In this document: one piece after another, positions 1-32,000 of the stretch
Numbering within the stretch: position 1 is the stretch's first letter
How the letters are laid out: every line of letters starts with the position of its first letter
Source of the DNA: Cereibacter sphaeroides 2.4.1
GTDB lineage: Bacteria > Pseudomonadota > Alphaproteobacteria > Rhodobacterales > Rhodobacteraceae
NCBI RefSeq assembly: GCF_000012905.2
Contig: NC_007493.2
Span: 120,001 to 152,000 of the forward strand
Direction: 5' to 3'
DNA length: 32,000 nt
Position numbers and translations under genes: made by a program
The notes under the pieces: model-generated
Told to the model about the DNA's origin: nothing
Database searches by the model: none
What the model saw: the letters and a program-made list of their open reading frames with translations, nothing else

Positions 1-1163
1 AAGTCTATCCCAAGAACATCCTGATGATCGGCCCGACCGGCGTCGGGAAGACCGAGATCTCGCGCCGTCTGGCCCGGCTGGCCAAGGCGCCCTTCCTGAA
101 GGTCGAGGCCACGAAGTTCACCGAGGTGGGCTATGTCGGCCGCGACGTGGACAGCATCATCCGCGATCTGGTGGATGCGGCCATCGTCGAGACCCGCGCC
201 CGGATGCGCGAGGATGTGAAGGCCCGCGCGGCGAAGGCCGCCGAGGACCGCGTGATCGAAGCCGTCGCCGGGCGCGATGCGCGCGAGCAGACCCGCGAGA
301 TGTTCCGCGGCAAGCTGAAGCGCGGCGAGCTCGACAGCACGGTGATCGAGATCGACGTCGCCGATACGTCGAACCCGATGCAGATGCTCGACCCCACCGG
401 GCAGGGCCAGATGGGGATGATGAACCTCGGCGAGATCTTCGGGAAGGCCTTCGGCGGGCGCACCCAGCGCCGGAAGATGACCGTGGCCGAAAGCCACGAC
501 ATCCTGATGAACGAGGAGGCCGACAAGCTTCTGGACGACGAGGTGGTGAAGGCCACCGCGCTCGAGGCGGTGCAGCAGAACGGCATCGTCTTCATCGACG
601 AGATCGACAAGGTCTGCGCCCGGTCCGACATGCGCGGGGCGGACGTCAGCCGCGAGGGCGTGCAGCGCGACCTGCTGCCGCTGATCGAAGGCACGACCGT
701 CTCGACGAAATACGGGCCGGTCAAGACCGACCATATCCTCTTCATCGCCTCGGGCGCCTTCCATATCGCCAAGCCCTCGGATCTGCTCCCTGAGCTTCAG
801 GGCCGCCTGCCGATCCGGGTGGAACTGCGCGCGCTGACCGAAGAGGATTTCGTCCGCATCCTGTCCGAGACCGACAATGCGCTGACGCTGCAATACAAGG
901 CGCTGATGCAGACCGAGAAGGTGGGCATCACCTTCACCGAGGACGGGATCGCGGCGCTGGCCTCGATCGCGGCCGAGGTCAACCGGTCCGTCGAGAACAT
1001 CGGCGCGCGGCGGCTCTATACGGTGATGGAGCGGGTGTTCGAGGAACTGTCCTTCCATGCCCCCGACCGCTCGGGCGAGGAGGTGACGGTGGACGCGGCC
1101 TATGTCGAGAAGAACCTCGGCGAACTGGCGCGTTCCAGCGACCTCAGCCGCTACGTTCTGTGA
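1..1163 (+). CDS. hslU: ATP-dependent protease ATPase subunit HslU (5'-truncated by window edge)
   Basis: The frame is open from nt 3 ([24 protein letters not shown], Walker A). It is collinear with HslU through the C-terminal DLSRYVL and stops at 1161-1163. The ORF-track Met at 24 is an internal residue. Confidence 0.95.
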
Positions 1164-1166
1164 GGC

Positions 1167-1199
1167 GAGCGCCGGCAGGAGACCCTCCTGCCGGCGCTC
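1167..1199. terminator. Perfect 15-bp-stem GC hairpin between convergent hslU and the MBOAT gene (possible bidirectional terminator, no clear U-tract)
   Basis: GAGCGCCGGCAGGAG-ACC-CTCCTGCCGGCGCTC was read directly. It lies in the 50-nt gap between two stop codons. Confidence 0.5.
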
Positions 1200-1213
1200 C
1201 GCGGGCCTTCGGG

Positions 1214-2746
1214 TCAGAAGGCGAAATAGAGGAACTCGGCGGGCGGACTGCCGAAGATGCGCAGCAGGGTGATGCAGAGCACCGCCCCCACCATCAGCCC
1301 GTGCGTCGGCGAGGGCTTCCAGTAGAAGGCGGCGAAACGGGCCCGCTCGCGCGCGGGTGCCTTCGGCGCGGTGTGGGCCTTCAGCCCCACCCATTCCTGC
1401 GTGTTCGGCAGCGCCCAGATGATGAAGAGCCCGAACAGCACCACCACCGTATCGCCGAGATAGAGATAGCCGCCGTGCTCGCCCATCCCGGCGAGGCCAC
1501 GCACCACCGTCAGGGCGTCGGTGAGGGTGGGCGACTTGAAGAAGACGAAGCTCACCGTCACCGCAAGGAAGGTCACCAGCACCTTGACCGGCGACAGGAG
1601 CGACGAGAGCGGCGCAGGGATCCGGGCCCGTCCCGCTGAGGTCGCGCGCCAGCCGTGGTTCGCGACCAGCATGGCCCCGTGCAGCAGCCCGAAGACGATG
1701 AACTGCCAGCCCGCCCCGTGCCAGACCCCGGCAAGGCCCATGGTCACCAGCGTCGGGAAAGCGAGCATCACGAGGAAGGGCAGCACCTGCGGCTTGCGGG
1801 GATTCCAGACCGGCTGGCCGCGCTCCATCCGCCGGCGCATCACGGTCTTGGTGATCGGGTTGTAGAGATAGGCCGTCAGGAAGCGCGTGAGCGTGATGTG
1901 CCAGCGCGACCAGAATTCGATGATCGTCTGCGACTTGTAGGGCGAGTCGAAGTTGAAGGGCAGCAGGATCCCGAACATGAGCCCGAGGCCGATGGCCATG
2001 TCGGAATAGCCAGAGAAGTCGAAATAGAGCTGGAGCGCGAAGGCCACCGCGCCCCGCCAGGCGAAGGCGAGATAGGCGGCCTCGCCCCCCGCGGCCAGAT
2101 CCCAGAGCGGCTGGGCGAGTGGCGCCAGCGTGTCGGCCATGCCGATCTTCTTGAACAGTCCGAAGCAGAAGACGGTGAAGCCCAGCACCAGCTTGGCCTG
2201 ATCGATGCGGAAGGTCTCGTCCCGCTCGATCTGGGGCACGATCTCGCGGTAATGCACGATCGGCCCGGCGATCAGCTGCGGGAAGAAGGTGATGAACATC
2301 GCATAGCGGATCGGGTTCGGCCGCCCGATCCGGCCCTCGTGGCAATCCACCAGATAGGCGATCTGCTGGAAGGTATAGAACGAGATCGCGAGCGGCAGCA
2401 GGATGTGCGGCACCGGCACGTCCGCCGCGGTCAGGGCGTTCAGGATCTCGACCAGGAAGCCCGCATATTTGAAGAAGCCGATGGCCGCGAGATTGGCGGC
2501 CACCCCCGCAAGCAGGAGCCACCGGCGCGGCGTCTCGACCAGCATGATCCCGAGCAGGTAGTTCAGCCCCAGCGAGATCAGCAGCATCGGCAGGAACGCG
2601 ACGTTCCACCAGCCGTAGAAGAAGAGCGAAGCCGCAACCAGCCAGCCCACGGCCCAGAGCTTGTTCGGAAGCCTGCCCAGGAGATAATAGCCGAGAAGGC
2701 TCAACGGCAGGAAGGCGAACAGGAACTCCGGGCTGTGGAACAGCAT
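1214..2746 (-). CDS. MBOAT-family membrane O-acyltransferase (AlgI/DltB-like) with extra C-terminal helices ending in FLYFAF
   Basis: The N-terminus MLFHSPEFLFAFLPL is typical of AlgI/DltB. MBOAT motifs FWSRWHITLTRFLTAYLYNP and GVWHGAGW are present and the protein is polytopic and hydrophobic. Its ATG overlaps the upstream carrier-protein stop (TGATG). Confidence 0.9.
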   Translation of the reverse strand: MLFHSPEFLFAFLPLSLLGYYLLGRLPNKLWAVGWLVAASLFFYGWWNVAFLPMLLISLGLNYLLGIMLVETPRRWLLLAGVAANLAAIGFFKYAGFLVEILNALTAADVPVPHILLPLAISFYTFQQIAYLVDCHEGRIGRPNPIRYAMFITFFPQLIAGPIVHYREIVPQIERDETFRIDQAKLVLGFTVFCFGLFKKIGMADTLAPLAQPLWDLAAGGEAAYLAFAWRGAVAFALQLYFDFSGYSDMAIGLGLMFGILLPFNFDSPYKSQTIIEFWSRWHITLTRFLTAYLYNPITKTVMRRRMERGQPVWNPRKPQVLPFLVMLAFPTLVTMGLAGVWHGAGWQFIVFGLLHGAMLVANHGWRATSAGRARIPAPLSSLLSPVKVLVTFLAVTVSFVFFKSPTLTDALTVVRGLAGMGEHGGYLYLGDTVVVLFGLFIIWALPNTQEWVGLKAHTAPKAPARERARFAAFYWKPSPTHGLMVGAVLCITLLRIFGSPPAEFLYFAF

Positions 2747-2991
2747 CAGGCGGCCTTCTTGTCCCGGATCAGGGCCACGAAATCACCGACGTTCTTCAGA
2801 TCTTCGAGTTCGGACGACCTGAACGAGACGCCGAAGCGCATCTCGGAGGCGACGACGATGTTGATGTGGTTGAAGCTGTCCCACTCGGCCACGTCATGCG
2901 CGGAGAGGTCGGGGGTGGCCACCAGCTCGGGATCGTCGAACACCTGCCGGAGGATGGAGGTCAGGCCGTCGTAAATCTCGGGGTCGGTCAT
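2746..2991 (-). CDS. Small acyl/peptidyl carrier protein (DltC-like, phosphopantetheine attachment Ser in EWDSFNHI)
   Basis: 81 aa and acidic, with a DS(F/L) carrier-protein motif. GAGGAG lies upstream of the ATG. It is translationally coupled to the MBOAT. Confidence 0.85.
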   Translation of the reverse strand: MTDPEIYDGLTSILRQVFDDPELVATPDLSAHDVAEWDSFNHINIVVASEMRFGVSFRSSELEDLKNVGDFVALIRDKKAA

Positions 2992-3051
2992 GAAGGTCTC
3001 CTCGGGTTCGTCGTCGGTCGCCTGCGGCGGAGCGCGCCGCCGGAGGCAGGG

Positions 3052-4965
3052 TCAGTGGGTCACGCCGCGCTCGGTCAGCCGGATATGCGGCGGGGGCGGC
3101 GGCGGCACAGCCAGATCGAGCCGCCAGAGCGCCGCAAGGCCGTCGGCGCCCGCCGGCGCGAAGCCCAGCCGCGGGAAGAGATCGGCGACCATGCCGTTCT
3201 TGGGCGTCGGCCGGTAGCAGCCGACGACCGTCGAGGCGCCGGCCTGCCGGGCGGCGCGCGCGATGACGGCGGCCACCGCCTCCTCGACCCTTCGTCCCAG
3301 CACGCGGCAACTCATGAGCCAGGTGTCCACCTCGAACAGCTGGCCGCCCTCCCCATCGGGGCGCAGCCGGCCCAGCACCACGGAGACGATGCCGTTGTCG
3401 CCGAACCGATCCTTCAGCCGCACGCAGAAGGTGAGCATCCCCGGATCGCCGATCATCGCCCCCACCTCTGCCTCGGTGTAGCGCCGGGTGGTCAGGTTGA
3501 ACTGGTTCGTCTTGTTGATGAGCTGCGTCACCCGCACTAGATCGACGGGCTGCACCGGCCCCACCTGCATCTCCATGTCGAGCCCGGCGAGGAAGCTCTC
3601 CATGTCGGGAGCCACCACCTCGAGCTGGCGCCGCGCGGCATTGGCCGCATATTGCTCGGCCCGCAGCGCGTCGTCGGGCGTGTAGCCCACCGCCTCGAAG
3701 AGACCGGCGGCGGCAAGGCAGCGGATGTAGGTTTCGGGCTCCTCGGGCACTTCCGGCACGGCCACGGCCGGGAACTGTTCGCGCAGAAGCGCCCGCTCGG
3801 CCGGGTTGTCGTCGAAGAAGACCAGCGCCTCGAGCCCGAGGTTCAGCTCCTGTGCGATGCGCTGCAGGCCCTGGCCCTTGTCCTCCCAGTTGGCCACGAA
3901 GGCCGCGAAGTCCGACCGGCGCAGCACCATCTCGGGATGATCGAAGGCGGCGAGCGCGCGCTCGGGATCGTTCTTCGAGCTGACGGCAAGCAGGATGCCC
4001 CGCTCGCGCAGCGCCCGGCAATAGAGCTGGAAGGCCTTGAAGGCCTCGCCCCGCGCCGAGCCCTCGCCGATCACGATCCCCTCGATGCCGTCGTCGCCGA
4101 TCACCCCGCCCCAGAGCGTGTTGTCGAGATCGAGCACCAGCACCTTGCGGGTCAGGCCGCGCATGGCGGCGAGGATCCGCGCCACCTGATCGCCGAACCA
4201 CGGCCCCGCCGCAGGGCTCACATGCTGCTTGGCATGGAGCCACATGAGCCGGTCCTGCAGCGCGTCGAGCCCTTCGGCCTCGGCCGCGGCGACCGGATCG
4301 AGGATCAGCACCCGCTCCTCGCGGGCGGCGCGGATCAGCCGGTGCTGCATCTCGGCCACCATGGCCCGGCGCGCGGCGGGGATCAGCCGGTCGAGATGAC
4401 CGAAGACCGGATCGGTCGTCGGCACCGGAAGCTGCTGGATCACCGCGGCGCCTATCGCCCGAAGCGCGCGCCAGCGGTGGACGGTCTCGGACAGGCTCGC
4501 CTCGAGCGCCGCCTCCACCTCATCGGGCGGGGTGGCCAGCGGCAGTTGCGGCACGAGATCCGTCTCGCAGGAGCAGATCAGCACCGCATCGGGCCTGAAG
4601 GCCGCCAGTTCGGAGGCGGGATCGAGGATCGCCTGCCGCCACTGACCGTAGGGCGGCACATGAACCTCGAGCGCGAGGCCGCGGCGGAGCGCGCCCACGG
4701 TCAGACCCGGCACCAGATGCTCGACGGTGAAGGAGCCCAGAAGCGCGAGCCGCAGCCGCGGCACTTCGGGCGGGGCCTTGGCCGTGCGGAGAGCCCGTTC
4801 GATCCGGGTGGTCTGGAGGAAGTCGATGCGGTGCCCGGCCAGATGCCGCAGGGCGCGCCAGGCCTCGGGCGGATCGTCGGCAGCCCGTGTGCGGGCCCGG
4901 GCCAGATCGCCCTCGAAATCCGCCGCGACCGGCAGCCAGTGCAGTTCAAGCGGTTTGCTTTTCAT
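3052..4965 (-). CDS. FkbH-like / HAD superfamily subfamily IIIC protein with C-terminal GNAT-like region
   Basis: The signature LVLDLDNTLWGGVIGDDGIEGI (DxDxT HAD motif in the FkbH context) is present, and the 637-aa multi-domain length is typical of the family. A strong SD (GGAGGTGGAG) precedes the ATG at 4965. Confidence 0.85.
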   Translation of the reverse strand: MKSKPLELHWLPVAADFEGDLARARTRAADDPPEAWRALRHLAGHRIDFLQTTRIERALRTAKAPPEVPRLRLALLGSFTVEHLVPGLTVGALRRGLALEVHVPPYGQWRQAILDPASELAAFRPDAVLICSCETDLVPQLPLATPPDEVEAALEASLSETVHRWRALRAIGAAVIQQLPVPTTDPVFGHLDRLIPAARRAMVAEMQHRLIRAAREERVLILDPVAAAEAEGLDALQDRLMWLHAKQHVSPAAGPWFGDQVARILAAMRGLTRKVLVLDLDNTLWGGVIGDDGIEGIVIGEGSARGEAFKAFQLYCRALRERGILLAVSSKNDPERALAAFDHPEMVLRRSDFAAFVANWEDKGQGLQRIAQELNLGLEALVFFDDNPAERALLREQFPAVAVPEVPEEPETYIRCLAAAGLFEAVGYTPDDALRAEQYAANAARRQLEVVAPDMESFLAGLDMEMQVGPVQPVDLVRVTQLINKTNQFNLTTRRYTEAEVGAMIGDPGMLTFCVRLKDRFGDNGIVSVVLGRLRPDGEGGQLFEVDTWLMSCRVLGRRVEEAVAAVIARAARQAGASTVVGCYRPTPKNGMVADLFPRLGFAPAGADGLAALWRLDLAVPPPPPPHIRLTERGVTH

Positions 4966-5686
4966 CGCTCTCCACCTCCTCAGCCAGATGAATGTCCTGC
5001 ACCGTCCCGGCGGGGGGCGGTGCGTCGAGCGCGGCGACGAGCGCCTGCGCCACGCGTTCAGGGGACAGGAACCTGCCTCCGGCGTCGGCCCGGGCGCGCT
5101 CCAGCAGGCGCGGGTCGAAGGCGCCGAGCATCGGCGTCTCGACGAAGCCGGGGGCCACCACGCTCACCCGCAGCCCCGCGGGCCCCAGTTCGGCGGCGGC
5201 CGCCGCGAGCAGGGCGCGCAGCGCCGCCTTCTGCGCCACATAGGCGGCCATGTGGCGGGCCACGGGCGGCTCGGACGCGGCCGACAGGACGGCCAGCACA
5301 TGCCCGCCGCCCGCGCGCCGCCACCAGAGCCGCCAGGCCGTGGCGATCAGCGCGTGACAGCCGGCAAGCGCCGCCGCCTGAAGCGCCAGATCCTCGCCCT
5401 GACGCCCGAAGGGCGCCACGAAGGGCGCGGGCCAGGCGCAGAGCGCGAGTGACGCGGGCGGCTCGGGAAGTGCTGCCAGCGCGGTCTCGAGCGCTGCGGG
5501 ATCCTGAAGCGGCAGCGCCAGCGGCTCGGCCCGTCCGCCCGCCTGCGTGATCTCGGCGGCAAGGGCCCGGGCCCGTCCGGCCCCCGCGCCGTAGCCGACC
5601 CACACCGGGTGCTGCCGGGCCGCGATCCGGCAGAGTGCGCCACCGATGGCGCCGCTGCCGCCCGTCACGAGGAGCCCACCGGTCAC
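4946..5686 (-). CDS. Short-chain dehydrogenase/reductase (SDR)
   Basis: Rossmann motif VTGGSGAIGGA and catalytic YVAQK (YxxxK). It has a GTG start that overlaps the upstream stop (GTGA), and its 3' end overlaps the FkbH-like start by 20 nt. Confidence 0.85.
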   Translation of the reverse strand: MTGGLLVTGGSGAIGGALCRIAARQHPVWVGYGAGAGRARALAAEITQAGGRAEPLALPLQDPAALETALAALPEPPASLALCAWPAPFVAPFGRQGEDLALQAAALAGCHALIATAWRLWWRRAGGGHVLAVLSAASEPPVARHMAAYVAQKAALRALLAAAAAELGPAGLRVSVVAPGFVETPMLGAFDPRLLERARADAGGRFLSPERVAQALVAALDAPPPAGTVQDIHLAEEVESDEKQTA

Positions 5687-6087
5687 TCGGCCGCCTCGCG
5701 GGCAGACCGCGGTTCGGGCAGCAGGGTCATGGCCTCGCCCTCGGCGATGCGCCGGCCGCCGGCCGAGATCGTCAGGCGGATGAGCCGGATGCCGAGAGGC
5801 GGCGTCTCGTGCTTCACCTCGGCCTCGAGCTGCGCGCGTTCGCCCACGAGGAGCGGCCGGCGGAACTTCATCGTCAGCGATTGCCAGACGCAGCCATGCC
5901 CCGGCAGCGCCGTGCCGAGCAGCCGGGACACTTCGGCGATCAGCAGGCCGCCATAGACGATGGGGCCGTCGAATCCCCTTTCGCGGGCGAAGAAGGTGTC
6001 GAAGTGGATGGGATTGTCGTCCCCGCTGATGGAGCGAAAGGCCTCCATCCGATCGGTGGTCACGGTGAAATCGAACGCTATCGTCAA
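5683..6087 (-). CDS. MaoC-like (R)-hydratase/dehydratase hotdog-fold protein
   Basis: The conserved SGDDNPIHFD motif and hotdog-length core are present. I favour the in-frame TTG at 6087, which is preceded by GAGG at 6-nt spacing. The ORF-track start at 6246 adds about 50 basic, low-complexity residues across an AT-richer promoter-like stretch. Confidence 0.75.
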   Translation of the reverse strand: MTIAFDFTVTTDRMEAFRSISGDDNPIHFDTFFARERGFDGPIVYGGLLIAEVSRLLGTALPGHGCVWQSLTMKFRRPLLVGERAQLEAEVKHETPPLGIRLIRLTISAGGRRIAEGEAMTLLPEPRSAREAAE

Positions 6088-6364
6088 ATTGCGCCTCGAA
6101 TCGAATTCATGTCGCAGCGAAGCCGCCGCAAGTCGTTGATCAAAAAAACGGAGCTGCAAATGCGGGCGCAGCCGGGGGTAGAGCCTATAGGAAGCAGGAT
6201 ACCACGAGCTTTGTTCCCCAATCGAACTTTTTTTCCTCCGCCTCAAGAAAGCGCTCGCTCTGCGGCCAAGGGCGCGTATCTTTCCCGGAGTGACCCGGCG
6301 CCGATTTGTCGGTGGGCCTTTCCTCAGGCCGGGCGCGGTTTGTTGAGATTGAAGGCAGCTTGGG

Positions 6365-7279
6365 ATGAGAAGTTATATTCTGTCCGCCGCCGCAGGCATG
6401 GTCCTGATGGCAGGTGCACTAGCGGCGGCCTTCACGGCGGCTGCGGCGATCTGGCCCGACAAGATGCCGCCGCCCGCGATCTCGGGCAGCATCGCGACCG
6501 ATGAGAAGCTGAAATATCTGCGCGACCGCGGGCGGGAGCCGGTGGATGTCCTTGCTATCGGGTCCTCCATCACATGGAAGCATCTCGACGGCGCGCCGTT
6601 CGACGGCCGGGTGGGCAATTTCGTGAACGGCGGCACGGCCTATCTTCAGGTGCATGAGATCCGAACCTTCACCCGCTTCTATCTGGACCTCTATCCCCGG
6701 ATCTCGCAGGTGGTGATGCTGAGCGCGCTGCCCGACTACGGCACCTGCGCGGGAGAAGGGCGGATCATGGATCTCGAGGATGCAGCCTCCTACGTCCGCG
6801 GCCGTATGCCGGAAGCCTGGTTCTACATGCGCTATTTCGCCCCCCTCCGCTACGTCCTGCAGGCGCGGCGGCGGTCCGAGCGGCTGAAGCCCTACGATGC
6901 CTTCGGCTACTGGCTGGACCGGCACGGCACGACGCCCTCGATGCTGCCGACCGAGGTGGGCTACGACCTGCGCTACGACGAGATCGCGCTCGATCCCGCC
7001 TGCCTCGAGGCGCTCGACGGGCTGAACCGCGATCTCACGGCGCGGGGCGTGACCTTCACGCTGGTGATGACCCCGGTCGCGCCGCGCTATTCCGACCTCC
7101 ACCCGGCCACCACGCGGGCGACCGAGCGGATCGAGAGCTTCGCGCGCAGCCGGGGGATCCGGCTTATCGACTTCTTCGGCGATCCTTCCTTCGAGGACGC
7201 CGATTTCTGGGATGCCTTTCACATGCAGTGGCCGGCAGCCCGCCGACTGTCGCGCGAGGTGGCAGATACACTTCTCTGA
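6365..7279 (+). CDS. Membrane-anchored SGNH/DltD-like (AlgX/AlgJ-like) acyl-transferase/esterase candidate
   Basis: An N-terminal TM anchor (ILSAAAGMVLMAGALAAAFTAAAAIW) is followed by a block-I-like LAIGSSIT, an FVNGG element and a C-terminal DAFH (DxxH) motif. It is divergent from the MBOAT operon. Confidence 0.6.
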   Translation: MRSYILSAAAGMVLMAGALAAAFTAAAAIWPDKMPPPAISGSIATDEKLKYLRDRGREPVDVLAIGSSITWKHLDGAPFDGRVGNFVNGGTAYLQVHEIRTFTRFYLDLYPRISQVVMLSALPDYGTCAGEGRIMDLEDAASYVRGRMPEAWFYMRYFAPLRYVLQARRRSERLKPYDAFGYWLDRHGTTPSMLPTEVGYDLRYDEIALDPACLEALDGLNRDLTARGVTFTLVMTPVAPRYSDLHPATTRATERIESFARSRGIRLIDFFGDPSFEDADFWDAFHMQWPAARRLSREVADTLL

Positions 7280-7357
7280 CCCGTTTCAGCGGGCCGCCCG
7301 GACCGCCGCGACAGACCCCGGGTTTCATTCCGACCGAAGATTGACAGGAGCATTTGC

Positions 7358-8131
7358 ATGAAGGCCGTATTGCTTGCGGGTGGCTATGGAACGCGGTTGA
7401 GCGAGGAGACGGGCATCGTCCCGAAACCCCTCGTCGAGATCGGCGGTCGGCCGATCCTGTGGCACATCATGAAGATCTACGCCGCGCACGGGATCACCGA
7501 TTTCGTGATCTGCTGCGGCTACAAGGGTCACATGATCAAGGATTATTTCCTGAGCTACTTCCACCGCAACAGCGACATCACGATCGACGTCCGCTCGAAC
7601 CAGATCGAGCTGCACCGTCCCGTGTCCGAGCCGTGGCGCGTGACGATGGTCGATACCGGGCTCGAGACCATGACCGGCGGGCGGATCAAGCGCATCCGCG
7701 AGCATATCGGCGACGAAACCTTCTGCCTGACCTATGGCGACGGTGTCTCGGACATCGACATCGGCAGCCTCGTGGCCTTCCACAAGGAGCAGGGCGTGGC
7801 AGGCACCGTCACCGCCGTGCGACTGCCCGGCCGCTTCGGCGCGCTCGACCTGTCGGAAGGCACGCGGGTCAACCGGCTGCGCGAGAAGAGCATGATGGAC
7901 GGCCAGACCATCAACGGCGGCTTCTTCGTCCTCGAACCTTCGGTCTTCGACTATATCGACGGCGATGCCACGGTCTGGGAGGAAGAGCCGCTGCAGGGCC
8001 TCGTCCGCGACGGCCAGCTCGCGGTCTACCGCCACGAAGGCTTCTGGCAGAACATGGACACGCTGCGCGACAAGACGCTGCTGCAGGGTCTGTGGGAGAA
8101 GGGCAAGGCCCCCTGGAAGATCTGGGACTGA
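7358..8131 (+). CDS. rfbF: Glucose-1-phosphate cytidylyltransferase
   Basis: [41 protein letters not shown] and its 257-aa length are collinear with RfbF. Confidence 0.9.
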
Positions 8132-8139
8132 CCGTCTCA

Positions 8140-8163
8140 CCCCGCCGGCCTTTCCCGGCGGGG
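8140..8163 (+). terminator. GC hairpin after rfbF (9-bp stem, no U-tract)
   Basis: CCCCGCCGG-CCTTTC-CCGGCGGGG starts 9 nt after the rfbF stop. Confidence 0.35.
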
Positions 8164-8366
8164 ACCGTTCCGGGGCCTCGTATCTGACCTCTTCCGGCGG
8201 CTACGGCGGCCCCCGCCCGGCTCTGGGCAGAGCATGAGCAGCAGCGGCCGGCGCGCCTCGGGTCGGCCTTTGGATCAGGTGAGCCCTCGGCATCCGCCTC
8301 CGGGCATCGGCGCATCCGTGGCCGGCACGCGAGCCCGCGCCCGGCCGCGGAGCCCGAGGCCCCGCT

Positions 8367-9374
8367 CTACCACTGCAGGCTCTCGGCCTCGCGGTTGGGC
8401 AGCACCGCCAGGAACCGCAGCGGCATGGCGGGCACGAGCCCCGGGTCCAGCGCCGCGAGCTTCCAGGTGAGCGAGAGCGTCGGCACCCGGCCCTGCAGGA
8501 GCGCGCGCAGGAAGAGGTAGCTGTAGGCGCGGCGATAGCGGCGGATGCGGTCGGCCACCGTCCGGCGGTCGGACGCCGTCAGCGAGAGCCGCCGGCCGAC
8601 CGTGTGGAAGAACATCAGCATGTAGCCGGTGCGGTCCACCACCTTGGTGGATTTCCAGTCGAACGCGTCGAAATAGACGTTCACGCCCCGGCCGCAGAGC
8701 ACGTTCATCTTCCAGGACACGACGGTGCGCGCCCCGGCCGCGATCAGCGACAGCCAGAAGAGCTGGTCCTCGCCGGCGTTCCGCAGCCGCGGGTCGAAGC
8801 GCAGCGTCTCGACGAAGCTCTGCCGCACCACGACCGTCGAGGTCTGGCTGAGGTAGGTATCGACCGACGCCGCCATGATCGAGGGCTGGTCGAAGGCCAG
8901 GATCGGCGCCTCGGCATCGAGCACGGTGACGCCCGCGTGCCGCTCCTCGCGCATCCGGCGCAGGGCGGGGGTGCGCTCGAAATAGGTGATGTCGTCGTCG
9001 GTGCGCTGGTGGTCGCAGAAATGGAAGTCGTAGCCGCGCGCGAGCAGATCGAGCGCATCCGCGAGATGGGTGGGCTGCCAGATGTCGTCGGAATCGAGGA
9101 AGGCCACATGGTCGAAGCCCTCTGCCGCCACGGCATCGAGCCCCGCGTTCCGCGCGGCGCCGGGGCCGCCGTTCTTCTGGGCGATCAGCCGCACGGGAAC
9201 CTTGCCCTGCCGCCCCTCGACCTCGGACCGGGCGGACACGGGGGACTCGTCGTCGATGACGAAGACGGTGAGGCTATGGCCTTCGGGAAGGATCTGCCCA
9301 TCGACCGAGTCGAGCGCGCGAGAGAGGATCCCCGCCTCCCGCTGATAGAAGGGGATGATGACTGCGGTTCTCAT
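8367..9374 (-). CDS. Family 2 glycosyltransferase
   Basis: The GT2 N-terminus MRTAVIIPFYQRE, VFVIDDESP and a DSDD (DxD) motif are present. I chose the internal ATG at 9374 (AGGAC upstream) over the track start at 9437. Confidence 0.85.
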   Translation of the reverse strand: MRTAVIIPFYQREAGILSRALDSVDGQILPEGHSLTVFVIDDESPVSARSEVEGRQGKVPVRLIAQKNGGPGAARNAGLDAVAAEGFDHVAFLDSDDIWQPTHLADALDLLARGYDFHFCDHQRTDDDITYFERTPALRRMREERHAGVTVLDAEAPILAFDQPSIMAASVDTYLSQTSTVVVRQSFVETLRFDPRLRNAGEDQLFWLSLIAAGARTVVSWKMNVLCGRGVNVYFDAFDWKSTKVVDRTGYMLMFFHTVGRRLSLTASDRRTVADRIRRYRRAYSYLFLRALLQGRVPTLSLTWKLAALDPGLVPAMPLRFLAVLPNREAESLQW

Positions 9375-9715
9375 GCTGAAAAGTCCTGAAGCAAATGTCT
9401 CTGTCAATGAATCTCGGGGCCGCGGCGGGGGCGCCACAGCCGCCCAGCGTCCGAACAGCCGTAACGGCCATGTTATCCAGAGAGCCGGGGCCGAGACAAA
9501 CGCTTTTCCGCCTCGCCCATGCGCCGGGCCGAGGCTCCGCCCAGAAGGATGGCGCGCTCCGGGTCAGGGCCCCGACCGATACCACTGTGCGCCTGCCGGG
9601 CGCTCGCCGGATGAGCCGCCCGGCCTGCCATCCCGCCCGGCGCCACACCGAGGCTTTTAAAGACGACCGTGACGGGCAAAGAGGCCGGGAGTGCAGCATC
9701 GCGGTTAGTCGCTGT

Positions 9716-10810
9716 TCAGTAGCCGGTCATCTCGAGATAGCCCCGCCCGGTATGGCTGCCCCGGATCGCGATGGGGCCTTCCCAGTAGGGCACGGAGGTG
9801 TCCATCCAGGCGCGGTCGTTCATGGCCTCCACCGTCACATCGAGCCCCTTCTCGGGCAGTGCCACCCGCCATTCCACCGGGATCTTCCGCACCGTCACCT
9901 CGGCCGCGCGCCCCGGCGTCACTTGGAGGGCGCCGGGCGGCATCGGTTCGGGCCGGCCTTCGGGCGAGATCCAGGTGGCGCTGGTGTAGCCCTCTCCGCC
10001 GTCGCGGAGGCGGAAGCCCATCAGCCGGGCCCCGTCGTCGAACATGAGCGAGAACCAGTCCCAGCCGGTCTGGTCCTCGGCGAGCGGCTGCGAGGACCAT
10101 TCCCGGTCGAGCCAGGCCTTGCCGGTGACCGCGATGCTCTTGCCCTCCACCTCGATCCGGCCCTCGACCCGGTAGAAGGGCTGGGAATAGTACCAGCTCG
10201 CCTGCCCCGCCGCCGACTTCACCGAATAGCCCTGCTCGCCCTGCGCGACGAGCGGACCCTCGGCCTTGAGCCGCAGATCGTAGGAAAAGCCGGATCCCGA
10301 GGCGGCGAGCGAGAGCGCCGACAGCGCATCCGCGCCGGGGGAGGCGGTGCCGGTCATGTGCCAGTCGTCGATCCAGGCCTCGAAGGGCTCGGCCGTCACG
10401 CCCGCCTGCCCGATCCCGCCGCGCCCGTAGCGCTCGGCCACGAAATGCCGGTCGGGCGTGGTCAGGGCCGCATGGCCGAGCCAGAGCTGCGGGCTCTCCC
10501 AGCCCGCCCCCTCGTGCGGGGCCAGCGCCGAGCGGAACAGCGTCCACTGGATGCCGTAGTCGCGCCCGTCCTCGCCGGTCAGGACCGAGGTCAGATACCA
10601 CCATTCGATGCGGTACTCGGGATGGGGCCCGTGATCGCGCGGAAAGACGAGCGGCCGGCCCCGCTGCGGCGTGGCGAAGCCCTCGGCCGTGGCGCCGAGG
10701 CCGGCGAAGCCCTGTGCCCCTGCGGGCGCGGTGTGGCCGAGCGTCACGAGAAGGATCGCCGCCGCGATGCGAAGGGCGAAGCGGAAGGGGGAAAGCCTCT
10801 CAGCGTTCAT
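9716..10810 (-). CDS. Secreted AttH-like / CrtC-domain lipocalin-like protein
   Basis: A signal peptide (LRIAAAILLVTLGHTAPAGAQG) is followed by DHGPHPEYRIEWWYLTSVL, typical of the AttH/hydroxyneurosporene-synthase-like family. The ATG at 10810 has GAGGG 9 nt upstream; the alternative TTG is at 10816. It overlaps the permease 3' end. Confidence 0.8.
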   Translation of the reverse strand: MNAERLSPFRFALRIAAAILLVTLGHTAPAGAQGFAGLGATAEGFATPQRGRPLVFPRDHGPHPEYRIEWWYLTSVLTGEDGRDYGIQWTLFRSALAPHEGAGWESPQLWLGHAALTTPDRHFVAERYGRGGIGQAGVTAEPFEAWIDDWHMTGTASPGADALSALSLAASGSGFSYDLRLKAEGPLVAQGEQGYSVKSAAGQASWYYSQPFYRVEGRIEVEGKSIAVTGKAWLDREWSSQPLAEDQTGWDWFSLMFDDGARLMGFRLRDGGEGYTSATWISPEGRPEPMPPGALQVTPGRAAEVTVRKIPVEWRVALPEKGLDVTVEAMNDRAWMDTSVPYWEGPIAIRGSHTGRGYLEMTGY

Positions 10811-13187
10811 TGGCAAAGACCCTCAGGAGGTCGGCCGGCCGCAGCCGGGCCAGGCGCCGCACCGGCACGGCGGCGGCGAGCGCCGCGGCCACGAGGGCCA
10901 GCGTGCCGAGCGTGAGCCAGTCGAGCGGGAAGACATGCATGGGCAGGCGCCAGCCGAAGGCCTGCACATTGACCACCGCCAGCAGCACCCAGGCGAGGGC
11001 CAGCCCGAGCGGCAGGGCCGCGGCCATCGTGCCTGCCGCCAGAAGGAGCGTGCGGAGCATCTCGAGCCGCGCGAGCCGCGCCTTGGTCAGCCCCATGGCC
11101 CAGACGGGGGCCAGCTGCGGCAGCCGCATCCCCGACAGGACCATGAGGCTTGCGAACATGGCAAGCCCCGCCACCCCCAGCGTCAGCACATTGAGCGCGG
11201 CCGTCACGGCGAAGGTGCGCTCGAACACCTGCAGCGAGAAGCCCTTGAGGCTCGCCTGATCGATCAGCCCCTCGTCGCCCAGATCGAAGGCCGTGCGCAT
11301 CTCCTCGGCCAGCGCGGCCGCGCGGTCGGGGGCCACGCGGATGCCGTAGCGCCGCCGCTCGGCCTCGGGGTGCAGCGCGAAGAAACGGTCGAGGCCCAGG
11401 ATCACCTGCGCCGAAGGGTTGCCGTAATCGCTGTAGACGGCCGCGATCCGCCCCTGCCAGCCCGGCAGGCGGATCGGATCGCCCGGCTCCAGCCCCTCGC
11501 GGCGGGCGAGCTGTTCGTTGACGAGCGCCCAGTCGCCGCCCGCGAGCAGGTCCCACACGCCCGGCACCTCGGCCAGCAGCGGCCAGTTCTCGCGGTAGGT
11601 CGGATGGTCCGCCATGCCGTAAAGCTGCGCGGGCTGGCCCAGCACCTCGGTCTCGGCCCGCACGATGGGCAGCACCGCCTCGGCCCGCGGCTCGAGCCAG
11701 CGCACGACCCGGTCCGCGGTGTCCCGATCGGGGGCGCTGAGATAGAGCTCGAAGGCGAGGCGCTGGTCGAGCCATCCGGTGAAGGTCAGCCGGAAGCTCG
11801 AGACCATGGTGCCAACGCCGATATTGGCCGCAAGCGCAAGGAGGAGCGCCATCAGCGCGAGCGAGAGGCCGGGCAGCTGCTGGCGCGTGTCGGCCCAGAA
11901 CCACTGCGCGATGGGCCCGCGTGCGAGCCCCTGCGCCCCCCGCAGGAGGGCCGCGAGCAGCACGGGCAACAGGAGCGCTGCGCCCAGAAGCAGCGCCGCG
12001 AGCAGCACGAAGGCCGCGACGATCCCCCGGCCCCAGAGCAGGAGGACGCCCGCGAGGATCAGGAGGCCCACCGCCGCCATCGCCTGCCGCCAGAGCGCCC
12101 GCTCGGAGGCCACGGCCCAGGCGCGGGGCTGGGCGGGGGCCAGTAGCGGCAGATGGGCCACGCGCCAGAGGCTCTGGGCCGAGGAGACGAGGGTGCCCAG
12201 AAGCGCGATCCCGAGCCCGGCCGCGGCCCATCCCGGGCGGAAGGCGAGCGTGCCCGGCACCTCGGCGCCGTAGAGGCCGCGCAGGGTCGCCGCCACATCG
12301 GGCAGCAGCAGCGCCGCCACCAGATAGCCGAGCAGGAGGCCGGCCGCGCCCGCGAGTAGCGCGAAGAGCAGGAGTTCCGCGAAGAGAAGTCCGATCAACG
12401 TCCGTGCCGTGACGCCAAGCGCGCGGAGGGTTCGAAACATCGGGCGGCGCTGCTCGAAGGCGAGCCCGATGGCGGAATGGACTATGAAGAGGCCCACGGC
12501 AAAGGAGAGAAGCCCGAAGGCGGTGAGGTTCAGGTGAAAACTGTCGGTGAGCCGCGCCACGTCGCTCTCGCTGTCGGGCGGGATGAGGCGTAGCCCATCG
12601 GGCAGGGGCCCCGGCTGCGGCGCCGCGGGATCGAGGAGGAGATGCGAGATCCGCCCCTCCATGCCCAGAAGCCTCTGCGCCTGCCCGATATCCATGAGCC
12701 CGGTGCCGGGGGGCAGCCCTTCGGCCGCGCGCATCGGCGGCAGCTCCGCGCCCTGCATCCGCGCCAGCGTCTCGGGGTCGGCGAAGATCAGCCCCGGCGC
12801 GGTCAGGAAGGGCAGCAGCGCGTCGCCCTCGCCGAACTCGACCTGCCGGGCCGGGGCGGGCAGGGTCAGCGGGTCGATCCCGATCAGGCGCAGGCTCCGC
12901 CGCTCGTCGATGCGCAGCCGCCCTTCGACCACCGGCGAGACGCGCCAGCCTGCCCGGCGCAGGGCGACGTAGGTCTCCTGCGGCACAGGCCCCTCGGCCG
13001 CGATCCGGCTCAGCCGATCCTGCCCGAGCGTCGCCGCGGCTTGGGCATAGCTCGCCCGTGCCTCGGCATTGATCGCCTGCACCCCCGACCAGAGCGCCGT
13101 GGCGAGCGCGAGCCCCAGAAGCAGCATCGCAAGCTGCAGCGGGCTCCGCCGCCAGTGCGAGAGCAGCGCCGCCAGCGCGGTGCTCAT
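10800..13187 (-). CDS. ABC transporter permease with duplicated FtsX-type domains
   Basis: It is large and polytopic, with two FtsX-like hydrophobic blocks separated by soluble domains. The ATG at 13187 (MSTALAALLSHWRR) forms an ATGA overlap with the ATPase stop. The track start at 13487 adds an Arg/Pro-rich shadow extension. Confidence 0.85.
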   Translation of the reverse strand: MSTALAALLSHWRRSPLQLAMLLLGLALATALWSGVQAINAEARASYAQAAATLGQDRLSRIAAEGPVPQETYVALRRAGWRVSPVVEGRLRIDERRSLRLIGIDPLTLPAPARQVEFGEGDALLPFLTAPGLIFADPETLARMQGAELPPMRAAEGLPPGTGLMDIGQAQRLLGMEGRISHLLLDPAAPQPGPLPDGLRLIPPDSESDVARLTDSFHLNLTAFGLLSFAVGLFIVHSAIGLAFEQRRPMFRTLRALGVTARTLIGLLFAELLLFALLAGAAGLLLGYLVAALLLPDVAATLRGLYGAEVPGTLAFRPGWAAAGLGIALLGTLVSSAQSLWRVAHLPLLAPAQPRAWAVASERALWRQAMAAVGLLILAGVLLLWGRGIVAAFVLLAALLLGAALLLPVLLAALLRGAQGLARGPIAQWFWADTRQQLPGLSLALMALLLALAANIGVGTMVSSFRLTFTGWLDQRLAFELYLSAPDRDTADRVVRWLEPRAEAVLPIVRAETEVLGQPAQLYGMADHPTYRENWPLLAEVPGVWDLLAGGDWALVNEQLARREGLEPGDPIRLPGWQGRIAAVYSDYGNPSAQVILGLDRFFALHPEAERRRYGIRVAPDRAAALAEEMRTAFDLGDEGLIDQASLKGFSLQVFERTFAVTAALNVLTLGVAGLAMFASLMVLSGMRLPQLAPVWAMGLTKARLARLEMLRTLLLAAGTMAAALPLGLALAWVLLAVVNVQAFGWRLPMHVFPLDWLTLGTLALVAAALAAAVPVRRLARLRPADLLRVFANER

Positions 13188-13864
13188 GCGACCCGCCCCG
13201 CCGAGAGCTGCACCCGGCCCTGAAGCCGCCCCGCGAGGCGGGCCGAATGGGTGACCATCAGAAGCCCGGCGCCCGTCTGGCTCACGAGGCGCAGGAAAAG
13301 CGCCATGACGGCATCGCCCGTGGCCTCGTCGAGGTTGCCGGTGGGCTCGTCGGCCAGCACGAGGCGGGGGCGGGCGGCAAGCGTCCGGCCGATGGCCACC
13401 CGCTGCTGCTGGCCGCCCGAGAGCTGCTCGGGATAGCGGTGCAGGCAGGCGGCAAGCCCCAGCGTCTCGGCCAGCTCGGCCTGCCATTGGGGATCGTGCC
13501 GACCGGCGAGGCGGGACTGAAAGGCAAGATTGGCCGCCACGTCGAGCGAGGGGATCAGGTTGAACTGCTGGAAGACGAGCCCGACCGTGCCCCGCCGCAG
13601 ACGCGCGCGCTCGGCATCGCCGGCCTGCGAGATATCATGGCCCGCCACGACGATCCGGCCCGCGTCCGCCGCATCGAGCCCGGCCGCCAGATGCAGGAGC
13701 GTGCTCTTGCCGCTGCCCGACTCTCCCGTCAGCGCGAGGCTCTCGCCCGCGGCGAGCGTCAGGTCCACCCCGGCCAGAACCTGCACCGGCCCCTCGCCGG
13801 TCGCGTAGCTTTTGGTCACGCCCTCGAGCGAGAGCAGCTTGTCCGAAGGATCCTTCACCCGCAC
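13184..13864 (-). CDS. ABC transporter ATP-binding protein (LolD/MacB-like)
   Basis: Walker A GESGSGKST, signature LSGGQQQRV and Walker B LVLADEPT are present. The GTG at 13864 lies 8 nt after GGAAGGAAGG. The maximal ORF extends to 13915. Confidence 0.85.
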   Translation of the reverse strand: MRVKDPSDKLLSLEGVTKSYATGEGPVQVLAGVDLTLAAGESLALTGESGSGKSTLLHLAAGLDAADAGRIVVAGHDISQAGDAERARLRRGTVGLVFQQFNLIPSLDVAANLAFQSRLAGRHDPQWQAELAETLGLAACLHRYPEQLSGGQQQRVAIGRTLAARPRLVLADEPTGNLDEATGDAVMALFLRLVSQTGAGLLMVTHSARLAGRLQGRVQLSAGRVA

Positions 13865-14149
13865 CGTCCACACCTTCCTTCCGGCAGCCCCCGCCGGCTG
13901 GCCCAGAGGTAGCACGGCGGATCCGGGACGCCAGAGCCCGCGCTCTCACGAGATGGTGGCGCAGGCACCGCCGGCGCCCGAAGAGGATGGCGCTGCCGGC
14001 GGCCGCTCCCGGAGTGTGTGCGGGAGCTGGAAAATGCGAGGAAGAACCCCTCGGCCAAGGCCGGTCCTCGGGGGCGCAGGCCCCGGCACGCCCGGAGGTC
14101 GGGGGCCAGGGTGTCGCCCGAGGCGGTCCTCCCGCGGACGCTGCGGCCG

Positions 14150-15208
14150 TCAGATCCGCACGAGGTGGTTGTCCCAGGCGGCCGCGGTGCGCTCGAGCGG
14201 ACGGAAGCCCTCGGGCGTGAGGCGGGTGATCGCGCCACCGCCATCGGTCACGAGGAAGCCGCCCGGCAGCGGCGCCACACCGCAGGCATCGGGCCGCGCC
14301 AGCGTGGCCAGCGGCGCGCCGTCCTCGGCATGGAGCTGGACGACCCCGCCCCGCGGCGAGGTGAGCGCGATCATCCCCTCCGAGCGGGCGATGGAGCCCG
14401 CATAGCCGCGCATGGCGAAGAGATCCTCCTCGCGCGGGGGGCAGAGCCGCAACGCCTCGCCGCGGCGGTGCAGGCCCAGCAGCGGCACCGGCTCGGCCGG
14501 ATCGCCCTCCCACTGCATCGCGAAGGCGACCGTTCCGTCCTCGGCCAGCGCAAGGTGGCGGATCGAGTTCTGCCGCAGCTCCTCGGGCAGTTCGGCCTGT
14601 TCCAGAAGCGCGCCCTCGGGCGAGAGGTAGGAGAGGTTCGGGCGCATCGTCTCGACATTGAGCTTGCTGCGGTCCTGCGGATCGGTCCGGATGCCGCCGT
14701 TGGCCACCACCAGATTGTCCGAGCCCGGCATCCGGCGCAGCTCGTGCGGGCCGATGCCGCCCGAGGGAAACTCGTCCACGCGGTGCCATGCCGCGGTATC
14801 CCAGATGCCCACCACGCCCTCGGAGGTCTCGGCCACCACCTCCGAAGTGTAGAGCAGGGACCCGTCCGCGGAATAGGCGCCGTGGCCGTTGAACTGCCGC
14901 CCGTCGGGCGGCGTCAGGCGGGCGCGCAGCGTGCCGCTCGCGCAGCCGATCACCAGCGCATAGGTGCCGGGGCGGCGGGCGAAGGCCACCGCCTCGGCCC
15001 GAGTCGGATGGGCGGCGGCAGCATGGCCCCGCGCGGGCAACGGGATCGCGAAGAGCATCGCGCCCGCCTCGGTCAGGCCGTGCAGCGCGAAGTCGCCCGA
15101 GGGCATCCGCGCGGCGGCGAGGAAGGCGGGGCTGCCCGCGTCGGCCCAGCCGAGGCGCGGCAGGGCCGAGGCGACGAGGCCGGCGAGGATGTGGCGTCGC
15201 GTGGCCAT
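14150..15208 (-). CDS. DUF1513 family periplasmic protein (Tat signal)
   Basis: There is a twin-arginine N-terminus (MATRRHILAGL), and ARGH, FARRPG, GIGPHE and VVANGGIRT match the DUF1513 pattern. Confidence 0.8.
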   Translation of the reverse strand: MATRRHILAGLVASALPRLGWADAGSPAFLAAARMPSGDFALHGLTEAGAMLFAIPLPARGHAAAAHPTRAEAVAFARRPGTYALVIGCASGTLRARLTPPDGRQFNGHGAYSADGSLLYTSEVVAETSEGVVGIWDTAAWHRVDEFPSGGIGPHELRRMPGSDNLVVANGGIRTDPQDRSKLNVETMRPNLSYLSPEGALLEQAELPEELRQNSIRHLALAEDGTVAFAMQWEGDPAEPVPLLGLHRRGEALRLCPPREEDLFAMRGYAGSIARSEGMIALTSPRGGVVQLHAEDGAPLATLARPDACGVAPLPGGFLVTDGGGAITRLTPEGFRPLERTAAAWDNHLVRI

Positions 15209-15209
15209 C

Positions 15210-16199
15210 TCAGTCTCCGTCCGCGGCGTTGAAGCCCACGCTCACGCCCAGGGCGCCGCCGACCTCGGCCGAGAGCACATCGCGGAGCGCATGCAGCCGC
15301 TGCTGCAGGATCTCCACCCGGAGCCGTCCCGAAGGGTCCGCCACAGCGTCGAAGCGCGGATCGTCGAGACGGGCTGCCCGCGACCGCGCCTGATCGAAAC
15401 CCTCGCGGCTGCGCGGGCTGTCGGGGGCCAGCGCCAGCGCCAGCCGTTCGAGGGCGGCGAGCGACAGTTCGACATTGCGCAGGCTGCGGCCCGAGAGCCG
15501 CGCCTCGGCCCGCTCGGGCCGGGGTCGGTCGAAGCTGCCGAGCGGGCGGCCGAGCCGCTGGTCGGCGGTGAATTCGAGCCCCGCCATGAGCTGGGTGAAC
15601 AGCGCCTGCCGCGCCTCGGCCTCGGTCAGGAAACGGTCGTTGCCGTCTCTGCCCGCCGTCAGCACGAGCGGTGCAAAGGTCTCGCGCCAGTCCGTCTCGA
15701 GATCGGCGGCCATGCGGGCCAGATCCGCCGCCGTCGCGCGGGTGAGCGCACAGGCATAGTCGCCGGCGAAGGCCGGATCGTAGAGCAGCCGCTCGAGCGC
15801 GAAGAGGCCGCGGGCCGCCACCGAGACCTCGGCGAACCGCTCGGGCGCGAGGAGGTCCGGGTCGGCCGCCTCGAGGAGGCGTGCCTGCGTGCGGGCGCCG
15901 CTGCCCTTCGGATCGGGCCAGAAGGCGATGGCGAGGGCGCGCCCGTCGGTCTCGGACGGCCCGATGCGCAGATGCGAGACAGCCATCCAGGCGTCGAAGG
16001 CCGCGTTCCAGGGCGCCTTCAGCGCCTCGGCGCTGCAGTCGGCGCGGGCGGCCGTGTCGAGGGCTGCGGTGGCGGCGGTGAAGCCCTCATAGCCGGGTAG
16101 GATGGTCTCGTTCACCGCCTCGGGCACGCCCGCGCGGAGCGGCACGGCGGCCAGAAGGGCGAGCAGGCCCCAGAGGGGGGCGGAGAGGGCGGGACGCAT
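15210..16199 (-). CDS. Imelysin-like periplasmic protein (second copy)
   Basis: It has a signal peptide (MRPALSAPLWGLLALLAAVPLRAG). Length and position match the imelysin paralogue of imelysin/DUF1111/imelysin/DUF1513 clusters. Its start overlaps the DUF1111 stop (TGATG). Confidence 0.7.
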   Translation of the reverse strand: MRPALSAPLWGLLALLAAVPLRAGVPEAVNETILPGYEGFTAATAALDTAARADCSAEALKAPWNAAFDAWMAVSHLRIGPSETDGRALAIAFWPDPKGSGARTQARLLEAADPDLLAPERFAEVSVAARGLFALERLLYDPAFAGDYACALTRATAADLARMAADLETDWRETFAPLVLTAGRDGNDRFLTEAEARQALFTQLMAGLEFTADQRLGRPLGSFDRPRPERAEARLSGRSLRNVELSLAALERLALALAPDSPRSREGFDQARSRAARLDDPRFDAVADPSGRLRVEILQQRLHALRDVLSAEVGGALGVSVGFNAADGD

Positions 16200-17707
16200 C
16201 AGAGATCCTCCACGAAGGCAACAAGGGCGGCACGATCCGGGGCGGGCAGGGCCATGACGCGGGCCCTGGCGGCCTCGGCCTCGCCGCCGTGCCAGAGCAC
16301 CGCCTCGAGGATGGAGCGGGCGCGGCCGTCATGCAGGAAGTTGGCATGTCCGCTCACCTGCTCGGTGAGCCCGATCCCCCAAAGGGGCGCGGTACGCCAT
16401 TCGCGCCCGGTGGCGCGGCCCTCGGGACGCCCGTCGGCCAGCCCCTCGCCCATGTCGTGCAGCAGAAGGTCGGTGTAGGGCCAGATCAGCTGGAAGCTCT
16501 GCTCGGGCTGGTCCTTCAGCCGATGGGTCACGAATTTCGGCACATGGCAGGCGGGGCAGCCCGCCTCGTGGAACAGCTGCTTGCCGCGCAGCACCTGCGG
16601 ATGCTCGACCCGCCGCCGCTCGGGCACGGCGAGGTTGCGGGCATAGAAGGCGGTCAGCGCGAGGCCCGTGCGGTCGATCTCGAGATTGTCGCGCTTGCCG
16701 GGCTCGATCCCGTGGGGTGCTGCACGGCAGGCGGCCTGCGCCTCGGTGCATTCCCCCCATGGCTCGGGGAAGAGTGCGTTCGCGATGCCCATGTCGCCCG
16801 AGAAGGCCGCGGCCGATTGCTGGAGAACGGTGGGTGCGCCTGCCTTGAGCCCGAAGCGGCCCAGCATCGGCGCATCGGCTTCGGCCGACCAGACGAAGCT
16901 CGGCCGGCCCGAGATGCCGTCGCCGTCCCGGTCGTCCGGATCGGCATGGGTGAGGATGTCGGCGGCGGGGATCGCCTCGAGAAGCCCAAGACCGATCATC
17001 TGCGGCGTGACGCGGGGCGAGAGCATCACACCGGCCGCCAACGGCCCGTAGCCCGGATCCTCGATAGAGTAGGAGGGTTTGCGCAGCGTCACCACGGTAC
17101 CGTCGCCGAGCGTGACCGGCACCTCCTGCCAGTCGATCCGCATCCGGCCCTCGGGCGCGAGGCCGGGGGCGGCGAAGTCCTGAAGCTGGCCGCCGTAGGT
17201 GGGCTCGGCGCTGGTGGCGATCCACTCCTCGATCCCCTCGGGCGTGGGCCCGCCCGGCACCGAGAGCCGCAGGAACATCGAGACCGCATCGTCCCCGGGG
17301 CCCTCCGGCACATGGCCGCGCCCGTCCTTCAGGTGGCAGTTCTGGCAACCGCGCGCATTGTAGAGCGGCCCGAGCCCGTCGGACGCCTGCGTCGAGGAGG
17401 GCGAGGCCACCCAGAGCTTGCGGAAGAGCCCGTTGCCGAGCTTGAAATCCATCTCGCGCTCGAAGGGCATGTTGCCCGAGGAGAGCGAGAAGGCATCCGC
17501 CGTGTCGCGCGCGCGCACGCTCGCGGCCCCGCCGGGCATCGCCTCGAAGGCCTCCGGTGCCGAGAAGTCGGTGGGCGGTGCGAGGACGCCCGCGATCCGC
17601 GCCGCCTCGGCCGCCGTCCGCGGCACGACGGTCAGGTTCGGCGGATCGAGCGGCTCGGCTGCGACGGGAAAGGCCAGGAAACTGAGCAGAACGGGCAAAC
17701 GGGACAT
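16199..17707 (-). CDS. DUF1111 di-haem cytochrome c-type protein (often annotated thiol oxidoreductase / peroxidase-like)
   Basis: Two CxxCH motifs (CQNCH, CPACH) and a signal peptide (MSRLPVLLSFLAFPVAA) are present. The ATG at 17707 is preferred over the track start at 17839. Confidence 0.85.
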   Translation of the reverse strand: MSRLPVLLSFLAFPVAAEPLDPPNLTVVPRTAAEAARIAGVLAPPTDFSAPEAFEAMPGGAASVRARDTADAFSLSSGNMPFEREMDFKLGNGLFRKLWVASPSSTQASDGLGPLYNARGCQNCHLKDGRGHVPEGPGDDAVSMFLRLSVPGGPTPEGIEEWIATSAEPTYGGQLQDFAAPGLAPEGRMRIDWQEVPVTLGDGTVVTLRKPSYSIEDPGYGPLAAGVMLSPRVTPQMIGLGLLEAIPAADILTHADPDDRDGDGISGRPSFVWSAEADAPMLGRFGLKAGAPTVLQQSAAAFSGDMGIANALFPEPWGECTEAQAACRAAPHGIEPGKRDNLEIDRTGLALTAFYARNLAVPERRRVEHPQVLRGKQLFHEAGCPACHVPKFVTHRLKDQPEQSFQLIWPYTDLLLHDMGEGLADGRPEGRATGREWRTAPLWGIGLTEQVSGHANFLHDGRARSILEAVLWHGGEAEAARARVMALPAPDRAALVAFVEDL

Positions 17708-17762
17708 GGAGTGGAATCCTTTCCCCGCCTGTCTCGCGCCATTCCCCGAGTCTTTCAATCGG

Positions 17763-17810
17763 AAAAAGAGGCCTCGCTCGCGCCCGGGAGGCTCGCCGGA
17801 GAGGGAGGCC
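17763..17810 (-). terminator. Rho-independent terminator candidate downstream of bfr
   Basis: On the minus strand, a long GC hairpin (GGCCTCCCTC...GAGCGAGGCC, one mismatch) is followed by TCTTTTTCC. Confidence 0.55.
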
Positions 17811-17885
17811 GGCATGCCGGCCGCAAACGGTCGGCACACCGCGCGCAGCCGACCCCGGGGGCCGGCGGCAAAGCCGCGCCGGGCG

Positions 17886-18371
17886 TCACTCGGCTTCGTC
17901 GGCCGGCTTCGCGTTGAGCATCCCGTAATTCTGCTCGCCGATCGAGCCCATCAGGTCGATCTGGGTCTCGAGATAGTCGATATGGCCTTCCTCGTCGGCG
18001 ATCAGCTCCTCGAAGAGCATCTTGCTGGGATAGTCGCGCACCTTCTCGCAGTGGTCGCGCGCCTCGATATAGAGGGTGCGGGCATCGTGCTCGGCGGCAA
18101 GGTCGGCATCGAGCGTCTCGCGCAGGGTCTGGCCGATGCGCAGCGGGTTGAGTCGCTGCAGGTTCGGATGGCCCCCGAGGAAGATGATGCGCTGGATGAG
18201 CTTGTCGGCATGGTGCATCTCCTCGATGCTTTCCTTGCGCGACTTGTGGGCGATGCTGCCGAAGCCCCAGTCTTCCTGAAGCCGGTAATGCAGCCAGTAC
18301 TGGCTGACGGCGGTCAGCTCCGACCGGAGCGCCGCGTTCAGATATTCAATGACCTTTGCGTCACCCTGCAT
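17886..18371 (-). CDS. bfr: Bacterioferritin
   Basis: [36 protein letters not shown], 161 aa, with the haem-ligand Met context [10 protein letters not shown]. Confidence 0.95.
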
Positions 18372-18615
18372 TCCCGTTCATTCCTGCGGTTGTGGCGCGG
18401 CGGAGGCCGCGCAGGTTCACTGGCACCTCAAAACTGTCGCACTTCCGCATCGTGTCAAGGAAATGGGGCATGCAGCCGCCGCAGTCGGCCCGCTTGCCGA
18501 GCGCGCGGTAGATCTTGCCGGGAGTGACGATGGTCTCGGGGTCCGAGGCGCGCATCCAGTCGATGGCGGAGCGGATGTCCTTGTCGGTGATGCCCATGCA
18601 GTGGCAGACGATCAT
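18361..18615 (-). CDS. bfd: Bacterioferritin-associated ferredoxin, (2Fe-2S)-binding BFD-like
   Basis: [14 protein letters not shown]...CGGC provides the four-Cys BFD pattern. It overlaps the bfr start by 11 nt. Confidence 0.9.
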
Positions 18616-18696
18616 CGGTCTCTCCCGGCGGGGTTGCTTTCCGCCTGTTCTATCCGGGCCGCCCCTTGCGGAGGTTGCGGCCCGGCAAGGTCGAGG

Positions 18697-19965
18697 TCAC
18701 TGGAAGACGGCGTTCGGATTGTCGAGGCTGTCCGATCCTTCGAAAGCCACGCCCGTGAGGCCCAGAGCGGTGGTGGCGCGCTCGATCGAGGCGGTCTGCG
18801 TCACCAGCGCATCGACGGCGCCCATGATGAGCGCCTCGCCCTCGGCATTGCCGGGCGCGAGCATCTGGTCATAGGCCATGCCGCCCGCGACCGCCGTCCG
18901 CAGCGCGTCGAGCCGGTCCACCGTGGCGTCGAGCTGGCCCGTCAGCACCTTGTCGAGCTCGGGATCCGCCTCGGCCACCAGATCGGACAGGGACGGCCCC
19001 TCGACCGTGCTGCCGTCGACGCGGGCATAATGGCCCCGGTAGACGTTCCGGATGCCCAGCCCGTCGTAATAGTGGCTGTTGTGGGTGTTGTCCGAGAAAC
19101 AGTCGTGCTCTTCCTCGGGGTCGTTCAGCATGAGCCCGAGCTTCATCCGCTCGCCCGCCTGCTCGCCGTAGGAGAGGCTGCCCATGCCGGTGAGCATCGC
19201 CCGGAGGCCCTTGCCGGGATCCTCGTTGACGGCCACGCGCGCCGCACCGCCGTCGGCCCATTGCGCGGCCATGTAATCGAGGTCGCTCACCAGAAGGTCG
19301 GTCGCGGCCACGAGATAGGCCGCGCGCCGGTCGCAGTTGCCGCCGGTACAGTCCTCGCCCTTCGCATAGTCGGTGAAGGGCCGGTCGCCGGCGCCCGCTT
19401 CGGTCCCGTTCAGATCCTGACCCCAGAGCAGGAATTCGATGGCGTGATAGCCCGAGGCCACGTTCGCCTCGATCCCGTCCGCCTCGTGCAGCGTGCCCGA
19501 GATGAGCTCCGGCGTGATCTCGGTCGCGTCGATCTCGGTGCCCGACAGGGTGAATTTCGGCGTGGCGATCACGTTCAGCGCCGCGAGGTCGTTTTCCTCG
19601 GTGGCGCCGCCGTAGCTTGCATCCACATAGTCGATGAGCCCCTCGTCGAGCGGCCAGGCGTTCACCTTGCCCTCCCAGTCGTCCACGATCGGATTGCCGA
19701 AGCGGAAGGCCTCGGACTGCTGGTAGGGCACCCGCGCGGCCAGCCACGCGGAGCGCGCAGCCATGAGCGCGGCCTCGGACGGCTGGTCGACGAGCGCCTT
19801 CACCGCCGTCTGCAGCTCCCGCGCCGTGGCGAGGCTGTCGGCATAGGTCGCCTCGGCGATGTCGGCATAGGTCTCGACGACCTCCGACCGCTCGACCGCG
19901 AGCGCGGGGAGCGGCAGGAGCGCGCAGGGCGCAACGGTGGCGAGGGCGAGAAGGCGTGCTTTCAT
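18697..19965 (-). CDS. irpA: Imelysin / iron-regulated protein A-like periplasmic protein
   Basis: A signal peptide (MKARLLALATVAPCALLPLPALA) and the imelysin GxHxxE-type motif GYHAIEFLLWGQD are present. The ATG at 19965 is preferred over 20022. Confidence 0.85.
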   Translation of the reverse strand: MKARLLALATVAPCALLPLPALAVERSEVVETYADIAEATYADSLATARELQTAVKALVDQPSEAALMAARSAWLAARVPYQQSEAFRFGNPIVDDWEGKVNAWPLDEGLIDYVDASYGGATEENDLAALNVIATPKFTLSGTEIDATEITPELISGTLHEADGIEANVASGYHAIEFLLWGQDLNGTEAGAGDRPFTDYAKGEDCTGGNCDRRAAYLVAATDLLVSDLDYMAAQWADGGAARVAVNEDPGKGLRAMLTGMGSLSYGEQAGERMKLGLMLNDPEEEHDCFSDNTHNSHYYDGLGIRNVYRGHYARVDGSTVEGPSLSDLVAEADPELDKVLTGQLDATVDRLDALRTAVAGGMAYDQMLAPGNAEGEALIMGAVDALVTQTASIERATTALGLTGVAFEGSDSLDNPNAVFQ

Positions 19966-20018
19966 GGCGGTTCTCTGTCTGGAGGGGGCGGGCGGCCACG
20001 CCGTCCCGCGCCCGGACT

Positions 20019-20180
20019 TCATTTCGTCAGGATCAGTTTGCCGGCGCGGGTGATGCGGAGGCAGTAGATCTGCCCGTCGAGAAGGATCCGGGCCTGGGTT
20101 CCGCCATCGGTCAGGGAGCGTGCGTCATGCACGGGGATCCCCGCCTCGATCAGCTCCATCGGGTCGGTCATCGCGTTCAT
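20019..20180 (-). CDS. hemP: Hemin uptake protein HemP family (53 aa, absent from the ORF track)
   Basis: My translation is MNAMTDPMELIEAGIPVHDARSLTDGGTQARILLDGQIYCLRITRAGKLILTK. The C-terminal YxLRITRxGKLILTK is the HemP signature. Coordinates are anchored to neighbouring track ORFs. Confidence 0.85.
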   Translation of the reverse strand: MNAMTDPMELIEAGIPVHDARSLTDGGTQARILLDGQIYCLRITRAGKLILTK

Positions 20181-20293
20181 GCCAGACGCTCCATGCGGTC
20201 GAAGAAGAGATCGAGCGAGCCGGAGGGCAGGAACCCTTCCAGCGCTTGGCGAAGCAGTTCGGTGAAGCCCGGGTCGGGCAGCTGTCGAGACAT
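20177..20293 (-). CDS. 38-codon small ORF translationally coupled to hemP (unknown function)
   Basis: MSRQLPDPGFTELLRQALEGFLPSGSLDLFFDRMERLA. GGAGG lies 4 nt upstream of the ATG, and the stop overlaps the hemP start (ATGA). Confidence 0.5.
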   Translation of the reverse strand: MSRQLPDPGFTELLRQALEGFLPSGSLDLFFDRMERLA

Positions 20294-20364
20294 GGAACCT
20301 CCGTATCTGGCTGAAGGACTCCGGGCTGACCCTTGGGGGCTGGCTTGGATTGCAGAGGAAAGGT

Positions 20365-20377
20365 GACTGAATCAGTC
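20365..20377. promoter_or_regulatory. Perfect palindrome GACTGAATCAGTC, an IscR type-1 / Iron-Rhodo-box-like operator candidate
   Basis: It matches the GACTR-WWW-YAGTC core. It lies in the divergent region, 72 nt upstream of the small-ORF/hemP operon ATG and 154 nt upstream of the DUF533 ATG. Confidence 0.55.
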
Positions 20378-20530
20378 GGACTTGTAAAGGCTGATTCTTT
20401 CGGTCGGTTTATGCGCCGGCGCGACAAGGAGACGCTGTCGTTGTTCCAGCCACATCCCGGCGCCGCTCCGATTGCGCGGGAGCGGACGCCTTCCCATATG
20501 CGGCTCAGATGTCTGCAGAGGAGGCCGGAG

Positions 20531-21214
20531 ATGGACGAGACCGGATTTCTGCGCGGTGGACCGGCGGGGCGGCCGGCCGGAGACTGCCCTCCGGCGGGAC
20601 TGACCGGCACCGCGGGCGACGGGTCCGGCTGCAGCGGTCTTGCCGATCTGATCGCGGGATTCCTGCTCGGCGACCGCTCGCGCTGCTGCGTGGCCGGTGC
20701 CGCGGCACGCCGCGGTATCGTGGCGCTCTCCTGCGTCGTGGCCGGGCGCGCCTGGGCCGACTGGCGGGATGGGTGCGATCCTATGACCGAGTCAACAGTT
20801 GAGGAAAGGGTGCCGCTCGGACTTGATGACGACGGTGGCGCGGCCGAGGGGCTGTGCGAGCGGCTCCTGCAGGCGATGGTGGCGGCCGCCAAGTCCGGCG
20901 GGCGCGTCTGCCGCGAGGAGCGGCGCTTCATCCACCGCCGCCTGCGGGAGCTCGATCTCGATTGCGAGGCGCAGGCCCTGATCGCGGCCGAGCTCGAGGC
21001 GCCGCAGGACGCGGGGCGCATCGCGCGGCTGGCCCGGACGCCCGAGGAGGCGGCAGGGATCTATGCGGCGTCCCTGCTGGCAGCCGGCCATGGCTCCGCC
21101 GCCGAGGGCAGTTATCTCGCCGATCTCGCTGCGCGGCTGAAGCTCGAGGCGGGCCTTGTCGCCCACCTCCATCGCCGCGCTGCCTCTGCCGGATCCGCGG
21201 CGCTCGGCGATTGA
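20531..21214 (+). CDS. DUF533 / TerB-like family protein, Cys-rich
   Basis: The C-terminal half (LLQAMVAAAKSGGRVCREERRFI..., YLADLAARLKL) matches the DUF533/YebE pattern. The ATG at 20531 has GGAGG at 6-nt spacing. The track start at 20333 is a TTG in the promoter region. Confidence 0.7.
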   Translation: MDETGFLRGGPAGRPAGDCPPAGLTGTAGDGSGCSGLADLIAGFLLGDRSRCCVAGAAARRGIVALSCVVAGRAWADWRDGCDPMTESTVEERVPLGLDDDGGAAEGLCERLLQAMVAAAKSGGRVCREERRFIHRRLRELDLDCEAQALIAAELEAPQDAGRIARLARTPEEAAGIYAASLLAAGHGSAAEGSYLADLAARLKLEAGLVAHLHRRAASAGSAALGD

Positions 21215-21226
21215 GCCGCCTGCGGC

Positions 21227-22057
21227 TCAGCCGCGCACGCCGCCCGTGGCCTCGGTCACTTCGTCGGCGGCCTCGCGGACGAGGGTGCCGAAGCGGGTGC
21301 TGTCCGACAGGCTGACCCGGAAGGCGGGTCCCGCGAGCGTGATGGCCGCCACCGGCTCGCCGAAGCTGTTGAACACCGGCGCTGCCACCGCGCGCATCCC
21401 CTCGGCGCCCTCCTGATCCTCGAGCGCATAGCCGCGGTCGCGCGTCCGCGCGAGATCTCGCATCAGGGTGGAGGCGGAGGTGATGGTGAGCGAGGTGAAT
21501 TTCGCCAGACCCTCGCGGTCGAGGATCGTCTCGATCCGCTCCGCGGGATACCAGGCGAGCAGCGCCTTGCCGACGGCCGTCGCATGGAGCGGCGCGGAGG
21601 ATCCCTCGGGGAAGTAGGCGCGGATCGCCTGCCTTGTCTCGACCTGCGCGAGATGCATCACCCGCCCGTCGGCCTCGACGCCGAGCGCCGCCGTCTCGCC
21701 CGCGGCCCGCATGAGCCGGTCCATCGGCAGGCGTGCGCGTTCCACGAATTTCGCGCGGCGCAGGAAGGCCGAGCCCACGCGGAAGGCGCCGCCCCCGATG
21801 TGCCAGACCTGACCCTGCTCTTCCATCTCGATCATCTGGTGCGCCTGAAGCGTGACCAGCGCCCGGTAGACGGTGGCGGCGGCCTCGCCGCTCTCGGCGG
21901 CGAGTTCCGAAAGGGTCATGCCCTCGGACTGGCTGAGCAGGCGCAGCATGGCGAGGGCGCGGTCGAGCGACTGGACGGTGTTCTGCTCGGTCTTGTCCTC
22001 GGCCGCCTTGGGCCGTCCCCGTGCGCGCCGGGTGGTTGCAGGGCTCGACTGGACCAT
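21227..22057 (-). CDS. IclR-family transcriptional regulator
   Basis: It has an N-terminal wHTH (VQSLDRALAMLRLLSQSEGMTLSELAAESGEAAATVYRAL) and a C-terminal IclR effector domain. The ATG at 22057 has GGAGG upstream. Confidence 0.9.
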   Translation of the reverse strand: MVQSSPATTRRARGRPKAAEDKTEQNTVQSLDRALAMLRLLSQSEGMTLSELAAESGEAAATVYRALVTLQAHQMIEMEEQGQVWHIGGGAFRVGSAFLRRAKFVERARLPMDRLMRAAGETAALGVEADGRVMHLAQVETRQAIRAYFPEGSSAPLHATAVGKALLAWYPAERIETILDREGLAKFTSLTITSASTLMRDLARTRDRGYALEDQEGAEGMRAVAAPVFNSFGEPVAAITLAGPAFRVSLSDSTRFGTLVREAADEVTEATGGVRG

Positions 22058-22324
22058 CTGGCGCCTCCGGTTGCCGTCATGCGGAAAAAGCGTTCCGGTG
22101 CATGAAAAATGCTGCAGCTGCACTTGGCAAGGGCGAAAGCGTCCGGGTGGGACGTTGCGCCTCCGGAAGGGCAGGCTGAGGGGGCCTGCTGCATGCCGAT
22201 CGGGCAATGCAACAAACCGTTATGCAGACGGCGGGGTGGGGACTACACTTTATGGGCGACTCCGGAACCGGAACGGGAGTCGGAAGTTGTAGCTGGCGAG
22301 TCATTGCATCTGGGGGGAGGCAAG

Positions 22325-22705
22325 ATGATCGACCAATGTTCCTTGCATGTGACAGATCTGGAGCGTTCACGGTGCTTCTATGACGCAGCCCTGGGGCGTC
22401 TCGGTATTCCCACGGGACGTGCCGCGCGCAGCGGTGTCCACTGGGTGGGCGACGGGGTCGAAGCCTTCTCGATCAACGAGATCCGCTCCGGCCGCAACGC
22501 CCGCCAGGTGCGCGAGGCGCATCTGGCCTTCGTCGCCCGCTCGCGCCCGGCGGTCGACGCGTTCCATGCCGCGGCCCTGAGGGCGGGCGGACGGAACGAC
22601 CGCGAGCCCGGCCTCAGGCCCGAATACCATCCGAACTACTATGCGGCGCTGGTGCTCGACCCGGACGGCCATCGGATCGAGGCGGTCTGCCACACGCCGG
22701 ACTGA
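22325..22705 (+). CDS. VOC/glyoxalase-family protein
   Basis: MIDQCSLHVTDLERSRCFYDAALGRLG...PDGHRIEAVCH is a typical glyoxalase-fold pattern. GGAGG lies upstream of the ATG at 22325. Confidence 0.8.
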   Translation: MIDQCSLHVTDLERSRCFYDAALGRLGIPTGRAARSGVHWVGDGVEAFSINEIRSGRNARQVREAHLAFVARSRPAVDAFHAAALRAGGRNDREPGLRPEYHPNYYAALVLDPDGHRIEAVCHTPD

Positions 22706-22725
22706 CGGCGGCGAAAAGAGGCGGA

Positions 22726-22751
22726 GGCGCCCGACGGTCGGGCGCCTTTTT
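22726..22751 (+). terminator. Rho-independent terminator after the VOC gene
   Basis: GGCGCCCGAC-G-GTCGGGCGCC is followed by TTTTT. Confidence 0.8.
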
Positions 22752-22822
22752 CATGCGCGGGCCCCGGGAGGCAGGGCGGGCGCCGCGGAAGGCACACCGT
22801 AGGCGCGAGCGGATCGGGCCGA

Positions 22823-23314
22823 TCAGTCCTCGATGGTCCAGGGCTCCTCGAACCAGTGCTCCTCGAGATTGGGGCTGTCCCCGATCCGGTCGAGGACGGC
22901 GAAGAGGCCGGGTTCGGCGAGCGGCGTGAGCACGCCATGCCAGGTCCCGCGGTGGAGGTTGATGCCCTGTCCGGGCGCGGTCCGGAAGGCGCGCGGCGTG
23001 CCGGGCCGGCCGGCCTCGTCGGGCGCCACAATGACGAGGAACGGATGGTCGGTCATCGGCAGGAAGGCCTGCGAGCCCTCGGGATGGCGTTCCACCATCT
23101 CCAACCGGTGGGGCAGGCGGCGCGGCTCGGCCCGGAAGATCGAGAGGCCCGCGCGGCCGCCGGGGCCGAAATCGAGCCGGGCGCGGTCGTGCCAGCGCCC
23201 GCAGAGCCCCTGGTTGATGAGCCGGTCGGGCGGGCCCTCGGCCGCGATGAGGTCGCCGAACGGGGCGAAGCCTGCGGCGGTGAGCGGTTCGGGGCGGATC
23301 GGGGGGCGGGGCAT
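22823..23314 (-). CDS. allA: Ureidoglycolate lyase
   Basis: MPRPPIRPEPLTAAGFAPFGDLI... and the 163-aa length fit AllA. GGAGG lies upstream of the ATG at 23314. The track start at 23554 runs across the intergenic repeat. Confidence 0.85.
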   Translation of the reverse strand: MPRPPIRPEPLTAAGFAPFGDLIAAEGPPDRLINQGLCGRWHDRARLDFGPGGRAGLSIFRAEPRRLPHRLEMVERHPEGSQAFLPMTDHPFLVIVAPDEAGRPGTPRAFRTAPGQGINLHRGTWHGVLTPLAEPGLFAVLDRIGDSPNLEEHWFEEPWTIED

Positions 23315-23348
23315 CTTGCCTCCTGTCGGATCGGGGGGCGGCGGAGGC

Positions 23349-23415
23349 GGGGGGCTGTCTGCCCCCCGGCCCGGCTGCGCCGGGCTCCCCCCGAGGATAT
23401 TTGCACAGAGTGAAG
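23349..23415 (+). repeat. Intergenic REP/MITE-like element, copy A
   Basis: GGGGGGCTGTCTGCCCCCCGG...CCCCCCGAGGATATTTGCACAGAGTGAAG is shared with copies at 29052-29102 and, inverted, at 29286-29334. Confidence 0.8.
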
Positions 23416-23430
23416 CGCGCCGGGGCAGGC

Positions 23431-24267
23431 TCAGCGGCCGAAGGCGCCGGGGCCGCGGAGCTTCGCGTGGCGGTTCACATCCTTGTAGAGCAGGTAGCGG
23501 AAGGGACCGGGCCCCGCCGCATAGCAGGCCTGCGGGCAATAGGCGCGCAGCCACATGAAGTCGCCCGCTTCCACCTCGACCCAGTCGCGGTTGAGCTTGT
23601 AGACCGCCTTGCCCTCGAGCACGAAGAGCCCGTGTTCCATCACATGGGTCTCCTCGAACGGGATGAGCCCGCCCGGCTGGAAGGTCACGATGTTCACATG
23701 CATGTCGTGGGCGAGATCGGCGGGATCGACGAAGCGCGTGGTGGCCCAGCGGCCGCCCGTGTCCGGCATGGCCATGGGGGCGATCTCGCGCTCGTTGGTG
23801 ACGAAGGCCGCGGGCGGGGCCACGCCGGGTGCCGGCTCGTAGAGCTTGCGCACCCAGTGGAAGCGGGCGGGCTCATGGCTGCCATTGTGCAGCCGCCAGC
23901 GGCAGCCCGCGGGAATATAGGCATAGCCGCCCGGCCCGAGCTCGTGCTCCTGCCCGTCGAGCGAGAGCCAAACCTCGCCGTGGGTGACGAAGAGCACCGA
24001 CTGCGCCCCGGCCTCTGGCTCGGGCGCGTCCGAACCGCCGCCGGGGGCCACCTCCATGACATATTGCGAGAAGGTCTCGGAGAAGCCGGTCATCGGGCGG
24101 GCGATCATCCAGAGCTTCGTCTGGCTCCAGCCGGGCAGCGCGCTCGTCACGATGTCCGAGAAGACGCCGCGGGGAATGAAGGCATAGGCCTCGGTGAAGA
24201 CGGCCCGGCCGGTCATGAGCCGGGTCTGGGGCGGCAGGCCGCCCATGGGAGCGTGGTAGGAGGTCAT
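23431..24267 (-). CDS. allE: (S)-ureidoglycine aminohydrolase (bicupin)
   Basis: [32 protein letters not shown]..., 278 aa, in a purine-catabolic context. It has an ATGA overlap with the upstream gene. Confidence 0.85.
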   Translation of the reverse strand: MTSYHAPMGGLPPQTRLMTGRAVFTEAYAFIPRGVFSDIVTSALPGWSQTKLWMIARPMTGFSETFSQYVMEVAPGGGSDAPEPEAGAQSVLFVTHGEVWLSLDGQEHELGPGGYAYIPAGCRWRLHNGSHEPARFHWVRKLYEPAPGVAPPAAFVTNEREIAPMAMPDTGGRWATTRFVDPADLAHDMHVNIVTFQPGGLIPFEETHVMEHGLFVLEGKAVYKLNRDWVEVEAGDFMWLRAYCPQACYAAGPGPFRYLLYKDVNRHAKLRGPGAFGR

Positions 24268-25679
24268 TTCAGCATGTCCTGAAGCCGGAGTTCGGCGATA
24301 CGTTCCACCTGACGGCAGGCGGTGGCGAATTCGGTGGCGCTGTCGTGGGCGAGCCGGGTCTCGAAGGCGGCGAGGATGCCGGCCTTGTCGTGGTCGCGCA
24401 CGGCGATGATGAAGGGGAAGCCGTGCTTGGCCACATAGTCGGCGTTGAGGGTGGCGAACTCGGCCCGCTCGGCGTCGGTGAGCGCATCGAGCCCGGCGCT
24501 CGACTGTTCGAAGGAGGAGGAGGCCGTCAGCCGCCGCGCCTGCGCGAGCTTGCCGGCGAGATCGGGGTGGGCCTTGAGCACGCTCAGCCGCTCCGCGGGC
24601 GTGGCGCTGCGGAAGATGCGGGCGAGCGCATTGGCGAGGCCCGCAGGGCTGTCATGGGCGGGGCCTAGTTCCAGCTCGAAGGCGCGCTCGGCGATCCAGG
24701 GCGAATGTTCGTAGATCCCGCCGAAATGGGCCACGAAGCTCTCGCGATCCATGCGCGAGGGCCGCGGGCGGCGACGATGGGGATGGGTCTCGTGCCAGTG
24801 GCGGGCGATGTCGCCCCGGCACGGGAACCAGACCCGCTCATGGGTGCGGGCATAGTCCAGAAAGCGCTTCAGCCCCGCGATCTTGCCGGGCCGCCCGATC
24901 AGCCGGCAATGGAGCCCGATCGAGAACATCTTCGCCTGCCCAGCACAGCCTTCGGCATAGAGCGTGTCGAAACTGTCGCGCAGATAGGTGAAGAACTGCT
25001 CGCCCTCGATGTAGCCCGGCGCCGTGGCGAAGCGCATGTCATTGGCCTCGAGCGTGTAGGGGATCACCAGCTGGTCGCGTGTGCCGGTCTCGAGCCAGTA
25101 GGGCTGGTCGTCGTCATAGGTGTCCGAGATCCAGTCGAAGCCGCCCTCTTCGGCGGTGAGCCGCACCGTATTGACCGAGCAGCGCCCCGTATACCAGCCG
25201 CGCGGTCGCTCGCCCACCACCTCGGCATGCAGCCGGATCGCCTCGGCGATCTGGCGGCGCTCCTCCTCCTCGGGCATGTCGCGATGCTCGACCCATTTCA
25301 GCCCGTGCGAGGCGATCTCCCACCCGGCGGATTTCATCGCCGCCACCTGCTCGGGCGAGCGGGCCAGCGCGGTGGCCACGCCATAGACCGTCACCGGGAT
25401 GTTCAGCCCGGTGAAGAGCCGGTGCAGCCGCCAGAAGCCCGCGCGGGCACCGTAATCGTAGATCGATTCCATGTTCCAGTGCCGCTGACCCGGCCAGGGC
25501 TGGGCGCCGGCGATGTCGGACAGGAAGGCCTCCGACTGCGCATCTCCATGCAGGAGGCAGTTCTCGCCGCCCTCCTCGTAGTTCAGCACGATCGAGACGG
25601 CGATCCGGGCTCCGCCGGGCCAGGCCGCATCGGGCGGAGTGGGCCCGTGGCCGCGCATGTCTCGGGGATATCGCTTCAT
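24264..25679 (-). CDS. puuE: Fusion of PuuE-type allantoinase (polysaccharide-deacetylase fold) and OHCU decarboxylase (UraD)
   Basis: The N-terminus ([12 protein letters not shown]...[11 protein letters not shown]) is PuuE-like. The C-terminal roughly 160 aa ([10 protein letters not shown]...GFPFIIAVR) is OHCU-decarboxylase-like. The ATG at 25679 is preferred over 25778. Confidence 0.85.
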
Positions 25680-25825
25680 CGGAGGCTCCTTCTTCCCGCG
25701 GGCGGGCCCGTGCAGGAAAGCGGGAAGCGGCGGCGCCCGCAAGCCCCTCCGGACGGGGCGCCGCGGCGGCCCTCGCATCCCGCGCCGAAAGGCGGCAGTC
25801 TGGCCTCCTCAGACAGGAGGATGCG

Positions 25826-26179
25826 ATGGGACGACTGACGACGCATGTGCTCGACACCGCGCAGGGCCGGCCGGCCGCCGGGGTGCGGATCGTGCTCTGC
25901 CGGCTCGAGGGCGGCAACCGCAGCGAGATCGGCACGGCGGTCACGAATGACGACGGCCGCACGGACCGGCCGCTGCTCGACGGCGCGGCGCTGGTGCCGG
26001 GCACCTACGAGCTCACCTTCGGGGCCGGCGCCTACCTGCGCGCGGGCGGGCTCGGGGCTGCGGCGCCGCTCTTTCTGGACGAGATCCCGATCCGCTTCGG
26101 CATCGCGGATGCGGCGGGGCACTATCATGTGCCCCTTCTCCTGTCGCCCTACGGCTATTCCACCTACCGCGGAAGCTGA
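25826..26179 (+). CDS. uraH: 5-hydroxyisourate hydrolase (transthyretin-like)
   Basis: [20 protein letters not shown]...[18 protein letters not shown], with the diagnostic C-terminal YRGS. Confidence 0.95.
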
Positions 26180-26244
26180 GCAGAGGGGTCTTGCGGCACC
26201 CTTCCGGGGAACGTCCGGCAATAAGTCGCACCTTTCAAGGCCTA

Positions 26245-26287
26245 TGTCATGCCATGCAGACATTGCGAATGTCAGGGATTCGATACA
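26245..26287. promoter_or_regulatory. Two tandem PpsR/CrtJ-type sites TGT-N12-ACA separated by 7 bp, upstream of puc2B
   Basis: TGTCATGCCATGCAGACA (26245-26262) and TGTCAGGGATTCGATACA (26270-26287) were read directly and anchored to track ORF 26249. Confidence 0.75.
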
Positions 26288-26422
26288 GGGTCGAACCGTC
26301 GAGAATTCGGTAAGGGCGCCGGGCGGCATTTGGCAATCATCCAGGCCAGCGGGATCTGCCGTTTTCGAAGCCTAGCGTGCAGGCCCTACACGCATCGAGG
26401 AAGCACATTCGGGAGAGTACAA

Positions 26423-26578
26423 GTGACCGATGATCCGAAAAAGGTCTGGCCGAGCGGCCTGACGATCGCCGAAGCGGAAGAGGTGCATAAGCAGCTCATC
26501 CTGGGCACGCGCGTGTTCGGCGGCATGGCCCTGATCGCGCATTTCCTGGCGGCGGCGGCGACGCCGTGGCTCGGCTGA
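26423..26578 (+). CDS. puc2B: Light-harvesting 2 (B800-850) beta polypeptide, second copy
   Basis: It has a GTG start preceded by GGGAGAG. (M)[50 protein letters not shown] is near-identical to my recollection of R. sphaeroides PucB. Confidence 0.9.
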
Positions 26579-26591
26579 GGGAGAAGTAAAG

Positions 26592-27383
26592 ATGAACAAC
26601 TCGAAGATGTGGCTGACGGTGAACCCCAACCTCGGCGTTCCGCTGCTGCTGGGCTCTGTCGCCGTCGCGTCGCTAGTGGTCCATGGGGCCGTGCTGACGA
26701 CGACGCCGTGGATCGCGAACTACTATCAGGGCTCGGAGCCGTGGCCGGTCGCGGCCGCGCCGGCCGAAGAGGCTGCCGCACCGGTTGAAGCCGCTGCTCC
26801 GGCTGACGAGGCTGCGGCCCCGGTCGAGGAAGCCGCGCCGGTTGCCGAAGCCGCTGCTCCGGCCGAGGAAGCCGCTCCGGCCGCCGAGGCTGCCGTGCCG
26901 GCCGAGGAAGCCGCGCCGGCTGCCGAAGCCGCTGCTCCGGCCGAAGAAGCCGCGCCGGCTGCTGAAGCCGCTGCTCCGGCCGAAGAAGCCGCGCCGGCTG
27001 CTGAAGCCGCCGCTCCGGTCGAAGAAGCCGCGCCGGCAGCTGAAGCCGCCGCTCCGGCCGAAGAAGCTGCACCGGTCGCCGAAGCCGCCGCTCCGGCCGA
27101 GGAAGCCGCTCCGGTCGCCGAACCGGCAGCGGAGCCCGCTCCGGCGGCCGAAGCTGCGGCTCCGGTGGCCGAAGTCTCGGCGCCTGCGGCTGAGCTTGCC
27201 GCGCCGGTGGCCATGTCGCTCGTCGACATCGCCGCCAAGCTGAACGGGCTCGGCTACTCGGTGCAGTCGGTCACGAAGACCGAAGGCGGCTACGTGGTCA
27301 ACATGACCGACGCCAACGGCATGCCGGTTGCGGCGACGCTCGACCCGGTGACCGGCCTGCCGTTCGTTCCGGCCGCGCAATAA
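26592..27383 (+). CDS. puc2A: LH2 alpha-like polypeptide with a long Ala/Pro/Glu-rich C-terminal extension
   Basis: The N-terminal 50 aa (MNNSKMWLTVNPNLGVPLLLGSVAVASLVVHGAVLTTTPWIANYYQGS) is PucA-like, with the BChl-ligand His. The remainder is repeats plus a roughly 55-aa terminal domain. Confidence 0.9.
   Translation: MNNSKMWLTVNPNLGVPLLLGSVAVASLVVHGAVLTTTPWIANYYQGSEPWPVAAAPAEEAAAPVEAAAPADEAAAPVEEAAPVAEAAAPAEEAAPAAEAAVPAEEAAPAAEAAAPAEEAAPAAEAAAPAEEAAPAAEAAAPVEEAAPAAEAAAPAEEAAPVAEAAAPAEEAAPVAEPAAEPAPAAEAAAPVAEVSAPAAELAAPVAMSLVDIAAKLNGLGYSVQSVTKTEGGYVVNMTDANGMPVAATLDPVTGLPFVPAAQ
26811..27122 (+). repeat. Eight in-frame tandem 39-bp repeats (13-aa unit AAAPAEEAAPAAE) inside puc2A
   Basis: The units were read directly at residues 74-177 of Puc2A. 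Degenerate units flank them across about 26748-27212. Confidence 0.9.
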
Positions 27384-27405
27384 GCCTCTGCATTTCTCTG
27401 GGAAA

Positions 27406-27429
27406 GGCCGCCCTTTGGGGCGGCCTTTT
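27406..27429 (+). terminator. Rho-independent terminator after puc2A
   Basis: GGCCGCCC-TTTG-GGGCGGCC is followed by TTTT. Confidence 0.85.
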
Positions 27430-27827
27430 CACGTTGTGGCCGGTGTTCCACCTTGGTCCTTGGGTCTTCGGCTTTAGGGGAAGGTGGTGCAGGCAAGGAC
27501 CGGCGGTGCGGCTTCCGCGCCGCGAGGCTTGGGCTTGGCGGCTTGGAGCGTTCGGGCGCCGGCGGACTGAAGGGCTCGAGGACGAGAAGGACCGGCCGCG
27601 GCTCGCCAGCCGAAAGATGAGTTCTCGCTCAGGACCCGCCCGCCGAGGATTGGGCTTCCGGATTCCGAACGTCTCGGAAGAAGGGCCTCTGGGCGCATGT
27701 GCGCGCTCTCACGCGGTGCTATTTCGACCGGGCGGCGGGCTGATCCGGTATACCGCGGCATACCGGTCTTCCCTCGGCCACCCTTTTCCGCTATGCCTCG
27801 CCTGACCAACCATTCGGGAGCCTCTCC

Positions 27828-29042
27828 ATGTCGAAGATCAAGGTAGCGAACCCCGTCGTCGAGCTCGACGGCGACGAGATGACCCGCATCATCTGGGACT
27901 TCATCAAGCAGAAGCTGATCCTGCCCTACCTCGACATCGACCTGCATTACTACGACCTCGGCATCGAGGAGCGCGACCGCACCGAGGACCGGATCACGGT
28001 CGATGCGGCCCATGCGATCAAGCAGTATGGCGTGGGCGTGAAATGCGCCACCATCACGCCGGACGAGGCGCGGGTCGACGAATTCGGCCTGAAATCCATG
28101 TGGAAGAGCCCGAACGGCACGATCCGCAACATCCTCGGCGGCGTGATCTTCCGCCAGCCGATCATCTGCCGCAACGTCCCGCGCCTCGTGCCGGGCTGGA
28201 CGAAGCCCATCGTCGTCGGCCGCCATGCCTTCGGCGACCAGTATCGCGCGACGGACTTCCGCTTCCCGGGCAAGGGCAAGCTCACGCTGAAATTCGTGGG
28301 CGAGGACGGCGCGGTGATCGAGCGCGAGGTGTTCGACGCGCCGGGCTCGGGCGTGACCATGGCGATGTACAACCTCGACCAGTCGATCATCGACTTCGCG
28401 CGGGCCTCGATGAACTACGGGCTGAACCTCGGCTGGCCGGTGTACCTCTCGACCAAGAACACGATCCTCAAGGCCTACGACGGGCGCTTCAAGGACCTCT
28501 TCCAGCAGGTCTACGAGGAGGAATTCGCCGAGAAGTTCAAGGCGGCGGGCATCACCTACGAGCACCGGCTGATCGACGACATGGTGGCCTCGGCGCTGAA
28601 ATGGTCGGGCGGCTATGTCTGGGCCTGCAAGAACTACGACGGCGACGTGCAGTCGGATACGGTGGCGCAGGGCTTCGGCTCGCTCGGGCTGATGACGAGC
28701 GTGCTGATGACGCCGGACGGGCAGACGGTGGAGGCCGAGGCCGCGCATGGCACGGTCACGCGGCACTTCCGCCAGCATCAGGCGGGCAAGGAGACCTCGA
28801 CCAACTCGATCGCCTCGATCTACGCCTGGACGGGGGGCCTCAAGCACCGCGCCAAGCTCGACGGCAATGCCGATCTCGCCCGCTTCGCCGAGACGCTCGA
28901 GCGGGTCACGGTGCAGACGGTCGAGGACGGCTTCATGACGAAGGACCTCGCACTCCTCGTGGGCCCGGATCAGAAGTGGCTGACCACGATGGGCTATCTC
29001 GAGAGGGTCGACGAATATCTCGACCGCGCGCTCGGCGCCTGA
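27828..29042 (+). CDS. icd: NADP-dependent isocitrate dehydrogenase (eukaryote-like homodimeric type)
   Basis: [39 protein letters not shown]..., 404 aa, is collinear with type II NADP-IDH. Confidence 0.95.
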
Positions 29043-29051
29043 GCGAAGGCC

Positions 29052-29102
29052 GGGGGGCTGTCTGCCCCCCGGACCCCCCGAGGATATTTTTCCAGAGTGA
29101 AG
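29052..29102 (+). repeat. Intergenic REP/MITE-like element, copy B
   Basis: GGGGGGCTGTCTGCCCCCCGGACCCCCCGAGGATATTTTTCCAGAGTGAAG is near-identical to copy A apart from a 17-nt indel. Confidence 0.8.
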
Positions 29103-29285
29103 ATGGGAAGGCTGTGGCGCGCGCTCCACCCAAGCCTCCCATGCCGGGGACCGAGCCCCGCGGCCCTCGCCCGACTCCCGGCGGCTTCGCCGGGTCCGCC
29201 CGGACAGAGCAGGTCCGTCCGCCTCGACACGTCCTCCCGCGGCAGCCCCCGACCGGGCACCCTCGGATCCGACGCCCCTCTTGCC

Positions 29286-29334
29286 CTTTCATTCTGGCCC
29301 AAATATCCCGGGGGTCCGGGGGCAGAGCCCCCGG
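29286..29334 (-). repeat. Intergenic REP/MITE-like element, copy C (inverted)
   Basis: The reverse complement reads CCGGGGGCTCTGCCCCCGGACCCCCGGGATATTTGGGCCAGAATGAAAG. Confidence 0.7.
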
Positions 29335-29361
29335 CCTTGCCGCATCCGACCGGCCACGCGC

Positions 29362-30337
29362 TCAGGTCAGATCCGCCACCTTTGCCCGGAGCCGCACCAT
29401 TGCCAGCACCGTGTCGATGGTGGGCGTCGGCAGGTTCACGATGCGGCCAAGTTCCGCCACGGACCCCACCAGCGCCTCGATCTCCATCGGCCGCCCTGCT
29501 TCGAGATCCTGCAGCATCGACGTCCGGTGCGCACCGACGGCTGCGCCCCCGTCGATGCGGCGCTCCACATCGATGGGAAACTTGACCCCCCAGCCGTTCG
29601 GCGATCGCCTGAGCTTCCAGCATCATCGAGCGGGCGACGGCGCGTGTGCCGGGATCCGTGCAGAGCCGGTCGAGCGTCGCCCCGGTCAGGGCCGAGATCG
29701 GATTGAAGGAGAGGTTGCCCCAGAGCTTCACCCAGATCTCGTCGCGCAGTCGCGGGCGCACCGGCGCCTTGAGCCCCGCCGCCGTCAGCGCCTCCGACAG
29801 GCGCAGCGCGCGGTCGGACTTTTCCCCCGAAGGCTCGCCCAGCGAGAAGCGGTTGCCCTCCAGATGGCGGACGGCCCCGGGCTCGACCACTTCGGCGGCC
29901 GGATAGACCACGCAGCCCAGCACGCGGTCCGGGCCGAGCCCGTCCCATTGCACGCCGCCGGGGTCGACGCTTTCCAGCCGCCGGCCCTCGAGCGGGCCGC
30001 CGTGGCGGTGGAAATACCACCAGGGCAGGCCGTTCACGCCCGAGACCAGCGTGCCCTCGGCCCCGAGCAGACGGGAGAGCTGCGGCACCACGGCAGGCAC
30101 CGAATGGGCCTTGAGCGTCACGATCACATAATCCTGGGGCCCCAGCGCGGCGGGATCGGACGCCGCGCGCACGGGCACCGTCCGTGTGCCGCCCTCCTCG
30201 ATCAGCGTGAGGCCGCGGGCCTGCATCGCCGCCAGATGCGGGCCGCGCGCCACCAGCGAGACATCGGCCCCCGCAGCTGCGAGTTTTGCGCCCATGTAGC
30301 CGCCGATGGCGCCGGCGCCGAAGATGCAGATCCTCAT
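29362..30337 (-). pseudogene. panE: 2-dehydropantoate 2-reductase (PanE/ApbA family) with a reading-frame break in a C6 (G6 on coding strand) run at 29586-29591
   Basis: The N-terminal part (MRICIFGAGAIGGYMGAKLAAAG...SMMLEAQAIAERLG) is in one frame. The C-terminal part (VKFPIDVERRIDGGAAVGAHRTSMLQDLEAGRPMEIEAL...AKVADLT) is in another. Removing one G restores ...ERLGVKFPID... Confidence 0.75.
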
Positions 30338-31869
30338 GCCGGGCTGACCAGCCCCAGCTTCTCGGCCAGCCCGATCCGCTGCAGCTTGCCGGTGGCCCCC
30401 TTCGGGATCTCGTCGAGCAGCACCACGCGGCGCGGCACCTTGAACTCCGCAAGCCGGTCGGCACAGAAGGCGCGGATCGCCGCCTCGTCCGCGGCCATCC
30501 CCTCGCGCAGCACGACCGCCGCCGCGACCTCCTCTCCGAGCTTCGGATGCGGCAGGGCGAAGGTCACGACCTGCAGGACGGCCGGATGGTCCATCAGCAC
30601 CCCGTCGACCTCGAGCGGCGAGATCTTCTCGCCGCCGCGGTTGATGATCTCCTTGAGCCGCCCGGTGATCGTCAGATAGCCCTCGGCGTCGAAGCGGCCC
30701 TGATCGCCGGTGCGGAACCAGCGCTCGCCCTCGGCCTCGAAGAAGCTCTTCGCGTTGGCGGCCTTGTTCGCTTCGTAGCCCGCCGTCACGTTCGGGCCCG
30801 AGATCACCACCTCGCCCGTGCCCTCGATCAGCCGGTCGGAGGCCTCGTCGGCGATCCGGACCTGCGGCCCGGCCGCGACGCCCACCGATCCCGGCTTCTG
30901 CGGGCGGGGCGGAAGCGGGTTCGAGGTCATCTGGTGGGCGGCTTCGGTCATGCCGTAGGCCTCGATCACCGGGGCGCGGAAGGTGGCCGACAGCGCCTCC
31001 ATCACCTGGGCGGGCAGCGAGGCCGAGGAGGAGCGGATGAAGCGCAGCGGCACGCGCTCGATCACCTCGGCATTGCGGGGCGCGCGGGCGAGGATGGCCT
31101 GATGCATCGTCGGCACCGCCGTGTACCAGGTGGGCCGGGCCGCCTCGATCCAGCCGAAGACCTTCAGCGCGTCGAACCCCGGCGCGCACCAGACCGAAGC
31201 GCCGGCGGCAAGGCTCGCCGATACCGCCGCCACCAGCCCGTGGATGTGGAAAAGCGGCATCATGTTGAGGCAACGGTCGTGCGGCGTGAGCGCGAGGCTG
31301 CCGGCGATATGGTGCGCGGATGCCGAGAGGTTGCCATGGCGAAGCGGCACGATCTTGGGCCGCGAGGTCGTGCCCGACGTATGCAGGATCAGGGCCAGGT
31401 CGCGCGGCCGCGCGGTGGCGCGCTCGGGCTCGCCCGGGGCCACGCTCTCGGCGCGCAGGGTGAAGCTGCCTGCGGGATCGGCCGCGTCATGTCCGAGGCG
31501 CAGGACCGCAAGGCCCAGATGGTTCGCGGCCACCAGAGCCGGGCCGTCATAGCCTTCGGCCAGCACGATGGCCTTGGCGCCGAGGTCCGAGAGGTAGAAT
31601 TCGAACTCTTCGAGCCGGTAGGCCGGATTGAGGGGCGCGGTGACGGCGCCCTCGGCAAGGGCCACGAAGGCCGTGGCCATCTCGGGTCCGTTCGGCAGAA
31701 CGATGGCCACCCGGTCGCCCTTTCCCACGCCCGCGGCATGGAGCGCCGTGACCGTATGGCCCACAAGCTCGCGCAGGCCCGCATAGGTCAGCCAGGGCCG
31801 GTCGGGGGCGCCGACGGCGAGGCCGTCATTGCGGTGGAAGGCGAAAAGGTCCGACAGGGTCGCGGTCAT
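30334..31869 (-). CDS. AMP-dependent acyl-CoA synthetase, AAE3/Pcs60-like (possible oxalate-CoA ligase)
   Basis: It has AMP-binding motifs (LHTSGTTSRPK, GYGMTE-like AYGMTEA). The N-terminal PLNPAYRLEEFEFYLSDLGAK resembles the AAE3/Pcs60 family as I recall it. Its stop overlaps the panE-like ATG (ATGA). Confidence 0.8.
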   Translation of the reverse strand: MTATLSDLFAFHRNDGLAVGAPDRPWLTYAGLRELVGHTVTALHAAGVGKGDRVAIVLPNGPEMATAFVALAEGAVTAPLNPAYRLEEFEFYLSDLGAKAIVLAEGYDGPALVAANHLGLAVLRLGHDAADPAGSFTLRAESVAPGEPERATARPRDLALILHTSGTTSRPKIVPLRHGNLSASAHHIAGSLALTPHDRCLNMMPLFHIHGLVAAVSASLAAGASVWCAPGFDALKVFGWIEAARPTWYTAVPTMHQAILARAPRNAEVIERVPLRFIRSSSASLPAQVMEALSATFRAPVIEAYGMTEAAHQMTSNPLPPRPQKPGSVGVAAGPQVRIADEASDRLIEGTGEVVISGPNVTAGYEANKAANAKSFFEAEGERWFRTGDQGRFDAEGYLTITGRLKEIINRGGEKISPLEVDGVLMDHPAVLQVVTFALPHPKLGEEVAAAVVLREGMAADEAAIRAFCADRLAEFKVPRRVVLLDEIPKGATGKLQRIGLAEKLGLVSPA

Positions 31870-32000
31870 GGGCTGTTCCTTCGACGGTCGCGGAGGCGCG
31901 GATTGCCCCCGGAAGCGCCGCTTGCGCGGCGCGGTCCGGAGACATCTCGCGCCGCATTCGCGGCCGGGTCAAGGGAGCATCCTCGCCGCGGGGCAGCGAG

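Follow-up and report, generated by a model that had tools for sequence, protein, structure and literature searches.

The window analyzed here is a 32,000-nucleotide stretch of the Cereibacter sphaeroides 2.4.1 genome (contig NC_007493.2, positions 120,001 to 152,000), and all coordinates are counted from its first letter. An earlier note on this DNA had described six open reading frames (ORFs), five on the minus strand diverging from one on the plus strand, together with four junctions between them, and all of these were found in the sequence. In the order of transcription, the minus-strand genes encode a MaoC-type (R)-specific hotdog dehydratase (5683–6087; 134 amino acids, TTG start), a classical, ketoreductase-like SDR (4946–5686; 246 amino acids), an FkbH-type loader (3052–4965; 637 amino acids), a dedicated acyl carrier protein (ACP; 2746–2991; 81 amino acids), and an MBOAT-family membrane acyltransferase (1214–2746; 510 amino acids). 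The MaoC/SDR junction reads GTGA, the SDR and FkbH genes overlap by 20 nt, and a 60-nt gap upstream of the carrier-protein gene holds a GAGGAG ribosome-binding site. The carrier-protein stop overlaps the MBOAT start in TGATG and, judging from this overlap, the two genes are translationally coupled. Profile searches upheld the families named in the note for these five products, and no adenylating DltA-type enzyme is encoded within the block, as the note had also claimed.

The divergent intergenic region (6088–6364, read from sequence) separates this operon from the SGNH and rfbF genes and presumably holds the promoters of both units. It has A/T-rich tracts, and the 1-kb intervals spanning 6001–8000 have the lowest G+C in that part of the window (0.63–0.65); a search of the region for a sigma-70 consensus gave no match, a result that is uninformative for C. 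sphaeroides. The plus-strand gene for a membrane-anchored SGNH-fold protein (6365–7279; 304 amino acids) is probably co-transcribed with rfbF (7358–8131, plus strand), which encodes a glucose-1-phosphate cytidylyltransferase (TIGR02623, 423 bits against a cut-off of 300) that would provide CDP-glucose to build the presumed acceptor glycan. A family-2 glycosyltransferase (GT2) of 356 amino acids follows on the minus strand (8367–9437; PF00535, E 3.6e-17) and is a probable associated glycan-building step. A second C. sphaeroides lineage, whose outer flank differs, also retains rfbF and the GT2 gene together with the block. In one other C. sphaeroides assembly, indels disrupt the reading frames of the SDR and SGNH genes, which may reflect assembly error or decay.

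The FkbH product scored 283 bits against TIGR01686 (cut-off 146.65) and 60 bits against the HAD-IIIC profile TIGR01681 (cut-off 35.75). It consists of an N-terminal FkbH_N domain (PF21211), a HAD-IIIC phosphatase domain with residues D279, D281, S330, K363, and D385, and a GNAT-like C-terminal domain carrying the invariant S552-C553-R554. In Foldseek searches with its AlphaFold model (pLDDT 87), the N-terminal and HAD domains matched 3SLR at a TM score of 0.85, as well as HAD phosphatases, and the C-terminal domain matched GNAT acetyltransferases. Identity to natural-product homologues is 27–38% (~34% for a tetronate-type homologue and ~30% for short PKS-type proteins). Envelope-type FkbH proteins make up a separate group of considerable size (at least 7,994 relatives at E ≤ 1e-10). 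Elsewhere, in aeruginosin-type assembly lines, glycerate is loaded by FkbH (PMC10143770), and a passage of PMC7901079, citing Zhang et al. (2011), lists an FkbH loading module as yielding D-lactate-ACP.

The carrier protein gave only weak carrier-domain matches, to Pfam PP-binding (E 0.0077) and an NCBIfam ACP profile (1e-8), and its match to DltC reaches only E 0.005. The note required a modifiable serine, and Ser39, within W37-D-S-F-N-H42 (nucleotides 2866–2883), is the predicted phosphopantetheine-attachment site; across 25 homologues, W37 and S39 never vary and D38 is nearly invariant (≥90%). Its nearest solved relative is the Geobacter metallireducens ACP 2LML (E 3.7e-18), and it is a member of that protein's WDSxxH/N family.

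The MBOAT matches PF03062 (E 5.9e-20 in a Pfam profile search), and its residues 115–404 align with DltB (6BUG), so that the catalytic His343 (codon at 1718–1720) faces DltB His336. About 100 additional C-terminal residues include two hydrophobic segments (428–446 and 483–501) and end in F505-L-Y507-F-A-F510 (1217–1234), an FxYxxF motif. All of 35 aligned FkbH- or ligase-linked MBOATs retain H343, H356, F505, Y507, and F510, and the motif is kept in 34 of 39 FkbH-linked MBOATs. In related systems, the acyl group is relayed as an acyl-Tyr on FxYxxF and then as an acyl-Ser on the SGNH partner (PMC12148441). In Dlt systems the motif belongs to DltX, and in PatA/AlgI-type MBOATs it forms part of the acyltransferase itself; its position at the MBOAT C-terminus therefore suggests a relay of the fused PatA/AlgI kind rather than the DltX kind.

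The 304-residue product gave no match in a Pfam search. It begins with a hydrophobic helix (residues 2–29), and a 12-sequence alignment of its family revealed invariant G-S-S67, N88 (in N88-G-G), and D283-A-F-H286. The best Foldseek matches to its AlphaFold model (pLDDT 87.8) were all SGNH/GDSL proteins, with DltD (E 9e-4) and PatB (3e-3) lower down. The helix, the model, these matches, and the invariant Ser, Asn, Asp, and His bear out the SGNH fold that had been claimed, and indicate a membrane-anchored SGNH-fold protein, for which we propose the role of a periplasmic acyl-Ser transferase. The label "DltD-like" thus stands for fold and proposed role but not for sequence, since the protein is not a DltD-family member. 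Its family comprises ~1000 clusters at 50% identity among 1.84 billion proteins, and homologues adjoin FkbH-ACP-MBOAT genes in 14 loci.

The SDR matches adh_short (E 9e-18), its top NCBIfam matches being FabG-like and all under cut-off, and it retains T8-G-G-S-G-A-I-G, the S135 region, and Y149-x-x-x-K153. The hotdog protein matches MaoC_dehydratas (PF01575, E 3.2e-14) and carries the hydratase-2 motif S-G-D-D-N-P-I-H at 6004–6024. The MaoC gene is likewise called at 134 residues in another strain, and the 53 upstream codons of a longer ORF, an A/T-rich stretch, are probably noncoding.

Conservation was surveyed in 80 species-level genomes picked by FkbH similarity alone (41–56% identity). A carrier protein lies within 600 nt of FkbH in 75 of them and an MBOAT is found in the same locus in 48, in several gene orders, so the cluster recurs in other genomes, as the note's reading required; 20 FkbH-ACP loci with adequate flanks hold no MBOAT. 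Most of the 48 MBOAT loci have an extracytoplasmic SGNH-type partner. In 33 this neighbor comes from one of three unclassified membrane-anchored GxS...H SGNH-like families, weakly related to each other (hhalign E 2e-4 at best), and the remaining loci include ALGX or GDSL partners. MaoC and SDR occur together, separate or fused, in 12 of the 80 loci and are optional tailoring parts. The module is found in lineages that include Alpha-, Beta-, and Gammaproteobacteria, Acidobacteriota, one cyanobacterium, Elusimicrobia, and Myxococcota, and because the association recurs across phyla, it is more than chance. The commonest neighbor families of the FkbH loci are GT4, GT2, sugar-nucleotide epimerase/RmlD, AsnB, and exosortase, although glycan genes lie near only part of these loci and amount within the window to rfbF and one GT2. 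The closest full orthologue cluster adjoins Wzx and CDP-sugar genes, and in a Rhodospirillaceae genome a 62%-identical rfbF lies near the orthologous cluster, beside a Wzx flippase.

Taken with the mechanisms of its relatives, this homology, residue conservation, and synteny make it reasonably likely that the block specifies a transmembrane pathway that depends on a carrier protein to O-acylate an envelope glycan. What the carrier bears is probably glyceryl or lactyl, a hydroxy-acid of three carbons. FkbH would take 1,3-bisphosphoglycerate onto Cys553, its HAD domain would strip the 3-phosphate, and the glyceryl group would pass to the phosphopantetheine arm at carrier Ser39. By analogy with some polyketide loading modules, MaoC and SDR would convert glyceryl-ACP to lactyl-ACP: the dehydratase would remove the 3-hydroxyl to give an enol-pyruvoyl and then pyruvoyl-S-ACP, whose 2-oxo group the SDR would reduce to yield lactyl-S-ACP. 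Glyceryl is the probable core acyl group, with lactyl only where both enzymes are present; in the many related loci that lack them, glyceryl itself would be transferred. At the cytoplasmic face, the carrier protein would hand its acyl group to the MBOAT, which, through His343 catalysis, would deliver it to Tyr507 of its own FLYFAF at the periplasmic face. Ser67 of the SGNH protein (triad with His286 and Asp283) would then accept it, and the protein would place it as an ester on a glycan hydroxyl, in the periplasm or at the outer surface. RfbF (CDP-glucose) and GT2, inherited together with the block, probably contribute to this acceptor and point to LPS/O-antigen or exopolysaccharide; the surface glycans of C. 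sphaeroides are not known to bear lactyl or glyceryl esters. The conserved eight-gene block encodes no other acyl acceptor enzyme. The Dlt-like envelope acylation put forward in the earlier note is thus largely supported by conservation, SGNH fold, carrier serine, and MBOAT motif. A literature search found no paper describing an FkbH-carrier-MBOAT-SGNH system.

The identity of the loaded unit and that of the acceptor each admit another reading. With the same architecture and relay, FkbH could load a unit other than a glycolysis-derived C3 one, such as another acyl phosphate or phosphorylated hydroxy-acid, which MaoC and SDR would tailor. The low identity to natural-product homologues, the size of the separate envelope-type group, and the search for a close solved or assayed relative, which found only the uncharacterised 3SLR, favor this idea. 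We consider it unlikely, given a TIGR01686 score almost double the cut-off, HAD residues and a Ser-Cys-Arg motif that do not vary among envelope-type, tetronate-type, and short natural-product homologues, and a long form sharing its full-length architecture with a tetronate-operon FkbH; a MaoC and KR beside FkbH also fit the known glyceryl-to-lactyl logic. Equally improbable is an acceptor that is a membrane lipid, lipoprotein, or small secreted glycolipid, in a lipid or natural-product tailoring pathway. Many loci lack glycan genes among their nearest neighbors, some FkbH-ACP loci adjoin MprF or LPG-synthase-like genes, and MBOATs of cyanobacterial peptide clusters acylate small molecules. 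Against this, the block resembles polymer-acylating pairs in having an extracytoplasmic partner of SGNH or ALGX type, the FxYxxF relay has so far been described for polymer acylation, and glycan genes are the commonest neighbors; rfbF and GT2 are co-inherited with the block, and a sister module in Geobacter is part of an LPS-core operon.

Least probable is that the MBOAT-SGNH pair is an ordinary PatA/PatB- or AlgI/AlgJ-type O-acetyltransferase dependent on acetyl-CoA and that FkbH, ACP, dehydratase, and ketoreductase serve a separate cytoplasmic step, e.g., amino-sugar N-acylation, the two sharing a glycan rather than acyl flow. A fused FxYxxF is indeed typical of the acyl-CoA-using MBOAT class, non-Dlt MBOAT/SGNH pathways are described in the literature as lacking carrier proteins, and FkbH-ACP pairs exist without an MBOAT. 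Yet the conserved block contains no cytoplasmic acyltransferase able to use acyl-ACP, the translationally coupled ACP and MBOAT are adjacent in 48 of the 80 loci, in several gene orders and across phyla, and members of this ACP family and MBOAT subfamily also adjoin one another where the loader is an adenylating enzyme.

Read as an envelope O-acylation pathway, the block appears to be a so far uncharacterised relative of Gram-positive Dlt (DltA, DltC, DltB, DltX, and DltD), with related blocks in many Gram-negative phyla. On this reading, both systems begin with a cytoplasmic loader acting on a small carrier protein, use an MBOAT with a conserved His to carry the acyl group across the membrane, and pass it through the FxYxxF Tyr to a membrane-anchored SGNH-fold transferase that forms the envelope polymer ester. 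Whereas Dlt uses the adenylating DltA, D-alanine, and the DltX microprotein, the C. sphaeroides block has an FkbH-type HAD/GNAT loader, probably a C3 hydroxy-acid, and a shuttle motif fused to the MBOAT in place of DltX. Its MBOAT falls under the DltB cut-off (TIGR04091, 173 bits against 375), its carrier is ACP-like, its SGNH protein has no DltD Pfam match, and its host lacks teichoic acids. The Gram-negative setting, the extra C-terminal MBOAT helices ending in FxYxxF, and a separate periplasmic SGNH-type transferase are shared with the O-acetylation pairs PatA/PatB (peptidoglycan), AlgI/AlgJ/AlgX (alginate), and WssH/WssI (cellulose). These pairs use acetyl-CoA without carrier or loader, in contrast to the dedicated ACP and loader of the C. 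sphaeroides operon, whose SGNH partner comes from an unclassified family, unlike PatB or ALGX.

Natural-product FkbH-ACP modules (methoxymalonyl-ACP, tetronates, and lactate/glycerate starters) resemble the block in FkbH domain layout, in catalytic residues, in having a neighboring ACP of their own, and in an optional dehydratase and ketoreductase. Their user is a PKS, NRPS, or FabH-like enzyme, while in C. sphaeroides it would be an MBOAT-SGNH export pair, and the context of C. sphaeroides-type modules is surface-glycan genes. A matching gene order downstream of the loader is seen in the LPS-core locus of G. metallireducens, arranged as Acs-like ligase–ACP (2LML)–MBOAT–ALGX protein. An LPS-biosynthesis role was reportedly proposed by Ramelot et al. 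in 2011 for a Geobacter ACP with a WDSLxH/N motif. The two modules share the ACP family (47% identity, WDSxxH), the MBOAT subfamily (42% identity, the Geobacter protein ending in SEFLYFQF), and an SGNH-superfamily partner. They differ in that the Geobacter loader is adenylate-forming, near acetate-CoA ligase (682 bits), rather than FkbH, its partner has a recognisable ALGX domain, and MaoC and SDR genes are absent. The Geobacter locus is the same module with an adenylating loader, likewise functionally uncharacterised, and this ligase-loaded sister independently indicates that the ACP family feeds the MBOAT subfamily.

The genes at issue are arranged divergently. On the minus strand, a MaoC-type hotdog protein of 134 aa with a TTG start (5683-6087; MaoC, E 3.2e-14) is followed by an SDR (4946-5686; adh_short, E 9e-18), an FkbH-like protein (3052-4965; TIGR01686, together with HAD-IIIC and FkbH_N), an 81-aa carrier protein (2746-2991; weak ACP signal in profile searches) and an MBOAT (1214-2746; PF03062, E 5.9e-20), and a 304-aa ORF diverges from them on the plus strand (6365-7279). 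All of these ORFs lie where the earlier note had placed them, and the junctions that it described were likewise seen: GTGA between MaoC and SDR, a 20-nt overlap between SDR and FkbH, TGATG between carrier protein and MBOAT, and a 60-nt gap before the carrier protein, which contains GAGGAG. The MaoC gene is called with an equal length of 134 aa in another strain. Profile searches bore out five of the six families that had been claimed (MBOAT, FkbH, SDR, MaoC and, weakly, ACP). The only glycan genes of the 8-gene block are rfbF (7358-8131, plus strand; TIGR02623, 423 bits) and a GT2 gene (8367-9437, minus strand), the remaining window being unrelated. No AMP-binding protein, and so no DltA-type ligase, occurs in the block, and an FkbH-type loader is found there instead.

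A sigma-70 promoter scan of the divergent region gave no match, a scan that is uninformative for a GC-rich alphaproteobacterium. The G+C content falls to 0.63-0.65 at 6001-8000 and 2001-3000 vs about 0.70-0.76 in flanking genes, a composition compatible with the horizontal acquisition of some of the block. Elsewhere in the window, the region 9716-13915 holds an ABC ATPase and an FtsX-type permease of 895 aa, whose end is overlapped by a two-lipocalin protein resembling CrtC (PF07143 and PF17186), a context that differs from that of carotenoid CrtC. A single minus-strand ORF at 24264-25778 joins a polysaccharide-deacetylase-like domain to an OHCU decarboxylase, a fusion that points to purine catabolism and bears no relation to the block.

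The putative loader exceeds the cut-offs of both relevant family models, with 283 bits against 146.65 for TIGR01686 and 60.2 bits against 35.75 for TIGR01681. In its predicted model (pLDDT 87), the N-terminal and HAD domains superpose on an uncharacterised Bacteroides protein (3SLR; TM 0.85), the HAD core also resembles Mg-dependent phosphatases, and the C-terminal domain has a GNAT-like fold. Two natural-product homologues, each from a plasmid record, were used for comparison. The longer one is 34% identical to the window protein over 89% of the length and belongs to a FabH-like/FkbH/ACP/PPTase operon typical of tetronate pathways; the shorter one (352 aa) adjoins ACP, acyl-CoA dehydrogenase and NRPS genes. 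When envelope-type proteins were aligned with both of these, D279, D281, S330, K363, D385 and S552-C553-R554 were invariant, so that the HAD motifs and conserved Cys of the FkbH family are present along with its domain model. From studies of OzmB/FkbH, Cys553 is taken here to be the acyl-transfer residue. By sequence and by analogy with relatives, the enzyme would use 1,3-bisphosphoglycerate to make glyceryl-S-ACP. A passage of PMC7901079, citing Zhang et al. (2011), lists FkbH loading modules as giving lactate-ACP.

The carrier protein contains the motif W37-D-S39-F-N-H42, and its family follows the pattern WDSxxH/N, with W37 and S39 invariant and D38 nearly invariant in 25 homologues. Among solved structures, 2LML comes nearest to it (E 3.7e-18, about 47% identity); this structure was traced to an ACP of Geobacter metallireducens. 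A Geobacter ACP with a WDSLxH/N motif was reportedly described by Ramelot and co-workers in Biochemistry in 2011, with a proposed role in LPS biosynthesis, and WDSLxH/N is presumably the name given in that work to the motif of this ACP type. The window protein has the features of such a four-helix ACP with a Trp-Asp-Ser-x-x-His/Asn attachment motif.

The gene for the 2LML protein sits in an LPS-core locus with WaaA, LpxK and heptosyltransferases of family GT9 (L084, from CP000148.1; 8378-12779), where the gene order is adenylate-forming enzyme, ACP, MBOAT and an ALGX-domain SGNH-like protein. The adenylate-forming enzyme is Acs-like, near acetate-CoA ligase (682 bits), and the MBOAT is 42% identical to that of the window and has the C-terminus SEFLYFQF. 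In gene content, the Geobacter locus has the same export core, equipped with a Dlt-like adenylating loader. This sister module independently shows the pairing of this ACP family with this MBOAT subfamily, and carrier protein and MBOAT together appear to be a reusable export core that takes different cytoplasmic loaders.

Residues 115-404 of the window MBOAT align with DltB (6BUG, E 1e-24), placing His343 opposite the catalytic His336. The protein scores 173 bits against the DltB equivalog model TIGR04091, below its cut-off of 375; the alignment thus indicates a real homology to DltB that does not amount to equivalog status. The protein continues for about 100 residues past the DltB-aligned part, a stretch that contains two hydrophobic segments, and its last six residues, F505-L-Y507-F-A-F510, match FxYxxF exactly. 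Dlt systems carry this acyl shuttle motif on a microprotein, DltX; in systems of the PatA/AlgI type it is part of the MBOAT itself (PMC12148441). It was found in 34 of the 39 MBOATs that adjoin FkbH genes in other genomes and likewise in the Geobacter and Sinorhizobium (S.) meliloti copies, and H343, H356, F505, Y507 and F510 are invariant in 35 relatives. The MBOAT therefore has both features expected of it in an MBOAT-SGNH pair, a conserved catalytic His and a C-terminal FxYxxF.

The third feature of such a pair is an SGNH-fold partner outside the cytoplasm with a catalytic triad, and the 304-aa protein, presumably periplasmic, supplies it (S67/H286/D283). An alignment of 12 homologues contains an N-terminal hydrophobic membrane helix and the invariant elements G-S-S67, N88-G-G and D283-A-F-H286, which correspond by position and residue to SGNH blocks I, III and V (Ser; Asn; Asp-x-x-His). 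An AlphaFold model built from the same alignment (pLDDT 87.8, pTM 0.86) retrieved SGNH/GDSL proteins as its best 25 Foldseek matches (E 3e-5 to 9e-4), with DltD (3BMA, 6O93; E about 9e-4) and PatB (8TLB; 3e-3) among the lower PDB matches. Because of the helix, the invariant residues, the model and the fold matches, the protein is identified as a membrane-anchored SGNH-fold protein, presumably oriented to the periplasm. No Pfam family was matched even at E<=10, in a Pfam copy that was without PF27429, and the sole match in Pfam and NCBIfam was a sub-threshold one to an SGNH octanoyltransferase model. With no sequence-family model matching it, the protein represents an unclassified SGNH branch. 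The description "DltD-like" in the earlier note thus stands for fold and presumed role but not for family membership, as the DltD Pfam model gave no match even at E<=10. A word-indexed search returned 13 matches, and an exhaustive profile search placed about 1000 clusters at 50% identity in the family among 1.84 billion representatives. For one homologue, P0129, the precomputed annotation gives PF27429.1, so that this SGNH-like family may have gained a Pfam model recently.

The comparison of gene neighborhoods proposed in the earlier note was made on 80 loci, one genome per species, picked by FkbH similarity alone (41-56% identity), and it upheld the association. A carrier protein is adjacent to FkbH in 75 of the 80 loci and an MBOAT is present in 48; of the other 32, 12 are interrupted by contig ends and 20 truly have no MBOAT. 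MBOAT-positive loci occur in Alpha-, Beta- and Gammaproteobacteria, Acidobacteriota, a cyanobacterium, Elusimicrobia and Myxococcota, with varying gene order. The usual neighbor of the trio is a protein with a membrane anchor, a G-(S/D)-S block close to its N-terminus and a His block close to its C-terminus. Proteins of three unclassified SGNH-like families fill this place in 33 loci, of which 14 have the family found in the window; other loci have an ALGX protein (E 1e-56), a GDSL protein or a DUF1574-like protein as partner. Profile-profile comparison of the three families by hhalign gave weak scores (E 2e-4, 0.0029 and 0.38), and they are therefore treated as analogous partners rather than as one proven family. 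The 20 FkbH-ACP pairs without an MBOAT within 4-10 kb are mostly from Acetobacteraceae (L021, L038, L040, L051-L059, L066-L076, L087), and no acyl-ACP-using partner was identified in these flanks. A Paroceanicella plasmid carries ACP-FkbH-methyltransferase-VOC near mprF.

MaoC and SDR accompany the system in 12 of the 80 loci, as separate genes or as one fused 508-aa protein, and 10 of these 12 include the MBOAT. Outside the genus, the nearest full orthologue is in a Rhodospirillaceae genome: a single co-directional run of MaoC-SDR-FkbH-ACP-MBOAT-SGNH, which has a Wzx flippase, a homologue of rfbF and genes for sugar modification as neighbors. Loci of the main MBOAT cluster each contributed their nearest non-core ORFs, four at most, to a sample of 124, in which GT4/GT1, GT2, sugar-nucleotide epimerases/RmlD, AsnB and exosortase were the most frequent families. 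On S. meliloti pSymB (L086, from CP140883.1; 4903-10782), the order is VOC, MBOAT (ending FLYQGF), membrane protein, ACP (WDSLSN) and FkbH. The 410-aa membrane protein there is labelled "TonB-dependent receptor", which looks like a mis-annotation; in strain 1021 the FkbH match is in two pieces.

Within C. sphaeroides, chromosome CP047037.1 encodes an MBOAT protein identical to that of the window, and the nearest FkbH relatives bear the name of this species. A second lineage (L090, 4732-12687) has the 8-gene block whole beside hslUV, as GT2-rfbF-SGNH divergent from MaoC-SDR-FkbH-ACP-MBOAT. Its proteins are 68-84% identical to those of the window and its outer flank is otsA/otsB, not the CrtC-like and ABC genes. 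Retention of the whole block despite this divergence and changed flank indicates that it behaves as a unit, and it appears to diverge or be exchanged as one, like variable surface-antigen loci. The CP047037.1 copy (L001 5472-7798 vs window 4946-7279) is 99.95% identical over 8.4 kb, with four single indels that disrupt the SDR and SGNH-like reading frames; these may be assembly errors, or the system may be decaying in that strain.

Homology, residue conservation, synteny and what is published on the mechanisms of relatives lead us to infer the following pathway. FkbH would capture 1,3-bisphosphoglycerate on Cys553, dephosphorylate it and pass the glyceryl group to the phosphopantetheine of Ser39. 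MaoC, which has the hydratase-2 motif GDDNPIH, would eliminate the 3-hydroxyl to give pyruvoyl-ACP, and the SDR, with its TGxxxGxG and YxxxK motifs, would reduce this to lactyl-ACP. The MBOAT, through His343, would then take the acyl group off the thioester and attach it to Tyr507 on the periplasmic side, from which Ser67 of the SGNH protein would take it up and esterify a glycan hydroxyl. Dependence of the MBOAT on the carrier protein is very likely, and the pathway as stated is, on balance, probable; the assignment of the final group in C. sphaeroides specifically as lactyl is tentative and falls rather short of probable.

The interpretation of the block in the earlier note, as carrier-protein-dependent envelope acylation with an FkbH-type loader, is supported and refined, and its underlying observation is confirmed. 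A broader proposal, which we place only just short of probable, is that FkbH-ACP-MBOAT-SGNH systems constitute a widespread Gram-negative class of carrier-protein-dependent transmembrane acylation, placing C3 hydroxy-acyl esters from glycolysis on LPS or exopolysaccharides, lactyl in systems with MaoC and SDR and otherwise glyceryl. Their MBOATs would be the first outside Dlt to be supplied by a carrier protein, and the systems would combine Dlt donor logic with the fused PatA/AlgI tyrosine shuttle and accept interchangeable loaders (FkbH, or the Acs-like ligase in Geobacter). If this is true, Gram-negative surface glycans bear glyceryl or lactyl esters derived directly from glycolysis, a chemical modification previously unassigned, which could influence phage and antibody recognition, biofilm properties and symbiosis. 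Gellan, which is produced by Sphingomonas, bears an L-glycerate ester. A function would also be proposed for thousands of proteins annotated as "HAD-IIIC family phosphatase" or "hypothetical protein". The system is present in tractable organisms, namely C. sphaeroides, S. meliloti (pSymB) and Stutzerimonas stutzeri. The literature on FkbH/HAD-IIIC with MBOAT or polysaccharides, and on MBOAT with ACP, SGNH and LPS, yielded no account of an FkbH-MBOAT system.

Two other readings of the block were weighed. A true Dlt orthologue would share the succession of loader, carrier protein and MBOAT, the tyrosine relay and the SGNH transferase, all of which the block resembles. Every Dlt-specific character is nevertheless missing: there is no DltA, the MBOAT lies below the DltB cut-off, no DltD-family match is obtained, and no DltX is present, FxYxxF being fused to the MBOAT C-terminus rather than carried on a separate protein. 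DltD itself resembles the 304-aa protein by fold only, and orthology is ruled out on these grounds. The other reading takes the MBOAT as an ordinary alginate- or PatA-type acetyltransferase that came to lie in the block by chance; synteny and the sister module of Geobacter speak against it, and it is ruled out.

The most fitting class for the system is MBOAT-SGNH envelope acylation with a carrier protein charged by an FkbH-type enzyme. The block conforms to the structural definition of the Gram-negative MBOAT-SGNH pairs and differs from them by its dedicated carrier protein and loader. Non-Dlt pathways of this kind are stated to lack a carrier protein and to use acyl-CoA (PMC12148441), a rule to which the block and its many relatives suggest an exception. 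With the natural-product FkbH-ACP modules it has the front end in common, but theirs feeds a synthase, whereas that of the block feeds an export pair.

Follow-up and report, generated by a model that had tools for sequence, protein, structure and literature searches.

The window analysed here is a stretch of 32,000 nucleotides from Cereibacter sphaeroides 2.4.1. It contains the gene of an MBOAT family O-acyltransferase, whose neighbours are genes for an acyl carrier protein (ACP), an FkbH-type protein, an SDR, a MaoC-like protein, rfbF and a GT2. The features considered are:

1214..2746, minus strand: MBOAT family O-acyltransferase, 510 aa (Pfam, DltB alignment, Foldseek)
1217..1234, minus strand: FLYFAF hexapeptide (F505-L-Y507-F508-A-F510), a putative FxYxxF acyl-shuttle motif (sequence and conservation)
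1235..1468, minus strand: C-terminal extension not in DltB, approximately residues 427-504, with predicted TM helix 430-445, cytoplasmic K/R-rich loop and peripheral helix 465-472, TM helix 480-499 and GSPPAE linker (phmmer, hydropathy/charge, AF2)
2746..2991, minus strand: dedicated acyl carrier protein, 81 aa, phosphopantetheine site D38-S39 (2lml match, conservation, gene overlap)
3052..4965, minus strand: FkbH-type HAD-IIIC loader, 637 aa, with FkbH_N domain, HAD motif D279-x-D281-x-T283 and conserved C553 (TIGR01686, 3slr, conservation)
4946..5686, minus strand: SDR-family reductase, an optional tailoring gene
5683..6246, minus strand: MaoC-like dehydratase, an optional tailoring gene
6365..7279, plus strand: membrane-anchored SGNH-fold protein, 304 aa, with N-terminal helix 2-29, G66-S67-S68, N88, D283-x-x-H286 and C128/C213 (AF2, Foldseek, conservation)

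The MBOAT matches Pfam PF03062 (E 6e-20) and is similar to DltB in both sequence and fold. A phmmer comparison with DltB 6BUG gives an E-value of 1e-24, and the top Foldseek matches of the MBOAT model are the DltB structures 8jem and 6bug, with a target-normalised TM-score of 0.75-0.77 and a probability of 1.0. In the alignment, His343 corresponds to His336 in the DltB active site and His283 to DltB His289; both are invariant in 50 homologous MBOAT sequences. The NCBIfam DltB model TIGR04091 results in a score of 173 bits, which is under the model cutoff of 375. The database name of the protein is "probable alginate O-acetylase AlgI", which is a family label and not a function.

The MBOAT is about 95 residues longer than DltB, and the homology in the phmmer alignment stops at residue 404, before two extra helices. 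Hydropathy and charge analysis places TM segments at 428-446 and 483-501, which flank a loop (447-482) with six K and R residues. TM segments lie between the K/R-rich loops 267-320, 363-382 and 447-482, and this alternation suggests that residues 502-510 are outside. The AF2 model (pLDDT 88.9) contains helices at 430-445, 465-472 (peripheral) and 480-499, followed by a flexible, low-confidence tail in which the last five residues (506-510) have a pLDDT below 50. These predicted C-terminal helices agree with the published PatA model (PMC12148441). From the charge distribution, the DltB alignment and the AlphaFold model, the tail is predicted to lie on the periplasmic side, as had been proposed for the C-terminus, and the two additional TM helices would bring it to this extracytoplasmic face. 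A C-terminal Phe signal of the outer-membrane-protein type was considered and rejected, since this MBOAT is all-helical and lies in the inner membrane.

The reverse complement of window positions 1217-1234 is TTC CTC TAT TTC GCC TTC, which encodes F-L-Y-F-A-F, and the TGA stop of the ORF follows directly at 1214-1216. The C-terminal end of the ORF reads ...THGLMVGAVLCITLLRIFGSPPAEFLYFAF; therefore, the hydrophobic helix and the GSPPAE linker that the original prediction placed ahead of the hexapeptide can be read directly from the ORF. F505, Y507, F508 and F510 are invariant in an alignment of 50 homologues with 46-82% identity, and the invariance expected of the Tyr and the terminal Phe in orthologues is thus borne out. 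The ending F[LI]Y[FYW]xF occurs in 80/80 related genome loci and an FxYxxF-type ending occurs in 118 of 120 database homologues. The motif is also present in 144 of the 149 representatives obtained by clustering at 50% identity; two of the five that lack it keep the Tyr, which brings the Tyr to 146/149. In the set of stop-to-stop ORFs of at least 50 aa from the 80 related loci (n=16,652), FxYxxF-stop is found in 81, all of them MBOAT matches, and neither form of the ending is present in the approximately 16,570 non-MBOAT ORFs. The six frames of the window contain a single F.Y..F-stop, which is the MBOAT terminus. The GC3 of the MBOAT ORF is 0.92 in a genome of 70% G+C. These results confirm that the tail is more than chance. 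FLYFAF is nearly identical to the Streptococcus thermophilus DltX motif FLYFGF (PMC11035591), and by analogy Tyr507 is presumed to be the acyl acceptor of the tail. An Rfam scan of the window returned zero families and a promoter and terminator scan of 1100-1300 returned nothing.

The tail is an ordinary trait, a published hallmark present in nearly all members of this large MBOAT family. Since nearly every family member carries the same tail, it is not special to this gene. A 2023 study by Schultz is said to describe it as a family-wide hallmark. It was also published as a hallmark across the family by Anderson 2025. The FXYXXF acyl-shuttle motif is defined in PMC12148441: in Dlt systems it is on DltX, other bacterial MBOATs have it as their own C-terminal end, borne by two additional TM helices, and its Tyr delivers the acyl group to the SGNH partner's Ser. 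The Tyr-hexapeptide shuttle of Dlt and DltX on which the original prediction drew, including its MBOAT-fused form, is accurate according to this source.

The gene at 6365..7279 had been named as encoding the SGNH protein of the system, an assignment that agrees with the fold, the membrane helix and the conserved Ser, Asp and His. The AF2 model (pLDDT 87.7) has an N-terminal TM helix, and its Foldseek matches are SGNH/GDSL enzymes, among them DltD and PatB. These matches are modest, with a query-normalised TM-score of 0.34-0.49 and a target-normalised score of up to 0.67. S67 is found in 74/74 SGNH sequences, D283 in 73 and H286 in 72. C128 and C213 are invariant in the alignment, which suggests a periplasmic disulfide. 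The fold alone matches known enzymes; at the sequence level nothing significant links the protein to DltD, PatB, AlgJ/X or a Pfam family, and searches of PDB sequences with phmmer and with a 12-sequence profile of the protein found nothing. Pfam gives only sub-threshold hints of DltD, DUF1574 and GDSL in the homologues; PF04914 (DltD) appears at E 0.03 in 2 of 12 and is absent from the window protein. The gene co-occurs with that of the MBOAT in 73 of 80 loci, and the SGNH protein is presumed to be the final transferase.

The ACP is most similar to the generic ACP 2lml (E 4e-18; DltC gives E ~0.3). W37, D38 and S39 are invariant in 77/77 ACP sequences and the gene is present in 76 of the 80 loci. 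Its stop overlaps the MBOAT start (TGATG), an arrangement that couples the MBOAT translationally to the ACP. The FkbH protein scores 283 bits with TIGR01686, above the curated cutoff of 146.65, and matches 3slr (BF1531) with an E-value of 2e-58. D279, D281 and T283 are each conserved in 73/73 sequences and C553 in 72/73. The gene is found in 75/80 loci, and in the window a discrete ACP gene is adjacent to it. The traits of an FkbH glyceryl-ACP synthase are therefore present, namely a domain over cutoff, DxDxT, the conserved Cys and the adjacent discrete ACP, and by analogy the enzyme is presumed to make glyceryl-ACP.

The MBOAT, ACP, FkbH and SGNH protein form a core cassette of four genes. 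The cassette genes occur in several gene orders across the 80 loci, and the operon is conserved in members of the Alpha-, Beta- and Gammaproteobacteria as well as in a few further lineages. In Stutzerimonas and Ensifer the cassette stands alone as an operon, and the genes on either side of it are unrelated. Since the minimal operon consists of these four genes only, the ACP is left without another obvious client. The context is less ordinary than the tail: it is a conserved, so far uncharacterised cassette with its own carrier protein and FkbH-type loader. A literature search for an FkbH/ACP and MBOAT/SGNH cassette found nothing relevant, with Schultz et al. 2023, which may mention carrier-linked fused-tail systems, lying outside that search.

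Several known systems come close to this one. PatA/PatB, which O-acetylates peptidoglycan in Neisseria and Campylobacter, also has FXYXXF fused at the extreme C-terminus, a pair of additional TM helices separated by a peripheral helix on the cytoplasmic side, and a separate extracytoplasmic SGNH transferase as partner; in this system the relay from acyl-Tyr to Ser to polymer has been demonstrated (PMC12148441). Unlike the system described here, PatA takes acetyl-CoA without a carrier protein or loader and its operon has an Ape1 esterase, and no sequence similarity to PatB can be detected in the SGNH partner from the window. The DltABCDX system for teichoic acid D-alanylation in Gram-positive bacteria resembles this locus in its carrier-protein thioester donor (suggested here by linkage), its N-terminally anchored SGNH partner and its stand-alone operon. 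Among solved structures DltB comes closest to the MBOAT, and the tails FLYFGF of the S. thermophilus DltX and FLYFAF differ at one position. However, the motif is fused to the MBOAT instead of being on a DltX microprotein, the loader is FkbH/HAD-IIIC instead of the adenylating ligase DltA, the ACP is not a DltC orthologue, and the host, an alphaproteobacterium, is Gram-negative and has no teichoic acids. There is no DltA-type AMP-binding gene among the operon genes. A true Dlt system was rejected on the lack of DltA and DltX and the MBOAT score under the DltB equivalog cutoff (173 vs 375 bits).

Alginate O-acetylation by AlgI/AlgJ/AlgF/AlgX involves the same MBOAT family and the same type of C-terminal tail (PMC12148441 alignment), whereas the locus here has an ACP and FkbH and lacks AlgJ, AlgF and AlgX homologues and alginate synthesis genes. 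An alginate function was rejected because AlgJ/F/X and an alginate context are missing. The formation of glyceryl-ACP by FkbH/OzmB in polyketide and tetronate pathways also pairs an FkbH domain (HAD phosphatase and acyltransferase with a conserved Cys) with a discrete ACP, but here there is no PKS or FabH-like client for the acyl-ACP, and within the four-gene operon only the MBOAT could plausibly consume it. The peptidoglycan O-acetyltransferase OatA (AT3-SGNH) likewise passes an extracytoplasmic acyl-Tyr to an SGNH Ser (PMC12148441); in contrast, its AT3 membrane domain is unrelated, its Tyr is in a loop and not at the C-terminus, and its domains are fused in one polypeptide.

The traits of a fused-tail MBOAT-SGNH system are found here, with the MBOAT fold and His, FXYXXF, the two extra TM helices (predicted) and a linked SGNH partner. 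The conservation of the tail, its predicted periplasmic placement and the co-occurrence of the SGNH protein support the original reading of FxYxxF as the fused variant of the shuttle acting with an SGNH partner, with the covalent acyl-Tyr step carried over from homologous systems. FLYFAF can thus be regarded with considerable confidence as a genuine acyl-shuttle motif of the fused type, belonging to a bacterial MBOAT-SGNH system for envelope acylation. In this system the acyl group would pass from FkbH to the ACP, the MBOAT, Tyr507 and the SGNH protein. Judging from its family, the FkbH-type enzyme would charge the dedicated ACP with a small hydroxyacyl unit that comes from glycolysis; glyceryl, made from 1,3-bisphosphoglycerate, is the most likely candidate. 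In C. sphaeroides this unit may be modified further, for example to lactyl, by the MaoC dehydratase and the SDR, whose genes are co-transcribed; the cargo would thus be glyceryl or lactyl. The gene coupling and co-occurrence suggest that the acyl-ACP would dock at the cytoplasmic face of the MBOAT. His343 would then catalyze acyl transfer across the membrane to Tyr507 on the flexible periplasmic tail, a chemistry shown for DltB/DltX and PatA, from which the putative acyl-Tyr intermediate is extrapolated. In the membrane-anchored SGNH protein, Ser67 would take over the acyl group from the tail, and the protein would then esterify some periplasmic or envelope acceptor.

Gene linkage is what suggests that the MBOAT depends on the ACP, because fused-tail (non-Dlt) systems are described as using acyl-CoA without carrier proteins (PMC12148441). 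The dedicated ACP, coupled to the MBOAT here and present in 76/80 loci, departs, by this linkage, from the carrier-free generalisation. An alternative is that the tail is a true acyl shuttle, but the MBOAT draws on acyl-CoA such as acetyl-CoA, like PatA and AlgI, while the ACP and FkbH serve another step or pathway. This would agree with the non-Dlt MBOAT/SGNH pathways in PMC12148441 and with an ACP that is not a DltC orthologue (DltC E ~0.3). Two relatives, L051 and L061, also keep the MBOAT, the tail and the SGNH protein and have no ACP or FkbH within 10 kb. However, the ACP (76/80) and FkbH (75/80) stay with the MBOAT through differing gene orders and otherwise unrelated neighbourhoods, the ACP stop overlaps the MBOAT start, and the ACP has no other obvious client in the minimal operon. 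A supply of acyl-CoA is therefore unlikely.

The aromatic tail may also be structural, plugging or gating the extracytoplasmic funnel or contacting the SGNH partner, in which case the MBOAT would pass its acyl group straight to the SGNH Ser or to the acceptor. The aromatic residues of the motif could bind to the cluster of aromatics that surrounds the DltB active site (PMC11035591), the AF2 confidence for the tail is low, and acyl-Tyr chemistry is drawn from homologous systems instead of being direct for this MBOAT. Yet in two homologous systems studied by experiment the corresponding Tyr (Tyr445 in PatA and the Tyr of DltX) is needed and becomes covalently acylated, and PatB can use a hexapeptide with acetyl-Tyr as donor (PMC12148441). 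The Tyr, present in 146/149 diverse representatives, is also held more tightly than a purely hydrophobic plug needs, so a non-covalent role seems very improbable. A chance resemblance or ORF-calling artefact in this 70% G+C genome, which has nothing in its favour except the shortness of the motif, is refuted by the universal conservation of the tail at the exact C-terminus of homologues, the ~16,570 other ORFs without such an ending and the GC3 of 0.92, and its probability is negligible.

On its own, the tail adds nothing new and places the protein in a large class of C-terminal-Tyr relay MBOATs. The value is in the context, which brings together the carrier-protein logic of Dlt and the fused-tail architecture of PatA/AlgI in one compact operon. 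FkbH-type loaders are otherwise known from polyketide pathways. The cassette of Tyr-tailed MBOAT, dedicated ACP, FkbH-type loader and orphan SGNH family could, somewhat speculatively, be a widespread and not yet described "Gram-negative Dlt-like" pathway that esterifies an envelope component with a glycolysis-derived C3 hydroxyacid. If so, the minimal four-gene version would use glyceryl, and versions with an added MaoC dehydratase and SDR, as in C. sphaeroides 2.4.1, possibly lactyl. The fused-tail class would then have its first member supplied by a carrier protein, and the system would point to a so far unrecognised envelope modification in a model organism. If the proposed chemistry holds, an undescribed glyceryl or lactyl ester would be present on an envelope molecule of C. 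sphaeroides, Stutzerimonas, Ensifer and others, and the donors of fused-tail MBOATs would not be limited to acyl-CoA. C. sphaeroides is genetically tractable; therefore, the prediction is directly testable.

The two optional tailoring genes are found in a minority of the loci. The SDR gene overlaps fkbH in the same operon and occurs in 11/80 loci only. The MaoC-like gene overlaps the SDR gene and occurs in only 8 of the 80; its true start may be downstream of the TTG at 6246.

The MBOAT gene (1214..2746, minus strand) encodes a protein of 510 aa with the C-terminal end ...THGLMVGAVLCITLLRIFGSPPAEFLYFAF. The reverse complement of 1217-1234 reads TTC CTC TAT TTC GCC TTC, followed by TGA, and the hydrophobic helix, GSPPAE linker and hexapeptide FLYFAF described in the original prediction are all present when the sequence is read directly. 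Three proteins of the window have exact database matches (ABA77674, ABA77676 and ABA77679). A Pfam PF03062 match (E 6e-20) places the 510-aa ORF in the MBOAT family, a large one in which 32,667 representative clusters match at E<=1e-3. The NCBIfam DltB model scores 173 bits, well under its equivalog cutoff of 375. S. thermophilus DltB (6BUG) aligns by phmmer to residues 115-404 (E 1e-24), and His343 and His283 pair with DltB His336 and His289, which are key active-site residues (PMC11035591).

The tail is more than a chance resemblance, since it is conserved in homologues, loci, representatives and a multiple alignment. When the 120 top-ranking homologues in the database (44-98% identity) are compared, 118 close with F[LI]Y[FY]xF; the other two, one a fragment of 315 aa and one a protein of 620 aa, have unrelated, Arg/Ser-rich C-terminal regions. 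Every MBOAT in the 80 related loci, which come from genomes of GTDB species, has the ending F[LI]Y[FYW]xF; the longer consensus is S-x-A-P-[TS]-E-F-[LI]-Y-F-x-F. Among 149 representatives 38-54% identical to the query, drawn from a library clustered at 50% identity, 144 end in FxYxxF and two others keep the Tyr (FLYYQY, FVYFKI); the remaining three have unrelated endings, two of them being below full length. In a 50-sequence alignment F505, Y507, F508 and F510 are invariant, as are few other positions of the C-terminal extension, so that both the proposed shuttle Tyr and the terminal Phe of the original prediction hold across homologues. As a negative control, the 80 loci were searched for stop-to-stop ORFs with the ending FxYxxF; it occurs in 81 of 16,652, each one an MBOAT match. 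The MBOAT terminus is also the single FxYxxF-stop instance in the six frames of the window. Nearly all members of this MBOAT family carry such a tail, a hallmark that was known before, so that the tail by itself is ordinary.

The C-terminal half of the MBOAT was divided into segments, with their sides predicted from hydropathy and charge.

Predicted segments of the MBOAT C-terminal half
Residues 267-320, loop, K+R=10, predicted cytoplasmic
Residues 321-339, TM helix by hydropathy
His343, predicted outer side
Residues 344-362, TM helix by hydropathy
Residues 363-382, loop, charge +3/0, predicted cytoplasmic
Residues 383-401, TM helix by hydropathy
Residues 402-427, loop, predicted outside
Residues 428-446, TM helix by hydropathy
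Residues 447-482, loop, K+R=6, predicted cytoplasmic
Residues 483-501, TM helix by hydropathy
Residues 502-510, tail, predicted outside

Because the DltB homology stops at residue 404, the two final TM helices have no counterpart in the DltB core. The AlphaFold2 model (50 sequences, pLDDT 88.9, pTM 0.89) has C-terminal helices at 430-445, 449-453, 465-472 and 480-499, of which 465-472 is short and lies in the cytoplasmic loop. The tail is unstructured, with pLDDT <50 at residues 506-510. The best structural matches of the model are DltB 8jem and 6bug (target-normalised TM-score 0.75-0.77). In the published architecture of PatA, two TM helices are separated by a peripheral helix on the cytoplasmic side, and the second of them brings the motif to the periplasmic face (PMC12148441); the MBOAT is predicted to have the same C-terminal architecture. 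Hydropathy and charge, the DltB alignment and the model all put the tail on the periplasmic side, as a shuttle function would have it, and this predicted location is well supported.

The presumed partner (6365-7279, plus strand, 304 aa) has no Pfam match and no sequence match among PDB entries, and its family is an orphan one; DltD and DUF1574 come up only below threshold, in a few of the homologues. In its AlphaFold2 model (pLDDT 87.7) residues 2-29 form an N-terminal helix, and after it comes an alpha/beta domain, which Foldseek matches to GDSL/SGNH hydrolases at probability 1.0, including DltD (3bma, 7dxm) and PatB (8tlb, 7tjb). G66-S67-S68, which directly follows a beta-strand in the manner of SGNH block I, is invariant across 74 SGNH-like sequences. 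N88 is retained in 73 of them, and in the DxxH of block V D283 is found in 73 and H286 in 72. The name SGNH protein was thus correct at the level of fold and catalytic residues. C128 and C213 are invariant (74/74), suggesting that the domain contains a disulfide and is therefore periplasmic.

The ACP has an invariant W37-D38-S39 in the alignment of its homologues. Among PDB entries it matches a generic ACP best (2lml, E 4e-18), with DltC reaching only E about 0.3. The FkbH-like protein scores 283 bits with TIGR01686, above the curated cutoff of 146.65, resembles BF1531 (3slr, E 2e-58) and, in the homologue alignment, retains the HAD motif D279-x-D281-x-T283 and Cys553. The C. johrii orthologue carries the automatic UniRef annotation 'D-glyceryl-ACP synthase'.

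Genes on the minus strand
5683..6246, minus strand, maoC
4946..5686, minus strand, sdr
3052..4965, minus strand, fkbH-like
2746..2991, minus strand, acp
1214..2746, minus strand, mboat

There are overlaps among the maoC, sdr and fkbH-like ORFs, and the acp stop and mboat start overlap in TGATG. The SGNH gene is divergent from these genes and is followed by rfbF (glucose-1-phosphate cytidylyltransferase), past which a GT2 glycosyltransferase lies on the minus strand. The gene hslU is convergent with the MBOAT gene. The 50-bp gap between their stops (1163 and 1214) holds a perfect 15-bp inverted repeat at 1167-1199 (GAGCGCCGGCAGGAG / CTCCTGCCGGCGCTC) with a 3-nt loop, which a terminator scan misses because it has no T-run. 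The repeat may terminate transcription in both directions or act as a stabilising hairpin.

Of the 80 related loci, 76 have an ACP homologue, 75 an FkbH-like protein and 73 an SGNH-like protein, and several loci without one of these genes are short contigs. The cassette occurs in at least three gene orders. Only 11 of the 80 loci have an SDR homologue and only eight a MaoC homologue, for the most part those of the closest relatives. In the closest relatives outside Cereibacter (L003, L009, L013 and L024; about 11600 onward) the MBOAT and SGNH genes share a strand, with the SGNH gene directly 3' of the MBOAT gene; the Cereibacter SGNH gene has been relocated past maoC and is divergent, and hslU abuts the MBOAT gene. 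The genome of Stutzerimonas azotifigens DSM 17556 has the complete MBOAT-FkbH-ACP-SGNH cassette twice, on separate contigs (loci L017 and L018). Two further loci, L051 and L061 (about 8900-13500), have an MBOAT/SGNH pair with the same tail type (FLYFQF, FLYFKF) beside sugar epimerase/dehydratase, C-methyltransferase, rfbF and GT2 genes. ACP and FkbH were not found there within 10 kb, and the two loci may represent variants fed by acyl-CoA or in trans.

The analysis itself establishes the motif with its conservation and predicted location, the catalytic His residues, the fold and triad of the SGNH partner, and the gene linkage. By analogy with experimentally studied relatives (PMC12148441), His343 would catalyse acyl transfer onto Tyr507, the acyl-Tyr tail would hand the group to Ser67 of the SGNH protein, and this protein would esterify the final acceptor. 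The acyl-shuttle reading with the SGNH protein is supported to this extent, the relay itself being drawn from the relatives. Gene linkage points to acyl-ACP made by the FkbH-like enzyme as the probable donor and to a C3 hydroxyacyl unit, glyceryl in the minimal cassette, as the presumed cargo. In Cereibacter the SDR and MaoC-dehydratase genes (4946-6246, minus strand) are overlap-coupled upstream of fkbH. Their products could convert glyceryl-ACP via pyruvoyl-ACP to lactyl-ACP, a putative but chemically reasonable route in which MaoC dehydration would give the enol of pyruvoyl and SDR reduction the lactyl group. If so, Cereibacter and the minimal cassette would differ in cargo.

Stand-alone operons of the four genes occur in Stutzerimonas and Ensifer, with unrelated flanks (one has chemoreceptor and homogentisate catabolism genes, the other ABC transporters and alkaline phosphatase). 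That the operon stands alone in many genomes argues for a common envelope molecule as acceptor and not a polysaccharide specific to one cluster. However, 19 of the 80 loci have rfbF within 10 kb, which hints at a CDP-hexose-derived glycan as acceptor in part of the family, and a few relatives are located among sugar-modifying genes. In the window, rfbF (7358-8131; TIGR02623, 423 bits) adjoins the cassette.

An alginate system is rejected, as there is no AlgJ/F/X, and the likeness to AlgI is nominal. A Dlt system is likewise rejected: there is no DltA and no separate DltX, the DltB score is below the equivalog cutoff and the ACP is not DltC; the likeness to Dlt is in donor logic. The database names 'AlgI' and 'DltB' are family labels only. 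PatA/PatB is alike in function and architecture, as a fused-tail MBOAT-SGNH pair. A literature search found no paper on the FkbH-ACP-MBOAT-SGNH cassette; a prior mention in Schultz et al. 2023 is possible. The less ordinary part is the surrounding system, a fused-tail MBOAT with an orphan SGNH family, carrier-protein-fed and FkbH-loaded as judged by linkage. The cassette is conserved widely and simple enough to merit experiment, and the host is tractable.

The genes past the cassette (9716-20022) are unrelated to it.

Other genes of the window
9716-10816, CrtC-like lipocalin
10800-13487, FtsX-type permease, 895 aa
14150-20022, iron-related cluster of DUF1513, two imelysins, di-haem peroxidase and bacterioferritin
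21227-22207, IclR regulator, farther upstream of the bicupin and the 504-aa fusion ORF
23431-24267, bicupin, adjoining the 504-aa fusion ORF
24264-25778, minus strand, fusion of a polysaccharide-deacetylase-like domain and OHCU decarboxylase (purine catabolism), 504 aa

Follow-up and report, generated by a model that had tools for sequence, protein, structure and literature searches.

A predicted carrier-protein module for a three-carbon acyl group beside a DltB-like acyltransferase gene in Cereibacter sphaeroides

In the window analyzed here, which is the whole stretch of 32,000 nucleotides from Cereibacter sphaeroides 2.4.1, four intact minus-strand genes for a MaoC hotdog protein, an SDR, an FkbH enzyme, and an acyl carrier protein (ACP) lie directly upstream of the gene for a DltB-like MBOAT (Table 1), raising the question of which acyl group is made on the carrier and where it is delivered. 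A preliminary description of this DNA had placed discrete genes for these four proteins there and interpreted the cargo as a three-carbon (C3) unit. All four were confirmed at those positions on the minus strand, and the C3 interpretation is supported by the sequence comparisons below, with analogy as the guide to whether the unit is glyceryl, pyruvoyl, or lactyl. We propose, with a probability of about 0.6, that the four genes may constitute a free-standing DH-KR-FkbH-ACP "lactate starter" module coupled to a Dlt-like export/transfer pair, in which glyceryl-ACP would be converted to pyruvoyl-ACP and then to lactyl-ACP, from which the MBOAT and an SGNH-fold protein would deliver the acyl group to a glycan. 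Because a Dlt-like membrane acyltransferase adjoins the loader genes, the cassette probably esterifies a surface sugar polymer with a three-carbon unit. We found no published description of such MBOAT-linked cassettes in the literature, and every chemical step proposed here is drawn by analogy.

Table 1. Genes of the putative acylation locus and its flank, with positions in the window.
Feature	Positions	Strand	Basis
MaoC-type single-hotdog (R)-specific dehydratase/hydratase, 134 aa	5683..6087	-	PF01575, E 3e-14
Classical SDR, 246 aa	4946..5686	-	adh_short, E 9e-18
Long-form FkbH (FkbH_N + HAD-IIIC + C-terminal Cys domain), 637 aa	3052..4965	-	TIGR01686
Dedicated acyl carrier protein, 81 aa, attachment Ser in WDSF	2746..2991	-	NCBIfam ACP models
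DltB-like MBOAT, 510 aa	1214..2746	-	PF03062, E 6e-20
Membrane-anchored SGNH-fold protein, 304 aa, divergently transcribed	6365..7279	+	Conserved motifs, predicted fold
Glucose-1-phosphate cytidylyltransferase rfbF	7358..8131	+	TIGR02623, 423 bits
GT2 glycosyltransferase	8367..9437	-	PF00535, E 4e-17

The junctions of the row were read from the sequence. The stop codon of the MaoC gene overlaps the SDR start codon within GTGA, the SDR and FkbH genes overlap by 20 nt with GGAGG upstream, and the ACP stop codon likewise overlaps the MBOAT start codon within TGATG, whereas the FkbH and ACP genes are close but separated by a 60-nt gap that holds a GAGGAG ribosome-binding site. The start of the MaoC gene is likely the TTG at 6087, which is preceded by GAGG and gives a length that matches those of its homologues (124–155 aa); the longest open reading frame, which starts at the TTG at 6246, is probably over-extended. 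Compared with two congeners, the cassette genes had dN/dS values of 0.12–0.28 (0.25 for the MaoC hotdog), indicating purifying selection.

The FkbH protein, the only one encoded in the genome, scored 285 bits on TIGR01686 in the whole-genome search, and the match extends over residues 272–603 and profile positions 2–320 of 323 (283 bits against a cut-off of 146.65); the FkbH_N domain spans residues 72–265, and PDB entry 3slr matches residues 61–429. The residues D279, D281, T283, S330, K363, D385, and S552-C553-R554 were invariant across MBOAT-linked FkbHs, including this protein, and four PKS/NRPS-linked FkbHs, which share the DxDxT, S, K, DD, and S-C-R elements and are of the tetronate, FR901464, zwittermicin, and hydroxymalonyl types, and the same HAD and Ser-Cys-Arg residues were invariant in 22 close homologues. 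FkbH enzymes are described to proceed from a phosphoglyceryl-S-enzyme through a glyceryl-S-enzyme to glyceryl-ACP (PMC9057759; PMC7489565). Family membership and the conserved catalytic residues lead us to propose that the FkbH in the window is a putative loader of glyceryl onto its partner ACP, which would react with 1,3-bisphosphoglycerate to form a covalent S-enzyme intermediate, probably on the conserved Cys of the C-terminal domain, and, after removal of the phosphate, transfer glyceryl onto the carrier's phosphopantetheine arm. The best NCBIfam match of this ACP had an E value of 1e-8, which is under the curated cut-off of that model, and its match to Pfam PP-binding was weak (E 0.0077); of 82 related loci, about 76 have an ACP gene immediately adjacent to FkbH.

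For the subsequent tailoring, the MaoC hotdog has the hydratase-2 motif FRSISGDDNPIHFDTFFA intact with the catalytic Asp and His (F-RS-I-S-G-D-D-N-P-I-H-x5-A), and the SDR has the cofactor motif TGGSGAIG, the Ser in LSAAS, and YVAQK. By analogy, the hotdog would dehydrate glyceryl-S-ACP across C2–C3 to an enol-pyruvoyl and, hence, pyruvoyl thioester, and the SDR, acting as an NAD(P)H-dependent α-ketoreductase, would reduce the 2-oxo group to give lactyl-S-ACP. The analogy is to the loader of FR901464, in which, as the preliminary description stated, FkbH acts together with a ketoreductase and a dehydratase of an unusual kind. This combination was seen at the sequence level in the PKS of strain FERM BP-3421, which, in Pfam searches, begins with MaoC_dehydratase (aa 10–98), adh_short (280–467), FkbH (approximately 705–990), and PP-binding (1156–1217), followed by a KS; therefore, the unusual dehydratase is itself a MaoC-type hotdog. 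This protein is encoded by the first, large PKS gene on plasmid p1 (Bsp3421_RS01755) of FERM BP-3421, a Burkholderia sp. that produces FR901464. He and colleagues reportedly gave biochemical proof, in Angew Chem in 2014, that these PKS domains make pyruvoyl and then lactyl, and the bryostatin loader in BryA is presumably of the same design. The hotdog in the window was 31% identical to the N-terminal hotdog of this PKS (E 2e-9), including the catalytic D..H motif, and scored 43 bits against it versus 71 bits against PhaJ-type enoyl-CoA hydratases; its closest solved structures were PhaJ (5cpg and 1iq6) and HTD2 (3ir3). Between the SDR and the ketoreductase of this PKS, there was no significant pairwise match, the similarity being that of SDRs in general, and the closest PDB entries to the SDR were FabG (3v2g) and AntM (7nm7). 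Its orthologues were rare, with 16 protein clusters at 47% identity or above among 5.8 billion proteins and then a sharp drop, and the context of every orthologue examined was a MaoC-SDR-FkbH-ACP row; in the next similarity tier, the protein checked was a ketoreductase from an ACP-dependent cluster of the aryl-polyene type. Since the SDR has no specific similarity to the PKS ketoreductase, the split pair and the fused or PKS form may go back to separate recruitment events.

One genome of the same genus was found to lack exactly positions 1180–7252 of the window, comprising the MBOAT, ACP, FkbH, SDR, MaoC, and SGNH genes, while retaining rfbF (beside hslU) and the GT2 gene. The six genes were, therefore, gained or lost as one unit. 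Most cassettes consist of FkbH, ACP, and MBOAT and have neither dehydratase nor reductase, which suggests that FkbH alone charges the carrier and that the pair is a tailoring add-on; the two genes look like an optional module that alters the FkbH-loaded cargo. They always travel together, and in the lone locus that appeared to have MaoC only, an SDR was present two genes away. Fused MaoC-SDR proteins were found in 11 other FkbH-ACP(-MBOAT) cassettes and aligned colinearly to the PKS didomain (E 1e-57 to 1e-15). The split genes are confined to one FkbH clade, with fusions elsewhere, and the two forms never occurred in one locus; a single row in the split-gene clade is without the pair, indicating a loss.

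The MBOAT in the window, the sole one in the genome, matched the DltB model TIGR04091 with an E value of 1e-50 and 173 bits, which is under the equivalog cut-off of 375 bits. The DltB structures 6bug and 8jem matched it at an E value of 1e-24 with the catalytic His of the WHG motif aligned (vWHGagW versus fWHGitW), and its C-terminus reads ...EFLYFAF. The SGNH-fold protein had no Pfam match but carries an N-terminal membrane helix, and G66-S67-S68, N88-G89, and D283..H286 were invariant among 13 homologues; a Foldseek search with its AlphaFold model (pLDDT 87) found SGNH carbohydrate esterases and DltD (3bma, 6o93, and 6pfx). We propose it as a candidate DltD/PatB-like final transferase. From gene linkage and homology to Dlt, the ACP-bound C3 acyl group would be carried through the inner membrane by the MBOAT and then esterified by the SGNH-fold protein onto an envelope glycan, possibly one built with the neighboring CDP-glucose synthase and the GT2 enzyme. 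Both rfbF, which is syntenic in Rhodobacter sp. CZR27, and the GT2 gene lie outside the acylation indel and are candidates for the supply and the synthesis of the acceptor glycan, respectively.

Every characterized FkbH system feeds a PKS/NRPS or tetronate pathway, and an MBOAT is missing from the vicinity of about 30 of the 82 related FkbH-ACP loci, both of which would fit a C3-ACP that supplies a starter or a building block to lipid, polyketide, or tetronate synthesis elsewhere, with the MBOAT as a mere neighbor. We regard this as very improbable. The genome, which is 100% complete, contains no PKS or NRPS and no condensation domain; its three KS genes are FAS-sized and none of them lies within 0.9 Mb of the window, its one AT is of the FabD type, and no FabH-like tetronate synthase lies next to the cassette genes. 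The preliminary claim that the window holds no KS, AT, or PKS/NRPS is, thus, extended to the genome for PKS/NRPS, with KS and AT of the FAS type present elsewhere, and a co-conserved PKS/NRPS partner, which it had named as contrary evidence, was also absent, with a KS-like match within 10 kb in just 1 of the 82 loci. Furthermore, the ACP and MBOAT genes overlap, and the MBOAT and SGNH genes are lost along with the loader genes in the congener. It is also rather improbable, in our estimate, that the hotdog and SDR act as PhaJ and FabG/PhaB to provide an (R)-3-hydroxyacyl cargo, such as 3-hydroxybutanoyl, with the FkbH-like protein in another role. Such a cargo would agree with the PhaJ-type hydratases and FabG-type reductases that are the closest solved relatives of the two proteins, and polysaccharides of proteobacteria are known to be decorated with 3-hydroxybutanoyl; however, both catalytic centers of FkbH are kept, the ACP is its near-universal neighbor, the six-gene unit has no acyl-CoA:ACP transacylase or ligase, nothing would then supply the acyl group in cassettes that lack the hotdog or SDR, and the MaoC-SDR-FkbH-ACP order is that of the PKS loading module.

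A cargo that is derived from FkbH but is not lactyl deserves more weight, although we still consider it unlikely. It could be unchanged glyceryl, pyruvoyl with the SDR doing otherwise, or 2-hydroxy-3-oxopropionyl or hydroxypyruvoyl formed by SDR-mediated oxidation. The prevalence of cassettes with only FkbH, ACP, and MBOAT implies that glyceryl-ACP is evidently an acceptable MBOAT donor, the SDR does not specifically resemble the PKS ketoreductase, and glyceryl-ACP is oxidized, not dehydrated, in methoxymalonyl pathways (PMC7489565). The oxidizing enzymes there are, however, of the 3-hydroxyacyl-CoA-dehydrogenase and acyl-CoA-dehydrogenase types and not an SDR and a hotdog, and the hotdog in the window, with its hydratase motif intact, belongs to a type that invariably comes with an SDR as a separate or fused partner, just as it does in the PKS module that forms lactate, both genes being under purifying selection.

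If the cassette does esterify lactate or glycerate onto a surface glycan, Dlt-like acylation and FkbH chemistry would be linked and a genetic route to rare hydroxy-acid decorations would be provided. To our knowledge, D-alanine on teichoic acids is the only case in which carrier-protein-fed MBOAT acylation across a membrane has been worked out in detail, and antibiotic pathways are the only setting in which FkbH chemistry has been described; we are aware of no report of an O-lactyl ester on any glycan of Cereibacter. Tentatively, and with somewhat more doubt than confidence, we suggest that the cassette could represent the first case of an envelope glycan in a Gram-negative bacterium being O-lactylated from a carrier protein, a charge-neutral equivalent of the D-alanylation of teichoic acids. 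The donor would arise on the carrier itself, where polyketide-style DH-KR-FkbH chemistry would build it from an acyl phosphate of glycolysis. The six-gene unit would then be a natural on/off switch within one genus that decorates an rfbF/GT2-built glycan, and glyceryl or other C3-derived esters may be installed by those sister cassettes that lack DH-KR or contain radical-SAM, VOC, or methyltransferase genes; together, they would represent a family of tunable surface acylations. The host is a genetically tractable model organism of the Cereibacter (Rhodobacter) sphaeroides type, and the same-genus genome that naturally lacks the six genes offers a ready comparison.

Among known systems, the Dlt pathway of teichoic acid D-alanylation (DltA, DltC, DltB, DltX, and DltD) likewise has a small carrier that feeds a DltB-like MBOAT and a membrane-anchored partner, DltD, which the SGNH-fold protein resembles. 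The proposed cargo is also a three-carbon 2-substituted propanoyl group, lactyl being the hydroxy isostere of the D-alanyl group carried by DltB. Unlike Dlt, the six-gene unit contains no AMP-binding domain or DltA-type adenylating ligase in domain searches, the carrier being supposedly loaded from an acyl phosphate by the HAD-type FkbH with tailoring on the carrier, and teichoic acid is absent from the host, a Gram-negative bacterium. AlmEFG, which modifies Vibrio cholerae lipid A with glycine, resembles the cassette as proposed in being a carrier-protein-fed small-acyl decoration of a Gram-negative envelope glycolipid; however, AlmE is a ligase of the adenylating kind, AlmG acylates lipid A at the cytoplasmic face and is no MBOAT, and there is no on-carrier tailoring. 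The glyceryl pathways for tetronates and methoxymalonyl-ACP (FkbH/OzmB and Tmn16 type) share FkbH with a dedicated stand-alone ACP and the proposed first step (PMC9057759; PMC7489565), and the FkbH of a Streptomyces FabH-FkbH-ACP set aligns with 90% of the long-form FkbH at 37% identity. They differ in their downstream enzymes, which are either FkbK/FkbI-type dehydrogenases with a methyltransferase or a FabH-like tetronate synthase, in place of the hotdog and SDR of the window, and the product is here proposed to pass to an MBOAT. A paper on pathway reconstruction gives D-lactate-ACP as the product of the FkbH loading type of FR901464 and cites the FR901464 cluster paper (PMC7901079). The loader of this FR901464/spliceostatin trans-AT PKS has the same four families in a domain order equal to the gene order in the window and identical FkbH catalytic residues, and the MaoC-SDR fusions of sister cassettes are homologous to its whole didomain. 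In the window, by contrast, the parts are four separate proteins with an MBOAT instead of a KS after the carrier, FkbH is of the long form with an FkbH_N domain, and the PKS FkbH domain falls on a long branch outside all cassettes in the FkbH tree. By this analogy, we propose that the module may work like the FR901464 loader, yet is no PKS module.

The hotdog, SDR, FkbH, ACP, and MBOAT genes were all found in a tight row on the minus strand, and the gene content and coordinates of the preliminary description were thus right. Within the row, the MaoC and SDR genes share a GTGA overlap, the SDR and FkbH genes overlap by 20 nt, the FkbH and ACP genes are separated by a 60-nt gap carrying a ribosome-binding site, and the ACP and MBOAT genes meet at TGATG. 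The start of the hotdog gene is most likely TTG 6087, which is also the start implied by the end coordinate that had been assigned to it; TTG 6246, which gives the longest ORF, was dropped as the less favored start.

Features of the acylation locus and its flank
Feature	Position	Strand	Remark
MaoC hotdog	5683-6087	minus	first of tight five-gene row
SDR	4946-5686	minus	tight five-gene row
FkbH	3052-4965	minus	tight five-gene row
ACP	2746-2991	minus	tight five-gene row
DltB-like MBOAT	1214-2746	minus	tight five-gene row
Membrane-anchored 304-aa protein	6365-7279		divergent to five-gene row
rfbF, glucose-1-phosphate cytidylyltransferase			after 304-aa protein; 423 bits
GT2			converging, beyond rfbF; rfbF and GT2 together span 7358-9437

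The encoded proteins retain catalytic features of their families. On TIGR01686, the FkbH protein reached 283 bits (cut-off, 146.65), and it has the FkbH_N domain as well; it shares 98% identity with entries from Cereibacter sphaeroides, in keeping with a genome of the C. (Rhodobacter) sphaeroides type. It was aligned with FkbHs of PKS/NRPS context picked from plasmids by tblastn, namely, a Streptomyces FabH-FkbH-ACP set, the PKS domain of Burkholderia sp. FERM BP-3421, a Bacillus thuringiensis zwittermicin-type gene, and a hydroxymalonyl-type gene; the HAD-motif residues D279, D281, T283, S330, K363, and D385 were invariant, as was S552-C553-R554. The family is described as proceeding from phosphoglyceryl-S-enzyme through glyceryl-S-enzyme to glyceryl-ACP (PMC9057759; PMC7489565). 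The hydratase-2 motif is complete in the hotdog protein, TGxxxGxG, Ser, and YxxxK are present in the SDR, the ACP has its attachment serine, and the catalytic histidine of DltB is conserved in the MBOAT. Furthermore, the dN/dS values against congeners were 0.12-0.28 for all eight genes of the neighborhood. The 304-aa protein had no Pfam match; its GSS, NG, and DxxH motifs are invariant, and its structural model (pLDDT 87) resembles SGNH carbohydrate esterases and DltD.

FkbH occurs in three of the five other genomes of the genus and in 5 of the 24 other genomes of the family, and the six-gene unit is a clean presence/absence polymorphism within the genus. In a congener lacking FkbH (L102, G405:C12:26000-43000), rfbF and GT2 directly follow hslU, and the segment corresponding to window positions 1180-7252, the contents of which are exactly the MBOAT, ACP, FkbH, SDR, MaoC, and 304-aa protein genes, is cleanly absent. 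This joint absence indicates that the six acylation genes behave as one functional unit. The rfbF-GT2 pair is next to hslUV in three congeners, with or without the acylation unit, and its independence of the six genes fits a role in the synthesis of the acceptor rather than the donor. As for its product, rfbF is a CDP-glucose synthase gene, and CDP-glucose 4,6-dehydratase and other dideoxyhexose genes are absent from the stretch that it occupies with GT2 (7358-9437).

To place the unit among its relatives, we compared 80 loci around FkbH relatives in species genomes, together with several metagenome contigs. Of 82 loci, about 76 have an ACP gene after FkbH, and about 50 include an MBOAT gene in the cassette. 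Split MaoC and SDR genes were confined to the closest FkbH clade, and gene clustering revealed in other cassettes a MaoC-SDR fusion of about 510 aa, whose homology to the PKS didomain extends over its length in 11 loci (best E 1e-57). The split and fused forms were found together in none of the loci of this set, and the sole locus with apparently MaoC only has an SDR two genes off, plus radical-SAM genes. In the FkbH tree, the split type formed one clade with one apparent loss, represented by a Ferrovibrio genome with identical flanks in which the hotdog, SDR, and SGNH genes are missing, and the fused type was scattered. This distribution, together with the apparent loss, indicates that the dehydratase-reductase pair is a mobile, non-obligatory accessory to a core system of FkbH, ACP, MBOAT, and SGNH, as expected for enzymes acting on a cargo that FkbH has loaded. 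The two Ferrovibrio loci (L003:9383-13781 and L001:8387-14923) have common flanking genes, one encoding MaoC-SDR-FkbH-ACP-MBOAT-SGNH and the other FkbH-ACP-MBOAT only, and provide a natural test case for the role of the add-on genes. The SDR is rare: only 16 protein clusters of at least 47% identity were found among 5.8 billion proteins, with a sharp drop thereafter, and a search of 400 sampled Alphaproteobacteria at E 1e-20 returned only the window's own copy. All the SDR-orthologue contexts examined are MaoC-SDR-FkbH-ACP, and the next-best relative checked is a ketoreductase from an aryl-polyene-type cluster that depends on an ACP.

The cassettes also vary in their other members. In about 30 of the loci L003-L082, such as L047, L051, L062, and L069, FkbH-ACP occurs with no MBOAT within 10 kb; these loci are from Acetobacteraceae and other groups, and some are beside ABC-transporter or glycosyltransferase genes. 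A Thalassospiraceae cassette (L024:4358-15218) encodes FAD_binding_4, SDR, MBOAT, MaoC, FkbH, a B12-binding radical-SAM enzyme, ACP, and a SPASM radical-SAM enzyme, a gene content suggestive of further tailoring of the cargo, perhaps by C-methylation. Two protein groups without a Pfam match accompany FkbH-ACP-MBOAT, c5 at L005, L008, L011, L014, L023, L027, L048, and L077 and c7 at L022, L034, L039, L070, and L076; they are about 330-350 aa long, and their nucleophile motif, GNS or GDS, is of the SGNH type. All of c5, c7, and c3, the family of the 304-aa protein, share a nucleophile motif, G-x-S, close to the N-terminus, and a His close to the C-terminus is invariant in each; in c3 and c5, this His is part of an invariant D-x-x-H. 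Profile comparison gave no relationship between c3 and c5 (probability 0.4%) and a value of 58%, suggestive only, between c3 and c7. The c5 and c7 proteins are probably alternative SGNH-like partners. A cassette on Sinorhizobium meliloti pSymB (L088:4907-10788) comprises genes for a VOC protein, an MBOAT, a 409-aa protein, an ACP, and an FkbH-like "HAD family hydrolase"; it adjoins RkpR-type capsule export genes, and about 40 plasmid records from Sinorhizobium contain the cassette. The 409-aa protein occupies the slot of the SGNH-like partner of other cassettes, and its annotation as a "TonB-dependent receptor" may therefore be wrong.

Based on its family membership and conserved residues, FkbH would load glyceryl onto the ACP. 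By analogy with the PKS module and from the gene-linkage pattern, the hotdog protein would then dehydrate it to pyruvoyl-ACP and the SDR would reduce this to lactyl-ACP; Dlt homology and gene linkage suggest that the MBOAT would pass the acyl group outward and the SGNH protein would esterify a glycan with it. An earlier stop or a different end point, with glyceryl, pyruvoyl, or an oxidized C3 unit as the final cargo, is the leading competitor and is unlikely, although the core system does occur without the editing pair. The possibility that the pair makes a 3-hydroxyacyl cargo in the manner of PhaJ/FabG is considerably more doubtful.

It is least probable, and very much so, that the C3 unit is a starter for a pathway encoded elsewhere, which is the use made of it in PKS loading. 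The preliminary description had named a co-conserved PKS/NRPS partner as evidence against its proposal that the C3 unit is handed to the MBOAT; the genome (4.6 Mb, seven contigs, 100% complete) was found to have no assembly line. Its three ketosynthases are FAS-sized and far from the window, its one AT is of the FabD type, no condensation domain was found in it, FkbH and MBOAT are each present in one copy, and a KS-like match within 10 kb was found at only 1 of the 82 loci. Lactyl is the preferred cargo. Full-text literature searches returned nothing on a glycan-linked FkbH, and no description of a lactate-starter module combined with a Dlt-like export pair was found in the searchable literature.

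The comparison with FR901464 loading, which had been proposed earlier, was supported by a tblastn match on p1, a plasmid of the FR901464/spliceostatin producer Burkholderia sp. FERM BP-3421. Downstream of a regulator gene and a trans-AT-like gene, the large PKS begins with MaoC_dehydratase (aa 10-98), adh_short (280-467), FkbH, and PP-binding (1156-1217), followed by KS, so that its domain order equals the gene order in the window and the dehydratase of the loading module is a MaoC-type hotdog. The two hotdogs share 31% identity (E 2e-9), and pairwise BLAST of the window SDR with the PKS ketoreductase gave no significant or specific alignment. In the FkbH-core tree, the PKS-linked FkbHs are on long branches outside the cassettes, a placement uninformative on a recent common origin of module and cassettes. 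The dehydratase and ketoreductase domains of the loading module (DH* and KR*) reportedly make pyruvoyl-ACP and then lactyl-ACP. A pathway-reconstruction reaction table assigns D-lactate-ACP to FkbH loading of the FR901464 type, citing the paper on that cluster (PMC7901079). On the export side, the D-alanyl group carried by DltB in the Dlt system is isosteric with lactyl, and a DltB-like tunnel would therefore be a plausible fit. The components all come from known families, and it is their combination, a discrete, putative lactate-starter module coupled in a Gram-negative bacterium to an export pair of the Dlt kind, that sets the locus apart.
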